In this document: positions 1-64,000 of the stretch, one piece after another
Layout: the number at the start of each line of letters is the position of its first letter
Numbering within the stretch: the first letter of the stretch is position 1
Assembly: GCF_044324875.1 (NCBI RefSeq)
Contig: NZ_CP172185.1
Source: Escherichia coli
Lineage (GTDB): Bacteria; Pseudomonadota; Gammaproteobacteria; Enterobacterales; Enterobacteriaceae
DNA length: 64,000 nucleotides
Reading direction: 5' to 3' (one strand)
Made by a program: the position numbers and the translations under genes
Notes under the pieces: model-generated
Told to the model about the DNA's origin: nothing
Seen by the model: only the letters and a program-made list of their open reading frames with translations
Databases searched by the model: none

Positions 1-1725
<1,725 letters not shown>

Positions 1726-1793
1726 GTCTGAATCCGGCCGACCCAAAATTTTCCCCCAAGCTTCTCCCGGTATCTTTTAAGAGTATTGATTAC

Positions 1794-3002
1794 ATGAACG
1801 ACACCGTTTTAAACGTAATCCCGGTGCCTGTACGCACTTGGGTGGCTATAGCAGCGCTCGGTATCAGTGCATTTTCGATTGTGACCAGCGAGCTTGCGCC
1901 TGTTGGCATGCTTAGTATGCTAGCAAAGGACCTGAACCAGACTGAATCGGACACGGACCTTGTCGTGACTGCATACGGCTGGGTTGGGGCTCTGGCAGCA
2001 CTTTTGTCTGGATTGATACCAGCGAGAATTTCACGTAAGTCTTTGTTAGTGACTCTTATGGTAGTGTTTGCTTTGTCTTGTGTGGCGGCGACACAGTCAT
2101 CACTCGATGACCCTATTTATGGGGGCGCGTATGACAGGCGCTTTAGCACATGGTGCTTTCTGGGCTTTGATTGGAGCAGTGGCTTCACAGCTTGTTCCGG
2201 CTGAAAAACTAGGACTGGCCACCTCAGTTATTTTTGGCGGCGTTTCGGCTGCCAGCGTTCTGGGTGTGCCACTGTCGAGTTTTATTGCGGATATGGCCGG
2301 GTGGCGGAGTGCGTTTACGGCGATTTCTCTGCTGTCACTTGCCGCCGCCTGTGCTCTATTCTGGACGCTCCCCACACTGACGGTGCCACAACCACTGAGG
2401 CTGCGTGTTTACTACGGGATATTCAAAAACCCGGTGCTCCTTTCCCTCTATGGTGCCACTGCCTGTATTATTTCGGCTCATTTTGCGGCATTCACTTACC
2501 TCCAACCACTACTGACGAAGACTCAGGAAGTACCGACGGCTTCGATTTCTGGCCTACTGCTGATGTCCGGGCTCTCCGGTCTGGCCGGAAATATCATTGC
2601 CGGAAAGCTGATCGACCGTCATATCAAAGGGCTGATTTTCGCTTCACTGCTCCTGAGCGCAGGTGCGCTCGGCATACTTGGTATGAGGAGCGCTGCACCA
2701 CTGCCTTTCTGGTTCACAGGCATACTGCTCGCAGTTTGGGGCGCGGGTATCGCCATTGTATTCGTTGGGTTGCAGACAGGTTGCTCCGTAGCGCCGGGGA
2801 TGCTGTACAACCGGCGTCAGCCATTTACGTTACAATTTTTAACGCAGCGATCGGCACCGGTGCGCTTGTGGGAGGCCAGGTATTAGCCGTAAAAGGTATT
2901 CAGGGTATGGCCTTACTTGCTGCGGGCATCATTGCATGCAGCATAGCTCTGGTCGCAATGCTGAAAAGCCCCGCGAATAAGCTCAGGCCTGAAAGGTCGT
3001 GA
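1794..3002 (+). pseudogene. MFS-type efflux transporter gene disrupted by two apparent frameshifts
   Basis: Three overlapping ORFs (1722..2204, 2068..2886, 2301..3002) in alternating frames each encode hydrophobic MFS-like segments; frame switches near 2100 and near 2815. Confidence 0.6.
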
Positions 3003-3370
3003 CGAATTCAAAAACGCATTAACCGACAGTAATTAAATGAGAGGGACGTGTCAGAAGAGGCTTCCCCTTATTTTATACGTCCAGTTCGGTAAAGAGTATT
3101 AGCCCACAGGACGAGGCTTATCCGAAACTACAACTCTGAAGGATTTAGTTAATCGCTTTAGAATTTCCAACTTCCGTTCCTCGCTCACAGCAGACCTTAA
3201 GATCTAGGAGGGAGTCCGCTCAGTGCCATGGGCGGACCTTAAGCTTCAGTAATTTGATTAGCACAATCCCTATGATAAATAGACTGGCCCCCTGAATCTC
3301 CAGACAACCAGTATCACTTAAATAAGTGATAGTCTTAATACTAGTTTTTAGACTAGTCATTGGAGAACAG

Positions 3371-3736
3371 ATGATTGATGTCTTAGGGCCGGAGAAACGC
3401 AGACGGCGTACCACACAGGAAAAGATCGCAATTGTTCAGCAGAGCTTTGAACCGGGGATGACGGTCTCCCTCGTTGCCCGGCAACATGGTGTAGCAGCCA
3501 GCCAGTTATTTCTCTGGCGTAAGCAATACCAGGAAGGAAGTCTTACTGCTGTCGCCGCCGGAGAACAGGTTGTTCCTGCCTCTGAACTTGCTGCCGCCAT
3601 GAAGCAGATTAAAGAACTCCAGCGCCTGCTCGGCAAGAAAACGATGGAAAATGAACTCCTCAAAGAAGCCGTTGAATATGGACGGGCAAAAAAGTGGATA
3701 GCGCACGCGCCCTTATTGCCCGGGGATGGGGAGTAA
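3371..3736 (+). CDS. insC: IS2 transposase OrfA (InsC)
   Basis: 121-aa product [41 protein letters not shown]... matches IS2 InsC. Confidence 0.9.
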
Positions 3737-4599
3737 GCTTAGTCAGCCGTTGTCTCCGGGTCTCACGTGCGCAACTGCATGCCATGGCCCGTCGGTCGAA
3801 GGACTGGCAGGATCGTCGGTGCAAGCGCAAGCCTGATGATACTGACGCGCTGGCCCGTATCCATACCGTTATCGGCGATCTGCCCACCTATGGTTATCGT
3901 CGGGTATGGGCACTGCTGCGCAGACAATCAGAAACTGACGACATGGCGGTGATCAATGCCAAACGCGTATACCGCATCATGCGTCAGAATGCGCTGCTGC
4001 TTGAGCGTAAACCGGAAATACCGCCATCGAAGCGGGCGCATACAGGGAAAGTGGCCGTTGGAGAAAGTAACCAGCGGTGGTGCTCTGACGGCTTCGAGTT
4101 CAGCTGTGATAACGGTGAAAAACTGCGGGTCACGTTCGCTCTGGACTGTTGCGATCGCGAGGCACTTTACTGGGCGGCCAGTAACGGTGGATATGACAGT
4201 GAAACCGTGCAGGACGTCATGCTGGGTGCCGTGGAGCGTCGTTTCGGTAACAGCCTGCCGACATCCCCAGTTGAGTGGCTGACAGACAACGGTTCAGCCT
4301 ACCGTTCTTATCAGACGCGTCAGTTCGCCAGAATGGTAGGACTGGAGCCTAAACATACGGCGGTACGTAGCCCGGAAAGCAACGGGATGGCAGAGAGCTT
4401 CGTGAAAACGATGAAGCGCGATTACATCAGCATCATGCCGAAACCCGACGGGTTAACAGCGGTAAAGAACCTTGCGGAGGCCTTCGAACATTACAACGAA
4501 TGGCATCCGCATAGTGCACTGGGGTATCGTTCGCCACGGGAATATCTGCGGCGGCGAACCAGTAATGGGTTAAGTGATAAAAAGTGTATGGAAATATAG
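3694..4599 (+). CDS. insD: IS2 transposase OrfB (InsD), DDE integrase core
   Basis: 301-aa ORF overlapping insC in a different frame (programmed frameshift arrangement); sequence matches IS2 InsD. Confidence 0.9.
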
Positions 4600-4610
4600 G
4601 GGCCAATCCA

Positions 4611-4967
4611 ATTGCACTGTTTCGAGGCTATCCGGCGACGATAAGAACTGACCAGGGGCCGGAGTTCACTTGCCGTGCACTGGATCAATGGGCCTTTGAG
4701 CATGGTGTTGAGTTGCGCTTAATCCAGCCGGGCAAGCCAACGCAGAACGGATTTATTGAGAGCTTTAACGGACGATTTCGCGATGAATGTTTGAATGAGC
4801 TCTGGTTCAGCGATATCGTTCATGCCAGGAAAATTATTAATGACTGGCGGCAGGATTATAACGAATGCCGCCCGCACTCCACGCTGAATTATCAGACACT
4901 GTCTGAATTTGCAGCGGGCTGGAGAAAGGGTCATTCTGAGAATGAAGATTCCGACGTTACTAACTGA
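4611..4967 (+). pseudogene. C-terminal remnant of an IS3-family transposase (OrfB), 5' part absent or replaced by IS2
   Basis: Frame continuing from the IS2 right end encodes ...[58 protein letters not shown]...RPHSTLNY, the conserved C-terminal part of an IS3-family DDE transposase. Confidence 0.7.
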
Positions 4968-4980
4968 GTGTTGTATCTAA

Positions 4981-5646
4981 TCGTGGGGGCAGGTCACAGC
5001 TATACGGACACGGTCAAATAGAGCACTTGCTATAACTGATCTTAAACATCCTAAATTTGATGTTAGAGTTCAGATACATAGTTCTGCCGCAAGGTATGCA
5101 GATAAGTTAGCTGCTGAAATAGTTTCAGCATATTATGATAACTCTGAGCTGGCATATGAAAGCGATTCTCCGTTTCAATTTGGTGTTATTCGAGTTCCTC
5201 GTAACGCTACTCACTTTGAGCATTCATTATATGAAAAGTACTCAGGACTTAATAAGTTCGAGGCTCCTTTTGCTGAGGCTTTAGATAGGTCTGGTTACCC
5301 TTGGCACAGAAACCTGAGCAGTGGCGGTTTTCATATCCCACTATTGACAGAGGGTGATACAAGCTCATTTTATCCAGACTTTTTAGTATGGAAGTCAGAC
5401 CTTGTCTATTGCCTTGATACCAAGGGGGGCCATCTATTGACTGCTGCCGTAGCGCGCAAGCTTTTTAATATTCATGAAGATGGTCGGAGTAAGATTCTAG
5501 TGAGATTTATCACAGAAGGAAAGCAGACAGAGCTGCGCGGCAAAGCAACAAAGGGAGGATATACTGTATGGAAAATGAAATCTGGGCATCCTACCCCAAT
5601 TTATGTGGCGGATTTAGACAAAGCTGTTAGGGAATGTCTAAAATAG
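4981..5646 (+). pseudogene. 3' fragment of a gene of unknown function with a PD-(D/E)xK-like motif; no in-frame start for its first ~120 codons
   Basis: Frame is open from the stop at 4978..4980 to 5646 but has no ATG/GTG/TTG until 5344; translation contains YPDFLVWKSDLVYCLDTKG (PD...DxK spacing typical of restriction-endonuclease-fold nucleases). Lies immediately after the IS3-family remnant. Confidence 0.4.
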
Positions 5647-5787
5647 CGAAGCCATAGCATAGAATTTTTAATGGCATTATGATCAGGACATAAAGGACTT
5701 CATGCAGGGAAAAAATATCCCAAAAGAAACTGGTCATGTCAGCACACCAAAGGATCCTCGCCGGATCCTTTGGTTTTTCTCAGCCAC

Positions 5788-5830
5788 AATCGCTTAACGT
5801 GAGTTTTCGTTCCACTGAGCGTCAGACCCC
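5788..5830. other. 43-bp segment nearly identical to the region just upstream of the ColE1/pMB1-type replication origin RNAs
   Basis: AATCGCTTAACGTGAGTTTTCGTTCCACTGAGCGTCAGACCCC differs at one position from the pBR322/pUC sequence AATCCCTTAACGTGAGTTTTCGTTCCACTGAGCGTCAGACCCC as I recall it; flanks diverge. Confidence 0.4.
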
Positions 5831-5905
5831 TATAAACACCTTAGTGAAGTCATCCTCGCAGGTAAGGCAACACATCCGTAAGGTATTTGGCCAAATCAAA
5901 TACAA

Positions 5906-6901
5906 CTAGATTGACTCGCGGGGAAGCCAGGGACTCTCAACTATCACTTTATCCCGGTGGGTGTCACCATTGATAATGTGCAGTGTACTTAAGCGCCCAA
6001 TTTCATAATGCGGTAGCTGGACCGTGGATAATGGGGGTAAAAATAAGTTTCCAATGCCTACAAGATTGTCATAGCCAAGAACGGCAATATCCTGTGGGAT
6101 TCTGATACCCTGCGTTAACAATGTTTGATACACCATAAATGCAATACGATCGTTACCACAGATGACCGAATCAAATCGCGGTTTCCCCTGTTCGATATGC
6201 GCCAGCAACATCTCCGGAATATCTCGGTAGTGCTCATCGCCGAATTGCATATAGCAGTGCTCAAGCGTATCAGGATCGATACTGGCTTCCCTGCAGGCGC
6301 GATCAAGCCCACGACGACGACGACGCGTCGCCAGATGGTTGACGGGTAAATGCAGGCATAGAGGGCGGCTGTATCCTGCTGCCAGCAGTGCCTGTACGGC
6401 CGTATACTGGCCATGTTCATCGTCAGGTATATAGCTGGCAACCGGCTCTCCCTTGTTCTCGCAGTTGGCCAGAACGCAAGGAAGCTCCAGTAACCGGGGA
6501 GGAATACTGACTTCACGCAGCCCCATGGTAGTAAAAATGATCCCCCCGGGTCGATGGGCGAGCAGCAGGTCGACAATATCGTCAGGATTATCATCGGTAA
6601 ACATATTCACCACAAAGCTGTTCCAGCCATACGCCCGCGCGGTTTCTTCAATAGACAGCGTGATTTCTACTGAAAAAGGAGTGGTGACCGTATCCAGCGC
6701 AAGCACACCAATCGTTTTGTTCCGGGTGCCAACACGACGAATCTGCTGGGCAGAAAGGTCTGGCACATAATTTAACTGCGTGATCGCCTCCTGCACCCGA
6801 GCCAGAGTCTCAGGCTTTACGCGTTTCGGGTCATTCAGCACCCGTGAAACCGTCATGAGCGATACATTGGCCAGTTTGGCCACATCCTTTAAAGACGCCA
6901 T
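5906..6901 (-). CDS. fosR: LacI/GalR-family repressor, CscR-like (FosR-like), divergent from the transporter operon
   Basis: 331 aa; N-terminal HTH MASLKDVAKLANVSLMTVSRVLN; strong similarity across its length to the E. coli sucrose repressor CscR from memory; gene symbol by recalled synteny with the fos locus. Confidence 0.75.
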   Translation of the reverse strand: MASLKDVAKLANVSLMTVSRVLNDPKRVKPETLARVQEAITQLNYVPDLSAQQIRRVGTRNKTIGVLALDTVTTPFSVEITLSIEETARAYGWNSFVVNMFTDDNPDDIVDLLLAHRPGGIIFTTMGLREVSIPPRLLELPCVLANCENKGEPVASYIPDDEHGQYTAVQALLAAGYSRPLCLHLPVNHLATRRRRRGLDRACREASIDPDTLEHCYMQFGDEHYRDIPEMLLAHIEQGKPRFDSVICGNDRIAFMVYQTLLTQGIRIPQDIAVLGYDNLVGIGNLFLPPLSTVQLPHYEIGRLSTLHIINGDTHRDKVIVESPWLPRESI

Positions 6902-7033
6902 AGTTTTCCATTATCTGAATGCATACACCCGGTAAGGTGTTGTGAGCAAATGCGAATGCCCTATTCTAGGCACGGACACCCAGGGTTATGCAGACCACTC
7001 TGATAAATTTGAGCTAGATCTCAACATTTCAAT

Positions 7034-7045
7034 GTTAACGTTAAC
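7034..7045. promoter_or_regulatory. Candidate LacI-family operator, perfect 12-bp palindrome centred on CG
   Basis: GTTAACGTTAAC is its own reverse complement; about 100 bp upstream of the transporter start, in the divergent fosR/fosT intergenic region. Confidence 0.4.
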
Positions 7046-7095
7046 TTTTGTGATTAACATCGACAAACAAATCAAAATCGAGTGTCCCCCCAAAA

Positions 7096-7109
7096 TGATA
7101 ACGTTACCA
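7096..7109. promoter_or_regulatory. Candidate LacI-family operator (TGATAACGTTACCA)
   Basis: Near-palindrome fitting the TGnAAnCGnTTnCA pattern of LacI/GalR operators; about 35 bp upstream of the transporter ATG at 7142. Confidence 0.4.
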
Positions 7110-7141
7110 TATTAGCATATCCTTCTTACGAGATTACGTAG

Positions 7142-8380
7142 ATGAAAAAACGGCCTACTCGAAGTTACATGCTGCTCAGCGCTCTGCTGTTCTTTTTCTT
7201 TGTGACCTGGTCCTCATCAAGTTCACTGCTCTCAATCTGGCTTCACCAGGAAGTGGGGCTAAAAGCATCGGAAACCGGCATTATTTTTTCAGTATTATCC
7301 GTCTCCGCGCTCTTCGCGCAGGTCTGTTATGGCTTTATTCAGGACCGACTTGGTCTGCGCAAACATTTGTTATGGTTTATCACCGCGTTGTTGATCCTCT
7401 CCGGCCCGGCTTATCTGCTTTTTAGTTATTTGCTGAGCGTTAATATTCTGCTGGGCAGCGTATTCGGGGGCTTATTTATCGGGCTGACGTTTAATGGGGG
7501 TATCGGCGTTCTGGAGTCCTATACCGAGCGCGTCGCGCGTCAAAGTACCTTTGAGTTTGGGCGGGCACGCATGTGGGGGTCTCTGGGCTGGGCAGTTGCC
7601 ACGTTTTTTGCCGGGTTACTGTTTAATATCAACCCTGACCTTAACTTCCTGGTGGCTTCATGCTCAGGGTTAATCTTCTTCTGCCTCCTGGCCCGATTAA
7701 AGGTGGCCGCGCCGGCAAGCATGGAGAAACTCGAAATTGGCGCTAAAAAAGTTTCTCTGGAAGACGCCCTGCGTCTGCTTACTCTGCCGCGCTTCTGGGC
7801 ACTGATATTCTTCGTGGTCGGAACCTGCATTTACGGCGTATACGATCAGCAATTCCCGGTCTATTTCTCATCACAGTTCCCGACATTACGCGAAGGGAAC
7901 GAGATGTTTGGCTATTTAAACTCTTTCCAGGTCTTTCTCGAGGCCGCAGGTATGTTTTGTGCGCCGTGGCTGGTTAATCGCATTGGTGCTAAAAATGGTC
8001 TGATATTCGCAGGAATGGTGATGGCGCTGCGCATGATTACTTCAGGGCTGGTGGAAGGCCCCCTGCTTATCTCCATTACCAAACTGCTTCACGCGGTCGA
8101 ACTGCCAATATTGTTAGTCGCCATATTTAAATACAACAGTCTGAATTTCGACAAACGTCTCTCCTCCACCATTTATCTGGTGGGATTTGCCTGCACCAGC
8201 TCCGTCATTGGTACCGTATTGTCCCCGCTGGCAGGCTTTAGCTATGAGAGATTTGGCTTCGCCCAATCCTATCTGATCATGGGCATCATGGTGTTCAGCA
8301 CCACGTTTATTTCCATTTTCCTTTTGCGCTCAACTAAATCCTCATCTGAGCCATCTTTTCTGCAGCAAAAAGCTGTGTAA
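7142..8380 (+). CDS. fosT: Oligosaccharide:H+ symporter, MFS (LacY/CscB-like)
   Basis: 412 aa, 12-TM hydrophobic profile, similar to CscB sucrose permease (…FQVFLEA…, …KLLHAVELP…); first gene of a tightly spaced operon. Confidence 0.8.
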   Translation: MKKRPTRSYMLLSALLFFFFVTWSSSSSLLSIWLHQEVGLKASETGIIFSVLSVSALFAQVCYGFIQDRLGLRKHLLWFITALLILSGPAYLLFSYLLSVNILLGSVFGGLFIGLTFNGGIGVLESYTERVARQSTFEFGRARMWGSLGWAVATFFAGLLFNINPDLNFLVASCSGLIFFCLLARLKVAAPASMEKLEIGAKKVSLEDALRLLTLPRFWALIFFVVGTCIYGVYDQQFPVYFSSQFPTLREGNEMFGYLNSFQVFLEAAGMFCAPWLVNRIGAKNGLIFAGMVMALRMITSGLVEGPLLISITKLLHAVELPILLVAIFKYNSLNFDKRLSSTIYLVGFACTSSVIGTVLSPLAGFSYERFGFAQSYLIMGIMVFSTTFISIFLLRSTKSSSEPSFLQQKAV

Positions 8381-8399
8381 TGTACTGAGAATAAAGACG

Positions 8400-9833
8400 A
8401 TGACATCCTTATTAGAACAGGCTGAACAGGTGCTTGAAAAAGCACAATCCGGGATTAATCCGCGCTGGTATCCGCGCTATCACCTCGCCCCTCGCGCAGG
8501 CTGGATGAATGATCCTAATGGCCTGGTATGGTTTGACGGCTGGTATCACGCCTTTTATCAACACCATCCCTACTCCCCGAAATGGGGTCCGATGCACTGG
8601 GGGCACGCCCGAAGCAAAGATCTGGTGCATTGGGAACATTTGCCCGTCGCGCTAGCGCCGGAAGGCCCGGCGGACAAAGACGGCTGTTTCTCAGGTTCCG
8701 CCGTGGTGGACGGCGATACGCTGGCGCTCATCTATACCGGACATAAATTTCACGGCCCGTCGGACACTGACGACAACCTCTACCAGGTGCAGTGTCTGGC
8801 GACCAGTCGTGACGGCATCCATTTTGAACGGCACGGCAAGGTGATTGATACACCGCCCGGACTGCATCACTTTCGCGATCCGAAGGTGTGGCGCGAAGGT
8901 GAGTTCTGGTACATGGTTGTCGGTTCCCGCGTGGAAAATACCGGTCAGGTGCGCCTGTACCGTTCCACCGATCTCCGCGAATGGCATGACGAAGGTATTT
9001 TCGCCGAGGCTGATGAAGGCAAGGGCTTTATGTGGGAATGCCCGGATTTCTTCCCCCTGGGAGAGAAGCGTGTCCTGATGTTCTCGCCGCAGGGCATGGC
9101 GGCGGAAGGGTATCACTATCGCAACCTGTTCCAGAGCGGTTATTTACTTGGGGACTGGCAGCCAGGTCAACCGTTCACCCACAGCGGACAATTTACTGAG
9201 CTGGACCACGGCCACGACTTTTATGCCCCGCAGAGTTTCCTGACCCCGGATGGCCGACGCATTGTCATCGGGTGGCTGGATATGTGGGAATCATCGATGC
9301 CCGAACAGCAGGATGGCTGGGCCGGAATGCTCTCGCTTCCTCGCGAATTAAGCCTTGTCGATGGTCGTGTGAGAATGAAACCTGCTGCCGAAGTGACCGC
9401 GCTGCGTGGCAGCTATTATCCCACGCCCGTCCGCTGTCTGAACAATCAGAACGTCCTTGTCGCGGCAAATGCCGACGCGGTCGAAGTTCAGTTGGCATGG
9501 GATTTGAGCGCATCGACGGCTGAACAGTTTGGTATCGCGTTGGGCGACGGGTTGAGAATTTACGTCGATGATCAGGCTGGGCGTCTGGTGGTGGAGCGCC
9601 GCTATCCGGAATATTCGCTGGAAGGCACTCGCAGTATTCCGCTTCCAGCAGACAGCGTTCTGTCACTGCGAATTTTTATTGACCGCTCATCGGTGGAAGT
9701 TTTTGTTAACGATGGTGACGCTTGCTTAAGCAGTCGTATTTATCCGCAGCCGGGCGAGCGTGATATTTCATTGTTTGCAAATCTGGGGAAGGCCTCATTA
9801 TACGATGCGGGATACTGGTCTTTAGATAAATAA
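8400..9833 (+). CDS. fosGH1: GH32 beta-fructofuranosidase / sucrose-6-phosphate hydrolase-like, no signal peptide (cytoplasmic)
   Basis: 477 aa with GH32 motifs WMNDPNGL, FRDPKV and WECPD; 19 bp after fosT. Confidence 0.8.
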   Translation: MTSLLEQAEQVLEKAQSGINPRWYPRYHLAPRAGWMNDPNGLVWFDGWYHAFYQHHPYSPKWGPMHWGHARSKDLVHWEHLPVALAPEGPADKDGCFSGSAVVDGDTLALIYTGHKFHGPSDTDDNLYQVQCLATSRDGIHFERHGKVIDTPPGLHHFRDPKVWREGEFWYMVVGSRVENTGQVRLYRSTDLREWHDEGIFAEADEGKGFMWECPDFFPLGEKRVLMFSPQGMAAEGYHYRNLFQSGYLLGDWQPGQPFTHSGQFTELDHGHDFYAPQSFLTPDGRRIVIGWLDMWESSMPEQQDGWAGMLSLPRELSLVDGRVRMKPAAEVTALRGSYYPTPVRCLNNQNVLVAANADAVEVQLAWDLSASTAEQFGIALGDGLRIYVDDQAGRLVVERRYPEYSLEGTRSIPLPADSVLSLRIFIDRSSVEVFVNDGDACLSSRIYPQPGERDISLFANLGKASLYDAGYWSLDK

Positions 9834-9925
9834 TTCTCCGTTCCGACCTGTTTCTTGCAGGGTGAGTTTTTATTTCTGCCAGTCTCTGGCTGGCATGTTA
9901 TTGTCTGGAATAATGAGAGAGCAAA

Positions 9926-11191
9926 ATGGATGAAAGCGTAATACCTCAAAATTGCATTACCTCGAAAGATAAAAATATATTTGTTCCAGGAAAACAGATG
10001 CTGGCATTAATGGTGACATTAGCAGCATTTCCTGCCATTGCTGAAGACGTTACAGGAAACTATCAAAGCTATTTTCAGGATGAATCAGACACCAACGGTA
10101 CGAGTGTTTCATTAGCCAATCAAGGCAATGAAAAATCATCCCTTAGCGCTTCATCTTCTCCGGTTGCTGCAGGTCAAAAACCTGAACTCACGACCTCGTC
10201 AAAGCCAGTGACGTTATCGGCACCAATGGAGAATAAGAAAACTGCAGTAGAAAAACGTCCTAAAGGGGATAACCCTAAAGATGTCAGTCTGTTGCGTTTA
10301 AGGCAGGAAGATCCGCCGGTTCACTGGAACAGTATTGGTCGTAACATGGAAGTGGGTAGCTTGCATGGGAACATTGGATCTCAGATAGAAATTGACGATG
10401 TTCGCTGGAGCAATAATAAGAAAAACAGCGGCAAGTTTAAACTCGCCACCATTCAGGCTTTTTTAAGGCACGATGAATTGCCTAACTGGTATTTCGGTTT
10501 CTGGAATGCCAGAGAAGACAGTTATAAAGGACAGTTCAGTAATCAGGACTATAAAGGCACCAATACCATCAATGAATTTTTTGTGGGCCATATTTTCGAA
10601 ACCTGGCGGGGTAATATCGGTACGGAAGTCATGGTCGGCTCCGAAACGGCAACTAAACGCTGGAAAAACCGGTTCAAAGTCTGGCAGGACCTGCGACTGT
10701 CCAACAAATGGAGCCTGGCCGGATACGCGTATGGCGAGTATCAGCCTCAGGGGAACGAACCGGGGAATGGCGATCTGGAGCAGTACATTTTCGAAATTGA
10801 GCCAGCCATTCAATACCGCGTGAATCCGGATCTCGGACTCTATTTGCGGCCCTATTATTACCATAACCGCCAGGAGCGTCAGAGCTGGGGCGACATTGTA
10901 GAAGAAGAATGGAAAGTCACGGCCGGGCTCTGGCGAAACTGGTATCCATTATTAACCTCCCTGTATGTTGGATTTGGCCAGGACAAAATAGATAACGCCA
11001 GCAATGCCAGCGAAGTTTTCTATGACGGCCGTTATAAGTTTATCGGTGGAACGCTGAGTTATCCGGTATTTGGTGAGGTGCGATTATATGGTGAATTCAA
11101 GGCACAATTTACGAAAGAAACCGGACTTTGGACATCAACCGGTCACTCATGGAATCCGTTTACCGTGGTTGGCGTGAATTATAACTTCTGA
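9926..11191 (+). CDS. fosX: Predicted outer-membrane beta-barrel protein (putative oligosaccharide channel); start probably internal near 9995
   Basis: Signal-peptide-like MLALMVTLAAFPAIA, Ser/Thr-rich linker, alternating-hydrophobic beta-strand pattern, C-terminal ...VGVNYNF with terminal Phe; paralogous to the ORF at 12712..13725. Confidence 0.6.
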   Translation: MDESVIPQNCITSKDKNIFVPGKQMLALMVTLAAFPAIAEDVTGNYQSYFQDESDTNGTSVSLANQGNEKSSLSASSSPVAAGQKPELTTSSKPVTLSAPMENKKTAVEKRPKGDNPKDVSLLRLRQEDPPVHWNSIGRNMEVGSLHGNIGSQIEIDDVRWSNNKKNSGKFKLATIQAFLRHDELPNWYFGFWNAREDSYKGQFSNQDYKGTNTINEFFVGHIFETWRGNIGTEVMVGSETATKRWKNRFKVWQDLRLSNKWSLAGYAYGEYQPQGNEPGNGDLEQYIFEIEPAIQYRVNPDLGLYLRPYYYHNRQERQSWGDIVEEEWKVTAGLWRNWYPLLTSLYVGFGQDKIDNASNASEVFYDGRYKFIGGTLSYPVFGEVRLYGEFKAQFTKETGLWTSTGHSWNPFTVVGVNYNF

Positions 11192-11205
11192 TATTCAGGT
11201 GTAGC

Positions 11206-12699
11206 ATGAAAAAATTAATAGTTGCGGCATCTTTCGCTCTGCTTGCGCTTTCGCTCGGCAATAACCCTGCCTGGTCACAGCCTTCGAAAGAGACATTACA
11301 GAATAAAAGCATCACCCATATTAATGGCTTTTTTCCGAGGGTTGAAGGTTCATTCGTGGGCGACCCTATGCCCGTTTTTAACGATGGCAAATTTGATATT
11401 TATTATCTTAATGATGTCCGAGGCGGCAGCGATCTGGGGGTACATGCTTTTCATCTCTTGTCGAGTGCCAACTTGTATGATTATCAGAACCATTCGGAAG
11501 TGATCCCCTACGTTAACGACGTTGACGATCCTGAACTGTTATTGGGAACCGGTTCGATTATTAAAGTCGGCGATACCTGGCATGCCTGGTACACCGCACA
11601 CAATGAAAATGTGTTCCCGGTTGAGTCTGTTATGCACGCGACCAGTAAGGACCGCCTTCACTGGGTGAAACACCCGCAGGACACCCTGTTACCCGGCGGT
11701 AACTATCGGGGTAATGATTTCAGGGACCCTCACGTCGTTTGGGTTGAGGAAAAGAAAGAATACTGGATGTTAATTACTACGCGCAGTAATGGTCGTGGGG
11801 TTATTGCCCGATACAGTTCAACGGATTTAAAGCACTGGGAAGATCGCGGCGTATTTTTTGATAACGACACCATCACCAGCAATGCCAACCTCGAATGCCC
11901 GACACTGGTTTACTTCAACGGACGCTGGTATCTCAGCTTTAGCGACCAATGGCCGTTACGCCTGACACAATACCGGGTTGCGGACAATCCGGAGGGGCCG
12001 TGGCGGAAACTGGACAATTATGTGGTCGACGGCTCAGGTTTTTACGCGGGTAAACTGGTTCTCAAAAACGATCGGCTGTTTGTTTTCGGCTGGATCCCGA
12101 CGAAAGCCGGTAACCGTGACAGCGGCAACATTGATTGGGCAGGGAATCTGGTTGCTCATGAGCTCACCGCAGATGCCCAGGGCCAGCTCAACAGCATCCT
12201 CCCCCAGGAGCTTCAGAAGGTCATCAGTGAGAATCCTGGCCCGGAAACCACCTTGACGAGCACTAAGACACTCAAAACGGACACGTCGTTCGGCCCCTTA
12301 CAGTCGGCGCTGTACCCGGCCTTGCCTGAGCGCGGTGAGTTGAGTGCAACCATCGATGTTCCTTCTGCCGGAATGGTGATGAGCTTTGGTCTGACCGACG
12401 ACAGAGTCAGTGATGCGATGCTGAACGTTGTGTTCAATAAGAGCAAAGGAAAAGTCTATTTTTTCAACGCGCCGCTAGCGTCGATTCATCAGGCTAACGC
12501 GGAATCCTGGGTGGACATTCCGATCGGGGAAAAAATTGAGTTACGCGTTCTCATACAAAACTCAATTGCTGTCTTTTATATAAACAACAAAGTGGCATTC
12601 AGTACCCGGATGTATTCCATGCAGGAGAAACCGTGGAGTATTAGCCTGCCTCAAAACGACCATTTTCACGCGACGTTGAAAATAAAAGAAATGATTTAA
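11206..12699 (+). CDS. fosGH2: GH32 beta-fructofuranosidase (levanase/inulinase-like) with N-terminal signal peptide (exported)
   Basis: 497 aa; signal peptide MKKLIVAASFALLALSLGNNPAWSQP; GH32 catalytic motifs (FRDPHV, ECP); 14 bp after the preceding gene. Confidence 0.8.
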   Translation: MKKLIVAASFALLALSLGNNPAWSQPSKETLQNKSITHINGFFPRVEGSFVGDPMPVFNDGKFDIYYLNDVRGGSDLGVHAFHLLSSANLYDYQNHSEVIPYVNDVDDPELLLGTGSIIKVGDTWHAWYTAHNENVFPVESVMHATSKDRLHWVKHPQDTLLPGGNYRGNDFRDPHVVWVEEKKEYWMLITTRSNGRGVIARYSSTDLKHWEDRGVFFDNDTITSNANLECPTLVYFNGRWYLSFSDQWPLRLTQYRVADNPEGPWRKLDNYVVDGSGFYAGKLVLKNDRLFVFGWIPTKAGNRDSGNIDWAGNLVAHELTADAQGQLNSILPQELQKVISENPGPETTLTSTKTLKTDTSFGPLQSALYPALPERGELSATIDVPSAGMVMSFGLTDDRVSDAMLNVVFNKSKGKVYFFNAPLASIHQANAESWVDIPIGEKIELRVLIQNSIAVFYINNKVAFSTRMYSMQEKPWSISLPQNDHFHATLKIKEMI

Positions 12700-12711
12700 C
12701 GGGATATTATT

Positions 12712-13725
12712 ATGAAAAACTATCATGCCCTGTCTGTTATTTTTACTCTTATGTTACCCGCGCTGGCGAATGCGAGCATGAGCATCATGAAGGATCCGTC
12801 TGGAAAGGTTATCGCCGTGGACCCTTGGTCATATCTTGATGAAGATGTTATGTGGACCTCAGCCCGCTCCTCCAATCCTGCCGGTGGCCGCGTTCATGGC
12901 CAACTGAAAATGAAATATGCCATTGAGGATAATAACTGGCGTAACAGCCATTTCCACAACGGGAATGATTCGCTGACGTTTGTACAAGGTGTGATGCGGC
13001 ACGATGCGTTACCCGGTTGGTATCTGGCTTTCTCTGAGGGCAGAACCACTAACTATAACGGGACGTGGGAGGATCAGTCTTACCTCAGCCAAAACCAGTG
13101 GACTCAGTTGATCATCGGCCATGAATATTTTTACAAGCGTCTGCGCTATGGCTGGGATGTGATGGGAGGAAGCGCCTCAATCGAAGACCGCTGGCAAGGC
13201 CGCGTTAAGTTCTTTACCGATCTTCGGGTTACGGATAATTTCTCATTCTTTAACTACCTGTATCAGCAGATCGATCACCGGCGCAGCGGTGGGTCGCAAA
13301 ACGACCGTGACGTGCGTTCATTTCAGATTGAGCCAGGCGTGCAATACATTATTAATAACAACACCGGTGTCTGGTTCCGCCAGCAGTTCGCATCTGCCAT
13401 TTTAGACAGGGCGCAGTGGGGCGATATCGACGAAAAAAGCTGGACCACGTCAGTCGGCGTCTGGCGAAACTGGGGGAAGTTATCCACAACGCTCAGCGGC
13501 GGTTATGGTCATTATAAGAAATACAATGCGCAACCTGAGGATGGCGAAGTCTTTCAGAATACCCGCAATCGCTTCCTGAAGGTATCGGCAAATTATCCTT
13601 TGACCTCTCGTTTTACCGTGTCCGGAGAAGTTACTGGTTCGTTGATCAAACAGAACGGAAGTTGGGTCACTAACGGTGAGGCCATTACCACTGAGTATAA
13701 GCTGATGCTGGATTATAACTTTTAA
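12712..13725 (+). CDS. fosY: Predicted outer-membrane beta-barrel protein, paralogue of fosX
   Basis: 337 aa; signal peptide MKNYHALSVIFTLMLPALANA; shared motifs with the 9926 ORF (HDxLPxWY, WGDIxExxWxxxxGxWRNW); C-terminal ...LMLDYNF. Confidence 0.6.
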   Translation: MKNYHALSVIFTLMLPALANASMSIMKDPSGKVIAVDPWSYLDEDVMWTSARSSNPAGGRVHGQLKMKYAIEDNNWRNSHFHNGNDSLTFVQGVMRHDALPGWYLAFSEGRTTNYNGTWEDQSYLSQNQWTQLIIGHEYFYKRLRYGWDVMGGSASIEDRWQGRVKFFTDLRVTDNFSFFNYLYQQIDHRRSGGSQNDRDVRSFQIEPGVQYIINNNTGVWFRQQFASAILDRAQWGDIDEKSWTTSVGVWRNWGKLSTTLSGGYGHYKKYNAQPEDGEVFQNTRNRFLKVSANYPLTSRFTVSGEVTGSLIKQNGSWVTNGEAITTEYKLMLDYNF

Positions 13726-13838
13726 ACCGTACGCTGGATAATCCATGCCACCTGAACACGCTGAAGCGTTAGTAAAAATAGTGACCTTACCGCAGGTCAC
13801 GTTTAAAAAAACAAGTTAATTATTATTAAGGAAATATC

Positions 13839-14801
13839 ATGAATATCTGGACTCTTGGCGATGCTGTTGTTGATCTTCTACCCCTTACAGATATGCAATT
13901 TCGTGCTTGTGCAGGAGGTGCGCCATTTAATGTTGCGATAGGTACTGCACAATTGAAATGTCGTACCGGCTTTATAGGTCGCGTAGGGGATGACGATTTT
14001 GGCCATTTCCTGAGAAAAACTCTCGAAGATTCAGGAGTTTCTACACAATGTATCCAAATGGATAAATATCATCGTACAAGTACAGTACTGGTTTCTCTTA
14101 AAGATCAGGGAGAACGTGGTTTTACATTTCTTACGAACCCTTCAGCCGACCAATTTCTAACACAAGATGCCCTTCCAGCTTTTAGTGATGATATCCTGCA
14201 TTTTTGTTCACTTGCGCTGGTTGCTGCAGATTGCCGCACGACTTTGACTAAAGCAGTCCAGGAAGTCATTGACCACGGTGGACTTATCAGCTTTGATGTT
14301 AATTTACGAGACCAAATGTGGCGTGATAAGGAAGAAATGTTTGCGACAGTGAGTCAATTCGCTGAAAAAGCCGATATCCTTAAACTCTCTGAAGAAGAGT
14401 GGTACTGGTTAATGGGTACACATGATTATACAGAGGCGTTAGAAGCACTCAAAACCCATCCTGCCAGATTAAAAGTGGTCACCTTTGGTGCGAGAGGTTC
14501 ATTGGTATTATGGCAAGATATGGTGATACATTTCAGAGGATTTAATGTTAAAAGTATTGACACAACAGGCGCTGGAGATGCTTTTATGGCTGGGTTACTT
14601 GCCAGCATCGCCAATAAAGGTTTGCCAATGAATTTTCCAGAACTTCAATTAGCAATCACTCAGGCCAGTGCCACCGGAGCGCTCGCAACTACCAAAAAAG
14701 GTGCACTTACCGCCCTTCCTGATACAGCCGCACTGGAAACGTTCATTAATCATTTTCCATTACCGGGCTATGAGATCCTTGGAGCAACCGCTACGGTGTA
14801 A
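13839..14801 (+). CDS. fosK: Fructokinase, PfkB/ribokinase family (CscK-like)
   Basis: 320 aa; N-terminal GD motif (MNIWTLGDAVVDLL) and C-terminal TTGAGDAF anion-hole motif; visibly more AT-rich than upstream genes. Confidence 0.8.
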   Translation: MNIWTLGDAVVDLLPLTDMQFRACAGGAPFNVAIGTAQLKCRTGFIGRVGDDDFGHFLRKTLEDSGVSTQCIQMDKYHRTSTVLVSLKDQGERGFTFLTNPSADQFLTQDALPAFSDDILHFCSLALVAADCRTTLTKAVQEVIDHGGLISFDVNLRDQMWRDKEEMFATVSQFAEKADILKLSEEEWYWLMGTHDYTEALEALKTHPARLKVVTFGARGSLVLWQDMVIHFRGFNVKSIDTTGAGDAFMAGLLASIANKGLPMNFPELQLAITQASATGALATTKKGALTALPDTAALETFINHFPLPGYEILGATATV

Positions 14802-14909
14802 CAACTTTTCATGCTGTATGGTGTAGGAATATAGCAAACGTATCTTCAATTGTTAGTTATGACCTCTAGAAGTATGAGATATCTTTTGTAGATAATCATG
14901 GCTGTGTAT

Positions 14910-14936
14910 GGGCAGCCTTATACTGCCCCTTTTTCT
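14910..14936 (+). terminator. Rho-independent terminator downstream of the fos-like operon
   Basis: GGGCAG-ccttatact-CTGCCC hairpin followed by CTTTTTC. Confidence 0.5.
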
Positions 14937-15081
14937 ATTACCTTAAGAAAGATAAGTACAGTTTGCTTTCCTGGAGATTAATGCATGCTCTGGATAGCAA
15001 TCCTCAACTATCAGCAGAAAGTAGATAAAATTTCAGGGTGGCCCTATAAAAATCATTAGATGCGTTTCTGACGTTACTTAG

Positions 15082-15393
<312 letters not shown>

Positions 15394-15454
15394 TTACTGA
15401 TTTAGTGTATGATGGTGATTTTAAGTAAGCGACTCGTCAGAACCGTATTGATAT

Positions 15455-17026
15455 TTACTGAGAGCTCAGATCAACTTTCCAGGGCAACAGATCGCGTACC
15501 CGGTTTGCCGGCCAGTCCTGGATATGTTCAATGACGTAACGCAGCCACTTTTCTGGCTCCACATTGTTCAGACGGCATGTGCCGATCAGCGAGTACAACA
15601 CCGCCGCATGTTCACCACCGCTGTCGGAACCCGCGAACATCCAGTTTTTCCGGCCTACGGCCACTCCCCGTAAGGCGTTCTCTGCGATGTTGTTGTCGAT
15701 TTCCACCCAGCCATTACTGCAGTACACGTTCAGTGCATCCCACTGTTTCAGCAGGTATGCGAACGCTTTTGCCGTATCTGAGTGACGCGACAGTGTTTTC
15801 ATCTGTTGCTGTATCCAGTCATACAGTGACTGCATCAGTGGCGCGGCTCTGGCTTTTCTTGCCGCCAGACGCTGTTCTGCTGAACAGCCCCGGACCTCTG
15901 CCTCGATGGCATACAGTTCACCGATACGCTGCAGGGCTTCCGTGGTGATGTAGGTGGGCGCTCTTGCATGCACATCGTGGATTTTTCTCCGGGCATGAGC
16001 CATACACGCGGCTTCCGTTATTCTGCCGGATTCGTATAACGCCCGGTAACCACCGTAAGCATCGGCCTGAAGCACACCGCTGTAACCGGCCAGGTGATTT
16101 TGTGGATGGATACCTTTCCGGTCCGGACTGTACGCGAACCAGACCGCCGGGGGCATCTGTGAACCGGCGTTACGGTCATCACGGACGTAGACCCACAGCC
16201 GGGCTGTCCGGGTTTTACCGCTGCCCGGCTCCTGGACCGGGACGGGGATATCATCAGCATGGACTTTACCGGGCATCAGCACATACTGGCGCAGGACGTC
16301 ATACAGCGGCTCCAGCAGTTCAGCAACAGCACCTGTCCAGCGCCCCAGTGTGGCACGGCTCAGCTCCACTCCCTGACGACGGTATATTTCTGACTGGCGG
16401 TATAACGGCAGATGGTCTGCATATTTCCCGGTGACAACATGGGCCAGAAGCCCCGCTCCGGCATAACTGCGTGCAATGGGTTTTGAAGGTACTGGTGCCT
16501 GCACGATATGGTCGCACCGGCAACAGGCCTGTTTCGGACGTTGTGTTTCGATAACCTTAAAGGCGCTGCTGATAAGCTCCAGTTGCTCTGACACATCACA
16601 TCCCAGAGAACTGAGTTCACCACCACAGGCAGGACAGCATTCCTCTTCCGGCCGGATAACCCGGGTTTCACGGGGAAGTGAGGCCGGTAACGGTTTACGG
16701 GCTGAAGACTGGCGCAGGGCGGATGGCAGTACCGGGTCATATTGCTCACCCAGCGTTTCCGCCATTTCTTCCTGAAGTGCGCTGATTCGCTCCTGTGCTT
16801 CCTGTATCTGCCGTTCGGTTTTTGCACGAAGTTTTTCTGAGCTTTTACCGAACTGCATACGTTGCAGTTTCGCAACCAGCGCCTTCAGCCGGTTGATTTC
16901 GGAAGCATAAGCCGCCACCCGCTGTGAGAGCAGGCGGTTGTATTCAGCCATCTGGCGGATGGTGTCCTGTTGCGTCTGCAACAGTGCCCGCAGGCGGGCG
17001 TTCTCATGAGCAAGTGAGGTGTCCAT
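15455..17026 (-). CDS. tnpC: IS66-family transposase TnpC
   Basis: 523 aa with N-terminal coiled-coil/leucine-zipper region, CxxC zinc motif and DDE core typical of IS66 transposases. Confidence 0.85.
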
Positions 17027-17045
17027 ATCCTCACTTTACAACGGG

Positions 17046-17393
17046 TTATATGCGGATTCCAGCGCGTTCCGTTCGTTTCGGGTGCTTCCAGTTGATACCT
17101 TCAAGAAGCATGGATAACTGAGCCGGAGTAAGGTGCACCTTGCCGTCACGGGTGACTGGCCAGACGAAGCGGCCCCGCTCCAGGCGTTTGGTGAAGAGGC
17201 ACAGTCCGTCACTGTCAGCCCACAACACTTTTATCTGGTCACCCCGGCGTCCGCGGAAGATGAACAGGTGTCCGGAGAACGGGTCATCCTTCAGGACGTT
17301 CTGAACTTTTGATGCCAGGCCGTTAAAGCCATTTCGCATATCGGTGATACCTGCAACCAGCCAGATACGCGAACCTGCAGGGAGAGATATCAT
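17046..17393 (-). CDS. tnpB: IS66-family Orf2 (TnpB)
   Basis: 115 aa; MISLPAGSRIWLVAGITDMRNGFNGL... is the conserved IS66 Orf2. Confidence 0.85.
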   Translation of the reverse strand: MISLPAGSRIWLVAGITDMRNGFNGLASKVQNVLKDDPFSGHLFIFRGRRGDQIKVLWADSDGLCLFTKRLERGRFVWPVTRDGKVHLTPAQLSMLLEGINWKHPKRTERAGIRI

Positions 17394-18070
17394 CAGTGGC
17401 TGCTCCCTTTTATTTCGCGGATAAGTGTCTGTAATAACGCCGGCGTCAGTTTACCTTTAAGCCTGAGAGTTCCGGCCGGCAGAACCAGCTCACAACACAG
17501 ACTGTCGGACGGTGTATTTATCTGCTCTGGTTCCTGTGCGGGGGCCGGGATTTTATTATCCGGCTCCGGCGTTAACGTCACGGGAAGCAGTGCCGGCATA
17601 TTTTTTCCGGAAGGCAGCAGGCCACCTTTCCGGTATTGATGGCGCCAGTTGAAGAGCAGGTTATCGTTGATTCCGTTTTCCCGGGCGATCTGCGCCACAC
17701 AGGCTCCGGGCTGCAGTGACTGCTCCACTAAGGCGATTTTAAACTCATAAGGGAAGTTGGGCCGCCGGGGACGTTTTTTTACCACGGGGGCTTCGGATAT
17801 AACGGTGCTTTCAGGACGTACGACTGGTACCGTGGAAAATTGTCCGTAAAGGCAGGCATCAAGTTCCTGCTCCGACATGCCTGCGGGCAAAGGCCACGAA
17901 AGGCCAGCTCTCCGAAAGCGCACGAACATACTACAAACTGTTGATTTTGGTACACCCAGGCGACGCCCGGCCACAACCCGGGGTAAATGTTCTTCAAAGT
18001 GAAGACGTAAAGCTTCAGTGATCCAGGTCCGGTGTTTCATACGATAGTGTCCATTAAAAATGATGGACAT
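17393..18070 (-). CDS. tnpA: IS66-family accessory protein (TnpA); true start uncertain, probably internal
   Basis: ORF immediately upstream of and overlapping tnpB (ATGA overlap) in the canonical IS66 arrangement. Confidence 0.6.
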   Translation of the reverse strand: MSIIFNGHYRMKHRTWITEALRLHFEEHLPRVVAGRRLGVPKSTVCSMFVRFRRAGLSWPLPAGMSEQELDACLYGQFSTVPVVRPESTVISEAPVVKKRPRRPNFPYEFKIALVEQSLQPGACVAQIARENGINDNLLFNWRHQYRKGGLLPSGKNMPALLPVTLTPEPDNKIPAPAQEPEQINTPSDSLCCELVLPAGTLRLKGKLTPALLQTLIREIKGSSH

Positions 18071-18140
18071 TATTTTTGTAGAGCCGGAGGAAACAGACCA
18101 GACGGTTTAAATGAGCCGGTTACGATTTTAAGGTGCTTGC

Positions 18141-18416
18141 GTGGCTTCCATTTCCATCAGATGTCCTTCCTGCTCCGCTACTGAAGGCGTGGTGCGTAAC
18201 GGCAAAAGCACTGCCGGACATCAGCGCTATCTCTGCTCTCATTGCCGTAAAACATGGCAACTACAGTTCACTTACACCGCCTCTCAGCCCGGTACGCACC
18301 AGAAAATCATTGATATGGCCATGAATAGCGTCGGATGTCGCGCCAGTGCACGCATTATGGGCGTTGGCCTCAACACGGTTTTACGTCACTTAAAAAACTC
18401 AGGCCGCAGTCGGTAA
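18141..18416 (+). CDS. insA: IS1 InsA
   Basis: 91 aa, [43 protein letters not shown]... matches IS1 InsA. Confidence 0.9.
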
Positions 18417-18790
18417 CCTCGCGCATACAACCGGGCAGTGATGTGATTGTCTGCGCTGAAATGGACGAACAGTGGGGCTACGTCGGTGCTAAATCACGTC
18501 AGCGCTGGCTGTTTTACGCGTATGACAGGATACGGAGGACGGTTGTGGCGCACGTCTTCGGTGAACGCACTCTGGCCACACTGGAGCGTCTTCTGAGCCT
18601 GCTGTCGGCCTTTGAGGTCGTGGTATGGATGACGGATGGCTGGCCGCTGTATGAATCACGCCTGAAGGGAAAGCTGCACGTTATCAGCAAGCGTTACACT
18701 CAGCGCATTGAGCGACATAATCTGAATCTGAGATCTGGCAAGGCTGGGACGGAAGTCACTGTCGTTCTCAAAATCGGTGGAGCTGCATGA
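18335..18790 (+). CDS. insB: IS1 insB' frame (expressed as InsAB' transposase by -1 frameshift)
   Basis: Overlaps insA in another frame; translation matches IS1 InsB. Confidence 0.85.
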
Positions 18791-19430
18791 CAAGGTCATC
18801 GGGCATTATCTGAACATAAAACACTATCAGTAAGTTGGAGTCATTACCAACGGTAAATATCCATAAGTGTGGGCTTGCGGAATAAATAGTTTGGTTAAAG
18901 ATAAGGTGGTTTAATACTGCTGAGTATTTTATAGGAGATATGATGTTGTTTTATAAACAAACTAAAAAACATGAAGTTTAATTGATAGGGGACAATGAAA
19001 TCTCCTTTTTAAACTCAATTGCTATGTTGGGTTTATGGGGTTGCTATAAACGGTTTTGAATAAACGCTTTACTATTCTCATGAAAACAGTGTTATGTTGT
19101 TATTTTAACAACCCCGCATTGTTTTTTGATGGGATGGGTATTAAGACTTTAGAGAAACTTTATAAATAAATATATGTATTCAATAGTGGCGAAAATAATA
19201 ACCCATCTTATTATTACATTGTGGAAGTGCTCTTTTTTATTATCGCTCATGTTTTACCTTTCTGTTAAAACATATTCTTTCGGATATGTAAAATGGTAAG
19301 AGATAGTTAATCTACGTATGCATGGGGGCGTTTCATTGCATGGCGTTATAATCTGGCTTGTATATAAAGGCACTATAAGTTTTACTCTTACAGTGCCTTT
19401 ATTTGGCCATGATTTACCCTCTACAATAAA

Positions 19431-21818
19431 TTAATCATTACAGGATAGGTTCATATTCCATTCATAAGCCTCAATGCCGTTAATCAGTAGTTGACGACTT
19501 TCTCCCTGAGGAATTATCACTTTCAATGTTTCCCATGCAGGGCGATAATCTCCATGAGTGTTTATTCTTAACTCAATTGTAGTGGCTGTGCAGTCCAGCT
19601 CCCATTCAAGCCACAGAGCATTACCTTCAGTATATCCCCAAGTTTCGCCATCATCTTCAAACAGAAGTCCGGTGGATTTACCCGTTCCTTTAATTGGGAA
19701 TAATTTCAATTTACGATGATTATCTTCCGCTTCACTCACGTATGTTATACGTTCACTAAGAGGAATACCTGCACCTGCACGTACTAATAATGGTAGTTTT
19801 TCCAGTGGCGCGTCGATTGTTATCCATTGACCACCACAGAACCATTCGCCATTGTAAAAGTCGTACCATCCTGTTTTGTTGTCGGGTAACCATACTCGTC
19901 GTTGTCGTTGCCCTGCTTCCACGACACTTGCAACCAGAATATCGCGTCCCAGCATAAAATCATCACATTCTTCAAATGTCTGAACATCGTGCTCATGATC
20001 AAGGAAGGTTGGACGTAATATTGGCTCATCATCGGCATGTGCCTGCCACAATAATGTATATAAATAAGGCATAAGACGATAACGTAACTCAATTGCACTA
20101 CGAATCGCGGGTGTTACTTCCGGATACATCCATGGTTCATTGACAGTATGATCATCATTCCACGAGTGGATCGTAAATCGGGGGTGCATAACACCGTTCT
20201 GAACCCAACGAACAAATAATTCTGGATCAGGCTTATCACCAGAAAAACCACCGACATCATGACCAATGTTATACAATCCTGAGAGGCTCATTCCCAGCCC
20301 CATGCGGGTGTTGTATCGAAGGGTATCCCAGTTAGTTCGGTTGTCCCCACTCCATGTCTGAACATAACGCTGCAATCCGGCGCATCCAGAGCGGGAAATC
20401 AAATATGGTCGTTTGTTCGGTGCAAATTTTTGCTGTGCTTCCATAGATGCTCTGCACATTAAAAGAGGCATTACTGGCCGAATGTGTTTAATGGCGATTT
20501 CTTTGCCAAAACCATGACAGCGCGCTTCCCCATCCCATACTTCAAACTCATTGTTATCATTCCAGGTGGAATCAATTCCCATTTCAAGTAGTTGTGTGGT
20601 TACACCTTCCTGCCACCATGCGACTGTTTGTGGGTTCGTAAAGTCCAGATGAGAACCCTCATCATCCCAGAAGCTGGAGCGTTCCGGGACGTTGTATTCA
20701 GAGTCACGAATAAAGAGCTCTTGTTCTGCTACTTCGTTATAGCGAGGATGATCCTGCAATAAACATGGTTTTATATTAGCGGCCAGGTGTATCCCTGCAT
20801 TATGAAACTCCTGACTCATCATTTTAGGGTGTGGAACTTTGTCGTAATTCCAGTTGAATACGTAGCGTTTACCATTAATAGAAGTATAACCAGAAGATAG
20901 CTGGAAAGAATCACATGGAATAGCATGTTCCTTACAAAGACGAATAAACTGCATCAATTGATTCTGAGCATCCGGTGCATCTGTATAGTGCATCGTGGAA
21001 CCGCTGTACCCAAGACTCCATTTTGGACCGAAGAGTGTTTTCCCCGTCAAACGAACAAAGGCTTTGGTGATATCAAGTACACATCTGCCAGTGAAAAGAT
21101 AATAATCAATATCTCCCGCCTCAGCCTGCCAACGGCGGTAAGTTGTATGATAATTATCTATTTCATTACCTAAATCCAGCCAACTATTGCTGAGGTTATC
21201 ATAAAATAATCCAAAGCTAATATCGCTACGGTGAGTAATTGTAAATGGAATATGTTTATAAAGAGGGTCTGTACTTACTGCATTATATCCCATTGCGTCC
21301 AGGTTCCGCATTTCATAGCGTTTTCCTGTGCGTTGCAGATCCCCGGATTTATCACCAAGTCCATAAAAACGCTCGTCATTACGTCGACTTTGATAGTGTG
21401 CAACACCATCACCATGAGCGTTTATCAGATAAGCACTGGTAGGGCGATCATTAACAAGTTCCTGCCACTGACCAGCATTATCCTTATAATGCCATTCAAG
21501 CCATAAAGGCTTGTGAATAATTACGCGTAATGAACTGGTCGTGATTGTCAGTAATTCATCATTCTGCTCCATGTTCCAGGTCGGCAGTGAAAAACCGCTA
21601 ATATCTTCGCGATGACGCCCTTCCCACGGGACATCCTTTTCCGGAGCAATGCTCCAGGTTCGGTCCAGCGACAAAACCCCCTTCCGTTTTAATAGAACCC
21701 GGAACATATTTTCTTCGAGTATATACAGGCAAAGAGAATGCTGACCATCAACTAATAGCTCTATATGATGGGCTGACTGATTTTGTAGTTTCCAGTTTTT
21801 TAATGTTTTCATCTCCAC
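19431..21818 (-). CDS. GH31 alpha-glucosidase / alpha-xylosidase family glycoside hydrolase
   Basis: 795 aa; GH31 nucleophile-region motif GIDSTWNDNNEF (variant of WIDMNE); AT-rich codon usage; followed on the minus strand by a hairpin (19366..19400). Confidence 0.75.
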   Translation of the reverse strand: MEMKTLKNWKLQNQSAHHIELLVDGQHSLCLYILEENMFRVLLKRKGVLSLDRTWSIAPEKDVPWEGRHREDISGFSLPTWNMEQNDELLTITTSSLRVIIHKPLWLEWHYKDNAGQWQELVNDRPTSAYLINAHGDGVAHYQSRRNDERFYGLGDKSGDLQRTGKRYEMRNLDAMGYNAVSTDPLYKHIPFTITHRSDISFGLFYDNLSNSWLDLGNEIDNYHTTYRRWQAEAGDIDYYLFTGRCVLDITKAFVRLTGKTLFGPKWSLGYSGSTMHYTDAPDAQNQLMQFIRLCKEHAIPCDSFQLSSGYTSINGKRYVFNWNYDKVPHPKMMSQEFHNAGIHLAANIKPCLLQDHPRYNEVAEQELFIRDSEYNVPERSSFWDDEGSHLDFTNPQTVAWWQEGVTTQLLEMGIDSTWNDNNEFEVWDGEARCHGFGKEIAIKHIRPVMPLLMCRASMEAQQKFAPNKRPYLISRSGCAGLQRYVQTWSGDNRTNWDTLRYNTRMGLGMSLSGLYNIGHDVGGFSGDKPDPELFVRWVQNGVMHPRFTIHSWNDDHTVNEPWMYPEVTPAIRSAIELRYRLMPYLYTLLWQAHADDEPILRPTFLDHEHDVQTFEECDDFMLGRDILVASVVEAGQRQRRVWLPDNKTGWYDFYNGEWFCGGQWITIDAPLEKLPLLVRAGAGIPLSERITYVSEAEDNHRKLKLFPIKGTGKSTGLLFEDDGETWGYTEGNALWLEWELDCTATTIELRINTHGDYRPAWETLKVIIPQGESRQLLINGIEAYEWNMNLSCND

Positions 21819-21826
21819 ATACTCCC

Positions 21827-23128
21827 TCAGGTGCGTTTTTTGCGACGTTCTGCAATAAAAGTAACCAGAAAAAAAGCACCAATAAGATCAAAAAATCCCA
21901 TGGCGATAAATAGCGGGTTAAAGCCTATTTTGTCAGCAGTAACGCCAATAATCAGTGAGAACAAAAAGCTGGCAATCCATGCGGCTGAACCACGCATTCC
22001 ATTAACAGTGGCCATCTGCCCCTTATCAAAAGATTCAACGACCAGGGCACTTAACATGCAGGAAATTATCTGATGACCAAAACCACCAATGGAGATAAGT
22101 ACAATAGCAATATATGGATTGTCGATAAAAGCAATCACAGCAAGCGAAACCATTAGAAATGCTCCGCTTACAGAGGACGCAATAACAGAATTTACTCTGC
22201 TTAACCCAAACAGACGGGTATAGAGTTTTGTCAGATATCCGCTGGCAATACTTCCTAAATCAGCGCAAAGAAATGGTAACCATGCAAACAGAGCTATTTG
22301 TTTAAGGTCCATGCCATATGCTTTTGCAAGATATAATGGCACCCAAAAGCTCATTACAGCCCATGCTGGCTCTGCCATAAATGCAGGGATAGCGATTCCA
22401 TAAAAGCGTTTATTTTTACTAACTGTTTTTAACGCGGTCAGAAAAGGCATTTTTACCGGAGGAGCTTCGTTATCCTGTCGGATAAAGTTGAGCTCATTTT
22501 TACTTAAGTTTGGGTGCTCTTCTGGTGTGTTATAACACGCCCACCAAAGGAAAACCCAAAGAATTGCAAGTGCACCTGTAAACATAAATGCACCCTGCCA
22601 ACCAAATGACGCATGTGCAAAGTAAATAATTGGTGGTGCAAGCATTGCACCGATAGAAAAACCGACACCCGCCCAGCCAGCAGCAACAGGACGTTCAGAT
22701 TTTGGAAACCACTCACCTATAATTTTTGCATTTGCAGGTGTCGCAGAAGCCTCAGCACCTCCCATGAAAAAACGAAGCAACGCAAGCTGTATCCAGCTTC
22801 CTGCTCCTGCATGCAGAAGACAAGCAATTCCCCATAATGAAGCACAAATCATAAATCCAATCTTGAGCCCAATAACATCAATTAGCCATCCACAAAGTGG
22901 CTGAAAAAGGGTATATGCAAGCTGAAATCCACCAACAATCCAGGAGTATTGTTCAGTTGTAATTCCAAGGCTGTCTTTTAACTCTGGTGCCAAAATACCT
23001 AATGAGTTTCTGGTAATATAATTGACAGTGACACCCATTAGAAAAAGGATTAACATCCACCACCGTAGTTGTCTTATTATTCGACGGTGTTTGCTGACAG
23101 CTATATTATTATTTATATCCTGACTCAT
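21827..23128 (-). CDS. MFS sugar/sugar-acid transporter (ExuT/ACS-like)
   Basis: Start taken at MSQDINNN (ATG complement at 23126..23128) with an upstream purine-rich SD-like sequence; 12-TM hydrophobic profile; 8 bp downstream gap to the GH31 gene. Confidence 0.7.
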   Translation of the reverse strand: MSQDINNNIAVSKHRRIIRQLRWWMLILFLMGVTVNYITRNSLGILAPELKDSLGITTEQYSWIVGGFQLAYTLFQPLCGWLIDVIGLKIGFMICASLWGIACLLHAGAGSWIQLALLRFFMGGAEASATPANAKIIGEWFPKSERPVAAGWAGVGFSIGAMLAPPIIYFAHASFGWQGAFMFTGALAILWVFLWWACYNTPEEHPNLSKNELNFIRQDNEAPPVKMPFLTALKTVSKNKRFYGIAIPAFMAEPAWAVMSFWVPLYLAKAYGMDLKQIALFAWLPFLCADLGSIASGYLTKLYTRLFGLSRVNSVIASSVSGAFLMVSLAVIAFIDNPYIAIVLISIGGFGHQIISCMLSALVVESFDKGQMATVNGMRGSAAWIASFLFSLIIGVTADKIGFNPLFIAMGFFDLIGAFFLVTFIAERRKKRT

Positions 23129-23389
23129 AATCACCCCACCGGATGTAATAAATGATCGAGCGACAACGCAGCTCGGGGTTGCCACATCCCACTTTACCTT
23201 TCGGCTTAATACTTAAACCGGAACTACTCATTCACAATAAAAGAGGGGGGCGATGAAAAAAAGTTGGTATTGTGCACGTTTTTTCATAAGTAGTTCATAT
23301 AAATTCTAAAAATAGTCAGAAGTCCTTGCAGTCAGGCTATTCCATCCCATGAGAATTTTTTCATTTTGAAATTAGAGATAGATCACAAT

Positions 23390-24460
23390 ATGGAAAAAAA
23401 ACTAAAGATTGCTGATATTGCCATGCGAACAGGCCTTTCATCCAGCACCGTGTCACGGGTTTTAGCGGGTAAAGCTAATACCAGTTATCGTGCCCGCGAG
23501 AAAGTATTGGCGTGTGCCAGAGAGCTTGGGGTTATGGATGGAATGGCATCCGGCCGTATGTTGTTAAACAACCTTGTCATTTTTGCTCCTCAACGGGCTT
23601 TTGATGAGCGAACAGACATTTTTTATTTCCGCGTAATCCAAAGCATCAGCAAGGCATTATCGCATTATGAGGTTCGGTTGCGTTACTGTGCCCTTGATGA
23701 GTTCGATAGTACACCTTCAAAATTCCTGGCGCGCATGAATGAGGCAGAAACACAGGCTGCAATATTGCTTGGTATTGATGATCCTCATATACATGATCTT
23801 GCAGCAGATTTTTCTAAGCCGTGCGTAATGATTAACTGCCATGATCGACGTATGCGTCTTCCCACAGTTGCTCCAGATCACAAAAACATTGGTGCTTTTG
23901 CGTCTCACTTTCTGTTTGAAATGGGGCATCGCAGAGTAATGAACATTATGTGTTTACGTCGATACACAATGGAACTGCGACTTGCCGGAATTAAAGAAGC
24001 ATGGGAGAGACAGAATCAGAACTTTAAAGATGACAGAGATTTACTCACTATTAATAGTTTCAGCGCCAAAGAAGCCGAAGAAAAAGTCGGAGCATGGCTG
24101 GATATGACAGAGAAAAGTATGCTACCGACTGCTTTTTTGGCAAGTGGGGACTTCATTGCTGCAGGTATAATTAACGCTTTAAAAAAACGTAATATACGAG
24201 TGCCACAAGATGTGTCCGTAATGAGTATTGATGGGTTTAATCTGGCTGCAATAGAAGATGTGCCACTTACGGCAGTACATGTACCTCGCGATGAACTGGG
24301 TACTGAAGCGGTACATATGTTACAACAAAGACTTGTACGTCCTGATGCAACTGTTGGTGCATTACTTTTGTATGGGAAACTGGTAATACGAGAATCTGTT
24401 CGCCGTATACGGCCAGGGAAAGAGCCAACTCCGATTAAAGGAGATGGACTGTATGACTGA
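23390..24460 (+). CDS. LacI/GalR-family transcriptional regulator, divergent from the MFS/GH31 operon
   Basis: N-terminal HTH LKIADIAMRTGLSSSTVSRVLAGK; periplasmic-binding-protein-like sugar-binding domain; start chosen at MEKKLK. Confidence 0.75.
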   Translation: MEKKLKIADIAMRTGLSSSTVSRVLAGKANTSYRAREKVLACARELGVMDGMASGRMLLNNLVIFAPQRAFDERTDIFYFRVIQSISKALSHYEVRLRYCALDEFDSTPSKFLARMNEAETQAAILLGIDDPHIHDLAADFSKPCVMINCHDRRMRLPTVAPDHKNIGAFASHFLFEMGHRRVMNIMCLRRYTMELRLAGIKEAWERQNQNFKDDRDLLTINSFSAKEAEEKVGAWLDMTEKSMLPTAFLASGDFIAAGIINALKKRNIRVPQDVSVMSIDGFNLAAIEDVPLTAVHVPRDELGTEAVHMLQQRLVRPDATVGALLLYGKLVIRESVRRIRPGKEPTPIKGDGLYD

Positions 24461-24857
24461 AACCACAGCCTCTGATTCTTCCGGTCAAGGGAAAATAAGC
24501 GTAATGTTCATCACCAGATTATGTACGATGAGTTTTCCACTGTTTATAGCAATTATCTTGCTAATAACCAGACAGGAGTAACCAGACCAACCGAAAACAC
24601 CGGGAAGGTGATTACCCGCTGGCAGAGGAAATCCGGTTTTTTTTGATGTCAGCCATAACGTGTTTGACAATAAAGCATTATGAAAGGGTGTTAATGAGTC
24701 CATGGGATAATTCATAAAAATAATTTACTGTGTTATCCTTTTCAAAAGAAATATTCAGAAGATAACCCCTGGCTGACAACCAGGGGAAGGGGACATTAAC
24801 AGTGTTATTATTGGTGGATAAATTATTACTTGTGTGCAGGATACACTAATGCAATAT

Positions 24858-25901
24858 CTACTGATACTGTATGCCAGTATGTTTCATGCCTGCCGCTGAA
24901 AACGGCAATATCCAGGGCCAGACATATTCACCATTCATATTTCTGCATTTCTGTACAATTTTTTCAGAAAGCGTCTCATCAATTCTTTCACGCAACTTCT
25001 CCTGCTGTCTTAAAATACTTTCGCATATTTCGAAATCACCTTCCTGCATCAGCATTTCGGCGCATTTAATGATTTCTGCCCGTTCATGCAGCACAGAGGA
25101 ATGATTATAGAGCCAGTTTACAAACAGCAATGCTTCCGGATATTGTCCCCATAATGGTGAGTATGTTGCATAGTAATCTTCTGCCGTATCCAGAGAGCCG
25201 GAGAAGTCATGCCACACAGCAAGTGGAAATGGATGCAGATTTCCGCACAGCATTTCTGCGATGTAAGTGTTTGTGGCAAAGCCATGGCGAAAATCTGTGG
25301 CGGCCTTAACATGTTCCCCGTTCAGAAAATGCAGGAGACCGAGTTCATACCAGTAAGGTGAAAATTCATCAGCATGCTCTTTCAGTACACTGAAGGCTCG
25401 CTCATGATCGCCGGTGCGTAACAGCTCTGAACCCAACAACCAGCGAGCCCCCTGATTATCTTCAGGATTGTATGCCAGTATTTTATCAGTGAGCATAACC
25501 GCATCCTGATGGCGCTGTAAGTGCACATTTGCGAGAATTGCTGCATAAAGCGCGCGCAGATAAGGCCGGTTTTCGGGATGCATCCAGATTATTTCACCAC
25601 AGAAACTTTCCGGGATGATACGATTACCTGCCGCCAGTCCTTTAAGAGCGGCGTTCAGTGCCTTACGCGGGGCATTCTGTTCCAGAAATGCATATGCCAG
25701 ATGAGCGTGTATATCAATAAAATCCGGCTCCCGTTGAGCAAGGCGTCGGAGTTTGTTGATGTAACTCGTCTCGCTGATTTCATCAGCGTCGTATGCATCA
25801 AGCACTTCTTCAAACTCCCCCAGCAATGGGCCAAACCAGGTATCCGGAAATACGAAATAACCCTGGTTATCGTGCACTTCAAAGCATAATCTATCGTTCA
25901 T
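24858..25901 (-). CDS. Hypothetical protein, helical repeat (TPR-like) architecture, function unknown
   Basis: 347-aa ORF, AT-rich; sequence is mostly helical-repeat-like with no catalytic motif I recognise. Confidence 0.5.
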   Translation of the reverse strand: MNDRLCFEVHDNQGYFVFPDTWFGPLLGEFEEVLDAYDADEISETSYINKLRRLAQREPDFIDIHAHLAYAFLEQNAPRKALNAALKGLAAGNRIIPESFCGEIIWMHPENRPYLRALYAAILANVHLQRHQDAVMLTDKILAYNPEDNQGARWLLGSELLRTGDHERAFSVLKEHADEFSPYWYELGLLHFLNGEHVKAATDFRHGFATNTYIAEMLCGNLHPFPLAVWHDFSGSLDTAEDYYATYSPLWGQYPEALLFVNWLYNHSSVLHERAEIIKCAEMLMQEGDFEICESILRQQEKLRERIDETLSEKIVQKCRNMNGEYVWPWILPFSAAGMKHTGIQYQ

Positions 25902-26311
25902 TTTCTGAGCCTGTAAAACATGTGGTGATATAGTCTGAGAGCATAAAAGTTGAGATTCTGTGTATCAAGTCCTGTCTTGGCACTGAATGAATATTGCTTA
26001 CAAAGCCCCTTCATGCTTTCCTTGAGAACAATAATTTTATCTTTATGTGAATCTCATTTTTTATAATGATGTCAGATGATTGAAATGCTAAATTATATCT
26101 GAATCAACTTTTCCTTTGCTAAAGGTATCGAAATAACTGCAAGGCTGTATTTTGTAATTGCCAATTTTAAAATGTCAATTTGCTTTTAATTATGTTTTTG
26201 TAATAAGTTTGAAGACGCAAAAAATAATATAATAACAAAAATCCTCCAGCCTTGTAGGCCAGAGGATAAAATACTTAATTGAGGAAAACATCAGGGAAAA
26301 GTATTTTTGAC

Positions 26312-27496
26312 TTAACTTTCCCGGCTGGAGAGTGAATCAATGTAATCAGCGTACCATTGCATCATTTCACGGCGGCCATCGAGATACAGGGCATGATTAT
26401 AGGTACCCCTGATGGAATTTTTATCCACATGAGCTAACTGCATTTCAATCCAGGCGGAATTAAAGCCTTGTTCATGCAGAATTGTACTCATGGTGTGTCT
26501 GAAACCGTGCCCTGTGAGTCTTCCCTTATATCCAAGTAATTCAATTACTTGGTTAATGCTTTCCTTACTAATTGGTTTGCGGGGATCATTTCTACCGATA
26601 AAGACTAGGGGATGATGTTTTGAGATTGGTTCAAGCTGCTTAAATAGCATAATGACCTGCTCAGAGAGCGGCACAATATGAGGTCGCTTCATCTTCATTA
26701 CTTCTGCCGGGATCTCCCACAATTTTGTCTCAAAATCGATATCTTCCCAGCGTGCAAAACGCAGTTCTTGTGTTCGTACGCCGGTTAACATAATGATCTG
26801 AGTAGCTGTCTTAGTGATTATACTTCCGGTATAACCCGCCAGATCGTTGAGGAAGTGGGGAAGTTCATTAGCAGTAAGAAAGGGAAAATGTACTTTTTTC
26901 GGTGTAGCTAAAGCACTGGCAAGATCGGGGGCTGGGTTATAGTCTGCCCGGCCAGTAACAATTGCATAGCGGAACACCTCACCACAGCGCTGGCGGACCT
27001 TGCGCATTTTCTCCAGAGCTCCACGTTTTTCCATTTTACGCAGTGCTTCCAGTAACTCCATTGGTTTGATTTCGGCAATAGGGCGCTTGCCAATGTAGGG
27101 AAAAATGTCTTTTTCAAAGGTATCAATGATTTCATCACGATAGCGTAATGACCACCGATCGGCTTTTGACTGGTGCCATTCGCGAGCAATAGCCTCGAAC
27201 GTATTTTGCAGACTCATTTGCTGCGCGATTTTTTCTTCCTTTTTTGCCTCCCCTGGATCGCCTCCAGCAGCGAGGAGTTTCCTGGCTTCACTGCGTTTCT
27301 CGCGAGCATCGGCTAGCGTTACATCGGGGTATACGCCAATAGAAAGCATCTTTTCTTTACCAGCAAAGCGGTACTTCATGCGCCAGTATTTAGAACCATT
27401 AGTGTTAATCAGTAGATACATACCGCCGCCATCAGCAAGCTTATAGGGTTTGTCTTTGGGTTTTGCGGTTTTCACTTTGATATCGGTTAATGCCAT
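26312..27496 (-). CDS. int: P4-type tyrosine integrase (island integrase)
   Basis: 394 aa; N-terminal MALTDIKVKTAKPKDKPYKLADGGGMYLLI... typical of P4-family integrases; C-terminal catalytic region with H-x-x-R and Tyr; about 300 bp from the tRNA-Sec 3' end. Confidence 0.9.
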   Translation of the reverse strand: MALTDIKVKTAKPKDKPYKLADGGGMYLLINTNGSKYWRMKYRFAGKEKMLSIGVYPDVTLADAREKRSEARKLLAAGGDPGEAKKEEKIAQQMSLQNTFEAIAREWHQSKADRWSLRYRDEIIDTFEKDIFPYIGKRPIAEIKPMELLEALRKMEKRGALEKMRKVRQRCGEVFRYAIVTGRADYNPAPDLASALATPKKVHFPFLTANELPHFLNDLAGYTGSIITKTATQIIMLTGVRTQELRFARWEDIDFETKLWEIPAEVMKMKRPHIVPLSEQVIMLFKQLEPISKHHPLVFIGRNDPRKPISKESINQVIELLGYKGRLTGHGFRHTMSTILHEQGFNSAWIEMQLAHVDKNSIRGTYNHALYLDGRREMMQWYADYIDSLSSRES

Positions 27497-27795
27497 GACA
27501 TCCTCCGGCTTTTGATGAATTCATGTTCCTGAGGGGGATTTCTGCCAGTAACTAACCTGATACCCCCAATACACCCCTTGTATAACAAAGATGTTGTTAA
27601 AAGCCGTTGTTATATATCATATTTTTCCTATTATGGGGGTGCTGGTATTTCAATAGGAAATAACACCCCCTAAAGTACCCCCAAAAGAAACTTGATACGG
27701 GGTGAAGTAGGTTGACCTCTGGATACAAATAAATACTGATATACAAGGGATTAGAAGAGATTTATTGACATTGGGAGAGTTCAGAAGAGGTAAAC

Positions 27796-27890
27796 TGGCG
27801 GAAGATCACAGGAGTCGAACCTGCCCGGGACCGCTGGCGGCCCCAACTGGATTTGAAGTCCAGCCGCCTCACCGGAGACGACGATCTTCC
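27796..27890 (-). tRNA. selC: tRNA-Sec (selenocysteine), anticodon UCA
   Basis: Minus-strand sequence GGAAGATCGTCGTCTCCGGTGAGGCGGCTGGACTTCAAATCCAGTTGGGGCCGCCAGCGGTCCCGGGCAGGTTCGACTCCTGTGATCTTCCGCCA matches E. coli selC; long variable arm. Confidence 0.95.
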
Positions 27891-28182
27891 GCGCCTCGAT
27901 TGCTACATGGAGGCGGGGCGCATTATAGCTACTTCCTTGAGTTTCTACATCCCCCAGATCAGTTTTTTCCGCCTAATACACGCAGCGTATTATCACGGAA
28001 GCATTATAATTCATATAAAACCCATATTTTACAATGATATATGAGCGGAATTAACGCTACCACGATCACATAAAACAAGAATCATAAATTAATAACCAGA
28101 TATCGGAATATTCGCTCTCACAGGGATGGTTTACAAAATGCGTTATCGGTCTCAGCACCCCTATAGCATCAAGGAAAAGCAG

Positions 28183-29565
28183 ATGAAGAGTGAAGTGTTG
28201 TCCGTTAAAGAGAAAATTGGTTATGGCATGGGAGACGCCGCCAGCCACATTATTTTCGATAACGTAATGTTATATATGATGTTCTTTTATACCGATATTT
28301 TTGGCATTCCTGCCGGATTTGTCGGAACTATGTTTTTGGTCGCTCGTGCACTGGATGCGATTTCCGATCCTTGCATGGGGTTGTTGGCCGATCGAGCGCG
28401 CTCTCGCTGGGGTAAATTTCGTCCGTGGGTACTGTTTGGCGCACTGCCATTTGGGATCGTCTGTGTACTGGCCTATAGCACGCCAGATCTCAGTATGAAC
28501 GGAAAAATGATTTATGCAGCAATTACTTACACCCTACTTACCTTACTTTATACCATCGTTAATATCCCTTACTGCGCATTGGGTGGTGTAATCACCAATG
28601 ACCCGACTCAGCGTATCTCGCTGCAATCCTGGCGTTTTGTGCTGGCGACCGCGGGAGGCATGCTCTCTACTGTGCTGATGATGCCGCTGGTTAATTTAAT
28701 TGGTGGTGATAATAAACCACTCGGTTTCCAGGGCGGTATCGCGGTCCTTTCCGTGGTGGCATTCATGATGCTGGCATTTTGTTTCTTTACCACTAAAGAA
28801 CGCGTTGAAGCACCACCTACAACGACGTCTATGCGGGAAGATTTACGTGATATCTGGCAAAACGATCAGTGGCGGATTGTCGGTTTACTGACCATTTTCA
28901 ATATTCTGGCGGTGTGCGTACGCGGCGGGGCGATGATGTATTACGTCACATGGATTTTGGGTACGCCGGAAGTGTTTGTCGCTTTTCTTACCACTTATTG
29001 CGTGGGTAACCTGATTGGTTCCGCACTGGCGAAACCGCTGACCGACTGGAAATGTAAAGTCACTATCTTCTGGTGGACGAACGCCCTGCTGGCAGTGATT
29101 AGCCTCGCGATGTTCTTTGTTCCTATGCAGGCCAGCATCACTATGTTTGTCTTCATCTTCGTGATTGGTGTGTTGCATCAACTGGTGACACCTATCCAGT
29201 GGGTAATGATGTCCGATACCGTCGACTACGGCGAGTGGTGCAATGGTAAACGCCTGACCGGGATCAGTTTTGCTGGCACGCTGTTTGTGCTCAAGCTGGG
29301 GTTGGCCTTCGGCGGCGCTCTTATCGGCTGGATGCTGGCTTATGGCGGATATGATGCGGCAGAAAAAGCGCAGAACAGCGCCACGATTAGCATCATTATC
29401 GCGCTATTCACGATTGTTCCGGCGATCTGTTATTTGCTGAGCGCGATTATCGCTAAACGCTACTACTCACTCACGACGCACAATCTGAAAACCGTTATGG
29501 AACAGCTGGCTCAGGGCAAACGCCGTTGCCAGCAACAATTCACCTCTCAAAATGTGCAGAACTAA
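28183..29565 (+). CDS. yicJ: GPH-family (glycoside-pentoside-hexuronide) cation symporter YicJ
   Basis: 460 aa from MKSEVLSVKEKIGYGMGDAASH...; matches E. coli YicJ from memory. Confidence 0.9.
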   Translation: MKSEVLSVKEKIGYGMGDAASHIIFDNVMLYMMFFYTDIFGIPAGFVGTMFLVARALDAISDPCMGLLADRARSRWGKFRPWVLFGALPFGIVCVLAYSTPDLSMNGKMIYAAITYTLLTLLYTIVNIPYCALGGVITNDPTQRISLQSWRFVLATAGGMLSTVLMMPLVNLIGGDNKPLGFQGGIAVLSVVAFMMLAFCFFTTKERVEAPPTTTSMREDLRDIWQNDQWRIVGLLTIFNILAVCVRGGAMMYYVTWILGTPEVFVAFLTTYCVGNLIGSALAKPLTDWKCKVTIFWWTNALLAVISLAMFFVPMQASITMFVFIFVIGVLHQLVTPIQWVMMSDTVDYGEWCNGKRLTGISFAGTLFVLKLGLAFGGALIGWMLAYGGYDAAEKAQNSATISIIIALFTIVPAICYLLSAIIAKRYYSLTTHNLKTVMEQLAQGKRRCQQQFTSQNVQN

Positions 29566-29574
29566 GGAACGGCA

Positions 29575-31893
29575 ATGAAAATTAGCGACGGAAACTGGTT
29601 GATTCAACCTGGCCTCAATTTGATTCACCCGCTTCAGGTGTTCGAGGTTGAACAGCAGGGTAATGAAATGGTGGTCTATGCTGCCCCTCGTGATGTGCGT
29701 GAACGTACCTGGCAGCTTGATACGCCTTTATTTACGCTGCGCTTTTTCTCCCCACAGGAAGGTATTGTCGGTGTACGGATTGAGCATTTTCAGGGGGCGC
29801 TGAATAACGGTCCTCATTACCCGCTCAATATTTTGCAGGACGTGAAGGTCACAATCGAAAACACAGAACGTTACGCTGAGTTTAAAAGTGGCAACTTAAG
29901 TGCGCGTGTCAGCAAAGGTGAGTTCTGGTCACTGGATTTTCTGCGTAACGGCGAACGTATTACCGGTAGTCAGGTGAAAAATAATGGCTACGTGCAGGAC
30001 ACGAATAATCAACGAAATTATATGTTTGAGCGGCTGGATCTTGGCGTTGGCGAAACAGTTTACGGTCTGGGAGAGCGCTTTACTGCGCTGGTGCGCAATG
30101 GCCAGACGGTAGAGACCTGGAACCGGGACGGCGGCACAAGTACTGAACAGGCGTATAAAAATATCCCGTTCTATATGACTAACCGTGGCTATGGGGTACT
30201 GGTCAATCATCCTCAATGCGTCTCTTTTGAAGTGGGATCGGAGAAAGTCTCCAAAGTGCAGTTCAGCGTTGAGAGTGAATATCTCGAATACTTTGTTATC
30301 GACGGCCCGACGCCGAAAGCGGTACTTGATCGTTATACCCGTTTTACTGGTCGTCCGGCGCTGCCGCCCGCGTGGTCCTTCGGCCTGTGGCTAACCACTT
30401 CATTTACCACCAACTACGACGAAGCGACGGTAAACAGTTTTATCGATGGTATGGCGGAACGCAATCTGCCACTGCATGTTTTCCACTTTGACTGTTTCTG
30501 GATGAAAGCCTTCCAGTGGTGCGATTTTGAGTGGGACCCGCTGACTTTCCCGGACCCGGAAGGGATGATCCGCCGCCTGAAAGCGAAAGGGCTAAAAATC
30601 TGCGTCTGGATTAACCCCTATATCGGGCAAAAATCCCCTGTCTTTAAAGAGTTACAAGAGAAAGGCTATTTACTCAAACGCCCGGACGGTTCGTTATGGC
30701 AGTGGGATAAATGGCAGCCAGGTCTGGCGATTTATGACTTTACCAATCCGGATGCCTGCAAATGGTACGCCGACAAACTGAAAGGTCTGGTCGCGATGGG
30801 CGTTGATTGCTTTAAGACCGACTTTGGCGAACGTATTCCAACCGATGTTCAGTGGTTTGACGGTTCCGATCCGCAGAAAATGCATAACCATTATGCGTAC
30901 ATCTACAACGAACTGGTGTGGAAAGTGCTCAAGGAAACCGTTGGCGAGGAAGAAGCCGTCTTGTTTGCTCGCTCGGCCTCCGTTGGTGCGCAGAAATTCC
31001 CGGTACACTGGGGTGGTGACTGTTACGCTAACTACGAATCAATGGCGGAAAGCCTGCGCGGTGGTTTGTCTATTGGCCTTTCAGGTTTTGGTTTCTGGAG
31101 CCACGATATCGGCGGCTTTGAGAATACCGCGCCGGCGCACGTTTACAAACGCTGGTGCGCGTTTGGTTTGCTCTCCAGCCATAGCCGTTTACACGGCAGC
31201 AAATCTTATCGTGTGCCGTGGGCCTACGATGATGAGTCCTGTGATGTGGTGCGCTTCTTCACGCAACTGAAATGCCGCATGATGCCGTATCTGTATCGTG
31301 AAGCTGCTCGTGCGAACGCGCGGGGTACGCCGATGATGCGGGCCATGATGATGGAGTTTCCGGACGATCCGGCTTGTGATTACCTTGACCGTCAATACAT
31401 GTTAGGCGACAACGTGATGGTTGCGCCTGTGTTCACTGAATCGGGCGATGTGCAGTTCTACTTGCCTGAAGGTCGCTGGACACACCTGTGGCACAACGAT
31501 GAACTCGATGGTAGTCGCTGGCATAAACAGCAGCACAGCTTCCTGAGTCTGCCCGTTTATGTGCGTGATAACACCCTACTGGCGCTGGGCAACAACGAGC
31601 AACGTCCCGATTACGCGTGGCACGAAGGCACGGCATTCCAGCTCTTTAATCTACAAGACGGGCATGAAGCCATCTGTGAAGTGCCCGCTGCTGACGGTTC
31701 CGTTCTTTTCACCCTGAAAGCGGCGCGTACTGGCAACACGATTACTGTGACTGGTGCGGGCGAGGCGAAGAACTGGACACTGTGCTTGCGCAATATTGTG
31801 AAAGTAAATGGTCTGCAAGGTGGTTCGCAGGCTGAAAGTGAGCAGGGACTGGTGGTGACTCCTCAAGGGAATGCGCTGACAATTACGTTGTAA
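29575..31893 (+). CDS. yicI: Alpha-xylosidase YicI (GH31)
   Basis: 772 aa; GH31 motifs ([14 protein letters not shown]); matches E. coli YicI. Confidence 0.9.
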
Positions 31894-32187
31894 TCTATTG
31901 AAGAATGCCGGATACGAATGGTTTTGTGTCGTATCCGGTAAATAATCTCACATCTGGTAATAAATATTTCTTCCATCGTATTTGCGAGCATGATCACGAT
32001 TATTCATCACGAAAATGTGATCTGTGCCGAAAAATATCTATTAACCGCCCCGTTTTGTTTTATACATGTCCGGACTACGGACAGATTTTAGTATTGTTGT
32101 GAAATTATTCTGCTTTATATTTACCCTCAGAGATGGCAACTGAAGCTCTTCCACATGGGGCTTCTTAATCTGTGATAAGGGTAAAAA

Positions 32188-33741
32188 ATGCAAATGATTA
32201 CCTCGCGACAAAACAGATTATTACGATTCCTTTTACCACGAAGGGAATATACGACTATTGTTACGATTGCCGGCTATTTAAATGTTTCGGAAAAAACCAT
32301 TCAACGTGATTTACGTTTACTTGAGCAATGGCTGGAACAATGGCGAATAACCGTTGAGAAGCGTGCTGGCGCAGGTGTGATGTTAGACTCGAAGAATATT
32401 ACTGATTTGCTGCATCTTGATCATTTGTTGGGAGCAGAATGTGAAGAGATTGATGGTGTAATGAATAATGCCAGGCGCGTTAAAATAGCGTCGCAGTTAT
32501 TAATTGAAACACCGAATGAAACGTCGATCAGTAAATTGTCAGAGCGCTATTTTATCAGTGGAGCCTCTATTGTTAATGACCTGAGAGTGATTGAGTCCTG
32601 GCTTGCGCCGTTGGGGTTATCATTGATCCGCAGCCCAAGTGGTACGCATATTGAAGGTAGTGAAGGGCAAGTCCGACAGGCAATGGCATTACTGATTAAC
32701 GGCATTATTAACCATAATGAGCCGCAAGGTGTCGTGTATTCACGTCTGGATCCCGGAAGTTATAAAGCATTAGTCCATTATTTTGGAGAAGAAGAGGTGT
32801 TATTTGTCCAGTCATTGTTACTGGATATGGAAAATGAATTAAGTTGGTCTTTGGGAGAGCCTTATTACGTTAACATTTTTACTCACATCCTTATTATGAT
32901 GTATCGCAACACGCACGGGAATGCGTTATCCAGAGAAGAAGATCAAACCAGGCAATATGATGAAAATATCTTTAATGTTGCCAGTCAGATGATTCATAAG
33001 ATAGAACAACGAATTGCACATACATTGCCCGATGATGAAGTCTGGTTTATTTATCAATATATCATTTCATCAGGTGTGGCGATTGATGGACAAAAAGATG
33101 TTAGCATTATTTCACATATGCAGGCCAGCAATGAAGCGCGTCTGATTACCTGGCGTTTAATTACGGTATTCAGTGACATCGTGGACTGCGATTTTAGTGA
33201 AGACAGCGCATTATATGATGGCTTGTTGGTTCATATTAAGCCGCTGATTAACCGACTAAATTATCGCATTCATATCCGTAATCCATTGCTGGAAGATATT
33301 AAAGCAGAATTAGCGGATGTCTGGCGGTTGACGCAATATGTGGTGAATCAGGTATTTAAAACCTGGGGTGAGAATGCAGTGAGCGAGGATGAAGTAGGTT
33401 ACCTGACCGTTCATTTTCAGGCTGCGATGGAGCGGCAAATTGCCCGTAAACGTGTATTACTGGTCTGTTCAACCGGAATCGGAACTTCGCATCTACTGAA
33501 AAGCCGTATTCTGCGAGCATTTCCTGAATGGACGATTGTTGATGTTATTTCAGCAGCGAATTTATCACAGGTTTTGCCTGACAATATCGAACTGATTATT
33601 TCGACCATTAATTTGCCTACAGTCACTATGCCGGTCGCTTATGTTACCGCTTTTTTTAATGATGCCGATATTAAGCGAGTCACTGAAATGGTGATTACGG
33701 GAAAATTACATCATGCGACATCTCGGGTCGTTGAAATTTAA
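32188..33741 (+). CDS. PRD-domain transcriptional activator with HTH and PTS EIIB/EIIA-like regulatory domains (MtlR/LicR type); first gene of the frz-like operon
   Basis: 517 aa; N-terminal HTH (TIAGYLNVSEKTIQRDLRLLEQ), central PRD-like region, C-terminal EII-like domains. Confidence 0.7.
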   Translation: MQMITSRQNRLLRFLLPRREYTTIVTIAGYLNVSEKTIQRDLRLLEQWLEQWRITVEKRAGAGVMLDSKNITDLLHLDHLLGAECEEIDGVMNNARRVKIASQLLIETPNETSISKLSERYFISGASIVNDLRVIESWLAPLGLSLIRSPSGTHIEGSEGQVRQAMALLINGIINHNEPQGVVYSRLDPGSYKALVHYFGEEEVLFVQSLLLDMENELSWSLGEPYYVNIFTHILIMMYRNTHGNALSREEDQTRQYDENIFNVASQMIHKIEQRIAHTLPDDEVWFIYQYIISSGVAIDGQKDVSIISHMQASNEARLITWRLITVFSDIVDCDFSEDSALYDGLLVHIKPLINRLNYRIHIRNPLLEDIKAELADVWRLTQYVVNQVFKTWGENAVSEDEVGYLTVHFQAAMERQIARKRVLLVCSTGIGTSHLLKSRILRAFPEWTIVDVISAANLSQVLPDNIELIISTINLPTVTMPVAYVTAFFNDADIKRVTEMVITGKLHHATSRVVEI

Positions 33742-33767
33742 TGTCAGAATTTTATGAGGTATGACGA

Positions 33768-34238
33768 ATGGACATAACAAAAATCCTGAATACGAATCGC
33801 GTTATTTTAGATATGCAAGCGACGAATAAAGCGGAGGCGATTGAAGAATTAACTAATCTTCTCAAAAAAGATGGTGCGATCGATTGTCGGGAAACCTTTA
33901 TTAAAGATGTCTGGCAGCGCGAAGCGGAAGGCTCGACTGGTTTTGAAAATCATATTGCGATCCCGCATGGTAAATCTTCTGCGGTAATTAATACCACGCT
34001 GGCTATCGGGCGTACCCGGCAGGATATTCCCTGGGAAACACTGGATGGCAGTAGCGTACGCTGTATTATTTTATTTGCGGTACGTCTTGAAGATCAAAAT
34101 ACCACTCATATCCGTTTACTTTCCCAGGTCGCGGGCGCGCTTGCAGATGATGACATCATAGCGCAATTGCTGGTTGAGACGAGCCCGCAAAAAATCATTG
34201 ATCTCTTTAGTCAGTATGCACAATCCGATGTCTACTAA
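33768..34238 (+). CDS. PTS EIIA component, fructose/mannitol family
   Basis: 156 aa with the conserved IAIPHGK histidine-phosphorylation motif. Confidence 0.8.
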   Translation: MDITKILNTNRVILDMQATNKAEAIEELTNLLKKDGAIDCRETFIKDVWQREAEGSTGFENHIAIPHGKSSAVINTTLAIGRTRQDIPWETLDGSSVRCIILFAVRLEDQNTTHIRLLSQVAGALADDDIIAQLLVETSPQKIIDLFSQYAQSDVY

Positions 34239-34255
34239 ATAACAGGGAGTATATC

Positions 34256-34570
34256 ATGAATATTGTCTGTGTTGCCGCCTGCACGGCGGGTATTGCTCAC
34301 ACCTATATTGCTCGTGAAAAGTTAATTAAAGGGGCAAAAGCACTGGGCCACACCATTAAAGTTGAAACCCAGGGAACCATTGGTACAGAAAACGAATTAC
34401 AGGCGGCAGAGATCTCTGCTGCTGACGTCGTGATTCTTGCTGTGGATGTGAAAATAAAAGGAGAAGAACGTTTTACCAATAAACGCATTGTGCGAGTAAA
34501 GACAGAGATCGTCATTAAATCGCCCGTTCAATTTCTTGAAAAGGTCGAAAAATCACTGGGAAATAAATGA
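34256..34570 (+). CDS. PTS EIIB component, fructose-type
   Basis: 104 aa; N-terminal Cys-containing motif VCVAACTAGIAHTY. Confidence 0.75.
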   Translation: MNIVCVAACTAGIAHTYIAREKLIKGAKALGHTIKVETQGTIGTENELQAAEISAADVVILAVDVKIKGEERFTNKRIVRVKTEIVIKSPVQFLEKVEKSLGNK

Positions 34571-34594
34571 TCCTTATACTGGAGGGATCTTAAT

Positions 34595-35686
34595 ATGAAA
34601 GAAAATGAAATTCCGGTTTCACAGGAAATTAAAAAACATTTATTAACCGGCATCTCGTGGATGATACCCCTTATTGTGGCCGCCGGGATATGTATTGCGT
34701 TGGGGCAAGTTCTTGGCGGTACAGATGTTGGTGAAAAAACAGGAACAATCCCGTGGATGCTTAATCAGATTGGCGGCTGGGGAATGGGGCTGATTGTGCC
34801 GCTGATTAGCGCGGCAATTGCCTATTCTATTGCCGATCGTCCCGGATTTGCCCCGGGCCTGATTGTCGGCTTTCTCTGTGGGCAAATCCATACCGGATTT
34901 ATTGGCGGTATGTTGGGTGGTTTCCTGGTGGGCTACACCATTTTGCTACTTAAACGCTATATTCGCCTGCCGCAGTCGATGCAAGGACTCATGCCAATCA
35001 TGGTGTTGCCGGTATTAAGCACCATTATCGGTGGGCTGTTAATGATGACGCTGATTGGTAAACCCATCGCCTGGTTACAAGAAGCACTGATTCATTTGCT
35101 CGAGTCGATGCAGGGCGGATCGCGCTTCCTGATGGGGGCCATACTTGGCGCGATGGCAACCTTCGATTTCGGTGGTCCGGTCAACAAAACCATGTCGCTG
35201 TTTTCCGATGGCTTGCTGGTCAGTGGCGTCTACGGACCAGAAGCCGTGAAATTTGTCGGCTCAATCATCCCTCCGTTTGGCATCACACTTTCGTTCTTAC
35301 TGACACGCCATAAATACACCCGTGCGGAGCGCGAGGCGCTGAAAGCCGCGTTTCCGATGGGGATCTGCATGATCACTGAAGGAGTCATTCCGATCGCCGC
35401 GCGTGACCTGTTGCGAGTAGTGGGATCTTGTGTGGTGGCATCGGCGGTCGCGGGCGGCTTAATCATGGTGTGGGGCGTGGAGAGTCCGGTTCCACATGGC
35501 GGCATGTTTGTTGTGCCTCTGTTCACCCATCCTCTGCTGTTTTGCCTGGCGCTGGGTATAGGCACGGTGATTTGTGGCGTGATGCTTTCACTCTGGAAGA
35601 AACCGGTAACGGAACGCGACGAAGAGTTTGACGAACTGAGCGATCAAAAGCTGAAAGATGAAGAGATCATTTTCACCCTCGAATAA
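34595..35686 (+). CDS. PTS EIIC permease, fructose-type
   Basis: 363 aa, polytopic membrane protein directly after the IIB gene. Confidence 0.75.
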   Translation: MKENEIPVSQEIKKHLLTGISWMIPLIVAAGICIALGQVLGGTDVGEKTGTIPWMLNQIGGWGMGLIVPLISAAIAYSIADRPGFAPGLIVGFLCGQIHTGFIGGMLGGFLVGYTILLLKRYIRLPQSMQGLMPIMVLPVLSTIIGGLLMMTLIGKPIAWLQEALIHLLESMQGGSRFLMGAILGAMATFDFGGPVNKTMSLFSDGLLVSGVYGPEAVKFVGSIIPPFGITLSFLLTRHKYTRAEREALKAAFPMGICMITEGVIPIAARDLLRVVGSCVVASAVAGGLIMVWGVESPVPHGGMFVVPLFTHPLLFCLALGIGTVICGVMLSLWKKPVTERDEEFDELSDQKLKDEEIIFTLE

Positions 35687-35697
35687 CCGGAGGCCCT

Positions 35698-36549
35698 ATG
35701 TTTGCCGATATGAAAAGTATGGTGATGAAAGCCTGGCATGAACATTACGCCTTGCTGGCGATCAACTGTATGAATCTGGAAAGTGCTCGCGCAGCTATCC
35801 GCGTGGCGGAGAAGAATCGCGCTCCGATCATTCTCAATCTCTATCAGGGGCATCTGGCGCATTTTCCTGCACCCGTCGCGGCGGCAGTGGTTAAAACGCT
35901 CGCGGAATCTGCCTCAGTACCGGTCACTCTGGCGCTTGATCATGGCAAAAATCCGGACTGTATTCGTCAGGCGTTTCGTGCTGGTTTCAGCGGATTAATG
36001 ATTGATGCTTCTGCTTTTCCCTTGGAGGAAAACGTGCGCCAGACCAAGGCGGTGGTGGAACTCGCCGCCAGCGCGCAGCTCTGCGTTGAAGGCGAACTGG
36101 GCCATCTGGCAGATGCGCCGCGTTACGACCAGGCCGCCAATGCAGACATGATGACGCAACCCACTGATGTGGAAGCGTTTATCGCGCAGACAGGCATTGA
36201 TCTACTGGCCGTTTCGGTAGGCACGGCGCACGGCATGTACGCGCCTGGTGTTGTACCTGCTATTGATTTTCAGCGTCTGGCGGAGATTTTCCACTGCTCG
36301 AGCGTGCCTCTGGCATTACATGGTTGTAGCGGTACGCCGTTCGATCAGCTCCAGCTCTGTACGACTCTGGGGGTAGCAAAAATCAACGTGGGGGCGGCCA
36401 TTTTTGAACGGGGGAAATCCGCGCTCCTGCATACCCTCTGTCACGATATATCCATTGAACTGGTGGACGCGCTGAAAGCTATGGAACTGGCCTTCGAAGA
36501 AGCGATTACACCGTATTTACAGGCGAGCGGCTCTATCGGCAAAGCCTGA
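35698..36549 (+). CDS. Class II ketose-bisphosphate aldolase (tagatose/fructose-1,6-bisphosphate aldolase family, GatY/KbaY-like)
   Basis: 283 aa; conserved LALDHG and LALHGCSG metal-binding motifs. Confidence 0.8.
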   Translation: MFADMKSMVMKAWHEHYALLAINCMNLESARAAIRVAEKNRAPIILNLYQGHLAHFPAPVAAAVVKTLAESASVPVTLALDHGKNPDCIRQAFRAGFSGLMIDASAFPLEENVRQTKAVVELAASAQLCVEGELGHLADAPRYDQAANADMMTQPTDVEAFIAQTGIDLLAVSVGTAHGMYAPGVVPAIDFQRLAEIFHCSSVPLALHGCSGTPFDQLQLCTTLGVAKINVGAAIFERGKSALLHTLCHDISIELVDALKAMELAFEEAITPYLQASGSIGKA

Positions 36550-36629
36550 TTCATTTTCTGTCATGGCCTTTATGCCAGTGCAATAACGCACCGGCAGGGC
36601 GGACTACACGCTGAAACTGGAGATTTAAC

Positions 36630-37490
36630 ATGTTAGTTTCGATGAAAGAATTACTGCAACCTACCCGCCAGCACGGCTTTGCCATTGGCGCATTTAATGT
36701 GGCGGATAACTGTTTCCTTCGCGCAGTCGTGGATGAAGCAGAAGCGACAAATACTCCGGCGATTATTGCCATCCATCCCAGCGAACATGATTTTGTGGGC
36801 GATGCCTTTTTCGCTCACGTTCGCGAAATTACCCAGCGTAGTCCGGTCCCGTTTGTACTGCACCTCGATCATGGTGCCTCTGTAGAGCATGTTTTGCGTG
36901 CGATTCGCTGCGGATTTACCTCAGTAATGATCGACGGTTCGCTGCTGCCGTATGAAGAAAACGTGGCGCTGACCGCAGAAGTGGTTCGCCTCGCTCACGC
37001 GGTTGGAGTGTCGGTTGAGGGTGAACTGGGAACCATCGGACAAACAGGAACGTCGGTAGAAGGTGGTGTTTCACAAGTGACCTACACAGATCCGGCGCAG
37101 GCCGCCGATTTTATTGCTCGTACAGGTGCCGACACTCTGGCTGTGGCGATTGGTACAGCGCATGGCATCTATCCAAAAGGGATGCAGCCGAAGCTGCAAA
37201 TGGACATTTTGCGCGACATTGCCGGACGTATTGATATTCCGCTGGTGCTACACGGTGGTTCGGCAAACCCGGACGCGGAGATTGCTGAATCAGTTACGCT
37301 CGGCGTCGGCAAAATCAATATCTCCAGCGATATGAAATACGCCTATTTCCAGAAAGTGCGTGAAATTCTCGCTAAAGAGAGCTGGTGGGACCCGAACGTC
37401 ATCTATCCGGATGCGATTAACGCGGCGCGGGAAGTCATTCGCCACAAAATGAAACTGTTCGGTTCGCTCGGTAAAGCATCACTGTACTAA
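36630..37490 (+). CDS. Class II ketose-bisphosphate aldolase, second paralogue
   Basis: 286 aa; VLHLDHGAS and LVLHGGSA motifs. Confidence 0.8.
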   Translation: MLVSMKELLQPTRQHGFAIGAFNVADNCFLRAVVDEAEATNTPAIIAIHPSEHDFVGDAFFAHVREITQRSPVPFVLHLDHGASVEHVLRAIRCGFTSVMIDGSLLPYEENVALTAEVVRLAHAVGVSVEGELGTIGQTGTSVEGGVSQVTYTDPAQAADFIARTGADTLAVAIGTAHGIYPKGMQPKLQMDILRDIAGRIDIPLVLHGGSANPDAEIAESVTLGVGKINISSDMKYAYFQKVREILAKESWWDPNVIYPDAINAAREVIRHKMKLFGSLGKASLY

Positions 37491-37537
37491 GCCAGAAGGG
37501 CGGGGTGACCCGCCTTTTACGCAACAAGGAACGAGAT

Positions 37538-38470
37538 ATGCACTATCTGGGGTTGGATATTGGTGGGACCAAAATCGCCGCCGTCGTCATGGATGCGCAT
37601 GGCTGGGAGATTCGCCGTTACCGCTGCCCGACGCAAAAGTCGACATATCAACAATTTGTCTCATGCGTTGTGGCGTTTATCGAGCAGATTAGGCGGGACG
37701 TTCAACGACCGATGCTGACAGGGATCGCCTTACCCGGCAGTATCTCGCCACTCACTGGCCTGATTAAAAACGCGAATATTCAGGTGATTAACGGTCATGC
37801 GTTACAGGCTGATTTGCAGCAATTGCTTGGGCAACCGGTGGTGATAGCCAATGATGGTAACTGTTTCGCGCTATCAGAAGCTTGCGACGGTGCCGGGCAA
37901 GATTATGACGTGGTATTTGGTATTACGCTTGGTACGGGCTGCGGCGGTGGCATTGCCATCAAGCAACGACCGTTTATAGGGGCCTGGGGAAATGCTGCCG
38001 AATGCGGTCATATCACGTTGCCAGGCTATACGGAGCAGGAAGATGGTCCATCAGTCAGTTGCTATTGCGGCAAACACAACTGCGTGGAGTCGTTTGTTTC
38101 CGGCAGCGGTTTTAGTGAACGCTATCAACAGATGACTGGTAACTTGCTCACTCCTGCGGCGATTGTCACCCTGGCACAACGTGGTGATGCTTGTGCCATG
38201 CAGCAGGTGGCACGTTTTCGCCAACAGCTTGCCCGCACGCTGGCAACCATCGTTAACGTTGTTGACCCTGGCGTGATTGTGATCGGCGGCGGGCTTTCGA
38301 ATGTGGAACTGCTTATCACCGCTCTGAACGCAGAAGTTGCTCCACTGGTTTTCACCGATCAATTCACCACTCCCATTGTAAAAGCACAGCACGGCGACAG
38401 TAGCGGAATGCGTGGCGCTGCCTGGCTTGCTATGCGCAACGGAGAAGCCAATGAAACGTTCACAAATTAA
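37538..38470 (+). CDS. ROK-family sugar kinase
   Basis: Start at MHYLGLDIGGTKIA; ROK zinc-binding cysteine motif (CYCGKHNCVE). Confidence 0.8.
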   Translation: MHYLGLDIGGTKIAAVVMDAHGWEIRRYRCPTQKSTYQQFVSCVVAFIEQIRRDVQRPMLTGIALPGSISPLTGLIKNANIQVINGHALQADLQQLLGQPVVIANDGNCFALSEACDGAGQDYDVVFGITLGTGCGGGIAIKQRPFIGAWGNAAECGHITLPGYTEQEDGPSVSCYCGKHNCVESFVSGSGFSERYQQMTGNLLTPAAIVTLAQRGDACAMQQVARFRQQLARTLATIVNVVDPGVIVIGGGLSNVELLITALNAEVAPLVFTDQFTTPIVKAQHGDSSGMRGAAWLAMRNGEANETFTN

Positions 38471-39131
38471 TTATGTTATTGATAAAGCACATGCCATTGC
38501 GCAGACCTTCCGCGTTTGTTTGCCAGAGTTCGCCTATTTTACGGTGGATGACTGGCTGCAGCGGGAACGGGATAACTGGCAAGAAGTGGTCGACTTACAG
38601 CTCGGTTGGGATATCACCGATTTTGGTCGTGGTGATTTCAACCAAACGGGACTAACACTGCTAACGATGCGCAACGGCGCGCTGGGGGCGGCGGCATATC
38701 CAAAACCGTATGCTGAGAAAATGTTGCAGATCCAACAAGATCAGCAGACTCCCTGGCATTTTCACACCCACAAAATGGAAGATATCCTCAATCGGGGCGG
38801 TGGAGACTTATGCATGCAGTTGGCCTGGGCCAACGAAGCCAATCTCTGTGATGATCAGCGGGTTATTACCGTGAGTGTTGATGGTCAGCGGCGTGCCGTG
38901 AAACCTGGTGAAACGCTGGTGCTAAAGCCGGGGCAGGGCATTTGCCTGCCGCCGCGTCTGTATCATCGCTTCTGGGCGGAAAAAGCGTTTGTTCTCGGCT
39001 GGGAAATTTCGATGGTAAATGATGACCAACATGATAACCATTTTCTTGAGCCGGGAGGACGTTTTCCGGCGATAGAAGAAGATGAACCGGTGAAATGGTT
39101 ATTGTGTAGTGAGTATGCTGTTTTGCGGTAA
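38451..39131 (+). CDS. Cupin-superfamily sugar isomerase (D-lyxose isomerase-like)
   Basis: About 226 aa starting MKRSQINYV; overlaps the end of the ROK kinase gene; last gene of the operon. Confidence 0.65.
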   Translation: MKRSQINYVIDKAHAIAQTFRVCLPEFAYFTVDDWLQRERDNWQEVVDLQLGWDITDFGRGDFNQTGLTLLTMRNGALGAAAYPKPYAEKMLQIQQDQQTPWHFHTHKMEDILNRGGGDLCMQLAWANEANLCDDQRVITVSVDGQRRAVKPGETLVLKPGQGICLPPRLYHRFWAEKAFVLGWEISMVNDDQHDNHFLEPGGRFPAIEEDEPVKWLLCSEYAVLR

Positions 39132-39173
39132 TAGCGGGGACGCTAACGTTGATATCCGTTAGCGCCCGCGTAT

Positions 39174-40883
39174 TTACTGCACCGGCTCCGTCGATGTAAC
39201 TTCGCCACTGGAAACGACGCCTGCATTCATGGTTTGAGTCACTTGCTGCTTTGTGGCGTTCATGGCATGCAATTGCCCGCTAACCGTAGGTTTCAGCGGG
39301 ATATTGGCCTGAATATCGCCGCTGGCGGTAAGCTGAATATTGCCGTCGCCAGTCAACGGTAATTCAGGCCATCCCCACTGTTGCAAAATATTCACCGGCA
39401 CACCGCGTCCATTCAGGCTGATATGGGTCTGACGTTGTGGCGTTTGTGAAACACTGGCGGTGGCTTCCAGAATGCCTTTTTCAGTAAATGCACTCAGTTC
39501 GCTGATATTCACCGTGCTGCTGTTGGCGGTCAGCGCCAGCGATGGGCGACGAACATCAACACGATTGAATGTCGCGGCGGCGGCATTCAGATTCGCCGAA
39601 CCACTCCAGACGCCCCATTTATGATCGGTAACCAGCGTCAGGTTGGCACCGTAACCATCGAGCGCGGTGAGCTGCCACGGGAAGTCAGGGTCGATATCAA
39701 TGATCAGATTGCGGCTGGCGCTAAATCTCTTCAGTTGCAGGCTGTTTAACCAGCCGGGTGTCGTTTCCATCCACAACTGTTGCCAGTTTTTCGGCAAGGT
39801 ATATTCCAGCCCGGCAATTGCCGCATCATCAAGGATCAACGTTTTCCCGTCACGCAGCCAGTTCCCTGACGTTCTGACCATGCCCCCTTCCCAGCGGCTG
39901 GTGAACTGGCGCAGCGCTACGCCCTGCGGGGAAAATTCCGCGTTTATAATCGGGTCAAATAAATGCAGCGAACCATAAATGAACTCGCTGGCGTTCATCG
40001 ACAGTTTGCCTTCCTGTGTCTGCCAGTCATCTTTACTGAAGGTCATGTTGCGCAAGCTGAGATCGAGGTCGGTCACCGCCCAGTCCGGACCTTGCAGACG
40101 AGCGTCAATGACTTCCAGGCGACCAATCTGCAACGACGGGACAGAGCGTAATGGCGCAAAGAAATCGGTTAGCGATTTTTCGCTTTGTAGACGGATATCC
40201 GCCATGCGCAGGTTTTCCACTTGCCAGCTGCCGTCAGCGTTACGCTGCGCGTTTCCGGTTAATGTCCCGCGGGCGATGTCGGCACCCAGGTTAGTCAGCG
40301 TAACGCGATCGTTATCAATACTGCCTTCAATCAGTACATTGGTGGCAGGAACATCATTGAGCGAAAGCGATCCGGCACTAAACTGAATCTGCGCCTTCGT
40401 ACCCAGCACTTTACCGGCTTCTGGTGACCACGGAACCACGCCGCCATTTACCCGCTGCGCGCTCAGTTTCCATTCGCTATTCGGGCTATTAAACGCCATC
40501 TCACGCAGTTGCAGACGATCGGCTTTGAACGGTAGCGGCGCGGTCTGGTCGGTGAGATTCAGCGTCCCGTTTTCCAGCAGGATGGTATCGACATGGCGTG
40601 GTTCGGTCAGTTGCCGACTGCTTAGCGCAATGTCGACACTTTTTGCCACCAGGGTCGCGGGCTGGCCATCACGGCCAAACGTGACGTTCTCCAGCACGAT
40701 ATGAGATGGCGCGGAAAAACGGTGATCCATCGCCCCGAAGGCCAGATGATAGTCGCTATTCTCGGAAACCCATGCGCTGATATGTTCTGCTCCCCAGCGG
40801 GTTTGCAGAAGAAAATAGAGGCCAGCGATCACCACTAACAGAGCGATGAAAATGTAGAGAAGCAGCTTCCCAATAAATTTCAT
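39174..40883 (-). CDS. yicH: AsmA-family inner membrane protein YicH
   Basis: 569 aa from MKFIGKLLLYIFIALLV...; matches E. coli YicH. Confidence 0.9.
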   Translation of the reverse strand: MKFIGKLLLYIFIALLVVIAGLYFLLQTRWGAEHISAWVSENSDYHLAFGAMDHRFSAPSHIVLENVTFGRDGQPATLVAKSVDIALSSRQLTEPRHVDTILLENGTLNLTDQTAPLPFKADRLQLREMAFNSPNSEWKLSAQRVNGGVVPWSPEAGKVLGTKAQIQFSAGSLSLNDVPATNVLIEGSIDNDRVTLTNLGADIARGTLTGNAQRNADGSWQVENLRMADIRLQSEKSLTDFFAPLRSVPSLQIGRLEVIDARLQGPDWAVTDLDLSLRNMTFSKDDWQTQEGKLSMNASEFIYGSLHLFDPIINAEFSPQGVALRQFTSRWEGGMVRTSGNWLRDGKTLILDDAAIAGLEYTLPKNWQQLWMETTPGWLNSLQLKRFSASRNLIIDIDPDFPWQLTALDGYGANLTLVTDHKWGVWSGSANLNAAAATFNRVDVRRPSLALTANSSTVNISELSAFTEKGILEATASVSQTPQRQTHISLNGRGVPVNILQQWGWPELPLTGDGNIQLTASGDIQANIPLKPTVSGQLHAMNATKQQVTQTMNAGVVSSGEVTSTEPVQ

Positions 40884-41003
40884 GGTCTTCCATCCCGTGA
40901 AATGCACATAAGGGAGTTATGCACGATTTACGCGCAATCCTCAAGGCGGGAATGGTGAAAGAGGTGAGACTGCGGCGGTAATTATCTTACCGCCGCCAGT
41001 GAA

Positions 41004-42395
41004 TTACTGTTTTTCTGGTGGGAAAATCAGATTCAGCACGATGGCAGTAATACCGCCCGCGGCGATCCCGGAGGAGAGCAGGTTTTTCAGCCACTCAGGG
41101 GCAAACTGCAAAATCAGCGGCTGCTGAGAGACGCCCAGACCAACCGCCAGCGACAGCGCGATAATCAGAATCGCCCGACGGTTCAGCGGCTCACGAGACA
41201 CAATGCGCACACCGGAGGCGGCGATGGTGCCAAACATTACAAGTGTTGCGCCGCCCAGAACCGGTTCTGGAATATGTTGTACAAAACCGCTCACTGCCGG
41301 GAACAGACCCAGCACGATCAACATCAGCGCGACGACAAAACCGACATAGCGGCTGGCAACCCCGGTCAACTGGATCACTCCGTTGTTCTGCCCGAAGCAG
41401 GAGTTCGGGAAGGTGTTAAACACCGCCGAAACAAACGAGTTCAGGCCGTTTGCTAGCACGCCGCCTTTCAGGCGTTTCATGTACAGTGGACCGGACACTG
41501 GCTGTTCGGAAACGTCAGAGGTCGCCGTGATATCGCCAATGGTTTCCAGTGAAGTGATCATAAAGACCAGCATCAGCGGCAGCAGCAGACTCCATTCAAT
41601 GCCAAGACCGTAATAGAGCGGCGTTGGCACCATAATCAGTTCTTGCGTCATCGGTTCGTTGCTTTCTGGCAACATGCCCATAAACCACGCCAGCGCATAT
41701 CCGGCCGCCATCGCAATCACCAGTGAGGCCACGCGTAAGTAAGGGTTACGTTGACGGTTAAGCAGGATAATTAAGGCTAAGACCACGCCTGCCAGCAGCA
41801 GATTTTTCGGTGCGCCGAAGGTGTTATCGCTCATGGCTGCGTAACCGCCGCCAATGGATGTTAGCCCCACCTGAATTAGCGACAGGCCGATAATCATCAC
41901 CACAACGCCAGAAACCAGCGGCGTAATAATGCGGCGCGCCAGATGCAGAACGCGGGAGATCACCATCTCGGTGCAACTTGCCAGCATCAACGTGCCGAAC
42001 AAAGCCGCCATCATGGTAGGAACATCAGCACCACCGGTTTTCAGCGCGGTACCGCCCATAATCAGTGGGGCAACAAAGTTGAAGCTGGTGCCCTGAATAG
42101 ACAACAGCCCGGAGCCAACCGGACCCCAGGCCTTAATTTGAATAATCGATGCCACACCGGAGGCAAACAGCGACATACTAATAATGTGTTGCGTGTCTTG
42201 TGCCGGTAAACCCAGCGCCTGGCAGATTAATAGCGCTGGCGTGATCACCGCAACGAACATCGCCAGCAAATGCTGACAGGCGGCAAACAGAGTTTGAGGA
42301 AGCGGCGGACGATCTTCAAGACGGTAAATCAGTTCGCTGTTTTGAGTCTGCGCAACCGGTTGCGCATTTTCTGACTCGAGGGTGGAAACAGACAT
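41004..42395 (-). CDS. xanP: Xanthine:H+ symporter XanP (NCS2 family)
   Basis: 463 aa from [16 protein letters not shown]...; matches E. coli XanP (YicE). Confidence 0.95.
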
Positions 42396-42673
42396 CGAAA
42401 ACAATCCCGTGGTAGCAAAGCGGGCATTTTAGCTGACCGAAAGAGAAAAGCAAACGTTTGCTACGGCCTCTGCTAAATATTTAAATGAGATAAATGCACT
42501 TTTTTATATAACTTTTGGTATTTTTCTGCTTAAAATCCATGCCATTTGTTCATTAACAGCTGAGAATTTGACCCAGGAAAGCATAACTCGATACCCGTCA
42601 TAGTTCATAAGTTGCCACTGCGCGATGAAGTATGACGAGTATGAAAGAGTGATGCGGATACAAAGGAGTAACT

Positions 42674-43879
42674 ATGTTTCATCTCGATACTTTAGCAACG
42701 CTTGTTGCCGCAACGCTGACGTTGCTGCTCGGGCGTAAGTTGGTCCATTCCGTCTCCTTTTTGAAGAAATACACCATACCGGAACCTGTTGCGGGTGGTT
42801 TGTTGGTGGCGCTGGCGCTACTGGTACTGAAAAAAAGCATGGGCTGGGAAGTCAACTTTGATATGTCCCTGCGCGATCCGTTAATGCTGGCTTTCTTCGC
42901 CACCATTGGCCTGAACGCCAACATTGCCAGTTTGCGTGCCGGTGGGCGTGTGGTTGGCATCTTCTTGATTGTGGTTGTTGGTCTGTTGGTGATGCAAAAT
43001 GCCATTGGCATTGGTATGGCTAGCCTGTTAGGGCTTGATCCGCTGATGGGGCTGTTGGCCGGTTCTATTACGCTTTCCGGCGGTCACGGTACGGGCGCTG
43101 CGTGGAGTAAATTGTTCATTGAACGCTATGGCTTCACCAATGCGACGGAAGTGGCGATGGCCTGTGCGACGTTTGGTCTGGTGCTGGGCGGCTTGATTGG
43201 CGGTCCGGTAGCGCGCTATCTGGTGAAACACTCCACCACGCCGAACGGTATTCCGGATGACCAGGAAGTCCCGACGGCGTTCGAAAAGCCGGATGTGGGC
43301 CGCATGATCACCTCGCTGGTGCTGATTGAAACTATCGCGCTGATTGCTATCTGCCTGACGGTGGGGAAAATTGTTGCGCAACTTTTGGCTGGCACTGCTT
43401 TTGAACTGCCGACCTTCGTCTGTGTACTGTTTGTTGGCGTGATTCTGAGCAACGGTCTGTCAATGATGGGCTTTTACCGCGTCTTTGAGCGTGCGGTATC
43501 CGTGCTGGGTAACGTAAGCCTGTCGTTGTTCCTGGCGATGGCGCTGATGGGGCTGAAACTATGGGAGCTGGCTTCGCTGGCGCTGCCGATGCTGGCGATT
43601 CTGGTGGTACAGACCATCTTCATGGCGTTGTATGCCATCTTCGTTACCTGGCGCATGATGGGCAAAAACTACGATGCGGCGGTGCTGGCTGCGGGTCATT
43701 GTGGTTTTGGCCTCGGTGCAACGCCAACGGCAATCGCCAACATGCAGGCGATCACTGAACGTTTTGGCCCGTCGCACATGGCGTTCCTGGTAGTGCCGAT
43801 GGTCGGTGCGTTCTTTATTGATATCGTTAACGCGCTGGTGATTAAGCTGTATTTAATGTTGCCGATTTTTGCCGGTTAA
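42674..43879 (+). CDS. gltS: Sodium/glutamate symporter GltS
   Basis: 401 aa, matches E. coli GltS. Confidence 0.95.
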   Translation: MFHLDTLATLVAATLTLLLGRKLVHSVSFLKKYTIPEPVAGGLLVALALLVLKKSMGWEVNFDMSLRDPLMLAFFATIGLNANIASLRAGGRVVGIFLIVVVGLLVMQNAIGIGMASLLGLDPLMGLLAGSITLSGGHGTGAAWSKLFIERYGFTNATEVAMACATFGLVLGGLIGGPVARYLVKHSTTPNGIPDDQEVPTAFEKPDVGRMITSLVLIETIALIAICLTVGKIVAQLLAGTAFELPTFVCVLFVGVILSNGLSMMGFYRVFERAVSVLGNVSLSLFLAMALMGLKLWELASLALPMLAILVVQTIFMALYAIFVTWRMMGKNYDAAVLAAGHCGFGLGATPTAIANMQAITERFGPSHMAFLVVPMVGAFFIDIVNALVIKLYLMLPIFAG

Positions 43880-43887
43880 CCGATGAA

Positions 43888-43914
43888 GCGGCGGTCTTCT
43901 CACCGCCGCCTTTT
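43888..43914. terminator. Hairpin between convergent gltS and recG (likely bidirectional terminator)
   Basis: GCGGCGGT-cttctc-ACCGCCGC followed by CTTTTA. Confidence 0.5.
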
Positions 43915-45994
43915 ACGCATTCGAGTAACGTTCCGTCTCCGGCATCCAGCGTTCTATCAGGGCTTTTGCTTGTTGTGGGTAACGTTCGTGAATATGTCGC
44001 GCCAGGCGCTGAACTTCCGGGATCATCGCCTGGTCGCGCAGTAAATCCGCCACTTTAAACTCAGCATTACCCGTCTGACGCGTACCTAACAGTTCACCCG
44101 GTCCGCGAATCTCTAAGTCTTTCTGTGCAATCACAAACCCGTCATTGCTGTCGCGCAGCACTTGCAGGCGAATTTGCGCCGTTTTAGAAAGCGGCGTTTT
44201 GTAGAGCAGCACGCAGTGAGAAGCCACCGCACCACGACCTACACGCCCGCGAAGCTGGTGTAACTGCGCCAGACCCAGACGCTCAGGGTTTTCGATAATC
44301 ATCAGACTGGCGTTAGGCACATCAACGCCGACTTCAATAACGGTAGTGGCAACCAGCAGGTGTAACTCGCCTTGTTTAAATGATGCCATGACGGCCTGCT
44401 TCTCGGCTGGTTTCATCCGTCCGTGTACCAGACCAACATTCAACTCTGGTAGCGCCAGTTTCAACTCTTCCCAGGTAGCTTCCGCCGCCTGCGCTTCCAG
44501 TAACTCTGACTCTTCAATCAACGTACAAACCCAGTATGCCTGACGACCTTCAGTTATGCAGGCGTGGCGCACGCGGTCAATAATGTCGGTACGGCGGGTA
44601 TCAGGAATAGCGACCGTAGTCACTGGCGTGCGGCCTGGCGGCAGCTCATCTATCACCGAGGTATCGAGATCAGCATACGCAGTCATTGCCAGCGTTCGGG
44701 GGATCGGCGTGGCGGTCATGATCAACTGATGAGGATGGAAGCCTTGCTGCTGGCCTTTCTCCCATAACGCCAGACGCTGATGCACGCCAAAACGATGCTG
44801 TTCGTCGATAATCACCAGCGCCAGGCCGTTAAACTGCACCTGTTCCTGGAAGATGGCGTGTGTTCCGACAATCATCTGCACCTGACCGCTGGCGATGGCT
44901 TCCTGCTGTGCCAGCCGCGCTTTACCTTTCTGCTTACCGGCGAGCCAGCCCACTTCGATACCGAGCGGTGCAAACCAGTTACGGAAGTTATTGGCGTGCT
45001 GTTCGGCGAGTAATTCGGTTGGTGCCATCAATGCCACCTGTTTGCCGTGGGCAATCGCACGCAGCGCGGCGATGGCAGCGACCAGCGTTTTACCGGAACC
45101 TACATCGCCCTGTACCAGGCGCATCATCGGCGCATCCAGCGCCATATCGCGCTCGATCTCCGCCACCACGCGTGCCTGTGCGCCCGTTGGCTTGAACGGT
45201 AAGGCTGCGAGGAGTTTATTTTTCAGCGCGTCATTGGCGCTCAGCGGCTGGGCATGGAAACGTTGTGCACCAGCGCGTAACGCCAACATGCTGAGGTTGT
45301 GCGCAAGCAGTTCTTCCAGAATCAGCCGGCGTTGTGCCGGATGCTGCCCGGTTTCCAGATCGCTAAGCTGTAGCGTCGGTGGCGGGCGGTGCAAAGTGCG
45401 CAACGCTTCCGGTAGCGTCATCATTCCTTGTGACAGTTCCGGCGGCAGGAGTTCTTCAATGGCGCAGGTGTCGAGCAGATCCAGCGCCTGGTCGGTTAAT
45501 TTACGCAGCGTGGCCTGCTTTACGCCTTCCGTTGTTGGGTAAACCGGCGTTAGCGTTTCCTGCAACTCTGGCGTACTGAGATCGCCCTGCACGCGGTATT
45601 CCGGGTGGATCATCTCCGCGCCATATTTACCGCGCTTTGCTTCTCCATAGGCCAGCACGCGGCGGCCCGTCGTCAGGCTATTTTTCATTGCCGCGTTGAA
45701 GTTGAAAAAGCGCATGGTGAGAATGCCGGAACCGTCGCTGATCTGGCAGGTCATCATCCGCCGACCGCCGAAGGAGATATTGCAGTTCAGTACTTCGCCT
45801 TCTACCGTGGCATAAACGCCCGGTAGTAGTTCTCCGATGGGGTAGAGATGGGTGCGATCTTCGTAGCGCAGGGGAAGGTGTAAGAGTAGATCCTGCACGG
45901 TATGCAGGTTGATTTTCGCCAGCTTGTTACTAAGCGCTGCACCAACGCCCGTTAGGGAACTGAGCGGGACAGCATCTAACAGGCGACCTTTCAT
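43913..45994 (-). CDS. recG: ATP-dependent DNA helicase RecG
   Basis: 693 aa from MKGRLLDAVPLSSLTGVG...; Walker A GDVGSGKT; matches E. coli RecG. Confidence 0.95.
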   Translation of the reverse strand: MKGRLLDAVPLSSLTGVGAALSNKLAKINLHTVQDLLLHLPLRYEDRTHLYPIGELLPGVYATVEGEVLNCNISFGGRRMMTCQISDGSGILTMRFFNFNAAMKNSLTTGRRVLAYGEAKRGKYGAEMIHPEYRVQGDLSTPELQETLTPVYPTTEGVKQATLRKLTDQALDLLDTCAIEELLPPELSQGMMTLPEALRTLHRPPPTLQLSDLETGQHPAQRRLILEELLAHNLSMLALRAGAQRFHAQPLSANDALKNKLLAALPFKPTGAQARVVAEIERDMALDAPMMRLVQGDVGSGKTLVAAIAALRAIAHGKQVALMAPTELLAEQHANNFRNWFAPLGIEVGWLAGKQKGKARLAQQEAIASGQVQMIVGTHAIFQEQVQFNGLALVIIDEQHRFGVHQRLALWEKGQQQGFHPHQLIMTATPIPRTLAMTAYADLDTSVIDELPPGRTPVTTVAIPDTRRTDIIDRVRHACITEGRQAYWVCTLIEESELLEAQAAEATWEELKLALPELNVGLVHGRMKPAEKQAVMASFKQGELHLLVATTVIEVGVDVPNASLMIIENPERLGLAQLHQLRGRVGRGAVASHCVLLYKTPLSKTAQIRLQVLRDSNDGFVIAQKDLEIRGPGELLGTRQTGNAEFKVADLLRDQAMIPEVQRLARHIHERYPQQAKALIERWMPETERYSNA

Positions 45995-45999
45995 GGTAC

Positions 46000-46689
46000 T
46001 TACCCTGCAGCTTGCATAGTGGCCCACCAGTCGGCATCGGCTTCAATTTCGCCCTGCTGATTGACGTGGGGGTAAGGCAGGCCTTTGCGTTTTGCGACTT
46101 TCGCCAGCACCGGATAGCCGCCTTCAAACAGCAGGCGTTGTTGCTCTGCTTCCGGCAACATGCTGTTTTCACGCAGGTACATGCCCGCATTTTGCCGCTG
46201 GCGCTGGGCTTCGTAAAGAATGAGGGCTGAGGCAACGGAAACATTCAGCGATTGCACCATGCCAATCATCGGAATGATGATGTCCCGATCCGCCAGGGCC
46301 AACGCTTCCTGCGTGATGCCTGTTTTCTCCTGTCCCATCAAAATACAGGTCGGGCGAGTGTAATCAATTTCGCGGAAATCGACAGCGTTATCAGAAAGAT
46401 GGGTTGCCAGAATCTGCATGCCCTGGCCTTTCAGATGAGCGACGGCATCGCCAATGGTGCGGTGCGTTTTCACCTGTACCCAGCTGTTACTACCCGCAGC
46501 TGCCGAAGCCATGGTGCGCATCCGGCTACCAGGCCAGACAGCATGAACTTCATGTACACCAACGGCATCTGCGGTACGAATAATCGCAGAAACGTTATGA
46601 GGTTTGTGGACCTGCTCCATGCAGACGGTCAGATCAGGCTGCCGCCTGGCGAGCATTTCGCAGATACGTGCATAACGTGTTGGGTTCAT
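46000..46689 (-). CDS. trmH: tRNA (Gm18) 2'-O-methyltransferase TrmH (SpoU)
   Basis: 229 aa, matches E. coli TrmH. Confidence 0.95.
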   Translation of the reverse strand: MNPTRYARICEMLARRQPDLTVCMEQVHKPHNVSAIIRTADAVGVHEVHAVWPGSRMRTMASAAAGSNSWVQVKTHRTIGDAVAHLKGQGMQILATHLSDNAVDFREIDYTRPTCILMGQEKTGITQEALALADRDIIIPMIGMVQSLNVSVASALILYEAQRQRQNAGMYLRENSMLPEAEQQRLLFEGGYPVLAKVAKRKGLPYPHVNQQGEIEADADWWATMQAAG

Positions 46690-46695
46690 AAAACA

Positions 46696-48804
46696 TTAAT
46701 TTCGGTTTCGGGTGACTTTAATCACGTCTGGCATCACGCGGATTTTGCGCATGATATTCGCCAGATGCACACGGTCACGGGCGGTCAGACGAATAAAGGC
46801 GCTGTAGACGCGACCATCTTTCTCTTCCGTATTCAAACTTTGAATATTCGAGGTGGTGGTGTTAATTGCCGCTGTCAGGTTTGCCAGCGCGCCCTGATGA
46901 TTGAACATCTCCACCTTGATTTCGGTGATGAACTCCTGCGCCGTCTCTTTATCCCATTCCACAGCCATAAACTTCTCTGGCTCTTTCTGGTAGCCACGGA
47001 TGTTACGGCAGGATTCATGGTGGATCACCAGACCTTTACCGGGGCTGACGTGGGCGATAATCGGGTCGCCAGGAATAGGGCGGCAGCATTTCGCAAAGGT
47101 GATCAACACGCCATCGGCACCTTTAATGGGCAGATGTCCGTGACTTTGGGTTGCCGGTGGAATGGAGGCGTCCCCATGTTGCAGATTTTTCGCGACCACC
47201 ACGCTCATTGCGTTACCAAGGCCGATTTCAGCCAGCAGATCGTCAAGCGTTGCCAGCTTCATGCGGTCCAGCTCGCGCTGAATATTTTCCTGCGGGATTT
47301 CATTGAGCTTGCGGCTGCCACCCAACGCATGGTTGAGCAGACGACGGCCCAGGCTTACAGAATCATCACGCTTGAGGTTTTTCAGCAATTGACGAATTTT
47401 GGCGCGCGCTTTCGAGCTAACGACAAAGTTCAGCCACGCGGCATTCGGGCGAGCGCCAGGTGCGGTAATAATTTCAACGGTTTGACCGCTGGTAAGCGGC
47501 TGCGACAGCGGGTAAGGCTGGCGGTCGACGCGTGCGCCCACGCAGGCATGACCGATATCGGTATGCACCGCATAAGCGAAGTCGACGGGCGTTGCACCGG
47601 CAGGCAGCTCTACAATGCGCCCTTCCGGTGTGAAAACGTAAATTTCATCCGGGAAGAGATCGGATTTAACGCTCTCGATAAATTCAAACGAGCTACCGGC
47701 ACTCTGTTGCAGCTCCAGCAGGCTTTGCATCCAGCGCTGGGCGCGGATTTGTGCGGTGGTACTGGTTTCGCCGTGCTCTTTATAAGCCCAGTGCGCGGCA
47801 ACACCCATCTCTGCCATCTGATCCATATCTTCGGTACGGATCTGGACCTCAACCGGCACGCCGTGCGGGCCAATCATCGAGGTGTGCAACGACTGATAGC
47901 CGTTTGCTTTGGGAATGGCGATGTAGTCTTTCACACGACCCGGACGCGGCTTGTACAGGCTATGCATTTGCCCGAGCACGCGATAACAGGTGTCGGAATC
48001 ATTGACGATCACGCGGAAGGCGTAGATGTCCATAATCGAGTGAAAACGCTGCTCTTTGAGCACCATTTTGCAGTAAATCGAATAAAGATGCTTCTCGCGA
48101 CCACTGACGCGGCACGGTATTCCCGCTTCCTGCAAACGCCCTTCGATTTCAGAGAGGATTTTTTGGATCATCTCTTTACGGTTGCCGCGCGCGGCTTTCA
48201 CCACTTCTTTGATTACGCGGTAACGGTTGGGATACAGCGCCTCAAAACCCAGCTCTTCGAGTTCGGTTTTAATGTGGTGGATACCTAAACGGTGCGCCAG
48301 CGGGCTGTAAATTTCGAGTGTTTCACGGGCGATGCGGCGACGTTTGTCCGGGCGAAGTGAGCCCAGCGTGCGCATGTTGTGGGTACGGTCGGCAAGTTTG
48401 ATGAGAATGACGCGGATATCCTGCACCATCGCCATAATCATCTTGCGAAAGTTTTCGGCCTGCGCCTCTTTCTTATCGCGGAACTTGAGCTTATCAAGTT
48501 TCGACACCCCCTCTACCAGCTCGGCGACGCTTTTACCAAAAAGCTGTTCCATGTCCTGGTAGGTGGCGGGAGTATCTTCAATCACGTCATGCAGCAGCGC
48601 CGCCATAAGCGTTTCATAGTCGAGTTTCATCTCGGCCAGAATGCAGGCAACCGCCACCGGGTGCGTGATATAGGGTTCACCGCTTGAACGTGTTTGCCCC
48701 TCGTGAGCATCACGTGCAACGAGATACGCCTGCCGCAGACGCTTGATTTGGTCTTCCGGCAGGTAGGTTTGAATCAGTTGATTCAGGCTTTCAAACAGAT
48801 ACAA
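46696..48804 (-). CDS. spoT: Bifunctional (p)ppGpp synthetase/hydrolase SpoT
   Basis: 702 aa, TTG start; HD hydrolase and synthetase domains; matches E. coli SpoT. Confidence 0.95.
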   Translation of the reverse strand: MYLFESLNQLIQTYLPEDQIKRLRQAYLVARDAHEGQTRSSGEPYITHPVAVACILAEMKLDYETLMAALLHDVIEDTPATYQDMEQLFGKSVAELVEGVSKLDKLKFRDKKEAQAENFRKMIMAMVQDIRVILIKLADRTHNMRTLGSLRPDKRRRIARETLEIYSPLAHRLGIHHIKTELEELGFEALYPNRYRVIKEVVKAARGNRKEMIQKILSEIEGRLQEAGIPCRVSGREKHLYSIYCKMVLKEQRFHSIMDIYAFRVIVNDSDTCYRVLGQMHSLYKPRPGRVKDYIAIPKANGYQSLHTSMIGPHGVPVEVQIRTEDMDQMAEMGVAAHWAYKEHGETSTTAQIRAQRWMQSLLELQQSAGSSFEFIESVKSDLFPDEIYVFTPEGRIVELPAGATPVDFAYAVHTDIGHACVGARVDRQPYPLSQPLTSGQTVEIITAPGARPNAAWLNFVVSSKARAKIRQLLKNLKRDDSVSLGRRLLNHALGGSRKLNEIPQENIQRELDRMKLATLDDLLAEIGLGNAMSVVVAKNLQHGDASIPPATQSHGHLPIKGADGVLITFAKCCRPIPGDPIIAHVSPGKGLVIHHESCRNIRGYQKEPEKFMAVEWDKETAQEFITEIKVEMFNHQGALANLTAAINTTTSNIQSLNTEEKDGRVYSAFIRLTARDRVHLANIMRKIRVMPDVIKVTRNRN

Positions 48805-48822
48805 GGGCGACCCGCTTTGTGA

Positions 48823-49098
48823 TTAACGACGACCTTCAGCAATAGCGGTAACGGCTTGTAATTCAGCGGCTTCCTGCTCTTGCTGTTCCTGGCGTTCACG
48901 AACGTCGAGGATCTGGTTGTTGATCAGACCTTCTTCGATTTCGCGCAGCGCGATTACAGTGGTTTTATCGTTTTCTTCCGGTACCAGCGGATCCTTTCCG
49001 CCTACCTGCATCTGACGAGCGCGACGCGCGGCGACCAGTACCAGGTCAAAACGGTTACCAATTTTCTCTACAGCGTCCTGAACAGTTACGCGTGCCAT
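48823..49098 (-). CDS. rpoZ: RNA polymerase omega subunit
   Basis: 91 aa [29 protein letters not shown]... Confidence 0.95.
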
Positions 49099-49152
49099 AC
49101 TTAAAAAGCTCCACAGGTGAAGAAATGACTGGGCATGATACTGAAATCAGGT

Positions 49153-49940
<788 letters not shown>

Positions 49941-49941
49941 C

Positions 49942-52330
<2,389 letters not shown>

Positions 52331-52620
52331 GGTTCTCTCCCTAAAAATCTGTCTGGCAGGGTAGCGATTTGTGCGTATTGTCACGATTGAGATTTTTTAA
52401 GGTGAGAGGAAATTGATAACTTGTAGTTATGTGAAATCGCTATTTTCTGTAGCGTAGATGCATTCTTCTGACTTCTTGTCTGAGAAAATGCATAAGAAAA
52501 AATAGGTTAAAATTGAGGGGTGGAAAAGAAAGGTGCAATGTTTAGCCATTGTGTTCACCGCACCTGGACTTTGGCTTACGCATCGGGTATCTCAATCAAC
52601 AAAAGAGTTTTTAGTTTCTG

Positions 52621-53445
52621 CTATTTCTTCTCTGTAATTTTTACACTGTTTTCCAACTGCTTGATGCTGACCTGCGGGGTCGGCAACTCCTCAGGCATGG
52701 TTCCGCCAAGTTCCTGAATGGTTTGCCTCACCTTGCTACCCACGTCAAAGTGTGTGGTATTAGCTTGCTGTTTTGAATTCACGCCATCCCGCTTGAGTTT
52801 TTCTTCTGTTTGGGTAGCTCGAAAGAGATTAGCCGCCAGTTCTGTTGAACCCATATGATCCAGGATCTTCTGACTCTTTTTCAGCCCCTTCCGCTGATGG
52901 ATGGCTTTCTGATCTAATCCACCATACAGCCCCCGGTAACCATGATTCTGAAATATGGCGAAATCGATAGCTGTCGCTACCCCAGCTTGCTGCGCTGCCT
53001 CAACTAATTGTTTGTTATGTTCTTTCAACTCATTTCTCAGAAAAAGACGCTTTTCGTCTTCACGAAGTTGCCTGAAAGCTTCATCGTCAGCCAGCTCCTG
53101 TCGTCGGGTCTGGATAGCAAAATAAGTTTGCCCTGCCGCAATAACCGGTTTCGCAGGGTCGCCGTTTTGTACTACCAGGTAACAGGCATAGCGGGAGAGT
53201 ACGATGTCTTTTAATGCTCTTTTGGCATTTGAGCCAATTTTGACCATATCGAGGATCTCCTCGAAATGGTCATCAATTGTGTGACCACTATTCAGACAAG
53301 CTTCTTTGGCGCGCGTTAATACAGGTATAAAGTGACGATACTCTGAATAACCCAGTAGTTTCCCAAGTTGTCTTGCTGACCATTGTTCTGCTCCGTTTGC
53401 ATTAATCAGCTTTATCTCTTCAAAAGGTTGATGATGTTCGTTCAT
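52621..53445 (-). CDS. dinD: DNA-damage-inducible protein D
   Basis: 274 aa from MNEHHQPFEEIKLINANGAEQWSARQLGKLLGY... Confidence 0.9.
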   Translation of the reverse strand: MNEHHQPFEEIKLINANGAEQWSARQLGKLLGYSEYRHFIPVLTRAKEACLNSGHTIDDHFEEILDMVKIGSNAKRALKDIVLSRYACYLVVQNGDPAKPVIAAGQTYFAIQTRRQELADDEAFRQLREDEKRLFLRNELKEHNKQLVEAAQQAGVATAIDFAIFQNHGYRGLYGGLDQKAIHQRKGLKKSQKILDHMGSTELAANLFRATQTEEKLKRDGVNSKQQANTTHFDVGSKVRQTIQELGGTMPEELPTPQVSIKQLENSVKITEKK

Positions 53446-53665
53446 TGCCCACTCCATGTGATATCGATTGCAAGGAAAGTAAGTCTACAACTGTGTTTAT
53501 ATACAGTTGTGAGTATCTCACGTTCTCACTGCGCTGGGCAAAAAAACATCGCAAAATCTGGAGCAGGCACGCAAAACAGAATTGAATGTTGCGGGGAAGA
53601 AAAATGCCGCTCTGTTTTAGTGGCGGCATTTGTGAAGGCGGAAAAGTAAGAATTGGCGTTACGAG

Positions 53666-54529
53666 TTACTCGATATTCTGGATCTGCTCGCGCATCTGCT
53701 CAATCAACACTTTCAGCTCAATCGCGGAGTTTGTCACTTCGGCATTGATAGACTTCGACGCAAGAGTGTTCGACTCGCGGTTGAATTCCTGCATCATAAA
53801 GTCCAGACGACGACCAACGGCTTCTTTTTTCTTCAGAATGTTGTAGGTCTCTTTGACATGCGCTTCTAGGCGGTCCAGTTCTTCGGCAACGTCAATTCGT
53901 TGTGCCAGCAGAACCAACTCCTGCTCCAGACGGTTGTTTTCCAACTGAACCTGAGCATCTTCCAGCTTCGCGACCAGACGCTCACGCTGCCATTGCAGGA
54001 TTTCCGGCATATGGGCGCGGACTTTGACCACTTCGGCGGTGACGCCTTCCAGACGCTGCTCGATCAATGCTTTCAGCGCCTGACCTTCGGTTTCGCGCGC
54101 GACGATAAAGTCGTCCAGCGTACCATCCAACGCCGCGAGAATTTCAGCGGCAATCGCGTCGAGATCCTGCTCCTGGGCTGCCATCACGCCCGGCCAGCGT
54201 AGAATATCAACCGGGTTGATTTCCCCTTCGTCACTCTGCATTTTTACCCAGTTCGCGGCAGTTACCAGCTGTTTAGCCAGTTTTTCGTTGAGGATCAGCT
54301 CACCTTGTGCGCTAACATCTGGTTCATAGCGCAGGGTACATTCCACTTTACCGCGCGTCAGGCGAGAACGAATACGCTCGCGAACGACAGGTTCAAGGCT
54401 ACGGAACTGCTCCGGCAGACGAAAGTAAGTTTCCAGATAACGCTGGTTTACCGAGCGCATTTCCCAGGTTGCGCTCCCCCATTCACCCTTGATTTCACGC
54501 CGGGCGTAGGCGGTCATACTGCGGATCAT
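53666..54529 (-). CDS. yicC: YicC-family stress-induced protein
   Basis: 287 aa MIRSMTAYARREIKGEWGSATWEMRSVNQRYLE... Confidence 0.9.
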   Translation of the reverse strand: MIRSMTAYARREIKGEWGSATWEMRSVNQRYLETYFRLPEQFRSLEPVVRERIRSRLTRGKVECTLRYEPDVSAQGELILNEKLAKQLVTAANWVKMQSDEGEINPVDILRWPGVMAAQEQDLDAIAAEILAALDGTLDDFIVARETEGQALKALIEQRLEGVTAEVVKVRAHMPEILQWQRERLVAKLEDAQVQLENNRLEQELVLLAQRIDVAEELDRLEAHVKETYNILKKKEAVGRRLDFMMQEFNRESNTLASKSINAEVTNSAIELKVLIEQMREQIQNIE

Positions 54530-54655
54530 AGACGTTCCTGTTTATAAAAGGAGAGGTGGAAGGATTATAGCCATCGATGCCTTGTCAGGATAGGAATAAC
54601 CGCCGGAAGTCCGTATAATGCGCAGCCACATTTGTTTCAAGCCGGAGATTTCAAT

Positions 54656-55372
54656 ATGCGTCCAGCAGGCCGTAGCAATAATCAGGTGCGTCCCGTTACC
54701 CTGACTCGTAACTATACAAAACATGCAGAAGGCTCGGTGCTGGTCGAATTTGGCGATACCAAAGTATTGTGTACCGCCTCTATTGAAGAAGGCGTGCCGC
54801 GCTTCCTGAAAGGTCTGGGCCAGGGCTGGATCACCGCAGAGTACGGCATGCTGCCACGTTCTACCCACACCCGTAACGCGCGTGAAGCGGCGAAAGGTAA
54901 GCAGGGTGGACGCACCATGGAAATCCAGCGTCTGATCGCCCGTGCTCTTCGTGCGGCAGTAGATTTGAAAGCGCTGGGTGAGTTCACTATTACGCTGGAC
55001 TGCGACGTGCTTCAGGCTGATGGTGGCACGCGTACCGCTTCGATTACGGGTGCCTGCGTGGCGCTGGCAGATGCGCTACAGAAGCTGGTGGAAAACGGCA
55101 AGCTGAAAACCAACCCGATGAAAGGGATGGTAGCCGCAGTTTCTGTCGGGATTGTGAACGGCGAAGCGGTTTGCGATCTGGAATACGTTGAAGACTCTGC
55201 CGCTGAAACGGACATGAACGTGGTGATGACTGAAGACGGGCGCATCATTGAAGTGCAGGGGACGGCAGAAGGCGAGCCGTTCACCCATGAAGAGCTTCTC
55301 ACCTTGTTGGCGCTGGCCCGAGGGGGAATCGAATCCATTGTAGCGACGCAGAAGGCGGCGCTGGCAAACTGA
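54656..55372 (+). CDS. rph: Ribonuclease PH, full length (no K-12 rph-1 frameshift)
   Basis: 238 aa from [16 protein letters not shown]... to ...[13 protein letters not shown]. Confidence 0.95.
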
Positions 55373-55377
55373 TTTTT

Positions 55378-55406
55378 AAGGCGACTGATGAGTCGCCTTT
55401 TTTTTG
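55378..55406 (+). terminator. pyrE attenuator hairpin in the rph-pyrE intergenic region
   Basis: AAGGCGACTGATGAGTCGCCTT followed by a T8 run, 6 bp after the rph stop and about 30 bp before pyrE; known UTP-sensitive attenuator position. Confidence 0.75.
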
Positions 55407-55437
55407 TCTGTAGAAAAGTAAGATGAGGAGCGAAGGC

Positions 55438-56079
55438 ATGAAACCATATCAGCGCCAGTTTATTGAATTTGCGCTTAGCAAGCAGGTGTTAAAGTTTGGC
55501 GAGTTTACGCTGAAATCCGGGCGCAAAAGCCCCTATTTCTTCAACGCCGGGCTGTTTAATACCGGGCGCGATCTGGCACTGTTAGGCCGTTTTTACGCTG
55601 AAGCATTGGTGGATTCCGGCATTGAGTTCGATCTGCTGTTTGGCCCTGCTTACAAAGGGATCCCGATTGCGACCACTACCGCCGTGGCGCTGGCGGAGCA
55701 TCATGACCTTGACCTGCCGTACTGCTTTAACCGCAAAGAGGCAAAATACCACGGTGAAGGCGGCAATCTGGTTGGTAGCGCGTTACAAGGACGCGTAATG
55801 CTGGTAGATGATGTGATCACCGCCGGAACGGCGATCCGCGAGTCGATGGAAATTATTCAGGCCAATGGCGCGACGCTTGCTGGCGTATTGATTTCGCTCG
55901 ATCGTCAGGAACGGGGGCGCGGCGAGATTTCGGCAATTCAGGAAGTTGAGCGTGATTACAACTGCAAAGTGATCTCTATCATCACCCTGAAAGACCTGAT
56001 TGCTTACCTGGAAGAGAAGCCGGAAATGGCGAAACATCTGGCGGCGGTTAAGGCCTATCGCGAAGAGTTCGGCGTTTAA
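55438..56079 (+). CDS. pyrE: Orotate phosphoribosyltransferase
   Basis: 213 aa from [29 protein letters not shown]... Confidence 0.95.
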
Positions 56080-56115
56080 AGAAACTCGCCGGATGAAAAG
56101 TCATCCGGCGTCATA

Positions 56116-56712
56116 TTACTGCAACTGTGCGGCAATTAGCGGCCAGCGGGCGTCAAAATCATCCGTCGGGCGGTATTTAAACTCGCTGCGGACAAAGCGT
56201 GACAGCATACCTTCACAGAAGGCCAGGATCTGGCTTGCCAGCAGGGTTTCATCGGTGGTGTAACCTTCACCCTCACGCATTCTCTTTTCGCGCAATACCT
56301 GACGCAACTGCGCTTCAATACGCTCGAACAGCTGGTTGATGCGCCCTTGCAGGCGATCCTGTTCAAACATTAGTGCATGACCAGTGAGGATGCGAGTCAG
56401 GCCAGGATTACGCTCACCAAAACCGAGAAGCAGCAACACAATCAGACGCAGGCGCGCTGTGGTGTCCTTCTCATCTTTCAGAATCAGATTGATGCGAGTA
56501 ATCAGGCTATCTTCGATAAACTCAATCAGGCTATCGAACATGCGGGTCTTACTGGGGAAGTGGCGATACAGTGCCGCTTCGGAAACGCCGACAGAGGCGG
56601 CCAGTTTTGCCGTCGTGATACGTTGGCTTCCATCGCTGGATTCCAGCATCAGCGCCAGAGACTGAAGTATTTCCTCGCGACGGTTCCTTTTCGCAGTTTG
56701 TTTTTCTGCCAT
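56116..56712 (-). CDS. slmA: Nucleoid occlusion factor SlmA (TetR family)
   Basis: 198 aa from [24 protein letters not shown]... Confidence 0.95.
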
Positions 56713-56818
56713 GTTACAAAATACCCCTGAAAATAAGCACTTGCCAGGCGGCACCCACGCTATGACCGCAAACGAAATGTTTGCGGCTATGTTATGACGT
56801 TATTCGGATGCGTATGTG

Positions 56819-57277
56819 TTACTGACGACCAGAGTGACCAAAGCCGCCTTCACCGCGGTCGGTGGCGTCGAAATCTTCCACCAGATTAAATTCAGCCTGT
56901 ACTACCGGAACAAAAATCATCTGGGCGATGCGTTCACCAGGTTGAATGGTGAAGCTGTCCTGACCACGGTTCCACACGGAAATCATTAACTGGCCCTGAT
57001 AGTCGGAATCGATCAATCCTACCAGGTTACCAAGCACGATACCGTGCTTATGTCCCAATCCGGAGCGCGGCAGCATCATTGCCGCCAGTGAAGGATCGGC
57101 AATATGAATCGCCAGCCCGGTCGGAACCAGCGTAGTGTCACCCGGAGCCAGTTCTACGGCGTCGTCGAGACAGGCACGCAGGTCAAGTCCGGCAGAGCCA
57201 GAGGTGGCATAAGTCGGGAGCGGAAATTCCTTCCCAACGCGCGGGTCCAGAATCTTAACGTCGATTTTTTTCATCAT
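56819..57277 (-). CDS. dut: dUTP diphosphatase
   Basis: 152 aa [36 protein letters not shown]...; the true start may be the second Met. Confidence 0.95.
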
Positions 57278-58475
57278 AACGGGTCACGATCTCGTCGAGT
57301 AATAATTGGCCAAGGAGCTCTTTGCGCTCAAGCGGTAAGACTTTATCTCCGTCCTGCCAGAAAAGGTGTAATGCGTTGTTGTCGCTGTTAAATCCTTGAG
57401 TTGGCTGGGAAACATCGTTCGCGCAGATCAGATCAAGGTTTTTACGGATACGTTTTTGCCGGGCGTATTCTTCCACATTATTTGTTTCGGCGGCAAATCC
57501 AACGACGTAGGGTCGATGGTCTTTTAGTGCGGCAACGCCTGCGACGATATCGGGGTTTTTAACCATTTTTATTGTTAATTCATCACCCTGCGTGGCCTGC
57601 TTTTTGATTTTTTCTGGGGCCACGGTAGCTGCGCGATAATCCGCCACGGCGGCGCAACCGATAAAAATATTTTGCTGCTGTACAGAAGCATTCACGGCGG
57701 CTTCCATTTCCAGCGCGGTCATCACATCAACACGTTTAACAAACGGTGGCGTCGGTAGTGAAACTGGACCTGATACCAGCGTGACGTTCGCGCCACGACG
57801 GGCAGCAGCGGCGGCGATAGCAAAACCCATCTTGCCGGAGCTGTGATTAGAGATATAACGCACCGGATCGAGCGGTTCACGCGTCGGGCCGGCGGTAATC
57901 ATAATGTTCAGATGTTTCAGGTCGTTGACGGGCGAAAAATGCGCTACTGCCATATCCACAATGGTTAACGGATCGAGCATTCGCCCAGGACCGATATCAC
58001 CACAAGCCTGACTGCCACTGTCTGGCCCCCAGATGAGCAAACCACGGGAAGCAAGCACCTCTAAATTATGCTGCGTGGCAGCGGCACGGTACATCTGCTG
58101 GTTCATGGCGGGGAGCACGGCTACAGGCGCAGGTGTAGCCAGACAAATCGTCGATACCAGGTCATTCGCCATTCCGGCAGCAACACGGGCAATCAAATCT
58201 GCCGTGGCAGGGGCGAGAATCACTAAATCAGCCCATTTACCCAGCTCAATATGGCCCATAGCGGCTTCGGCTGCCGGGTCCAGCAAACTGTCGGAAACGG
58301 GATAACCAGAAACCGCCTGCAAGCTAAGTGGGGTGATAAAGGCTTTTGCCGCTTCGGTCATGGCTACGCGGACGTCGGCCCCGCGATCGCGCAAACGACG
58401 CACCAGTTCAGGGGTTTTATAGGCAGCAATACCGCCGCTGACGCCGAGAACGATTTTTTTACCGGCCAGGCTCAT
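57255..58475 (-). CDS. coaBC: Bifunctional phosphopantothenoylcysteine decarboxylase / synthetase
   Basis: 406 aa from [28 protein letters not shown]...; 3' end overlaps the dut start. Confidence 0.95.
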
Positions 58476-58646
58476 GATGATTTTTCCTGTTTGGTGACAC
58501 CAGAAGTTGGCGATTTTATCACAATACTTTTGTTGTCGTGCCTTCACCTGAGAATCACTTTGCGAGGCGCTTTCCAGGATTGAAAACTGGCCGTCGATTT
58601 AACGGAACGGCTATGACAGGATGCGAGCACCACAAAGGAGGTGAAG

Positions 58647-59315
58647 GTGAAAAACAATTCACAGCTGTTGATGCCGCGCGAAAAAATGCTGAAGTTTGGT
58701 ATTAGCGCCTTAACGGATGTCGAGCTGCTGGCGCTATTTCTGCGTACCGGAACGCGCGGTAAAGATGTATTAACCCTGGCAAAAGAGATGCTGGAGAATT
58801 TCGGCTCTCTTTATGGCTTGTTAACCTCTGAATATGAACAATTTAGTGGCGTTCATGGAATTGGCGTGGCGAAATTTGCCCAGTTAAAGGGGATTGCTGA
58901 ACTGGCGCGGCGTTACTACAACGTGCGGATGCGTGAAGAAAGCCCTTTACTCAGCCCGGAGATGACGAGGGAATTTTTACAAAGCCAGCTCACGGGTGAG
59001 GAGCGGGAGATCTTTATGGTGATCTTTCTCGACTCCCAACACCGGGTTATAACGCATAGCCGCCTTTTTTCCGGCACGCTAAACCATGTTGAAGTCCATC
59101 CTCGGGAAATTATCCGCGAAGCGATAAAAATAAATGCCTCGGCGCTGATCCTTGCACATAATCACCCTTCGGGTTGTGCTGAACCCAGTAAAGCGGATAA
59201 ACTCATTACTGAACGGATAATAAAGAGTTGTCAGTTCATGGATTTACGCGTGCTCGACCATATCGTGATTGGGCGTGGAGAGTATGTTTCTTTTGCCGAA
59301 CGCGGCTGGATTTAA
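58647..59315 (+). CDS. radC: RadC-like JAB-domain protein (YicR, UPF0758)
   Basis: GTG start after a GGAGG SD; product [35 protein letters not shown]... with HNHPSG JAB motif. Confidence 0.85.
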
Positions 59316-59510
59316 CCCGCTATGCGCGATCCTTCGGGATCTTTGTCTGTTCGGGACTTGAGCACATCGCTGAGTCAGCGTATACTACGCCACCTTTGAG
59401 AATCTCGGGTTTGGCATTTGGGCCTGGCAATCGAGAGTTCACATAGAACTGCGATGACCGGGCTGTAAAGCCTGACGAGGCGCCAATACCCCATACGAAG
59501 CTCGAGCTAA

Positions 59511-59768
<258 letters not shown>

Positions 59769-59785
59769 GTACTTAGAGGAAATAA

Positions 59786-59956
<171 letters not shown>

Positions 59957-59975
59957 TTCTCGCTTTGATGTAACG

Positions 59976-60003
59976 AAAAACCTCGCTCCGGCGGGGTTTT
60001 TTG
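59976..60003 (+). terminator. Rho-independent terminator after rpmBG
   Basis: CCTCGC-tccg-GCGGGG hairpin followed by TTTTTTG. Confidence 0.6.
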
Positions 60004-60053
60004 TTATCTGCTTACCCCCATATTGATTGCATCTGTTCATTCCTGGAGATGCT

Positions 60054-60863
60054 ATGCCTGAATTACCCGAAGTTGAAACCAGCCGTCGCGGCATAGAACC
60101 GCATCTCGTTGGTGCAACCATTCTTCATGCGGTGGTGCGCAACGGACGCTTGCGCTGGCCGGTTTCAGAAGAGATTTACCGATTAAGTGATCAACCAGTG
60201 CTTAGCGTGCAGCGGCGGGCTAAATATCTGCTGCTGGAGCTGCCGGAGGGCTGGATTATCATTCATTTGGGGATGTCTGGCAGCCTGCGCATCCTTCCAG
60301 AAGAATTTCCCCCTGAAAAGCATGACCATGTTGATTTGGTGATGAGCAACGGTAAAGTGCTGCGCTACACCGATCCGCGCCGCTTTGGTGCCTGGCTGTG
60401 GACCAAAGAGCTGGAAGGGCATAATGTGCTGGCCCATCTTGGACCGGAGCCGCTTAGCGACGATTTCAACGGTGAGTACCTGCATCAGAAGTGCGCGAAG
60501 AAAAAAACGGCGATTAAACCGTGGCTGATGGATAACAAGCTGGTGGTAGGCGTAGGGAATATCTATGCCAGCGAATCTCTGTTTGCGGCGGGGATCCATC
60601 CGGATCGGCTGGCGTCATCACTGTCGCTGGCAGAGTGTGAATTGTTAACTCAGGTGATTAAAGCGGTGTTGCTGCGTTCGATTGAGCAGGGCGGTACAAC
60701 GCTGAAAGATTTTCTGCAAAGCGACGGTAAACCGGGCTATTTCGCTCAAGAATTGCAGGTTTACGGGCGAAAAGGCGAGCCGTGTCGGGTGTGCGGTACG
60801 CCGATTGTGGCGACTAAACATGCGCAGCGGGCAACGTTTTATTGTCGGCAGTGCCAGAAGTAA
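60054..60863 (+). CDS. mutM: Formamidopyrimidine-DNA glycosylase
   Basis: 269 aa from [23 protein letters not shown]... with C-terminal zinc finger [26 protein letters not shown]. Confidence 0.95.
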
Positions 60864-60901
60864 TTCATGCGCGCCGGATGGCGTACCATCCGGCATAAAC
60901 G

Positions 60902-62666
<1,765 letters not shown>

Positions 62667-63017
62667 AGTAAATAGCTGACTTATGGATGTGCTGGGGATT
62701 CTATGTATTTAGCTGTGGCTTTACCATTACTTTTCCCGTTTTTGACTTAAATAGCAATTTAGCCGCCAATTCTTGCTGAACATCTATACTTTTTTTGTAT
62801 TTTTATGCGTTTCATTGATTTCTGCAGTACGTGCAGGAAGGAATCGCAGAGCAACAGTGAAAGAATATGGTTGCTAATGATTTTATTTGATTGATTTCTT
62901 TATTGAAAATCAACAATGTGCTTAAAAATCATTCGGGTCGGATTGCCGCGAAAGAAGTGATACACTAGCGCGTCAATATCAGTGCGGTATCAGTATTCAG
63001 GTAGCTGTTGAGCCTGG

Positions 63018-63029
63018 GGCGGTAGCGTG
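63018..63029 (+). promoter_or_regulatory. ops element (GGCGGTAGCGTG) within the JUMPstart leader of the waaQ operon
   Basis: Exact ops consensus about 85 bp upstream of the waaQ start; known RfaH recruitment site. Confidence 0.8.
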
Positions 63030-63114
63030 CTTTTTCTGCTTCACCTTAATCGGATAATCTCAACAAAAAGAGTTACTTGTGGATAAGCCATTTCGAAGAA
63101 TTTTGCTCATTAAG

Positions 63115-64000
63115 ATGCGTTTTCATGGGGATATGTTATTAACTACTCCCGTCATTAGTTCGCTGAAAAAAAATTACCCTGACGCAAAAATCGATGTGCT
63201 GCTTTATCAGGACACCATCCCGATCCTATCTGAAAATCCAGAGATTAACGCGCTCTACGGCATAAAAAATAAAAAAGCAAAAGCCGCAGAAAAAATTGCC
63301 AACTTTTTTCATCTCATCAAGGTATTACGTGCCAATAAGTATGACCTTATCGTTAATCTTACCGAACAATGGATGGTTGCTATACTGGTTCGCTTATTAA
63401 ATGCCCGTGTGAAAATTTCCCAGGATTATCATCATCGGCAGTCTGCTTTTTGGCGTAATAGTTTCACTCATTTGGTGCCGTTGCAGGGTGGAAATGTGGT
63501 GGAAAGTAACTTATCCGTGCTGACACCATTGGGACTTGATTCGTTGGTGAAGCAGACAACCATGAGTTACCCGCCTGCAAGCTGGAAACGTATGCGTCGC
63601 GAACTTGATCACGCTGGTGTTGGACAAAATTATGTGGTTATCCAACCTACGGCGCGGCAAATCTTCAAATGTTGGGACAACGCCAAGTTTTCCGCTGTGA
63701 TTGATGCCTTACATGCTCGTGGTTATGAAGTCGTTCTGACGTCCGGCCCAGATAAAGACGATCTGGCCTGCGTCAATGAAATTGCGCAGGGATGCCAGAC
63801 GCCACCAGTAACGGCGCTGGCTGGAAAGGTGACCTTCCCGGAACTTGGTGCGTTAATCGATCATGCGCAGCTGTTTATTGGCGTTGATTCCGCACCGGCG
63901 CATATTGCCGCTGCAGTTAATACGCCGCTGATATCGCTGTTTGGTGCGACAGACCATATTTTCTGGCGTCCATGGTCAAATAACATGATTCAATTCTGGG
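63115..64000 (+). CDS. waaQ: LPS heptosyltransferase III WaaQ, 5' part (gene runs off window end)
   Basis: Translation from the ATG at 63115: MRFHGDMLLTTPVISSLKKNYPDAKIDVLLYQDTIPILSENPEINALYGI... Confidence 0.85.
   Translation, partial: MRFHGDMLLTTPVISSLKKNYPDAKIDVLLYQDTIPILSENPEINALYGIKNKKAKAAEKIANFFHLIKVLRANKYDLIVNLTEQWMVAILVRLLNARVKISQDYHHRQSAFWRNSFTHLVPLQGGNVVESNLSVLTPLGLDSLVKQTTMSYPPASWKRMRRELDHAGVGQNYVVIQPTARQIFKCWDNAKFSAVIDALHARGYEVVLTSGPDKDDLACVNEIAQGCQTPPVTALAGKVTFPELGALIDHAQLFIGVDSAPAHIAAAVNTPLISLFGATDHIFWRPWSNNMIQFW

Follow-up and report, generated by a model that had tools for sequence, protein, structure and literature searches.

The window analysed here is a 64,000-nucleotide stretch of Escherichia coli DNA (GCF_044324875.1 NZ_CP172185.1). 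Eight co-directional open reading frames on its plus strand fill positions 32188–39131 between yicI and yicH, flanked by yicJ-yicI (plus strand) on one side and yicH-xanP (minus strand) on the other. The first six ORFs encode, in order, products of 517, 156, 104, 363, 283, and 286 aa. The last two, as called from the sequence, span 37505–38470 and 38412–39131; the annotation of a 99.7% identical genome in RefSeq places their starts later, at 37538 (310 aa) and 38451 (226 aa), and with these starts the ROK kinase and isomerase genes overlap by 20 bp. The ORF listing and the family searches agree with the gene set proposed in an earlier note on this DNA (a PRD-type activator, PTS EIIA, EIIB, and EIIC, two class II aldolases, a ROK kinase, and a cupin isomerase), and the family assignments for all eight genes hold in profile and structure-sequence matches (Table 1).

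Table 1. Genes and regulatory features of the locus, with positions counted from the first nucleotide of the window
Feature	Position	Strand	Evidence
Hairpin directly 3′ of the yicI stop codon	31906–31940	+	Folding, −18.3 kcal/mol, z = −3.5
Putative CRP-like box, TGCGA-N6-TCACG	31983–31998	+	Near-invariant across genera (alignment A3)
Second conserved block, AAAATGTGATCTG, with a CRP-like half-site; putative function	32016–32031	+	Near-invariant columns in A3
Palindrome TGTCC-N7-GGACA, proposed FrzR site	32067–32083	+	A3
Putative activator-dependent promoter: weak −35 TTGTTG, 16-nt spacer, −10 TATATT	32094–32121	+	
frzR, PRD-containing transcriptional activator	32188–33741	+	Pfam, NCBIfam
frzA, PTS EIIA, fructose family	33768–34238	+	TIGR00848, 126.9 bits (cut-off 103.5); HIAIPHG motif in translation
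frzB, PTS EIIB, fructose family	34256–34570	+	TIGR00829, 99.4 bits (cut-off 76.85)
frz orf4, PTS EIIC, fructose family	34595–35686	+	TIGR01427, 311.7 bits (cut-off 157.55)
Aldolase 1, divergent class II (PF01116), YdjI-like ELGH...Y[DE] loop	35698–36549	+	Alignment, motif
Aldolase 2, class II ketose-bisphosphate aldolase	36630–37490	+	NF006042, 525.9 bits (cut-off 405); TIGR00167, 259.5 bits (cut-off 215.6)
GC-rich hairpin followed by UUUU, between the aldolase 2 and ROK genes	37495–37518	+	Folding, −20.5 kcal/mol, z = −4.2
ROK-family sugar kinase, closest to Mak manno(fructo)kinase	37538–38470	+	NF007108, 316.7 bits (cut-off 443)
Cupin isomerase, D-lyxose/D-mannose family	38451–39131	+	PDB 3KMH/3MPB, E = 6e-65
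Bidirectional hairpin, isomerase stop codon to yicH stop codon	39125–39180		Folding of both strands

The three Enzyme II proteins all scored above the curated cut-offs for the fructose family, and phosphorylation-site motifs were found in EIIA and, as the N-terminal cysteine motif AACTAGIAHT, in the FrzB translation. The EIIC gene, orf4, serves as an APEC marker (PMC8896058). Aldolase 2 is a class II (PF01116) enzyme with the motifs LDHG, GTAHG, and LHGGS in its translation, and its PDB relatives are FBP and TBP aldolases. Aldolase 1 fell below every NCBIfam cut-off (TIGR00167: 195.9 versus 215.6), and its best PDB match is AgaY, with whose zinc ligands D82/H83, H180, and H208 its residues align; both aldolases retain residues at these ligand positions. 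In place of G(R)LGGxED, the loop of aldolase 1 has the sequence GHLADAPRYD; the GG-x-E motif is missing and the likeness is to YdjI, and this YdjI-like motif is kept in the orthologues of aldolase 1. Because aldolase 1 lies below the curated cut-offs and its catalytic loop is unlike that of the FBP/TBP aldolases, cleavage of a bisphosphate by this protein is not assured.

The ROK kinase has a CxCGxxxC zinc motif in its translation; its NF007108 score is below the cut-off, so that identity with Mak was rejected and the protein is described as a Mak-related ROK kinase. For the cupin protein, the metal motifs HxH...E and H align with those of 3KMH/3MPB, the score against the D-lyxose/D-mannose isomerase equivalog NF051472 was 270.8 bits (cut-off 350), and PF07385 is on record for its homologues. 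Judged by sequence, its membership in the D-lyxose/D-mannose isomerase family is clear.

Upstream region and the FrzR regulator

The region upstream of frzR was compared across about 10 genera in an alignment of 11 sequences, A3, in which the frzR start codon and Shine-Dalgarno sequence are kept. The hairpin that follows yicI marks the left edge of the extra DNA and, on the basis of an alignment with a K-12-like junction, is the homologue of the one hairpin that K-12 has between yicI and yicH. The CRP consensus is TGTGA-N6-TCACA, and the first conserved block downstream of the hairpin is a putative variant of it. Within the putative promoter, TTATATTTA and TATTGT are invariant or nearly so in A3; a generic promoter scan did not call this element. 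The arms of the palindrome are kept as sequence in all 11 regions, the spacer is variable, no covariation was observed, and the element folds weakly as RNA (z = −1.3). The weak fold, together with conservation of the arms as sequence without covariation, makes the palindrome look like a DNA operator rather than an RNA terminator or RAT element.

FrzR contains, in order, HTH_11, Mga, PRD, PRD, and EIIB(Gat-like) domains (Pfam HTH_11, Mga, two PRD, and PTS_IIB), which is the N-terminal layout of the MtlR/LicR/ManR-type PRD activators. FrzR stops at residue 517, just past the EIIB-like domain, without a C-terminal EIIA(Mtl)-like domain; Pfam gave no PTS_EIIA_2 match. The RefSeq product name, BglG/SacY RNA antiterminator, was rejected since the N-terminus has HTH and Mga domains instead of a CAT RNA-binding domain; a RAT/terminator target in the leader was likewise rejected because the sole leader hairpin is the weakly folding palindrome.

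Two further hairpins lie within and at the end of the operon. The GGCGGG/CCCGCC stem of the one between the aldolase 2 and ROK genes is kept in genomes both with and without the ROK gene; this hairpin sits where the invariant gene core ends and may serve for partial termination or for processing. The last spans both the isomerase and yicH stop codons, as had been claimed for a hairpin shared by the operon and convergent yicH, and folds at −31.9 kcal/mol (z = −5.3) on the plus strand and −26.2 kcal/mol (z = −3.4) on the minus strand.

Identity with the frz operon and descent of the locus

The eight genes are the already published frz operon of extraintestinal pathogenic E. coli, as the earlier note had suggested. 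Rouquet et al. reportedly defined frz in 2009 (J Bacteriol 191:4427) in the avian ExPEC strain BEN2908. In BEN2908, too, these eight genes stand in this order between yicH and yicI, which excludes a mismatch in position or gene content; the locus aligned with the window as a single collinear block at 97.8% identity over 9001 bp, and all eight proteins are equal in length and differ at 0–9 amino acids each. BEN2908 has a different allele: the operon diverges by about 2%, its flanks by about 4%. The terminal hairpin also sets the two alleles apart, through compensatory changes and a shorter T run; in BEN2908 there is an A-to-G/T-to-C arm change, and a T5 run follows the hairpin. Placement between yicH and yicI is also recorded for genomic region GR27, "yicH..yicI" (PMC12928451). 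The phenotypes of frz, namely late-stationary-phase fitness when oxygen is restricted and a shifted type 1 fimbriae switch, were recorded in LB with no defined sugar (PMC8777976, PMC12928451). Transcription of the operon as a single unit is likewise reported (PMC8777976). A 2021 review still gives frz as not clearly known in function, and assigns it a fructose transport role yet places it among unknown-function genes (PMC8069529); the searchable literature reports no sugar substrate (PMC8069529), in keeping with what the earlier note had said of it.

The adjacency of yicI and yicH that the earlier note gave for K-12 was found in K-12-type and O157:H7 genomes, where the two genes are 52 bp apart. 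The operon is accessory, being absent from K-12 and carried by 1605 of 5426 complete E. coli genomes (about 30%). An accessory operon need not be a recent acquisition: the arrangement yicJ-yicI-[frz]-yicH-xanP recurs in Escherichia sp., in about 12 Citrobacter species, and in Klebsiella, Superficieibacter, and Phytobacter, and this shared position outside E. coli points to an ancestral operon that was later lost. Inspection of the boundaries disclosed no integrase, transposase, or other mobility ORF within 31894–39173 and no flanking direct repeats, and the sole tRNA gene, selC, lies 4 kb upstream with yicJI in between. The GC content of the first three genes is 41–44%, compared with 50–55% for the remainder and the flanks, but the same dip over frzR-IIA-IIB is found in Citrobacter, Klebsiella, and Vibrio and is thus a property of the operon and not a sign of recent import. 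The locus was therefore not classed as an integrative genomic island.

That frz is a horizontally acquired ExPEC/B2-type island, inserted between yicI and yicH at a site whose empty K-12 state is ancestral, is possible but doubtful. Its presence in only about 30% of E. coli genomes and the low GC of its first three genes fit acquisition, as do a Salmonella copy inside a selC island with integrase and transposase remnants and the inter-phylum transfer postulated for a homologous operon in a Listeria study (PMC2996996). The single insertion point in at least five genera, the E. coli copy free of direct repeats, integrase, and IS elements, the shared GC dip, and protein identities to Citrobacter and Klebsiella that track those of the flanking core genes argue against it. 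The operon does also move horizontally, as seen in that Salmonella island and in Kosakonia, Buttiauxella, and Izhakiella, where it has other flanks. Between the window and BEN2908, divergence is no greater in the operon interior (96–99.8% identity) than in the flanks (about 96%), so recombination fits as well as vertical descent. In E. coli, frz looks ancestral and lost rather than acquired specifically by ExPEC.

Six genes, those for the regulator, IIA, IIB, IIC, and both aldolases, were found in every locus examined, and this core is present also in Pantoea, Vibrio, Anaerostipes, Sebaldella, and Listeria. The ROK, isomerase, PMI, and PfkB genes vary in presence among related loci; the ROK gene is missing from many Citrobacter, Superficieibacter, Izhakiella, and Klebsiella loci. 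In one locus of 34% GC the isomerase and ROK kinase are only 28–29% identical to those of E. coli, compared with 76% for EIIC, and the same enzyme types were therefore recruited independently. In the argument of the earlier note, that two aldolases plus a kinase and an isomerase suggest a rare ketose, the kinase-plus-isomerase part carries less weight than it seems to, since relatives may lack either gene; only the PTS, the regulator, and the aldolase pair are invariant. Added here to the published account of frz are the slot shared across genera, the division into an invariant core and optional add-ons, and the conserved upstream regulatory motifs.

Working model, alternative readings, and comparison with known systems

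The best joint explanation, to which we assign a probability of roughly 0.8, is that the locus is the ExPEC frz operon, that it works by the FrzR/PTS/aldolase scheme outlined below, and that it is an old resident of the yicI-yicH slot lost in some lineages. FrzR would be a DNA-binding PRD activator, not an RNA antiterminator, turning on a weak promoter from the conserved palindrome, with the CRP-like sites and PTS-dependent phosphorylation of its PRD and EIIB-like domains as further inputs. The fructose-family EIIA/B/C would import and phosphorylate, probably at C1, a ketose with fructose-like (3S) stereochemistry, and the class II aldolase pair would split the sugar phosphate into DHAP and a second fragment, with or without a prior second phosphorylation by a housekeeping or accessory kinase. 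As an optional side branch, the Mak-like ROK kinase and lyxose/mannose-type isomerase would channel a free aldose of manno/lyxo configuration, or the corresponding ketose in free form, into this pathway or into central ones. The operon would have resided between yicI and yicH in the Enterobacteriaceae and been lost in those E. coli lineages to which K-12 and O157:H7 belong.

An alternative that we consider unlikely is that the PTS product is a C7–C9 ketose 1-phosphate, which the YdjI-like aldolase 1 cleaves to DHAP and a free manno/lyxo aldose, the cupin then isomerising and the ROK kinase phosphorylating the latter. The loop favours this reading, since aldolase 1 and its orthologues have the ELGH...Y[DE] motif of YdjI in place of the bisphosphate-aldolase GG-x-E loop and YdjI prefers long-chain ketose 1-phosphates (PMC9602453, PMC11194214). 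The invariant core without a dedicated 1-phosphate kinase also fits, as do add-ons that are all for free mannose-type sugars (the Mak-like ROK kinase, the lyxose/mannose isomerase, and a mannose-6-phosphate isomerase in locus L045) and the transaldolase and transketolase genes adjoining the Anaerostipes copy. The loop likeness is, however, one short motif in a protein that is overall equidistant from AgaY, a putative class II FBP aldolase (7NCC), and YdjI, and the PfkB kinase added in Anaerostipes fits the classical bisphosphate route. We know of no natural source of C8 or C9 ketoses in these niches, which also counts against it. There is similarly only a small chance that the six-gene core represents an uncharacterised pathway, shared between phyla, for a 3S-ketose that has a longer carbon chain or is unusual in some other way, cleaved as the 1-phosphate and freeing a manno/lyxo aldose for an independently recruited isomerase, ROK kinase, or PMI; if true, such a pathway would be common to Listeria, Anaerostipes, Sebaldella, Vibrio, and the Enterobacteriaceae.

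A chiefly sensory or regulatory PTS, in which the phosphorylation state of FrzR and EIIA/B would signal metabolic status and influence other genes, the fim switch among them, with catabolism secondary or vestigial, appears improbable. It would account for stationary-phase fitness and type 1 fimbriae phenotypes that arise in LB with no defined sugar (PMC8777976, PMC12928451) and for the lack of a reported substrate (PMC8069529), but the six core genes are kept at 50–85% identity from Firmicutes to Enterobacteriaceae, both aldolases with intact zinc-ligand-aligned residues, which argues for selection on catalysis, and the upstream CRP-like boxes are typical of catabolic operons. We give just as little credence to a plain second fructose/mannose system that would yield fructose 1-phosphate from fructose, convert mannose to fructose for the ROK kinase, and use the aldolases as extra FBP aldolases. 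EIIC has FruA as its nearest match (297 bits) and the ROK kinase has Mak, D-mannose is a substrate of the isomerase family, and fructose transport is the role stated in the review that also lists frz among genes of unknown function (PMC8069529). E. coli, however, already has FruBKA, ManXYZ, ManA, and FbaA, both aldolases score below the FBP aldolase equivalog cut-offs, and two dedicated, always-paired aldolases are hard to square with plain fructose.

The preferred model, a FrzR-controlled PTS coupled to an aldolase pair, has partial counterparts in several known systems. The Bacillus subtilis mannose operon (ManR, ManP, ManA) and the MtlR/LicR-type activators likewise place an HTH, Mga, PRD, PRD, EIIB(Gat) regulator over a fructose-family PTS; FrzR differs from these regulators in lacking the C-terminal EIIA(Mtl)-like domain, and frz carries aldolases where the mannose operon has phosphomannose isomerase. 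The six-gene core occurs in frz order in Listeria monocytogenes lmo2133-lmo2138 (PMC2996996) and in Pantoea, Vibrio, Anaerostipes caccae, and Sebaldella, with loci that lack the ROK kinase, the isomerase, or both, or that have PfkB or PMI add-ons. The frz-type regulators of Firmicutes and Fusobacteria are about 650 aa long, compared with 517 aa for FrzR, and that of Anaerostipes (L048, 657 aa) has an extra EIIA-type domain that FrzR lacks.

PTS uptake is also coupled to a class II ketose-bisphosphate aldolase in the gat and aga/kba branches of E. coli (GatYZ, KbaYZ), but the PTS is of another family and the partner GatZ/KbaZ is a non-catalytic protein of a different family, whereas both frz partners are PF01116 proteins with catalytic residues. 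The ydj cluster of E. coli K-12 (YdjI aldolase, YdjH kinase) shares with frz a PF01116 aldolase having an ELGH-type loop. In a Salmonella cluster (L010: MFS, Lyx_isomer, aldolase, PfkB, ADH, DeoR), an isomerase 62% identical to that of frz is joined with an aldolase and a kinase, and the aldolase, unlike frz aldolase 1, has the canonical GG loop; both this and the ydj cluster have MFS transporters and PfkB kinases, not a PTS. The E. coli O157:H7 D-lyxose isomerase Z5688 (3KMH/3MPB) belongs to the same cupin family as the frz protein; inspection of the alignment shows identity at about half of the residues and intact metal-binding motifs, and a close relative of the Z5688 type (P0085, 247 aa, 49% identical) adjoins an ABC sugar transporter, not a PTS as in frz.

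Identity and gene content of the locus

The ORF listing of the window contains, between yicI and yicH, the eight plus-strand genes that the earlier note had placed there, with tRNA-Sec, yicJ, and yicI upstream and yicH and xanP downstream on the opposite strand. The same eight genes are found between yicH and yicI on the chromosome of BEN2908 (NZ_LR740776.1), the avian ExPEC strain in which frz was defined. Positions 31000-40000 aligned with that chromosome as a single collinear block of 97.8% identity, and the eight encoded proteins were equal in length to those of BEN2908 with 0-9 differences. Because the gene set, the collinear block, and the protein lengths all agree, the locus is frz, an operon already described and hence already known, and the match to an ExPEC operon named in the earlier note was correct. 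Papers that cite the original work describe frz as a carbohydrate operon of BEN2908, located between yicH and yicI and missing from K-12, and associate it with stress fitness, with adhesion and invasion, and with a type 1 fimbriae switch in the ON state (PMC12928451, PMC8777976). Its EIIC gene, "frz orf4", is a diagnostic marker of APEC (PMC8896058). A 2021 review places frz among genes whose function is unknown or not clearly established (PMC8069529), and no identified substrate was found in the literature searched, in line with the earlier note. The operon matters as an APEC/ExPEC marker tied to serum and gut fitness and to type 1 fimbriae expression; the interest that remains lies in its substrate, its cross-phylum six-gene core, and the evidence for its ancestral residence at yicI-yicH.

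The EIIA, EIIB, and EIIC proteins passed the curated thresholds of their fructose-family PTS models (126.9 versus 103.5, 99.4 versus 76.85, and 311.7 versus 157.55 bits, respectively) and form a complete fructose-family EII. On the basis of its HTH_11, Mga, two PRD, and PTS_IIB-type domains, FrzR belongs with the DNA-binding PRD activators exemplified by MtlR, LicR, and ManR, and it has no C-terminal EIIA domain; the BglG-type RNA antiterminator suggested by its RefSeq product name does not fit this domain make-up. Aldolase 2 scored above the cut-offs of ketose-bisphosphate aldolase models. Aldolase 1, which fell under every family-model cut-off, retains the residues that align with D82/H83, H180, and H208 of AgaY, and by alignment the putative zinc ligands corresponding to those of AgaY are intact in both aldolases. 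The kinase belongs to the ROK family and is nearest to Mak, yet it fell under the Mak model cut-off. The cupin protein matched a D-lyxose isomerase of known structure from E. coli O157:H7 (3KMH/3MPB) with E = 6e-65 and aligned metal motifs. With their RefSeq starts, the ROK and cupin genes overlap by 20 bp.

Features of the frz region in window coordinates
Feature	Position	Strand	Basis or remark
tRNA-Sec	27796-27890	-	upstream of yicJ, yicI, and frz
Hairpin beside yicI	31906-31940		fold -18.3 kcal/mol, z = -3.5; kept in the window
CRP-like box, TGCGA-N6-TCACG	31983-31998		conserved in upstream alignment
Second TGTGA block	32016-32020		conserved in upstream alignment
Palindrome TGTCC-N7-GGACA	32067-32083		arms conserved as sequence, spacer varies
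Putative weak -35; putative good -10	32094-32099; 32116-32121		conserved TATTGT and TTATATTTA
frzR, PRD regulator	32188-33741	+	ORF, 517 aa
EIIA	33768-34238	+	ORF, 156 aa
EIIB	34256-34570	+	ORF, 104 aa
EIIC	34595-35686	+	ORF, 363 aa
Aldolase 1	35698-36549	+	ORF, 283 aa
Aldolase 2	36630-37490	+	ORF, 286 aa
Internal hairpin	37495-37518	+	GC-rich plus UUUU, directly after aldolase 2; -20.5 kcal/mol, z = -4.2
ROK kinase	37538-38470	+	start as annotated by RefSeq in a genome of 99.7% identity, 310 aa
Cupin isomerase	38451-39131	+	start as annotated by RefSeq in a genome of 99.7% identity, 226 aa
Right-end hairpin	39125-39180	both	fold -31.9 kcal/mol (z = -5.3) on +, -26.2 kcal/mol on -

Distribution and ancestry at the yicI-yicH site

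At least 80% of positions 31500-39700 was present in 1602 of the 5426 complete E. coli genomes; in the others, including K-12 O16:H48 and O157:H7 EDL933, only the flanks matched. A sensitive blastn search with the aldolase-kinase-isomerase part returned 1605 E. coli genomes, all at the same locus with at least 95% identity, and detected no diverged paralogue of this part elsewhere in E. coli. Since K-12 is without the operon, frz is accessory within the species, in agreement with the earlier note. In a K-12-type genome 52 bp separate the stop codons of yicI and yicH, and relative to this junction the window holds approximately 7.23 kb of extra DNA that extends to roughly 39170. Neither direct repeats nor att-like sites were found at the frz boundaries, no mobility genes were present there among the window ORFs, and an Rfam scan of 27000-43000 matched tRNA-Sec alone.

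A search covering a single genome for each bacterial species located frz in 27 Enterobacteriaceae representatives. When the window proteins were mapped onto these loci, the layout yicJ-yicI-[frz]-yicH-xanP was observed in Escherichia sp. MOD1-EC7003, about a dozen Citrobacter species, Klebsiella grimontii and K. michiganensis, two Superficieibacter species, and Phytobacter ursingii. Identities of the frz proteins to those of Citrobacter, Klebsiella, and Salmonella were 71-96%; the flanking proteins gave 87-89% (yicI), 80-82% (yicH), and 95-96% (xanP) in the same comparison, a range within which we place frz. The frzR, EIIA, and EIIB genes (32188-34570) have a GC content of 41-44% (GC3 38-42%), compared with 50-55% GC for the other five genes, and because this dip recurs in the Citrobacter, Klebsiella, and Vibrio copies (it is not seen in Pantoea) we regard it as a property of the operon rather than a mark of recent import. 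The simplest reading is that frz has long resided in the yicI-yicH slot and was lost by some E. coli lineages, and the results are evidence that it is ancestral at this site rather than an ExPEC acquisition. The operon can also move between sites. Its copies in Kosakonia, Buttiauxella, and Izhakiella have other flanks, and on a Salmonella contig (SRR22857687, 2988-11124) it is flanked by fragments of a transposase and of an integrase beside tRNA-Sec. This position is across yicJI from the one in E. coli and on the far side of tRNA-Sec, and yicI and yicH are adjacent in this genome. The functional linkage of frz to yicJI hinted at by this position beyond yicJ was rejected, as the selC integration hotspot beside yicJ explains it better. 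The reading of ancestral residence followed by loss recasts frz as an old enterobacterial operon lost from commensal-type E. coli lineages, instead of a "virulence island", and bears on the interpretation of its link to virulence.

In the comparison with BEN2908, identity is 96-99.8% inside the operon and ∼96% in the flanks, a pattern compatible with recombination. Toward their 3' ends, yicI and yicH (31000-31893 and 39174-40000) share ∼96% identity with BEN2908 and ∼95.5% with K-12, which is unusually diverged for E. coli, and in places the operon between them reaches 99.5-99.8% identity to BEN2908; recombination around the yicI-yicH junction is likely. Window positions 1-25000 align from end to end with the BEN2908 chromosome at 99.8% identity. 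They include genes for GH32 and GH31 glycoside hydrolases, MFS transporters, and OmpG-type porins as well as IS66, and presumably represent the selC-associated carbohydrate island AGI-3/fos studied by the frz laboratory. With 99.8% identity to BEN2908 in the first 25 kb versus 97.8% in the adjacent frz region, the window has a mosaic relationship to that strain. Strain ETEC1738 is collinear with the window only downstream of ∼24460; its locus (NZ_CP122768.1 105735-133232) has the closest frz allele, yet a different selC island, which carries a class 1 integron (dfrA1, aadA1, qacEdelta1, sul1), a mer operon, catA1, IS26, the tia invasin gene, and a phosphoethanolamine transferase.

Upstream region and hairpins

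The 250 bp upstream of frzR could be aligned across about ten genera, and the frzR Shine-Dalgarno sequence and start codon are conserved among them. The palindrome in this region was labelled a terminator by a generic scan. Because its fold is weak (z = -1.3) and covariation is absent, we read it as an operator, and TGTCC-N7-GGACA would be the FrzR site of an activator-dependent, catabolite-controlled promoter. A hairpin serving as a RAT/antiterminator target was considered for the same positions and rejected in view of the weak fold, the sequence-level conservation, and the HTH domains of the regulator. The conserved palindrome offers a ready reporter for inducer screens. In Citrobacter youngae, an insertion of ∼130 nt (∼6680-6810 of locus L014) separates the conserved promoter elements from the frzR start codon; it was not seen in the other ten genera of the alignment of 11 upstream regions and may be a REP-like element.

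The right-end hairpin overlaps the stop codons of the isomerase gene and yicH. In BEN2908, an A to G change in one arm is paired with a T to C change in the other, and a T5 run follows. The fold and the matched arm changes support a real terminator common to the convergent genes, as had been proposed from the sequence. The internal hairpin is kept in genomes both with and without the ROK gene; it marks the boundary between the invariant core and the optional genes, where it may be a partial terminator or a processing site.

Core genes, candidate substrates, and related systems

Many Citrobacter loci lack the ROK gene, as do those of Superficieibacter, Izhakiella, Buttiauxella warmboldiae, and one Klebsiella. 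The Pantoea locus has nothing beyond the regulator, IIA, IIB, IIC, aldolase 1, and aldolase 2. To this six-gene core, Gibbsiella and Vibrio add ROK, Anaerostipes caccae adds ROK and a PfkB kinase (with transaldolase and transketolase genes adjoining), Sebaldella adds a short lyxose-isomerase-family gene, and a metagenome contig of 34% GC (L045) adds a short isomerase, ROK, and a type I mannose-6-phosphate isomerase. On L045, the EIIC, EIIB, and aldolase 2 proteins are 70-77% identical to those of E. coli versus just 28-29% for the isomerase and ROK, so the latter types were recruited independently. As the kinase and isomerase vary among relatives, we conclude that the functional unit is the regulator, the PTS, and the two aldolases, and that the frz kinase and isomerase are optional. 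A further set of genes adjoins the frz-like operon directly upstream on L045 (1-4470); it encodes another PRD regulator, which contains an EIIA domain, one PF01116 aldolase that shares 53% identity with aldolase 2, and an EIIABC fusion of the fructose family. PTS-plus-aldolase modules thus occur in at least two forms.

In the proposed pathway, the PTS would deliver a phosphorylated ketose that the aldolase pair would cleave to DHAP and a second fragment, and the kinase and isomerase would handle a free manno- or lyxo-configured aldose or the matching ketose. Lyxose/mannose isomerases require 2,3-cis aldoses giving 3S ketoses, and the ketose phosphates cleaved by known PF01116 aldolases have the 3S,4R or 3S,4S configuration. 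On the basis of this combined stereochemistry, candidates include fructose/mannose, tagatose/talose, L-sorbose/L-gulose, xylulose/lyxose, and heptuloses, e.g., sedoheptulose or mannoheptulose; the fit between the isomerase requirement and the 3S ketoses cleaved by PF01116 aldolases helps to narrow what to test. One lead is a YdjI-like route for aldolase 1 rather than the classical bisphosphate route. In aldolase 1 and its orthologues, as in YdjI, ELGH...Y[DE] replaces the GG-x-E catalytic loop, YdjI is described in two papers as favouring long-chain ketose 1-phosphates (PMC9602453, PMC11194214), and the invariant six-gene core has no kinase; against this, Anaerostipes has added a PfkB kinase and, overall, aldolase 1 resembles AgaY at least as closely as YdjI.

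The D-tagatose cluster of E. coli B2 strains (PMC9720028) was rejected as an equivalent of frz, as it occupies a different locus and has an ABC transporter. A Salmonella enterica cluster (GCA_014568715.1, locus L010, 7598-14438) is a non-PTS analogue of frz with an MFS sugar transporter, and it resembles the E. coli ydj cluster. It contains a lyxose-isomerase-family gene (product 62% identical to that of frz), a PF01116 aldolase, PfkB, a zinc alcohol dehydrogenase, and a DeoR regulator, and it adjoins type IV pilus and plasmid-like genes. The six-gene core of frz recurs in Listeria lmo2133-2138, and a Listeria study already names frz as the homologue of that operon (PMC2996996).

Follow-up and report, generated by a model that had tools for sequence, protein, structure and literature searches.

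The rph-pyrE locus and its surroundings

We analysed a stretch of 64,000 nucleotides from the Escherichia coli contig NZ_CP172185.1, referred to here as the window, with positions counted from its first base. The locus under study has the gene order yicC (minus strand), rph and pyrE (both plus strand), slmA and dut (both minus strand), which is the order found in annotated genomes. The following features were identified.

54614–54619, plus strand: TATAAT hexamer, a possible −10 element of an rph-pyrE promoter, read from the sequence
54656–55372, plus strand: rph, full-length RNase PH (238 aa and TGA), from the open reading frame, profiles and the AF39 annotation
54815–54817, plus strand: rph codon 54, CTG (Leu) in place of the CAG (Gln) of other genomes; the A>T change at 54816 gives Rph Q54L, from alignment
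55322–55326, plus strand: run of five G, the site of the one-base deletion of K-12 rph-1, intact here, from alignment
55341–55343, plus strand: TAG, out of frame in the window and the premature stop in rph-1 strains, from the MG1655 stop mapped onto the window
55370–55372, plus strand: TGA stop codon of rph, 5 nt 5′ of the attenuator stem
55378–55399, plus strand: pyrE attenuator hairpin with a 9-bp stem (5 G-C pairs) and a GAUG loop, from the terminator scan and folding
55398–55405, plus strand: T8 tract of the attenuator, whose first two T also pair at the stem base, from the sequence
55425–55430, plus strand: GAGGAG Shine-Dalgarno of pyrE, 7 nt before the ATG, read from the sequence
55438–56079, plus strand: pyrE, orotate phosphoribosyltransferase (213 aa and TAA), from the AF39 annotation and profiles
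55747–55749, plus strand: pyrE codon 104, TAC (Tyr) in place of the GAC (Asp) of other genomes; the G>T change at 55747 gives PyrE D104Y, from alignment
56087–56110, no strand assigned: 10-bp G+C-rich hairpin between the convergent pyrE and slmA, from the terminator scan of the minus strand

The rph frame opens with ATG at 54656 and closes with TGA at 55370–55372 (717 nt, 238 aa), and its coordinates are those of the annotated rph in AF39, the closest complete genome (L001 1617–2333). The sequence-only reading had described a full 238-aa protein ending in ATQKAALAN, and the open reading frame, its translation and the AF39 coordinates all agree with it. The product scored 378.6 bits against the NCBIfam RNase PH equivalog TIGR01966 (cut-off 141.5) over its full length, with residues 2–236 aligned to profile positions 1–235 of 236, and it carries both Pfam domains, RNase_PH and RNase_PH_C. 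Its best match among solved structures was RNase PH of Pseudomonas aeruginosa (1R6L, E-value 3.5e-103). Thus, by profile score, Rph is a member of the RNase PH family, with a predicted phosphorolytic 3′-exoribonuclease activity. PyrE scored 236.6 bits against NCBIfam TIGR00336 (cut-off 106.8), carries the Pfam domain Pribosyltran and is identical at 211 of 213 residues to the E. coli orotate phosphoribosyltransferase (OPRTase) 1ORO (E-value 1.9e-137).

A consensus promoter scan found no site upstream of rph and none in the rph-pyrE spacer, and its only match, at 55955 inside pyrE, was within chance expectation. The TATAAT hexamer at 54614–54619, which lies 36 nt upstream of the rph ATG in a region identical to MG1655, could tentatively be the −10 element of an rph-pyrE promoter; it went unreported by the scan because it has no good −35 hexamer. 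At the other end of the operon, the hairpin at 56087–56110 has a T-rich tail only on the minus strand (the slmA side), with no clean T run on the plus strand, and is probably a terminator shared by pyrE and slmA. Within slmA, at the equivalent of window position 56133, the sister strain L011 (Logan SRR25551183) has a private C>A change, by which the SlmA segment PLIAAQLQ, encoded by the common allele that the window carries, becomes PLISAQLQ.

AF39 was 98.97% identical to the window over 27784–64000 and was not collinear with it before 27784. No complete E. coli genome exceeded 99.0% identity over 39001–64000, and short segments such as rph-pyrE reached 99.9% identity to single genomes despite the value of at most 99.0% over 39001–64000. 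The interval 39001–64000 has the appearance of a mosaic produced by recombination, in a lineage with few complete genomes. Positions 1–25000 of the window, likewise not collinear with AF39, were 99.8% identical to a region of the avian pathogenic E. coli BEN2908, which encodes family 31 and 32 glycoside hydrolases, MFS transporters, OmpG-family porins, LacI regulators and IS66/IS3 elements. We take this part of the window to resemble AGI-3, the selC-associated carbohydrate-uptake island of BEN2908.

The attenuator and the rph-1 comparison

The hairpin at 55378–55399, AAGGCGACU-GAUG-AGUCGCCUU, runs directly into the T8 tract at 55398–55405. Folding of the 34-nt segment alone gave a 9-bp hairpin of −14.7 kcal/mol, compared with −3.5 ± 1.8 kcal/mol for the shuffled controls (z −6.2), and none of the 200 shuffles was as stable; the stability of the hairpin is therefore far beyond chance. 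The same hairpin formed when a 101-nt context was folded. The rph stop is separated from the stem by the spacer UUUUU; pairing begins after 5 nt with an A-U pair, and the first G-C pair comes after 7 nt. The distance of 6 bp from the stop, as first read from the sequence, was thus right within 1 nt. The interval then given to the locus ended at 55406, one base beyond the T run. The whole rph-pyrE spacer measures 65 nt, of which 32 nt lie between the T run and the pyrE ATG. Rfam has no curated family for the rph-pyrE attenuator, and the only match in a scan of 54300–56400 was a chance one, in which the terminator reached 24.5 bits for RyhB, below the gathering score of 55.

Alignment to MG1655 over 1,571 bp showed 34 substitutions and one indel. 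The indel lies in the G run at 55322–55326, where the window has GGGGG and MG1655 has GGGG (in context, CGAGGGGGAATC in the window and CGAGGGGAATC in MG1655). In MG1655 the annotated product is a ‘truncated RNase PH’ of 228 aa ending in ARGESNPL, and its stop precedes the wild-type stop by 29 nt, at a distance of 34 nt from the attenuator stem. This is rph-1, the K-12 allele that was reportedly described by Jensen in 1993. The same alignment was searched for a frameshift near the 3′ end of the window rph, and none was present; together with the TIGR01966 score, it bears out the earlier statement that rph is intact here, unlike in K-12. The window is thus from a non-K-12, rph+ E. coli, and the rph-1 allele is absent.

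From 55323 to 55604, a segment that includes the attenuator, the leader, the Shine-Dalgarno and the start of pyrE, there was no difference from MG1655. In addition, 4,557 of 5,424 complete E. coli genomes showed an identity of 99% or more over the 97 bp at 55344–55440 (end of rph, attenuator and start of pyrE), and the description of the attenuator as canonical therefore holds. Compared with K-12 rph-1 strains (MG1655, W3110 and BW25113), the locus is the same and the attenuator identical, and the differences are the GGGG run, the 228-aa product and the earlier stop, along with the low pyrE expression that is a feature of K-12. Compared with the rph+-pyrE operon of E. coli, everything is shared in terms of genes, order, 65-nt spacer, hairpin, T8, leader and 238-aa frame; there is no difference in the regulatory region, and only coding changes are seen, namely Rph Q54L, PyrE D104Y and the commoner PyrE E199K. 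The last of these (codon 199, window position 56032) is Lys (AAA) in the window and Glu (GAA) in MG1655 and Nord58; AF39 also has Lys, and E199K is therefore an ordinary polymorphism.

Of the 5,426 complete E. coli genomes, 5,424 had a single copy of the rph-pyrE locus. An rph-1-type allele, searched for with a 48-mer that has the K-12 GGGG run at its centre, so that the 28-base megablast word must span the run, was found in 169 of the 5,426, and among the 40 records listed almost all carriers were K-12 laboratory derivatives (for example MG1655, W3110, BW25113 and J53). An intact rph followed by the attenuator is thus normal for the species, being found in about 97% of complete E. coli genomes, and K-12 departs from it; the arrangement itself is already known as the textbook wild-type rph-pyrE. 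With rph-1-type alleles nearly confined to K-12 lines, the earlier view that the locus serves mainly as a strain-background marker is sustained.

One of the genomes with the contracted run is not of K-12 descent. In strain 2015C-3101 (NZ_CP027221.1), from human stool, the G run at locus positions 915–928 goes from five to four as in rph-1; rph is annotated there as ‘frameshifted’, and the gene has the non-K-12 alleles A138 and T216. This may be a natural event like rph-1 that arose independently, or else an error in sequencing the homopolymer.

Predicted control of pyrE by translation of rph

The spacer between rph and pyrE is the place of the UTP-sensitive, translation-coupled intercistronic attenuator that Poulsen, Bonekamp and Jensen are said to have described in 1984. 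A ribosome footprint reaches about 12–15 nt downstream, and the rph TGA, which ends at 55372, is near enough to the stem, which starts at 55378, for a terminating ribosome to cover the 5′ arm. Following the model established for K-12, rph would be translated to its natural stop at 55370–55372, and 5 nt further on the transcript could form the hairpin and U8, an intrinsic terminator ahead of pyrE. At low UTP, RNA polymerase would be slowed at the U-rich stretches, with the ribosome that ends rph close behind it; this ribosome, at the stop codon, would hold the 5′ arm of the hairpin, since the stem begins only 5 nt past the stop, so that the terminator could not form and pyrE would be transcribed. 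When UTP is ample, polymerase would run ahead, the hairpin would form, and most transcripts would end before pyrE. In rph-1 strains, the ribosome would stop 29 nt earlier, short of the hairpin, and pyrE would be under-expressed, a defect that the window does not share. The leader attenuator of pyrBI follows a like logic, in which the formation of an intrinsic terminator is decided by how far, depending on UTP, polymerase is ahead of the ribosome; it differs in that the shielding ribosome is on a short dedicated leader peptide, and in rph-pyrE it is at the 3′ end of a full-size enzyme gene.

Two papers (PMC2784333 and PMC5933015, citing Jensen 1993 and Bonekamp et al. 1984) report that the one-base rph deletion of K-12 lowers the levels of orotate phosphoribosyltransferase, that pyrE expression varies with the distance between the rph stop codon and the attenuator loop, and that laboratory evolution repeatedly selects an 82-bp deletion that brings the rph stop beside the loop. 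These reports bear on another reading of the hairpin and T8, by which they would be only a constitutive terminator of rph, with pyrE expressed from a promoter of its own. By sequence the structure does resemble any intrinsic terminator; however, only 32 nt are available between the T run and the pyrE ATG, the promoter scan found no site there, and the phenotype of K-12 changes with where the rph stop lies (rph-1, and its suppression by the 82-bp deletion), according to PMC2784333 and PMC5933015. Therefore pyrE must be transcribed through the attenuator site in K-12, and we consider a separate pyrE promoter to be highly improbable.

Observed directly in this analysis were an unbroken rph frame, the location and the stability of the hairpin with its T8 tract, and a regulatory region identical to that of K-12 and of most E. 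coli. Since 55323–55604 is identical, the regulatory region is the one studied experimentally in K-12, and from this identity normal attenuation in the window strain, as the sequence-only reading had it, would be a reasonable expectation; ribosome shielding, UTP dependence and the resulting pyrE level are what we infer for it. Nothing in the sequence argues against the reading of the locus as a wild-type operon. We thus hold, with high confidence, that this is the wild-type rph-pyrE operon of a non-K-12 E. coli with an intrinsic terminator ahead of pyrE.

Missense alleles of Rph and PyrE

Within 54540–56110, the window differs from AF39 at two bases only, 54816 and 55747, and both changes alter a protein. 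Rph Q54L and PyrE D104Y, which the sequence-only reading did not mention, were found in none of the 5,426 complete genomes. The search used 55-mers centred on each variant, so that any 28-base word includes it; the control with the common base matched 5,423 genomes for Q54L and 4,914 for D104Y.

As both alleles are single-base transversions and occur in no complete genome, they might be sequencing or assembly errors in a locus that is otherwise fully standard. On the other hand, the short-read assembly Logan SRR31072984, which is independent of the window, matches it at 100% over 52438–59079 with both alleles included, and Q54L recurs in many unrelated assemblies. Both changes are therefore most likely real, and an error at these sites is very unlikely. 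Over 39001–64000, 90 positions differed from all four reference genomes, many of them spaced by multiples of three. We considered whether artificial or erroneous changes are scattered in the window and rejected this, as the spacing fits natural third-codon-position polymorphism and SRR31072984 is identical across the locus.

Outside the complete genomes, the exact Q54L form of Rph was found on 152 public contigs, indexed in 288 blocks of the collection. It occurs on two rph DNA haplotypes, one K-12-like (in L010) and another shared by the sister strain L011 and the window, which points to recurrent mutation or to recombination. Position 54 is Q in the solved RNase PH structure of P. aeruginosa, G in that of Bacillus subtilis and K in that of Aquifex. 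Q54L is a lineage marker. It replaces a polar by a hydrophobic residue in the conserved KG-x-G-x-GW segment and is missing from all 5,426 complete genomes, and one could thus suppose that Rph is full length yet impaired, with the strain RNase PH-deficient in behaviour; however, a variant that persists and circulates on so many contigs and on both haplotypes, at a position where Q, G or K is found among the solved structures, is probably tolerated, and we regard such an impairment as quite unlikely.

In the case of D104Y, a collection of about 15 billion proteins had the exact sequence on only 3 public contigs, one of them a 5,752,694-bp chromosome (WP_395762549.1, XJR45535.1). The sister strain L011, which differs at 2 of 6,717 bases, has the ancestral G at 55747, and D104Y is thus recent and private to the strain. 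The change falls in the catalytic loop of PyrE (residues 99–109), between K103 and H105. In an alignment of 150 diverse homologue representatives, the residues of this loop were conserved as follows.

R99: present in 149 of 150
K100: present in 149 of 150
E101: present in 144 of 150
K103: present in 148 of 150
H105: present in 145 of 150
G106: present in 147 of 150
G109: present in 147 of 150

The window PyrE keeps all near-invariant residues of the loop (R99-K100-E101-x-K103-x-H105-G-E-G-G109), with Tyr at 104. Within the conserved core of the loop no column varies more than 104, with D in 98 of the representatives, T in 16, A in 13, N in 8, S and Q in 4 each, E in 3, K in 2, and P and H in 1 each; no aromatic residue was found there among the 150. 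One paper (PMC10087573) describes residues 99–109 as the highly conserved OPRTase catalytic loop and reports that acetylation of K103 cut the activity by about 96%. Searches of the literature for studies of OPRTase Asp104, covering Lys103 and the loop, OMP synthase and His105, and the text of PMC10087573, found none.

The regulation of the operon could accordingly be wild type and its output nevertheless impaired, if D104Y weakens orotate phosphoribosyltransferase: a bulky aromatic residue between the catalytic K103 and H105, in a mobile loop whose closure covers the PRPP of the neighbouring subunit, could disturb that closure. The allele is absent from the 5,426 genomes and from the sister L011 and is known on 3 contigs; its flanking residues K103 and H105 are near invariant, no aromatic residue takes its place in the 150 representatives, and the loop is one in which the acetylation of K103 costs about 96% of the activity (PMC10087573). 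Against this, the variability of column 104 means that the side chain is unlikely to be essential, and this tolerance would argue against a severe effect of D104Y; moreover, mutations as recent as this are mostly nonsynonymous simply by chance, and L011 itself has a private change, from A to S, in SlmA. We consider an operon of normal regulation and weakened output to be unlikely, though it is the most plausible of the alternatives to an ordinary operon. A meaningful pyrE defect from D104Y would be a minor possibility.

If D104Y does impair PyrE, the strain would be partly pyrimidine-limited, with its attenuator chronically de-repressed, and it might excrete orotate or tolerate 5-fluoroorotate. 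That the change partly disables OPRTase, so that a natural isolate is pyrimidine-limited despite a wild-type attenuator, possibly under selection such as that for resistance to fluorinated pyrimidine analogues, seems to us rather doubtful. Should D104Y prove to be such a hypomorph, it would parallel the pyrE deficiency of K-12, by way of the enzyme and not of rph-1 polarity.

We retain the reading of the locus as a wild-type rph-pyrE operon, which matters little beyond strain typing, where it places the window in a non-K-12, rph+ E. coli. Since the window is rph+, the pyrimidine limitation of MG1655 and W3110 should not apply to it. A full-length rph and a canonical attenuator are by themselves no proof of normal pyrE output or enzyme activity, and the activity may differ despite normal regulation because Q54L and D104Y are present. 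As neither is found in any of the 5,426 complete genomes, these two alleles are very specific markers, far more so than rph+ status.

Follow-up and report, generated by a model that had tools for sequence, protein, structure and literature searches.

An intact ops element within the JUMPstart leader of waaQ in Escherichia coli, with a role in RfaH recruitment assigned by homology to K-12

All experimentally validated RfaH targets carry the 12-nt ops element in their leader (PMC5995543), and the waa operon, of which waaQ is the first gene, is regulated by RfaH (PMC5449661). The locus considered here, in a 64-kb stretch of E. coli DNA (referred to as the window, meaning the whole stretch analysed), raises the question of whether the ops-like 12-mer upstream of waaQ is the counterpart of the K-12 element or a chance resemblance, and whether the leader around it also acts as RNA. 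The ops sequence matches the consensus pause of RNA polymerase, which halts at U11, and the G12C substitution removes the pause (PMC5995543). The pause-inducing TG at positions 11-12 is shared with the consensus elemental pause of the E. coli enzyme, whereas the central bases 3-8 are specific to RfaH in ops and variable in generic pauses (PMC5995543). RfaH reads a small hairpin in the non-template strand, with a C3:G8 pair and a flipped-out T6; recruitment is lost on substitution of G4, G5, A7 or G8 and falls approximately 3-fold on substitution of C3 or T6 (PMC5995543).

A sequence search of the window places an exact ops 12-mer, GGCGGTAGCGTG, at 63018-63029 on the plus strand, as the first-pass annotation had claimed. 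It is the sole exact copy on either strand, compared with 0.01 expected by chance in dinucleotide-preserving shuffles. That annotation had named a mismatch to the ops consensus as the result that would overturn it; alignment with the consensus GGCGGTAGnnTG gives zero mismatches, and the RfaH-contact bases C3, G4, G5, T6, A7 and G8 are all present together with the pause bases T11-G12, which places the expected polymerase pause at T11 (63028). The element is located on the non-template strand of waaQ, within the leader upstream of the first gene of the operon, and starts 45 nt beyond the counterpart of the MG1655 rirA/waaQ 5' end, that transcript start having been transferred by homology.

The 12-mer sits in a 412-bp spacer (62667-63078) between two divergent genes. 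On the minus strand is waaA (Kdo transferase, 61389-62666), a 425-aa ORF with waaA annotated at the homologous place in GMF054, C600 and MG1655; on the plus strand is the 5' part of waaQ (heptosyltransferase III, 63079-64000), which runs off the end of the window. The waaQ protein matches PRK10422 (the NCBIfam RfaQ equivalog) with 628 bits against a cut-off of 467, and TIGR02201 with 545 bits against 170, both scores resting on the portion inside the window, 307 of approximately 352 residues. In strain GMF054, which is 99.8% identical over the stretch, the downstream gene is annotated rfaQ and is the first of nine co-oriented LPS-core genes that follow the site, up to the O-antigen ligase. The earlier placement of ops ahead of waaQ of the LPS core operon is borne out by the PRK10422 match and by this annotation. 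The remainder of the operon lies past the end of the window at 64000, and rfaH is likewise outside the window.

The leader had been described as JUMPstart-like, and it matches the Rfam JUMPstart model (RF01707) over its full length (62991-63029, plus strand; model positions 1-38 of 38), with a cmscan score of 55.2 bits (gathering threshold 35; E=8e-12), the ops 12-mer forming its 3' end. This is the only cis-regulatory RNA match in the window among Rfam families. The structure line of the Rfam alignment gives a 5-bp hairpin, CAGGU-N9-GCCUG (62998-63016; arms 62998-63002 and 63012-63016), located between the 5' CAG box and ops. Standard pairs are kept in this stem in all 20 aligned leaders, with a single double-sided change (A-U to G-C, in Pluralibacter gergoviae) and G-U variants elsewhere. 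The JUMPstart elements of other RfaH-dependent operons (rfb/O-antigen, capsule, haemolysin and tra; RF01707) share the 5' CAG box, the 5-bp hairpin and the 3' GGGGCGGTAGCGTG. The waaQ type differs from them by a second box, CAGTGCG (62980-62986), an arrangement found in nearly all aligned waaQ leaders, with GACACG at that place in Cedecea. The waaQ-type JUMPstart has two CAGT boxes, CAGTGCGGTAT and CAGTATT (62980-62997), of which Rfam aligns the second; the first, 11 nt further upstream, is the predicted partner of the ops RNA.

Conservation was assessed within E. coli and across genera. Of 5426 complete E. coli genomes, 5424 contain a 71-bp segment surrounding ops with an identity of 90% or more, and in 4412 records the identity is at least 99%. 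Over the wider leader region (534 bp), 4400 of the 5425 matching records have at least 99% identity and K-12-like strains approximately 80%; the window carries the common E. coli allele, shared with an R1-like strain and with O157:H7 strains, and not the K-12-like allele. The check proposed in the first-pass annotation, alignment with the K-12 waaQ leader, finds the 12-mer, JUMPstart and about 110 nt of leader (62923-63035) nearly invariant, most of the divergence lying in the distal spacer and on the downstream side of ops. The two loci have the same gene order and strand between waaA and waaQ, and the ops element, the JUMPstart hairpin sequence, the −10 box, AAGAG and GTG are identical in MG1655. 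Outside the conserved block the MG1655 spacer is approximately 80% identical to the window, with indels of 13 nt and 8 nt. Comparison of four E. coli leader alleles shows no change in the ops 12-mer. The block of promoter, JUMPstart and ops is hence a sharply conserved island in a spacer that otherwise differs by approximately 20% between E. coli alleles.

The flanks of this island (62667-62922 and 63036-63078) carry the ~20% difference and the two indels relative to K-12-like alleles, and the waaA-proximal ~90 nt of the spacer are near-identical to them again, which suggests that a recombination boundary of the waa cluster lies inside the waaA-waaQ spacer. In E. coli E2 an ISVsa5 element (IS4-like; L004, 696-1904) has inserted into this spacer approximately 190 nt upstream of ops, leaving the promoter block, JUMPstart and ops intact.

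Beyond E. coli, a scan of 100,044 species genomes with the pattern GGGGCGGTAGCGTGCTTTTT returned 28 loci, and in 22 of these a waaQ homologue follows 60-65 nt after the start of the pattern. These 22 come from Escherichia, Citrobacter, Salmonella, Kluyvera, Pluralibacter, Silvania, Cedecea, Intestinirhabdus and one enterobacterial MAG. Alignment of 20 leaders recovers a TGnTACACT box, the JUMPstart hairpin, an invariant AAGAG and an invariant GTGGA. The same 20-mer (ops followed by CTTTTT) precedes non-waaQ genes in four genomes (L013, 639-658; L017, 2253-2272; L034, 4445-4464; L022, 2388-2407, minus strand). As judged by reading the ORF sequences, the following gene is phage-tail-tube-like in Serratia plymuthica, UDP-glucose-dehydrogenase-like in Marinospirillum, Wzz-like in Marinobacter and GNAT-like in Vreelandella, and these four loci are likely to be further RfaH-type targets. 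The 20-mers at L007 and L010 occur in GC-rich MAGs, each within a long antisense ORF, and seem to be chance matches; approximately 0.5 such matches were estimated for a 20-mer in the genomes scanned.

A functionless chance match at 63018-63029 is scarcely credible against this background. The one observation in its favour is that the window has two further copies of the 8-nt core, GGCGGTAG, giving three against 1.3 expected, a chance-level count; opposing it are the very low expectation for an exact 12-mer, the conservation of the orthologous position across E. coli and other genera, and the embedding of the 12-mer in a full JUMPstart, and the chance reading is already refuted by the conservation and the JUMPstart model score. 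The element at 63018-63029 is instead, with a probability of about 95%, the orthologue of the ops/JUMPstart element of the E. coli K-12 waaQ leader, its role in RfaH recruitment being assigned by homology to K-12. No result of the analysis contradicts this assignment. The element is intact and ordinary; the waaQ ops/JUMPstart element is already known and is a textbook case.

The two additional core copies, at 52118 (plus strand) and 55676 (minus strand), are antisense to yicG and pyrE, as judged by collinearity with strain GMF054, and were rejected as further RfaH sites on account of this orientation and their chance frequency. The first of these sites is also where the ops-like 12-mer closest in sequence, GGCGGTAGCGAC at 52118-52129, is found, antisense to yicG. 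Ten ops-like 12-mers with at most two mismatches occur in the window against 4.4 ± 1.7 in shuffles, an approximately twofold surplus that probably reflects base composition or codon usage. No context comparable to the waaQ leader surrounds any of the nine other sites.

Elsewhere in the window, Rfam places tRNA-Sec (selC) at 27800-27890 on the minus strand with 83.8 bits. APEC BEN2908, the genome that matches best, has a tyrosine integrase adjoining selC and then a carbohydrate-utilisation island, corresponding to approximately 15000-27800 of the window. This region is a selC-inserted genomic island, and contains GH31 and GH32 hydrolases, OmpG-type porins, MFS transporters, LacI regulators and remnants of IS66, IS3 and IS1. 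Coverage of at least 80% of window positions 15000-39999 is found in only 190 of 5426 E. coli genomes.

The distance from ops to waaQ depends on which start codon is used. The end of the 12-mer is 85 nt from the in-frame ATG at 63115-63117, which alignment shows to be the equivalent of the curated MG1655 waaQ start (344 aa; MG1655 waaQ, 3807064-3808098), and 49 nt from a GTG at 63079. The earlier figure of about 85 bp upstream of the waaQ start consequently holds for the MG1655-style ATG but not for the GTG, which is the likelier start, because it is used by PGAP in GMF054, C600 and EC-16-35, because the PRK10422 alignment runs from the first position of the profile (residues 1-307, counted from the GTG, to profile positions 1-307), and because the intervening codons are conserved with a codon-position pattern. 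The 12 codons from the GTG to the ATG specify the conserved peptide V[DE]K[PLQ]F[RK][RKN]IL[LVI][IV]K; in codons 2-12, among 21 distinct sequences, the first, second and third codon positions have 5, 3 and 8 variable columns respectively. Each of the 22 waaQ leaders from other genomes keeps the GTG itself, and tblastn alignments begin at residue 1, counted from the GTG, in 22 genomes. The curated MG1655 start is therefore probably 12 codons too short.

A weak Shine-Dalgarno-like AAAGAG is located at 63067-63072, 6 nt before the GTG, and its AAGAG is invariant in all 20 aligned leaders. RfaH-dependent operons are described in two reviews as being without a ribosome-binding site; the conserved weak box is a nuance to that statement and not a contradiction of it.

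A point absent from the first-pass annotation is that the same leader also encodes an equivalent of the small RNA RirA. MG1655 annotation has a 73-nt ncRNA, rirA (b4760), at 3808166-3808238, and alignment places its 72-nt equivalent in the window at 62973-63044 on the plus strand, where it also forms the 5' end of the waaQ leader transcript; the RirA ends are those of the MG1655 annotation and the reviews. The alignment is end-to-end, with 67 of 73 columns identical (approximately 92%), the differences from MG1655 being five substitutions and one T fewer in the T-run (T5 in the window, T6 in MG1655). Consistent with the description of RirA as sharing its start with the waaQ mRNA and containing ops and JUMPstart (reviews PMC5736990, PMC8745692), the window equivalent contains both elements. 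A discrete RirA transcript is reported for K-12 only (PMC6358824, PMC5736990, PMC8745692), and rirA is without PGAP annotation in the strains examined.

Six nucleotides before the 5' end of the rirA equivalent ends a putative extended −10 box, TGaTACACT (62958-62966, plus strand), whose T, G and TACA-T do not vary among 20 leaders drawn from several genera. We infer that this TGnTACACT box is the extended −10 promoter of waaQ/rirA, because of its homologous position relative to the MG1655 rirA 5' end and its conservation across genera. A simple sigma-70 scan did not flag the box, a good −35 element is absent, and the only promoter-like matches of that scan are at 62880-62932, upstream of the conserved block.

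Since ops lies within the RirA sequence, RNA-level roles have to be weighed alongside recruitment of RfaH by DNA. Folding predicts a long imperfect hairpin at 62981-63031, followed by five U residues at 63031-63035, in which the ops RNA forms the 3' arm and AGUGCG..UAUC the 5' arm (MFE −18.7 kcal/mol, z=−1.9). It is doubtful that the conserved block acts mainly as RNA, either as a cis-regulatory hairpin or as the body of RirA, with DNA-level recruitment of RfaH secondary, although several observations point that way: Rfam treats JUMPstart as a cis-regulatory RNA whose stem has 5 bp, the single compensatory change (A-U to G-C) falls in that stem, pairing of the long hairpin is preserved in 97.6% of cells in the 20-leader alignment, K-12 RirA folds better than shuffles (z=−2.3), and overexpressed RirA binds RfaH in K-12 in an ops-dependent manner (PMC6358824, PMC5736990). 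The covariation of the long hairpin is however not significant in the 20 leaders, with the observed value reached by 146 of 500 shuffles, and the test is uninformative for the 3' arm, whose sequence the search pattern dictated. One-sided variation is seen in eight pairs, and every change in the 5' arm is a transition opposite G or U, bases that can pair with both alternatives. In the window, the full RirA equivalent folds no better than shuffles (z=−0.66), and neither do the 39-nt JUMPstart alone or the 107-nt leader; position 62987 is G in the window where K-12 has T, which turns a predicted U-G pair of the long stem into a G-G mismatch. RNA and DNA roles are, in any case, not mutually exclusive.

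Intrinsic termination usually occurs approximately 7-9 nt past the stem. The annotated 3' end of RirA lies shortly downstream of the predicted hairpin, which fits in outline with a leader attenuator or weak intrinsic terminator formed by the hairpin (62981-63031) and the U-run, where RfaH-free polymerase would stop and release RirA and RfaH-modified polymerase would read through; at approximately 15 nt past the stem, however, that end is further away than intrinsic termination usually gives. The predicted stem is followed directly by U5 (U6 in K-12) and a T-run follows ops in all leaders retrieved, the search pattern itself having required at least five T, yet two of the six pairs in the lower stem are G-U, which makes it weak. 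A simple terminator scan of the leader found none, its loop limit of 3-8 nt being one that would not admit the composite stem. RfaH is reported to lower termination at some factor-independent sites (PMC2871177), while a terminator goes unmentioned in the papers examined here. On balance we consider such an attenuator unlikely. More speculative again is the proposal, built on the modelled fold, that ops RNA might have a second, RNA-level role across enterobacterial waaQ leaders, pairing with AGUGCG..UAUC to form an attenuator that releases an RfaH-titrating RirA; if true, this would amount to a self-limiting feedback loop built into one 72-nt segment.

The preferred reading remains that of an ops element recruiting RfaH as in K-12, from which the following sequence of events would be expected. 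RNA polymerase would start at approximately 62973 and pause at T11 of ops (63028), with a nascent RNA of 56 nt if the start is indeed 62973. The exposed non-template strand of ops would fold into the small hairpin with paired C3 and G8 and an extruded T6, and autoinhibited RfaH would bind this hairpin via its N-terminal domain, whereupon its C-terminal domain would refold into a β-barrel that contacts ribosomal protein S10. RfaH would remain on the polymerase, lessening pausing and blocking Rho/NusG-dependent termination, and with termination blocked the entire long waaQ operon for the LPS core could be expressed. Short transcripts of the first ~72-73 nt, corresponding to RirA, would carry ops and JUMPstart as RNA; in K-12, overexpressed RirA binds RfaH when polymerase is present and lowers waa and rfb expression.

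Confirmation of the ops element brings no new biology. Judged from its sequence, the point at which RfaH controls LPS-core synthesis is intact in this strain; the pathway affects outer-membrane integrity, serum and detergent resistance, and virulence.
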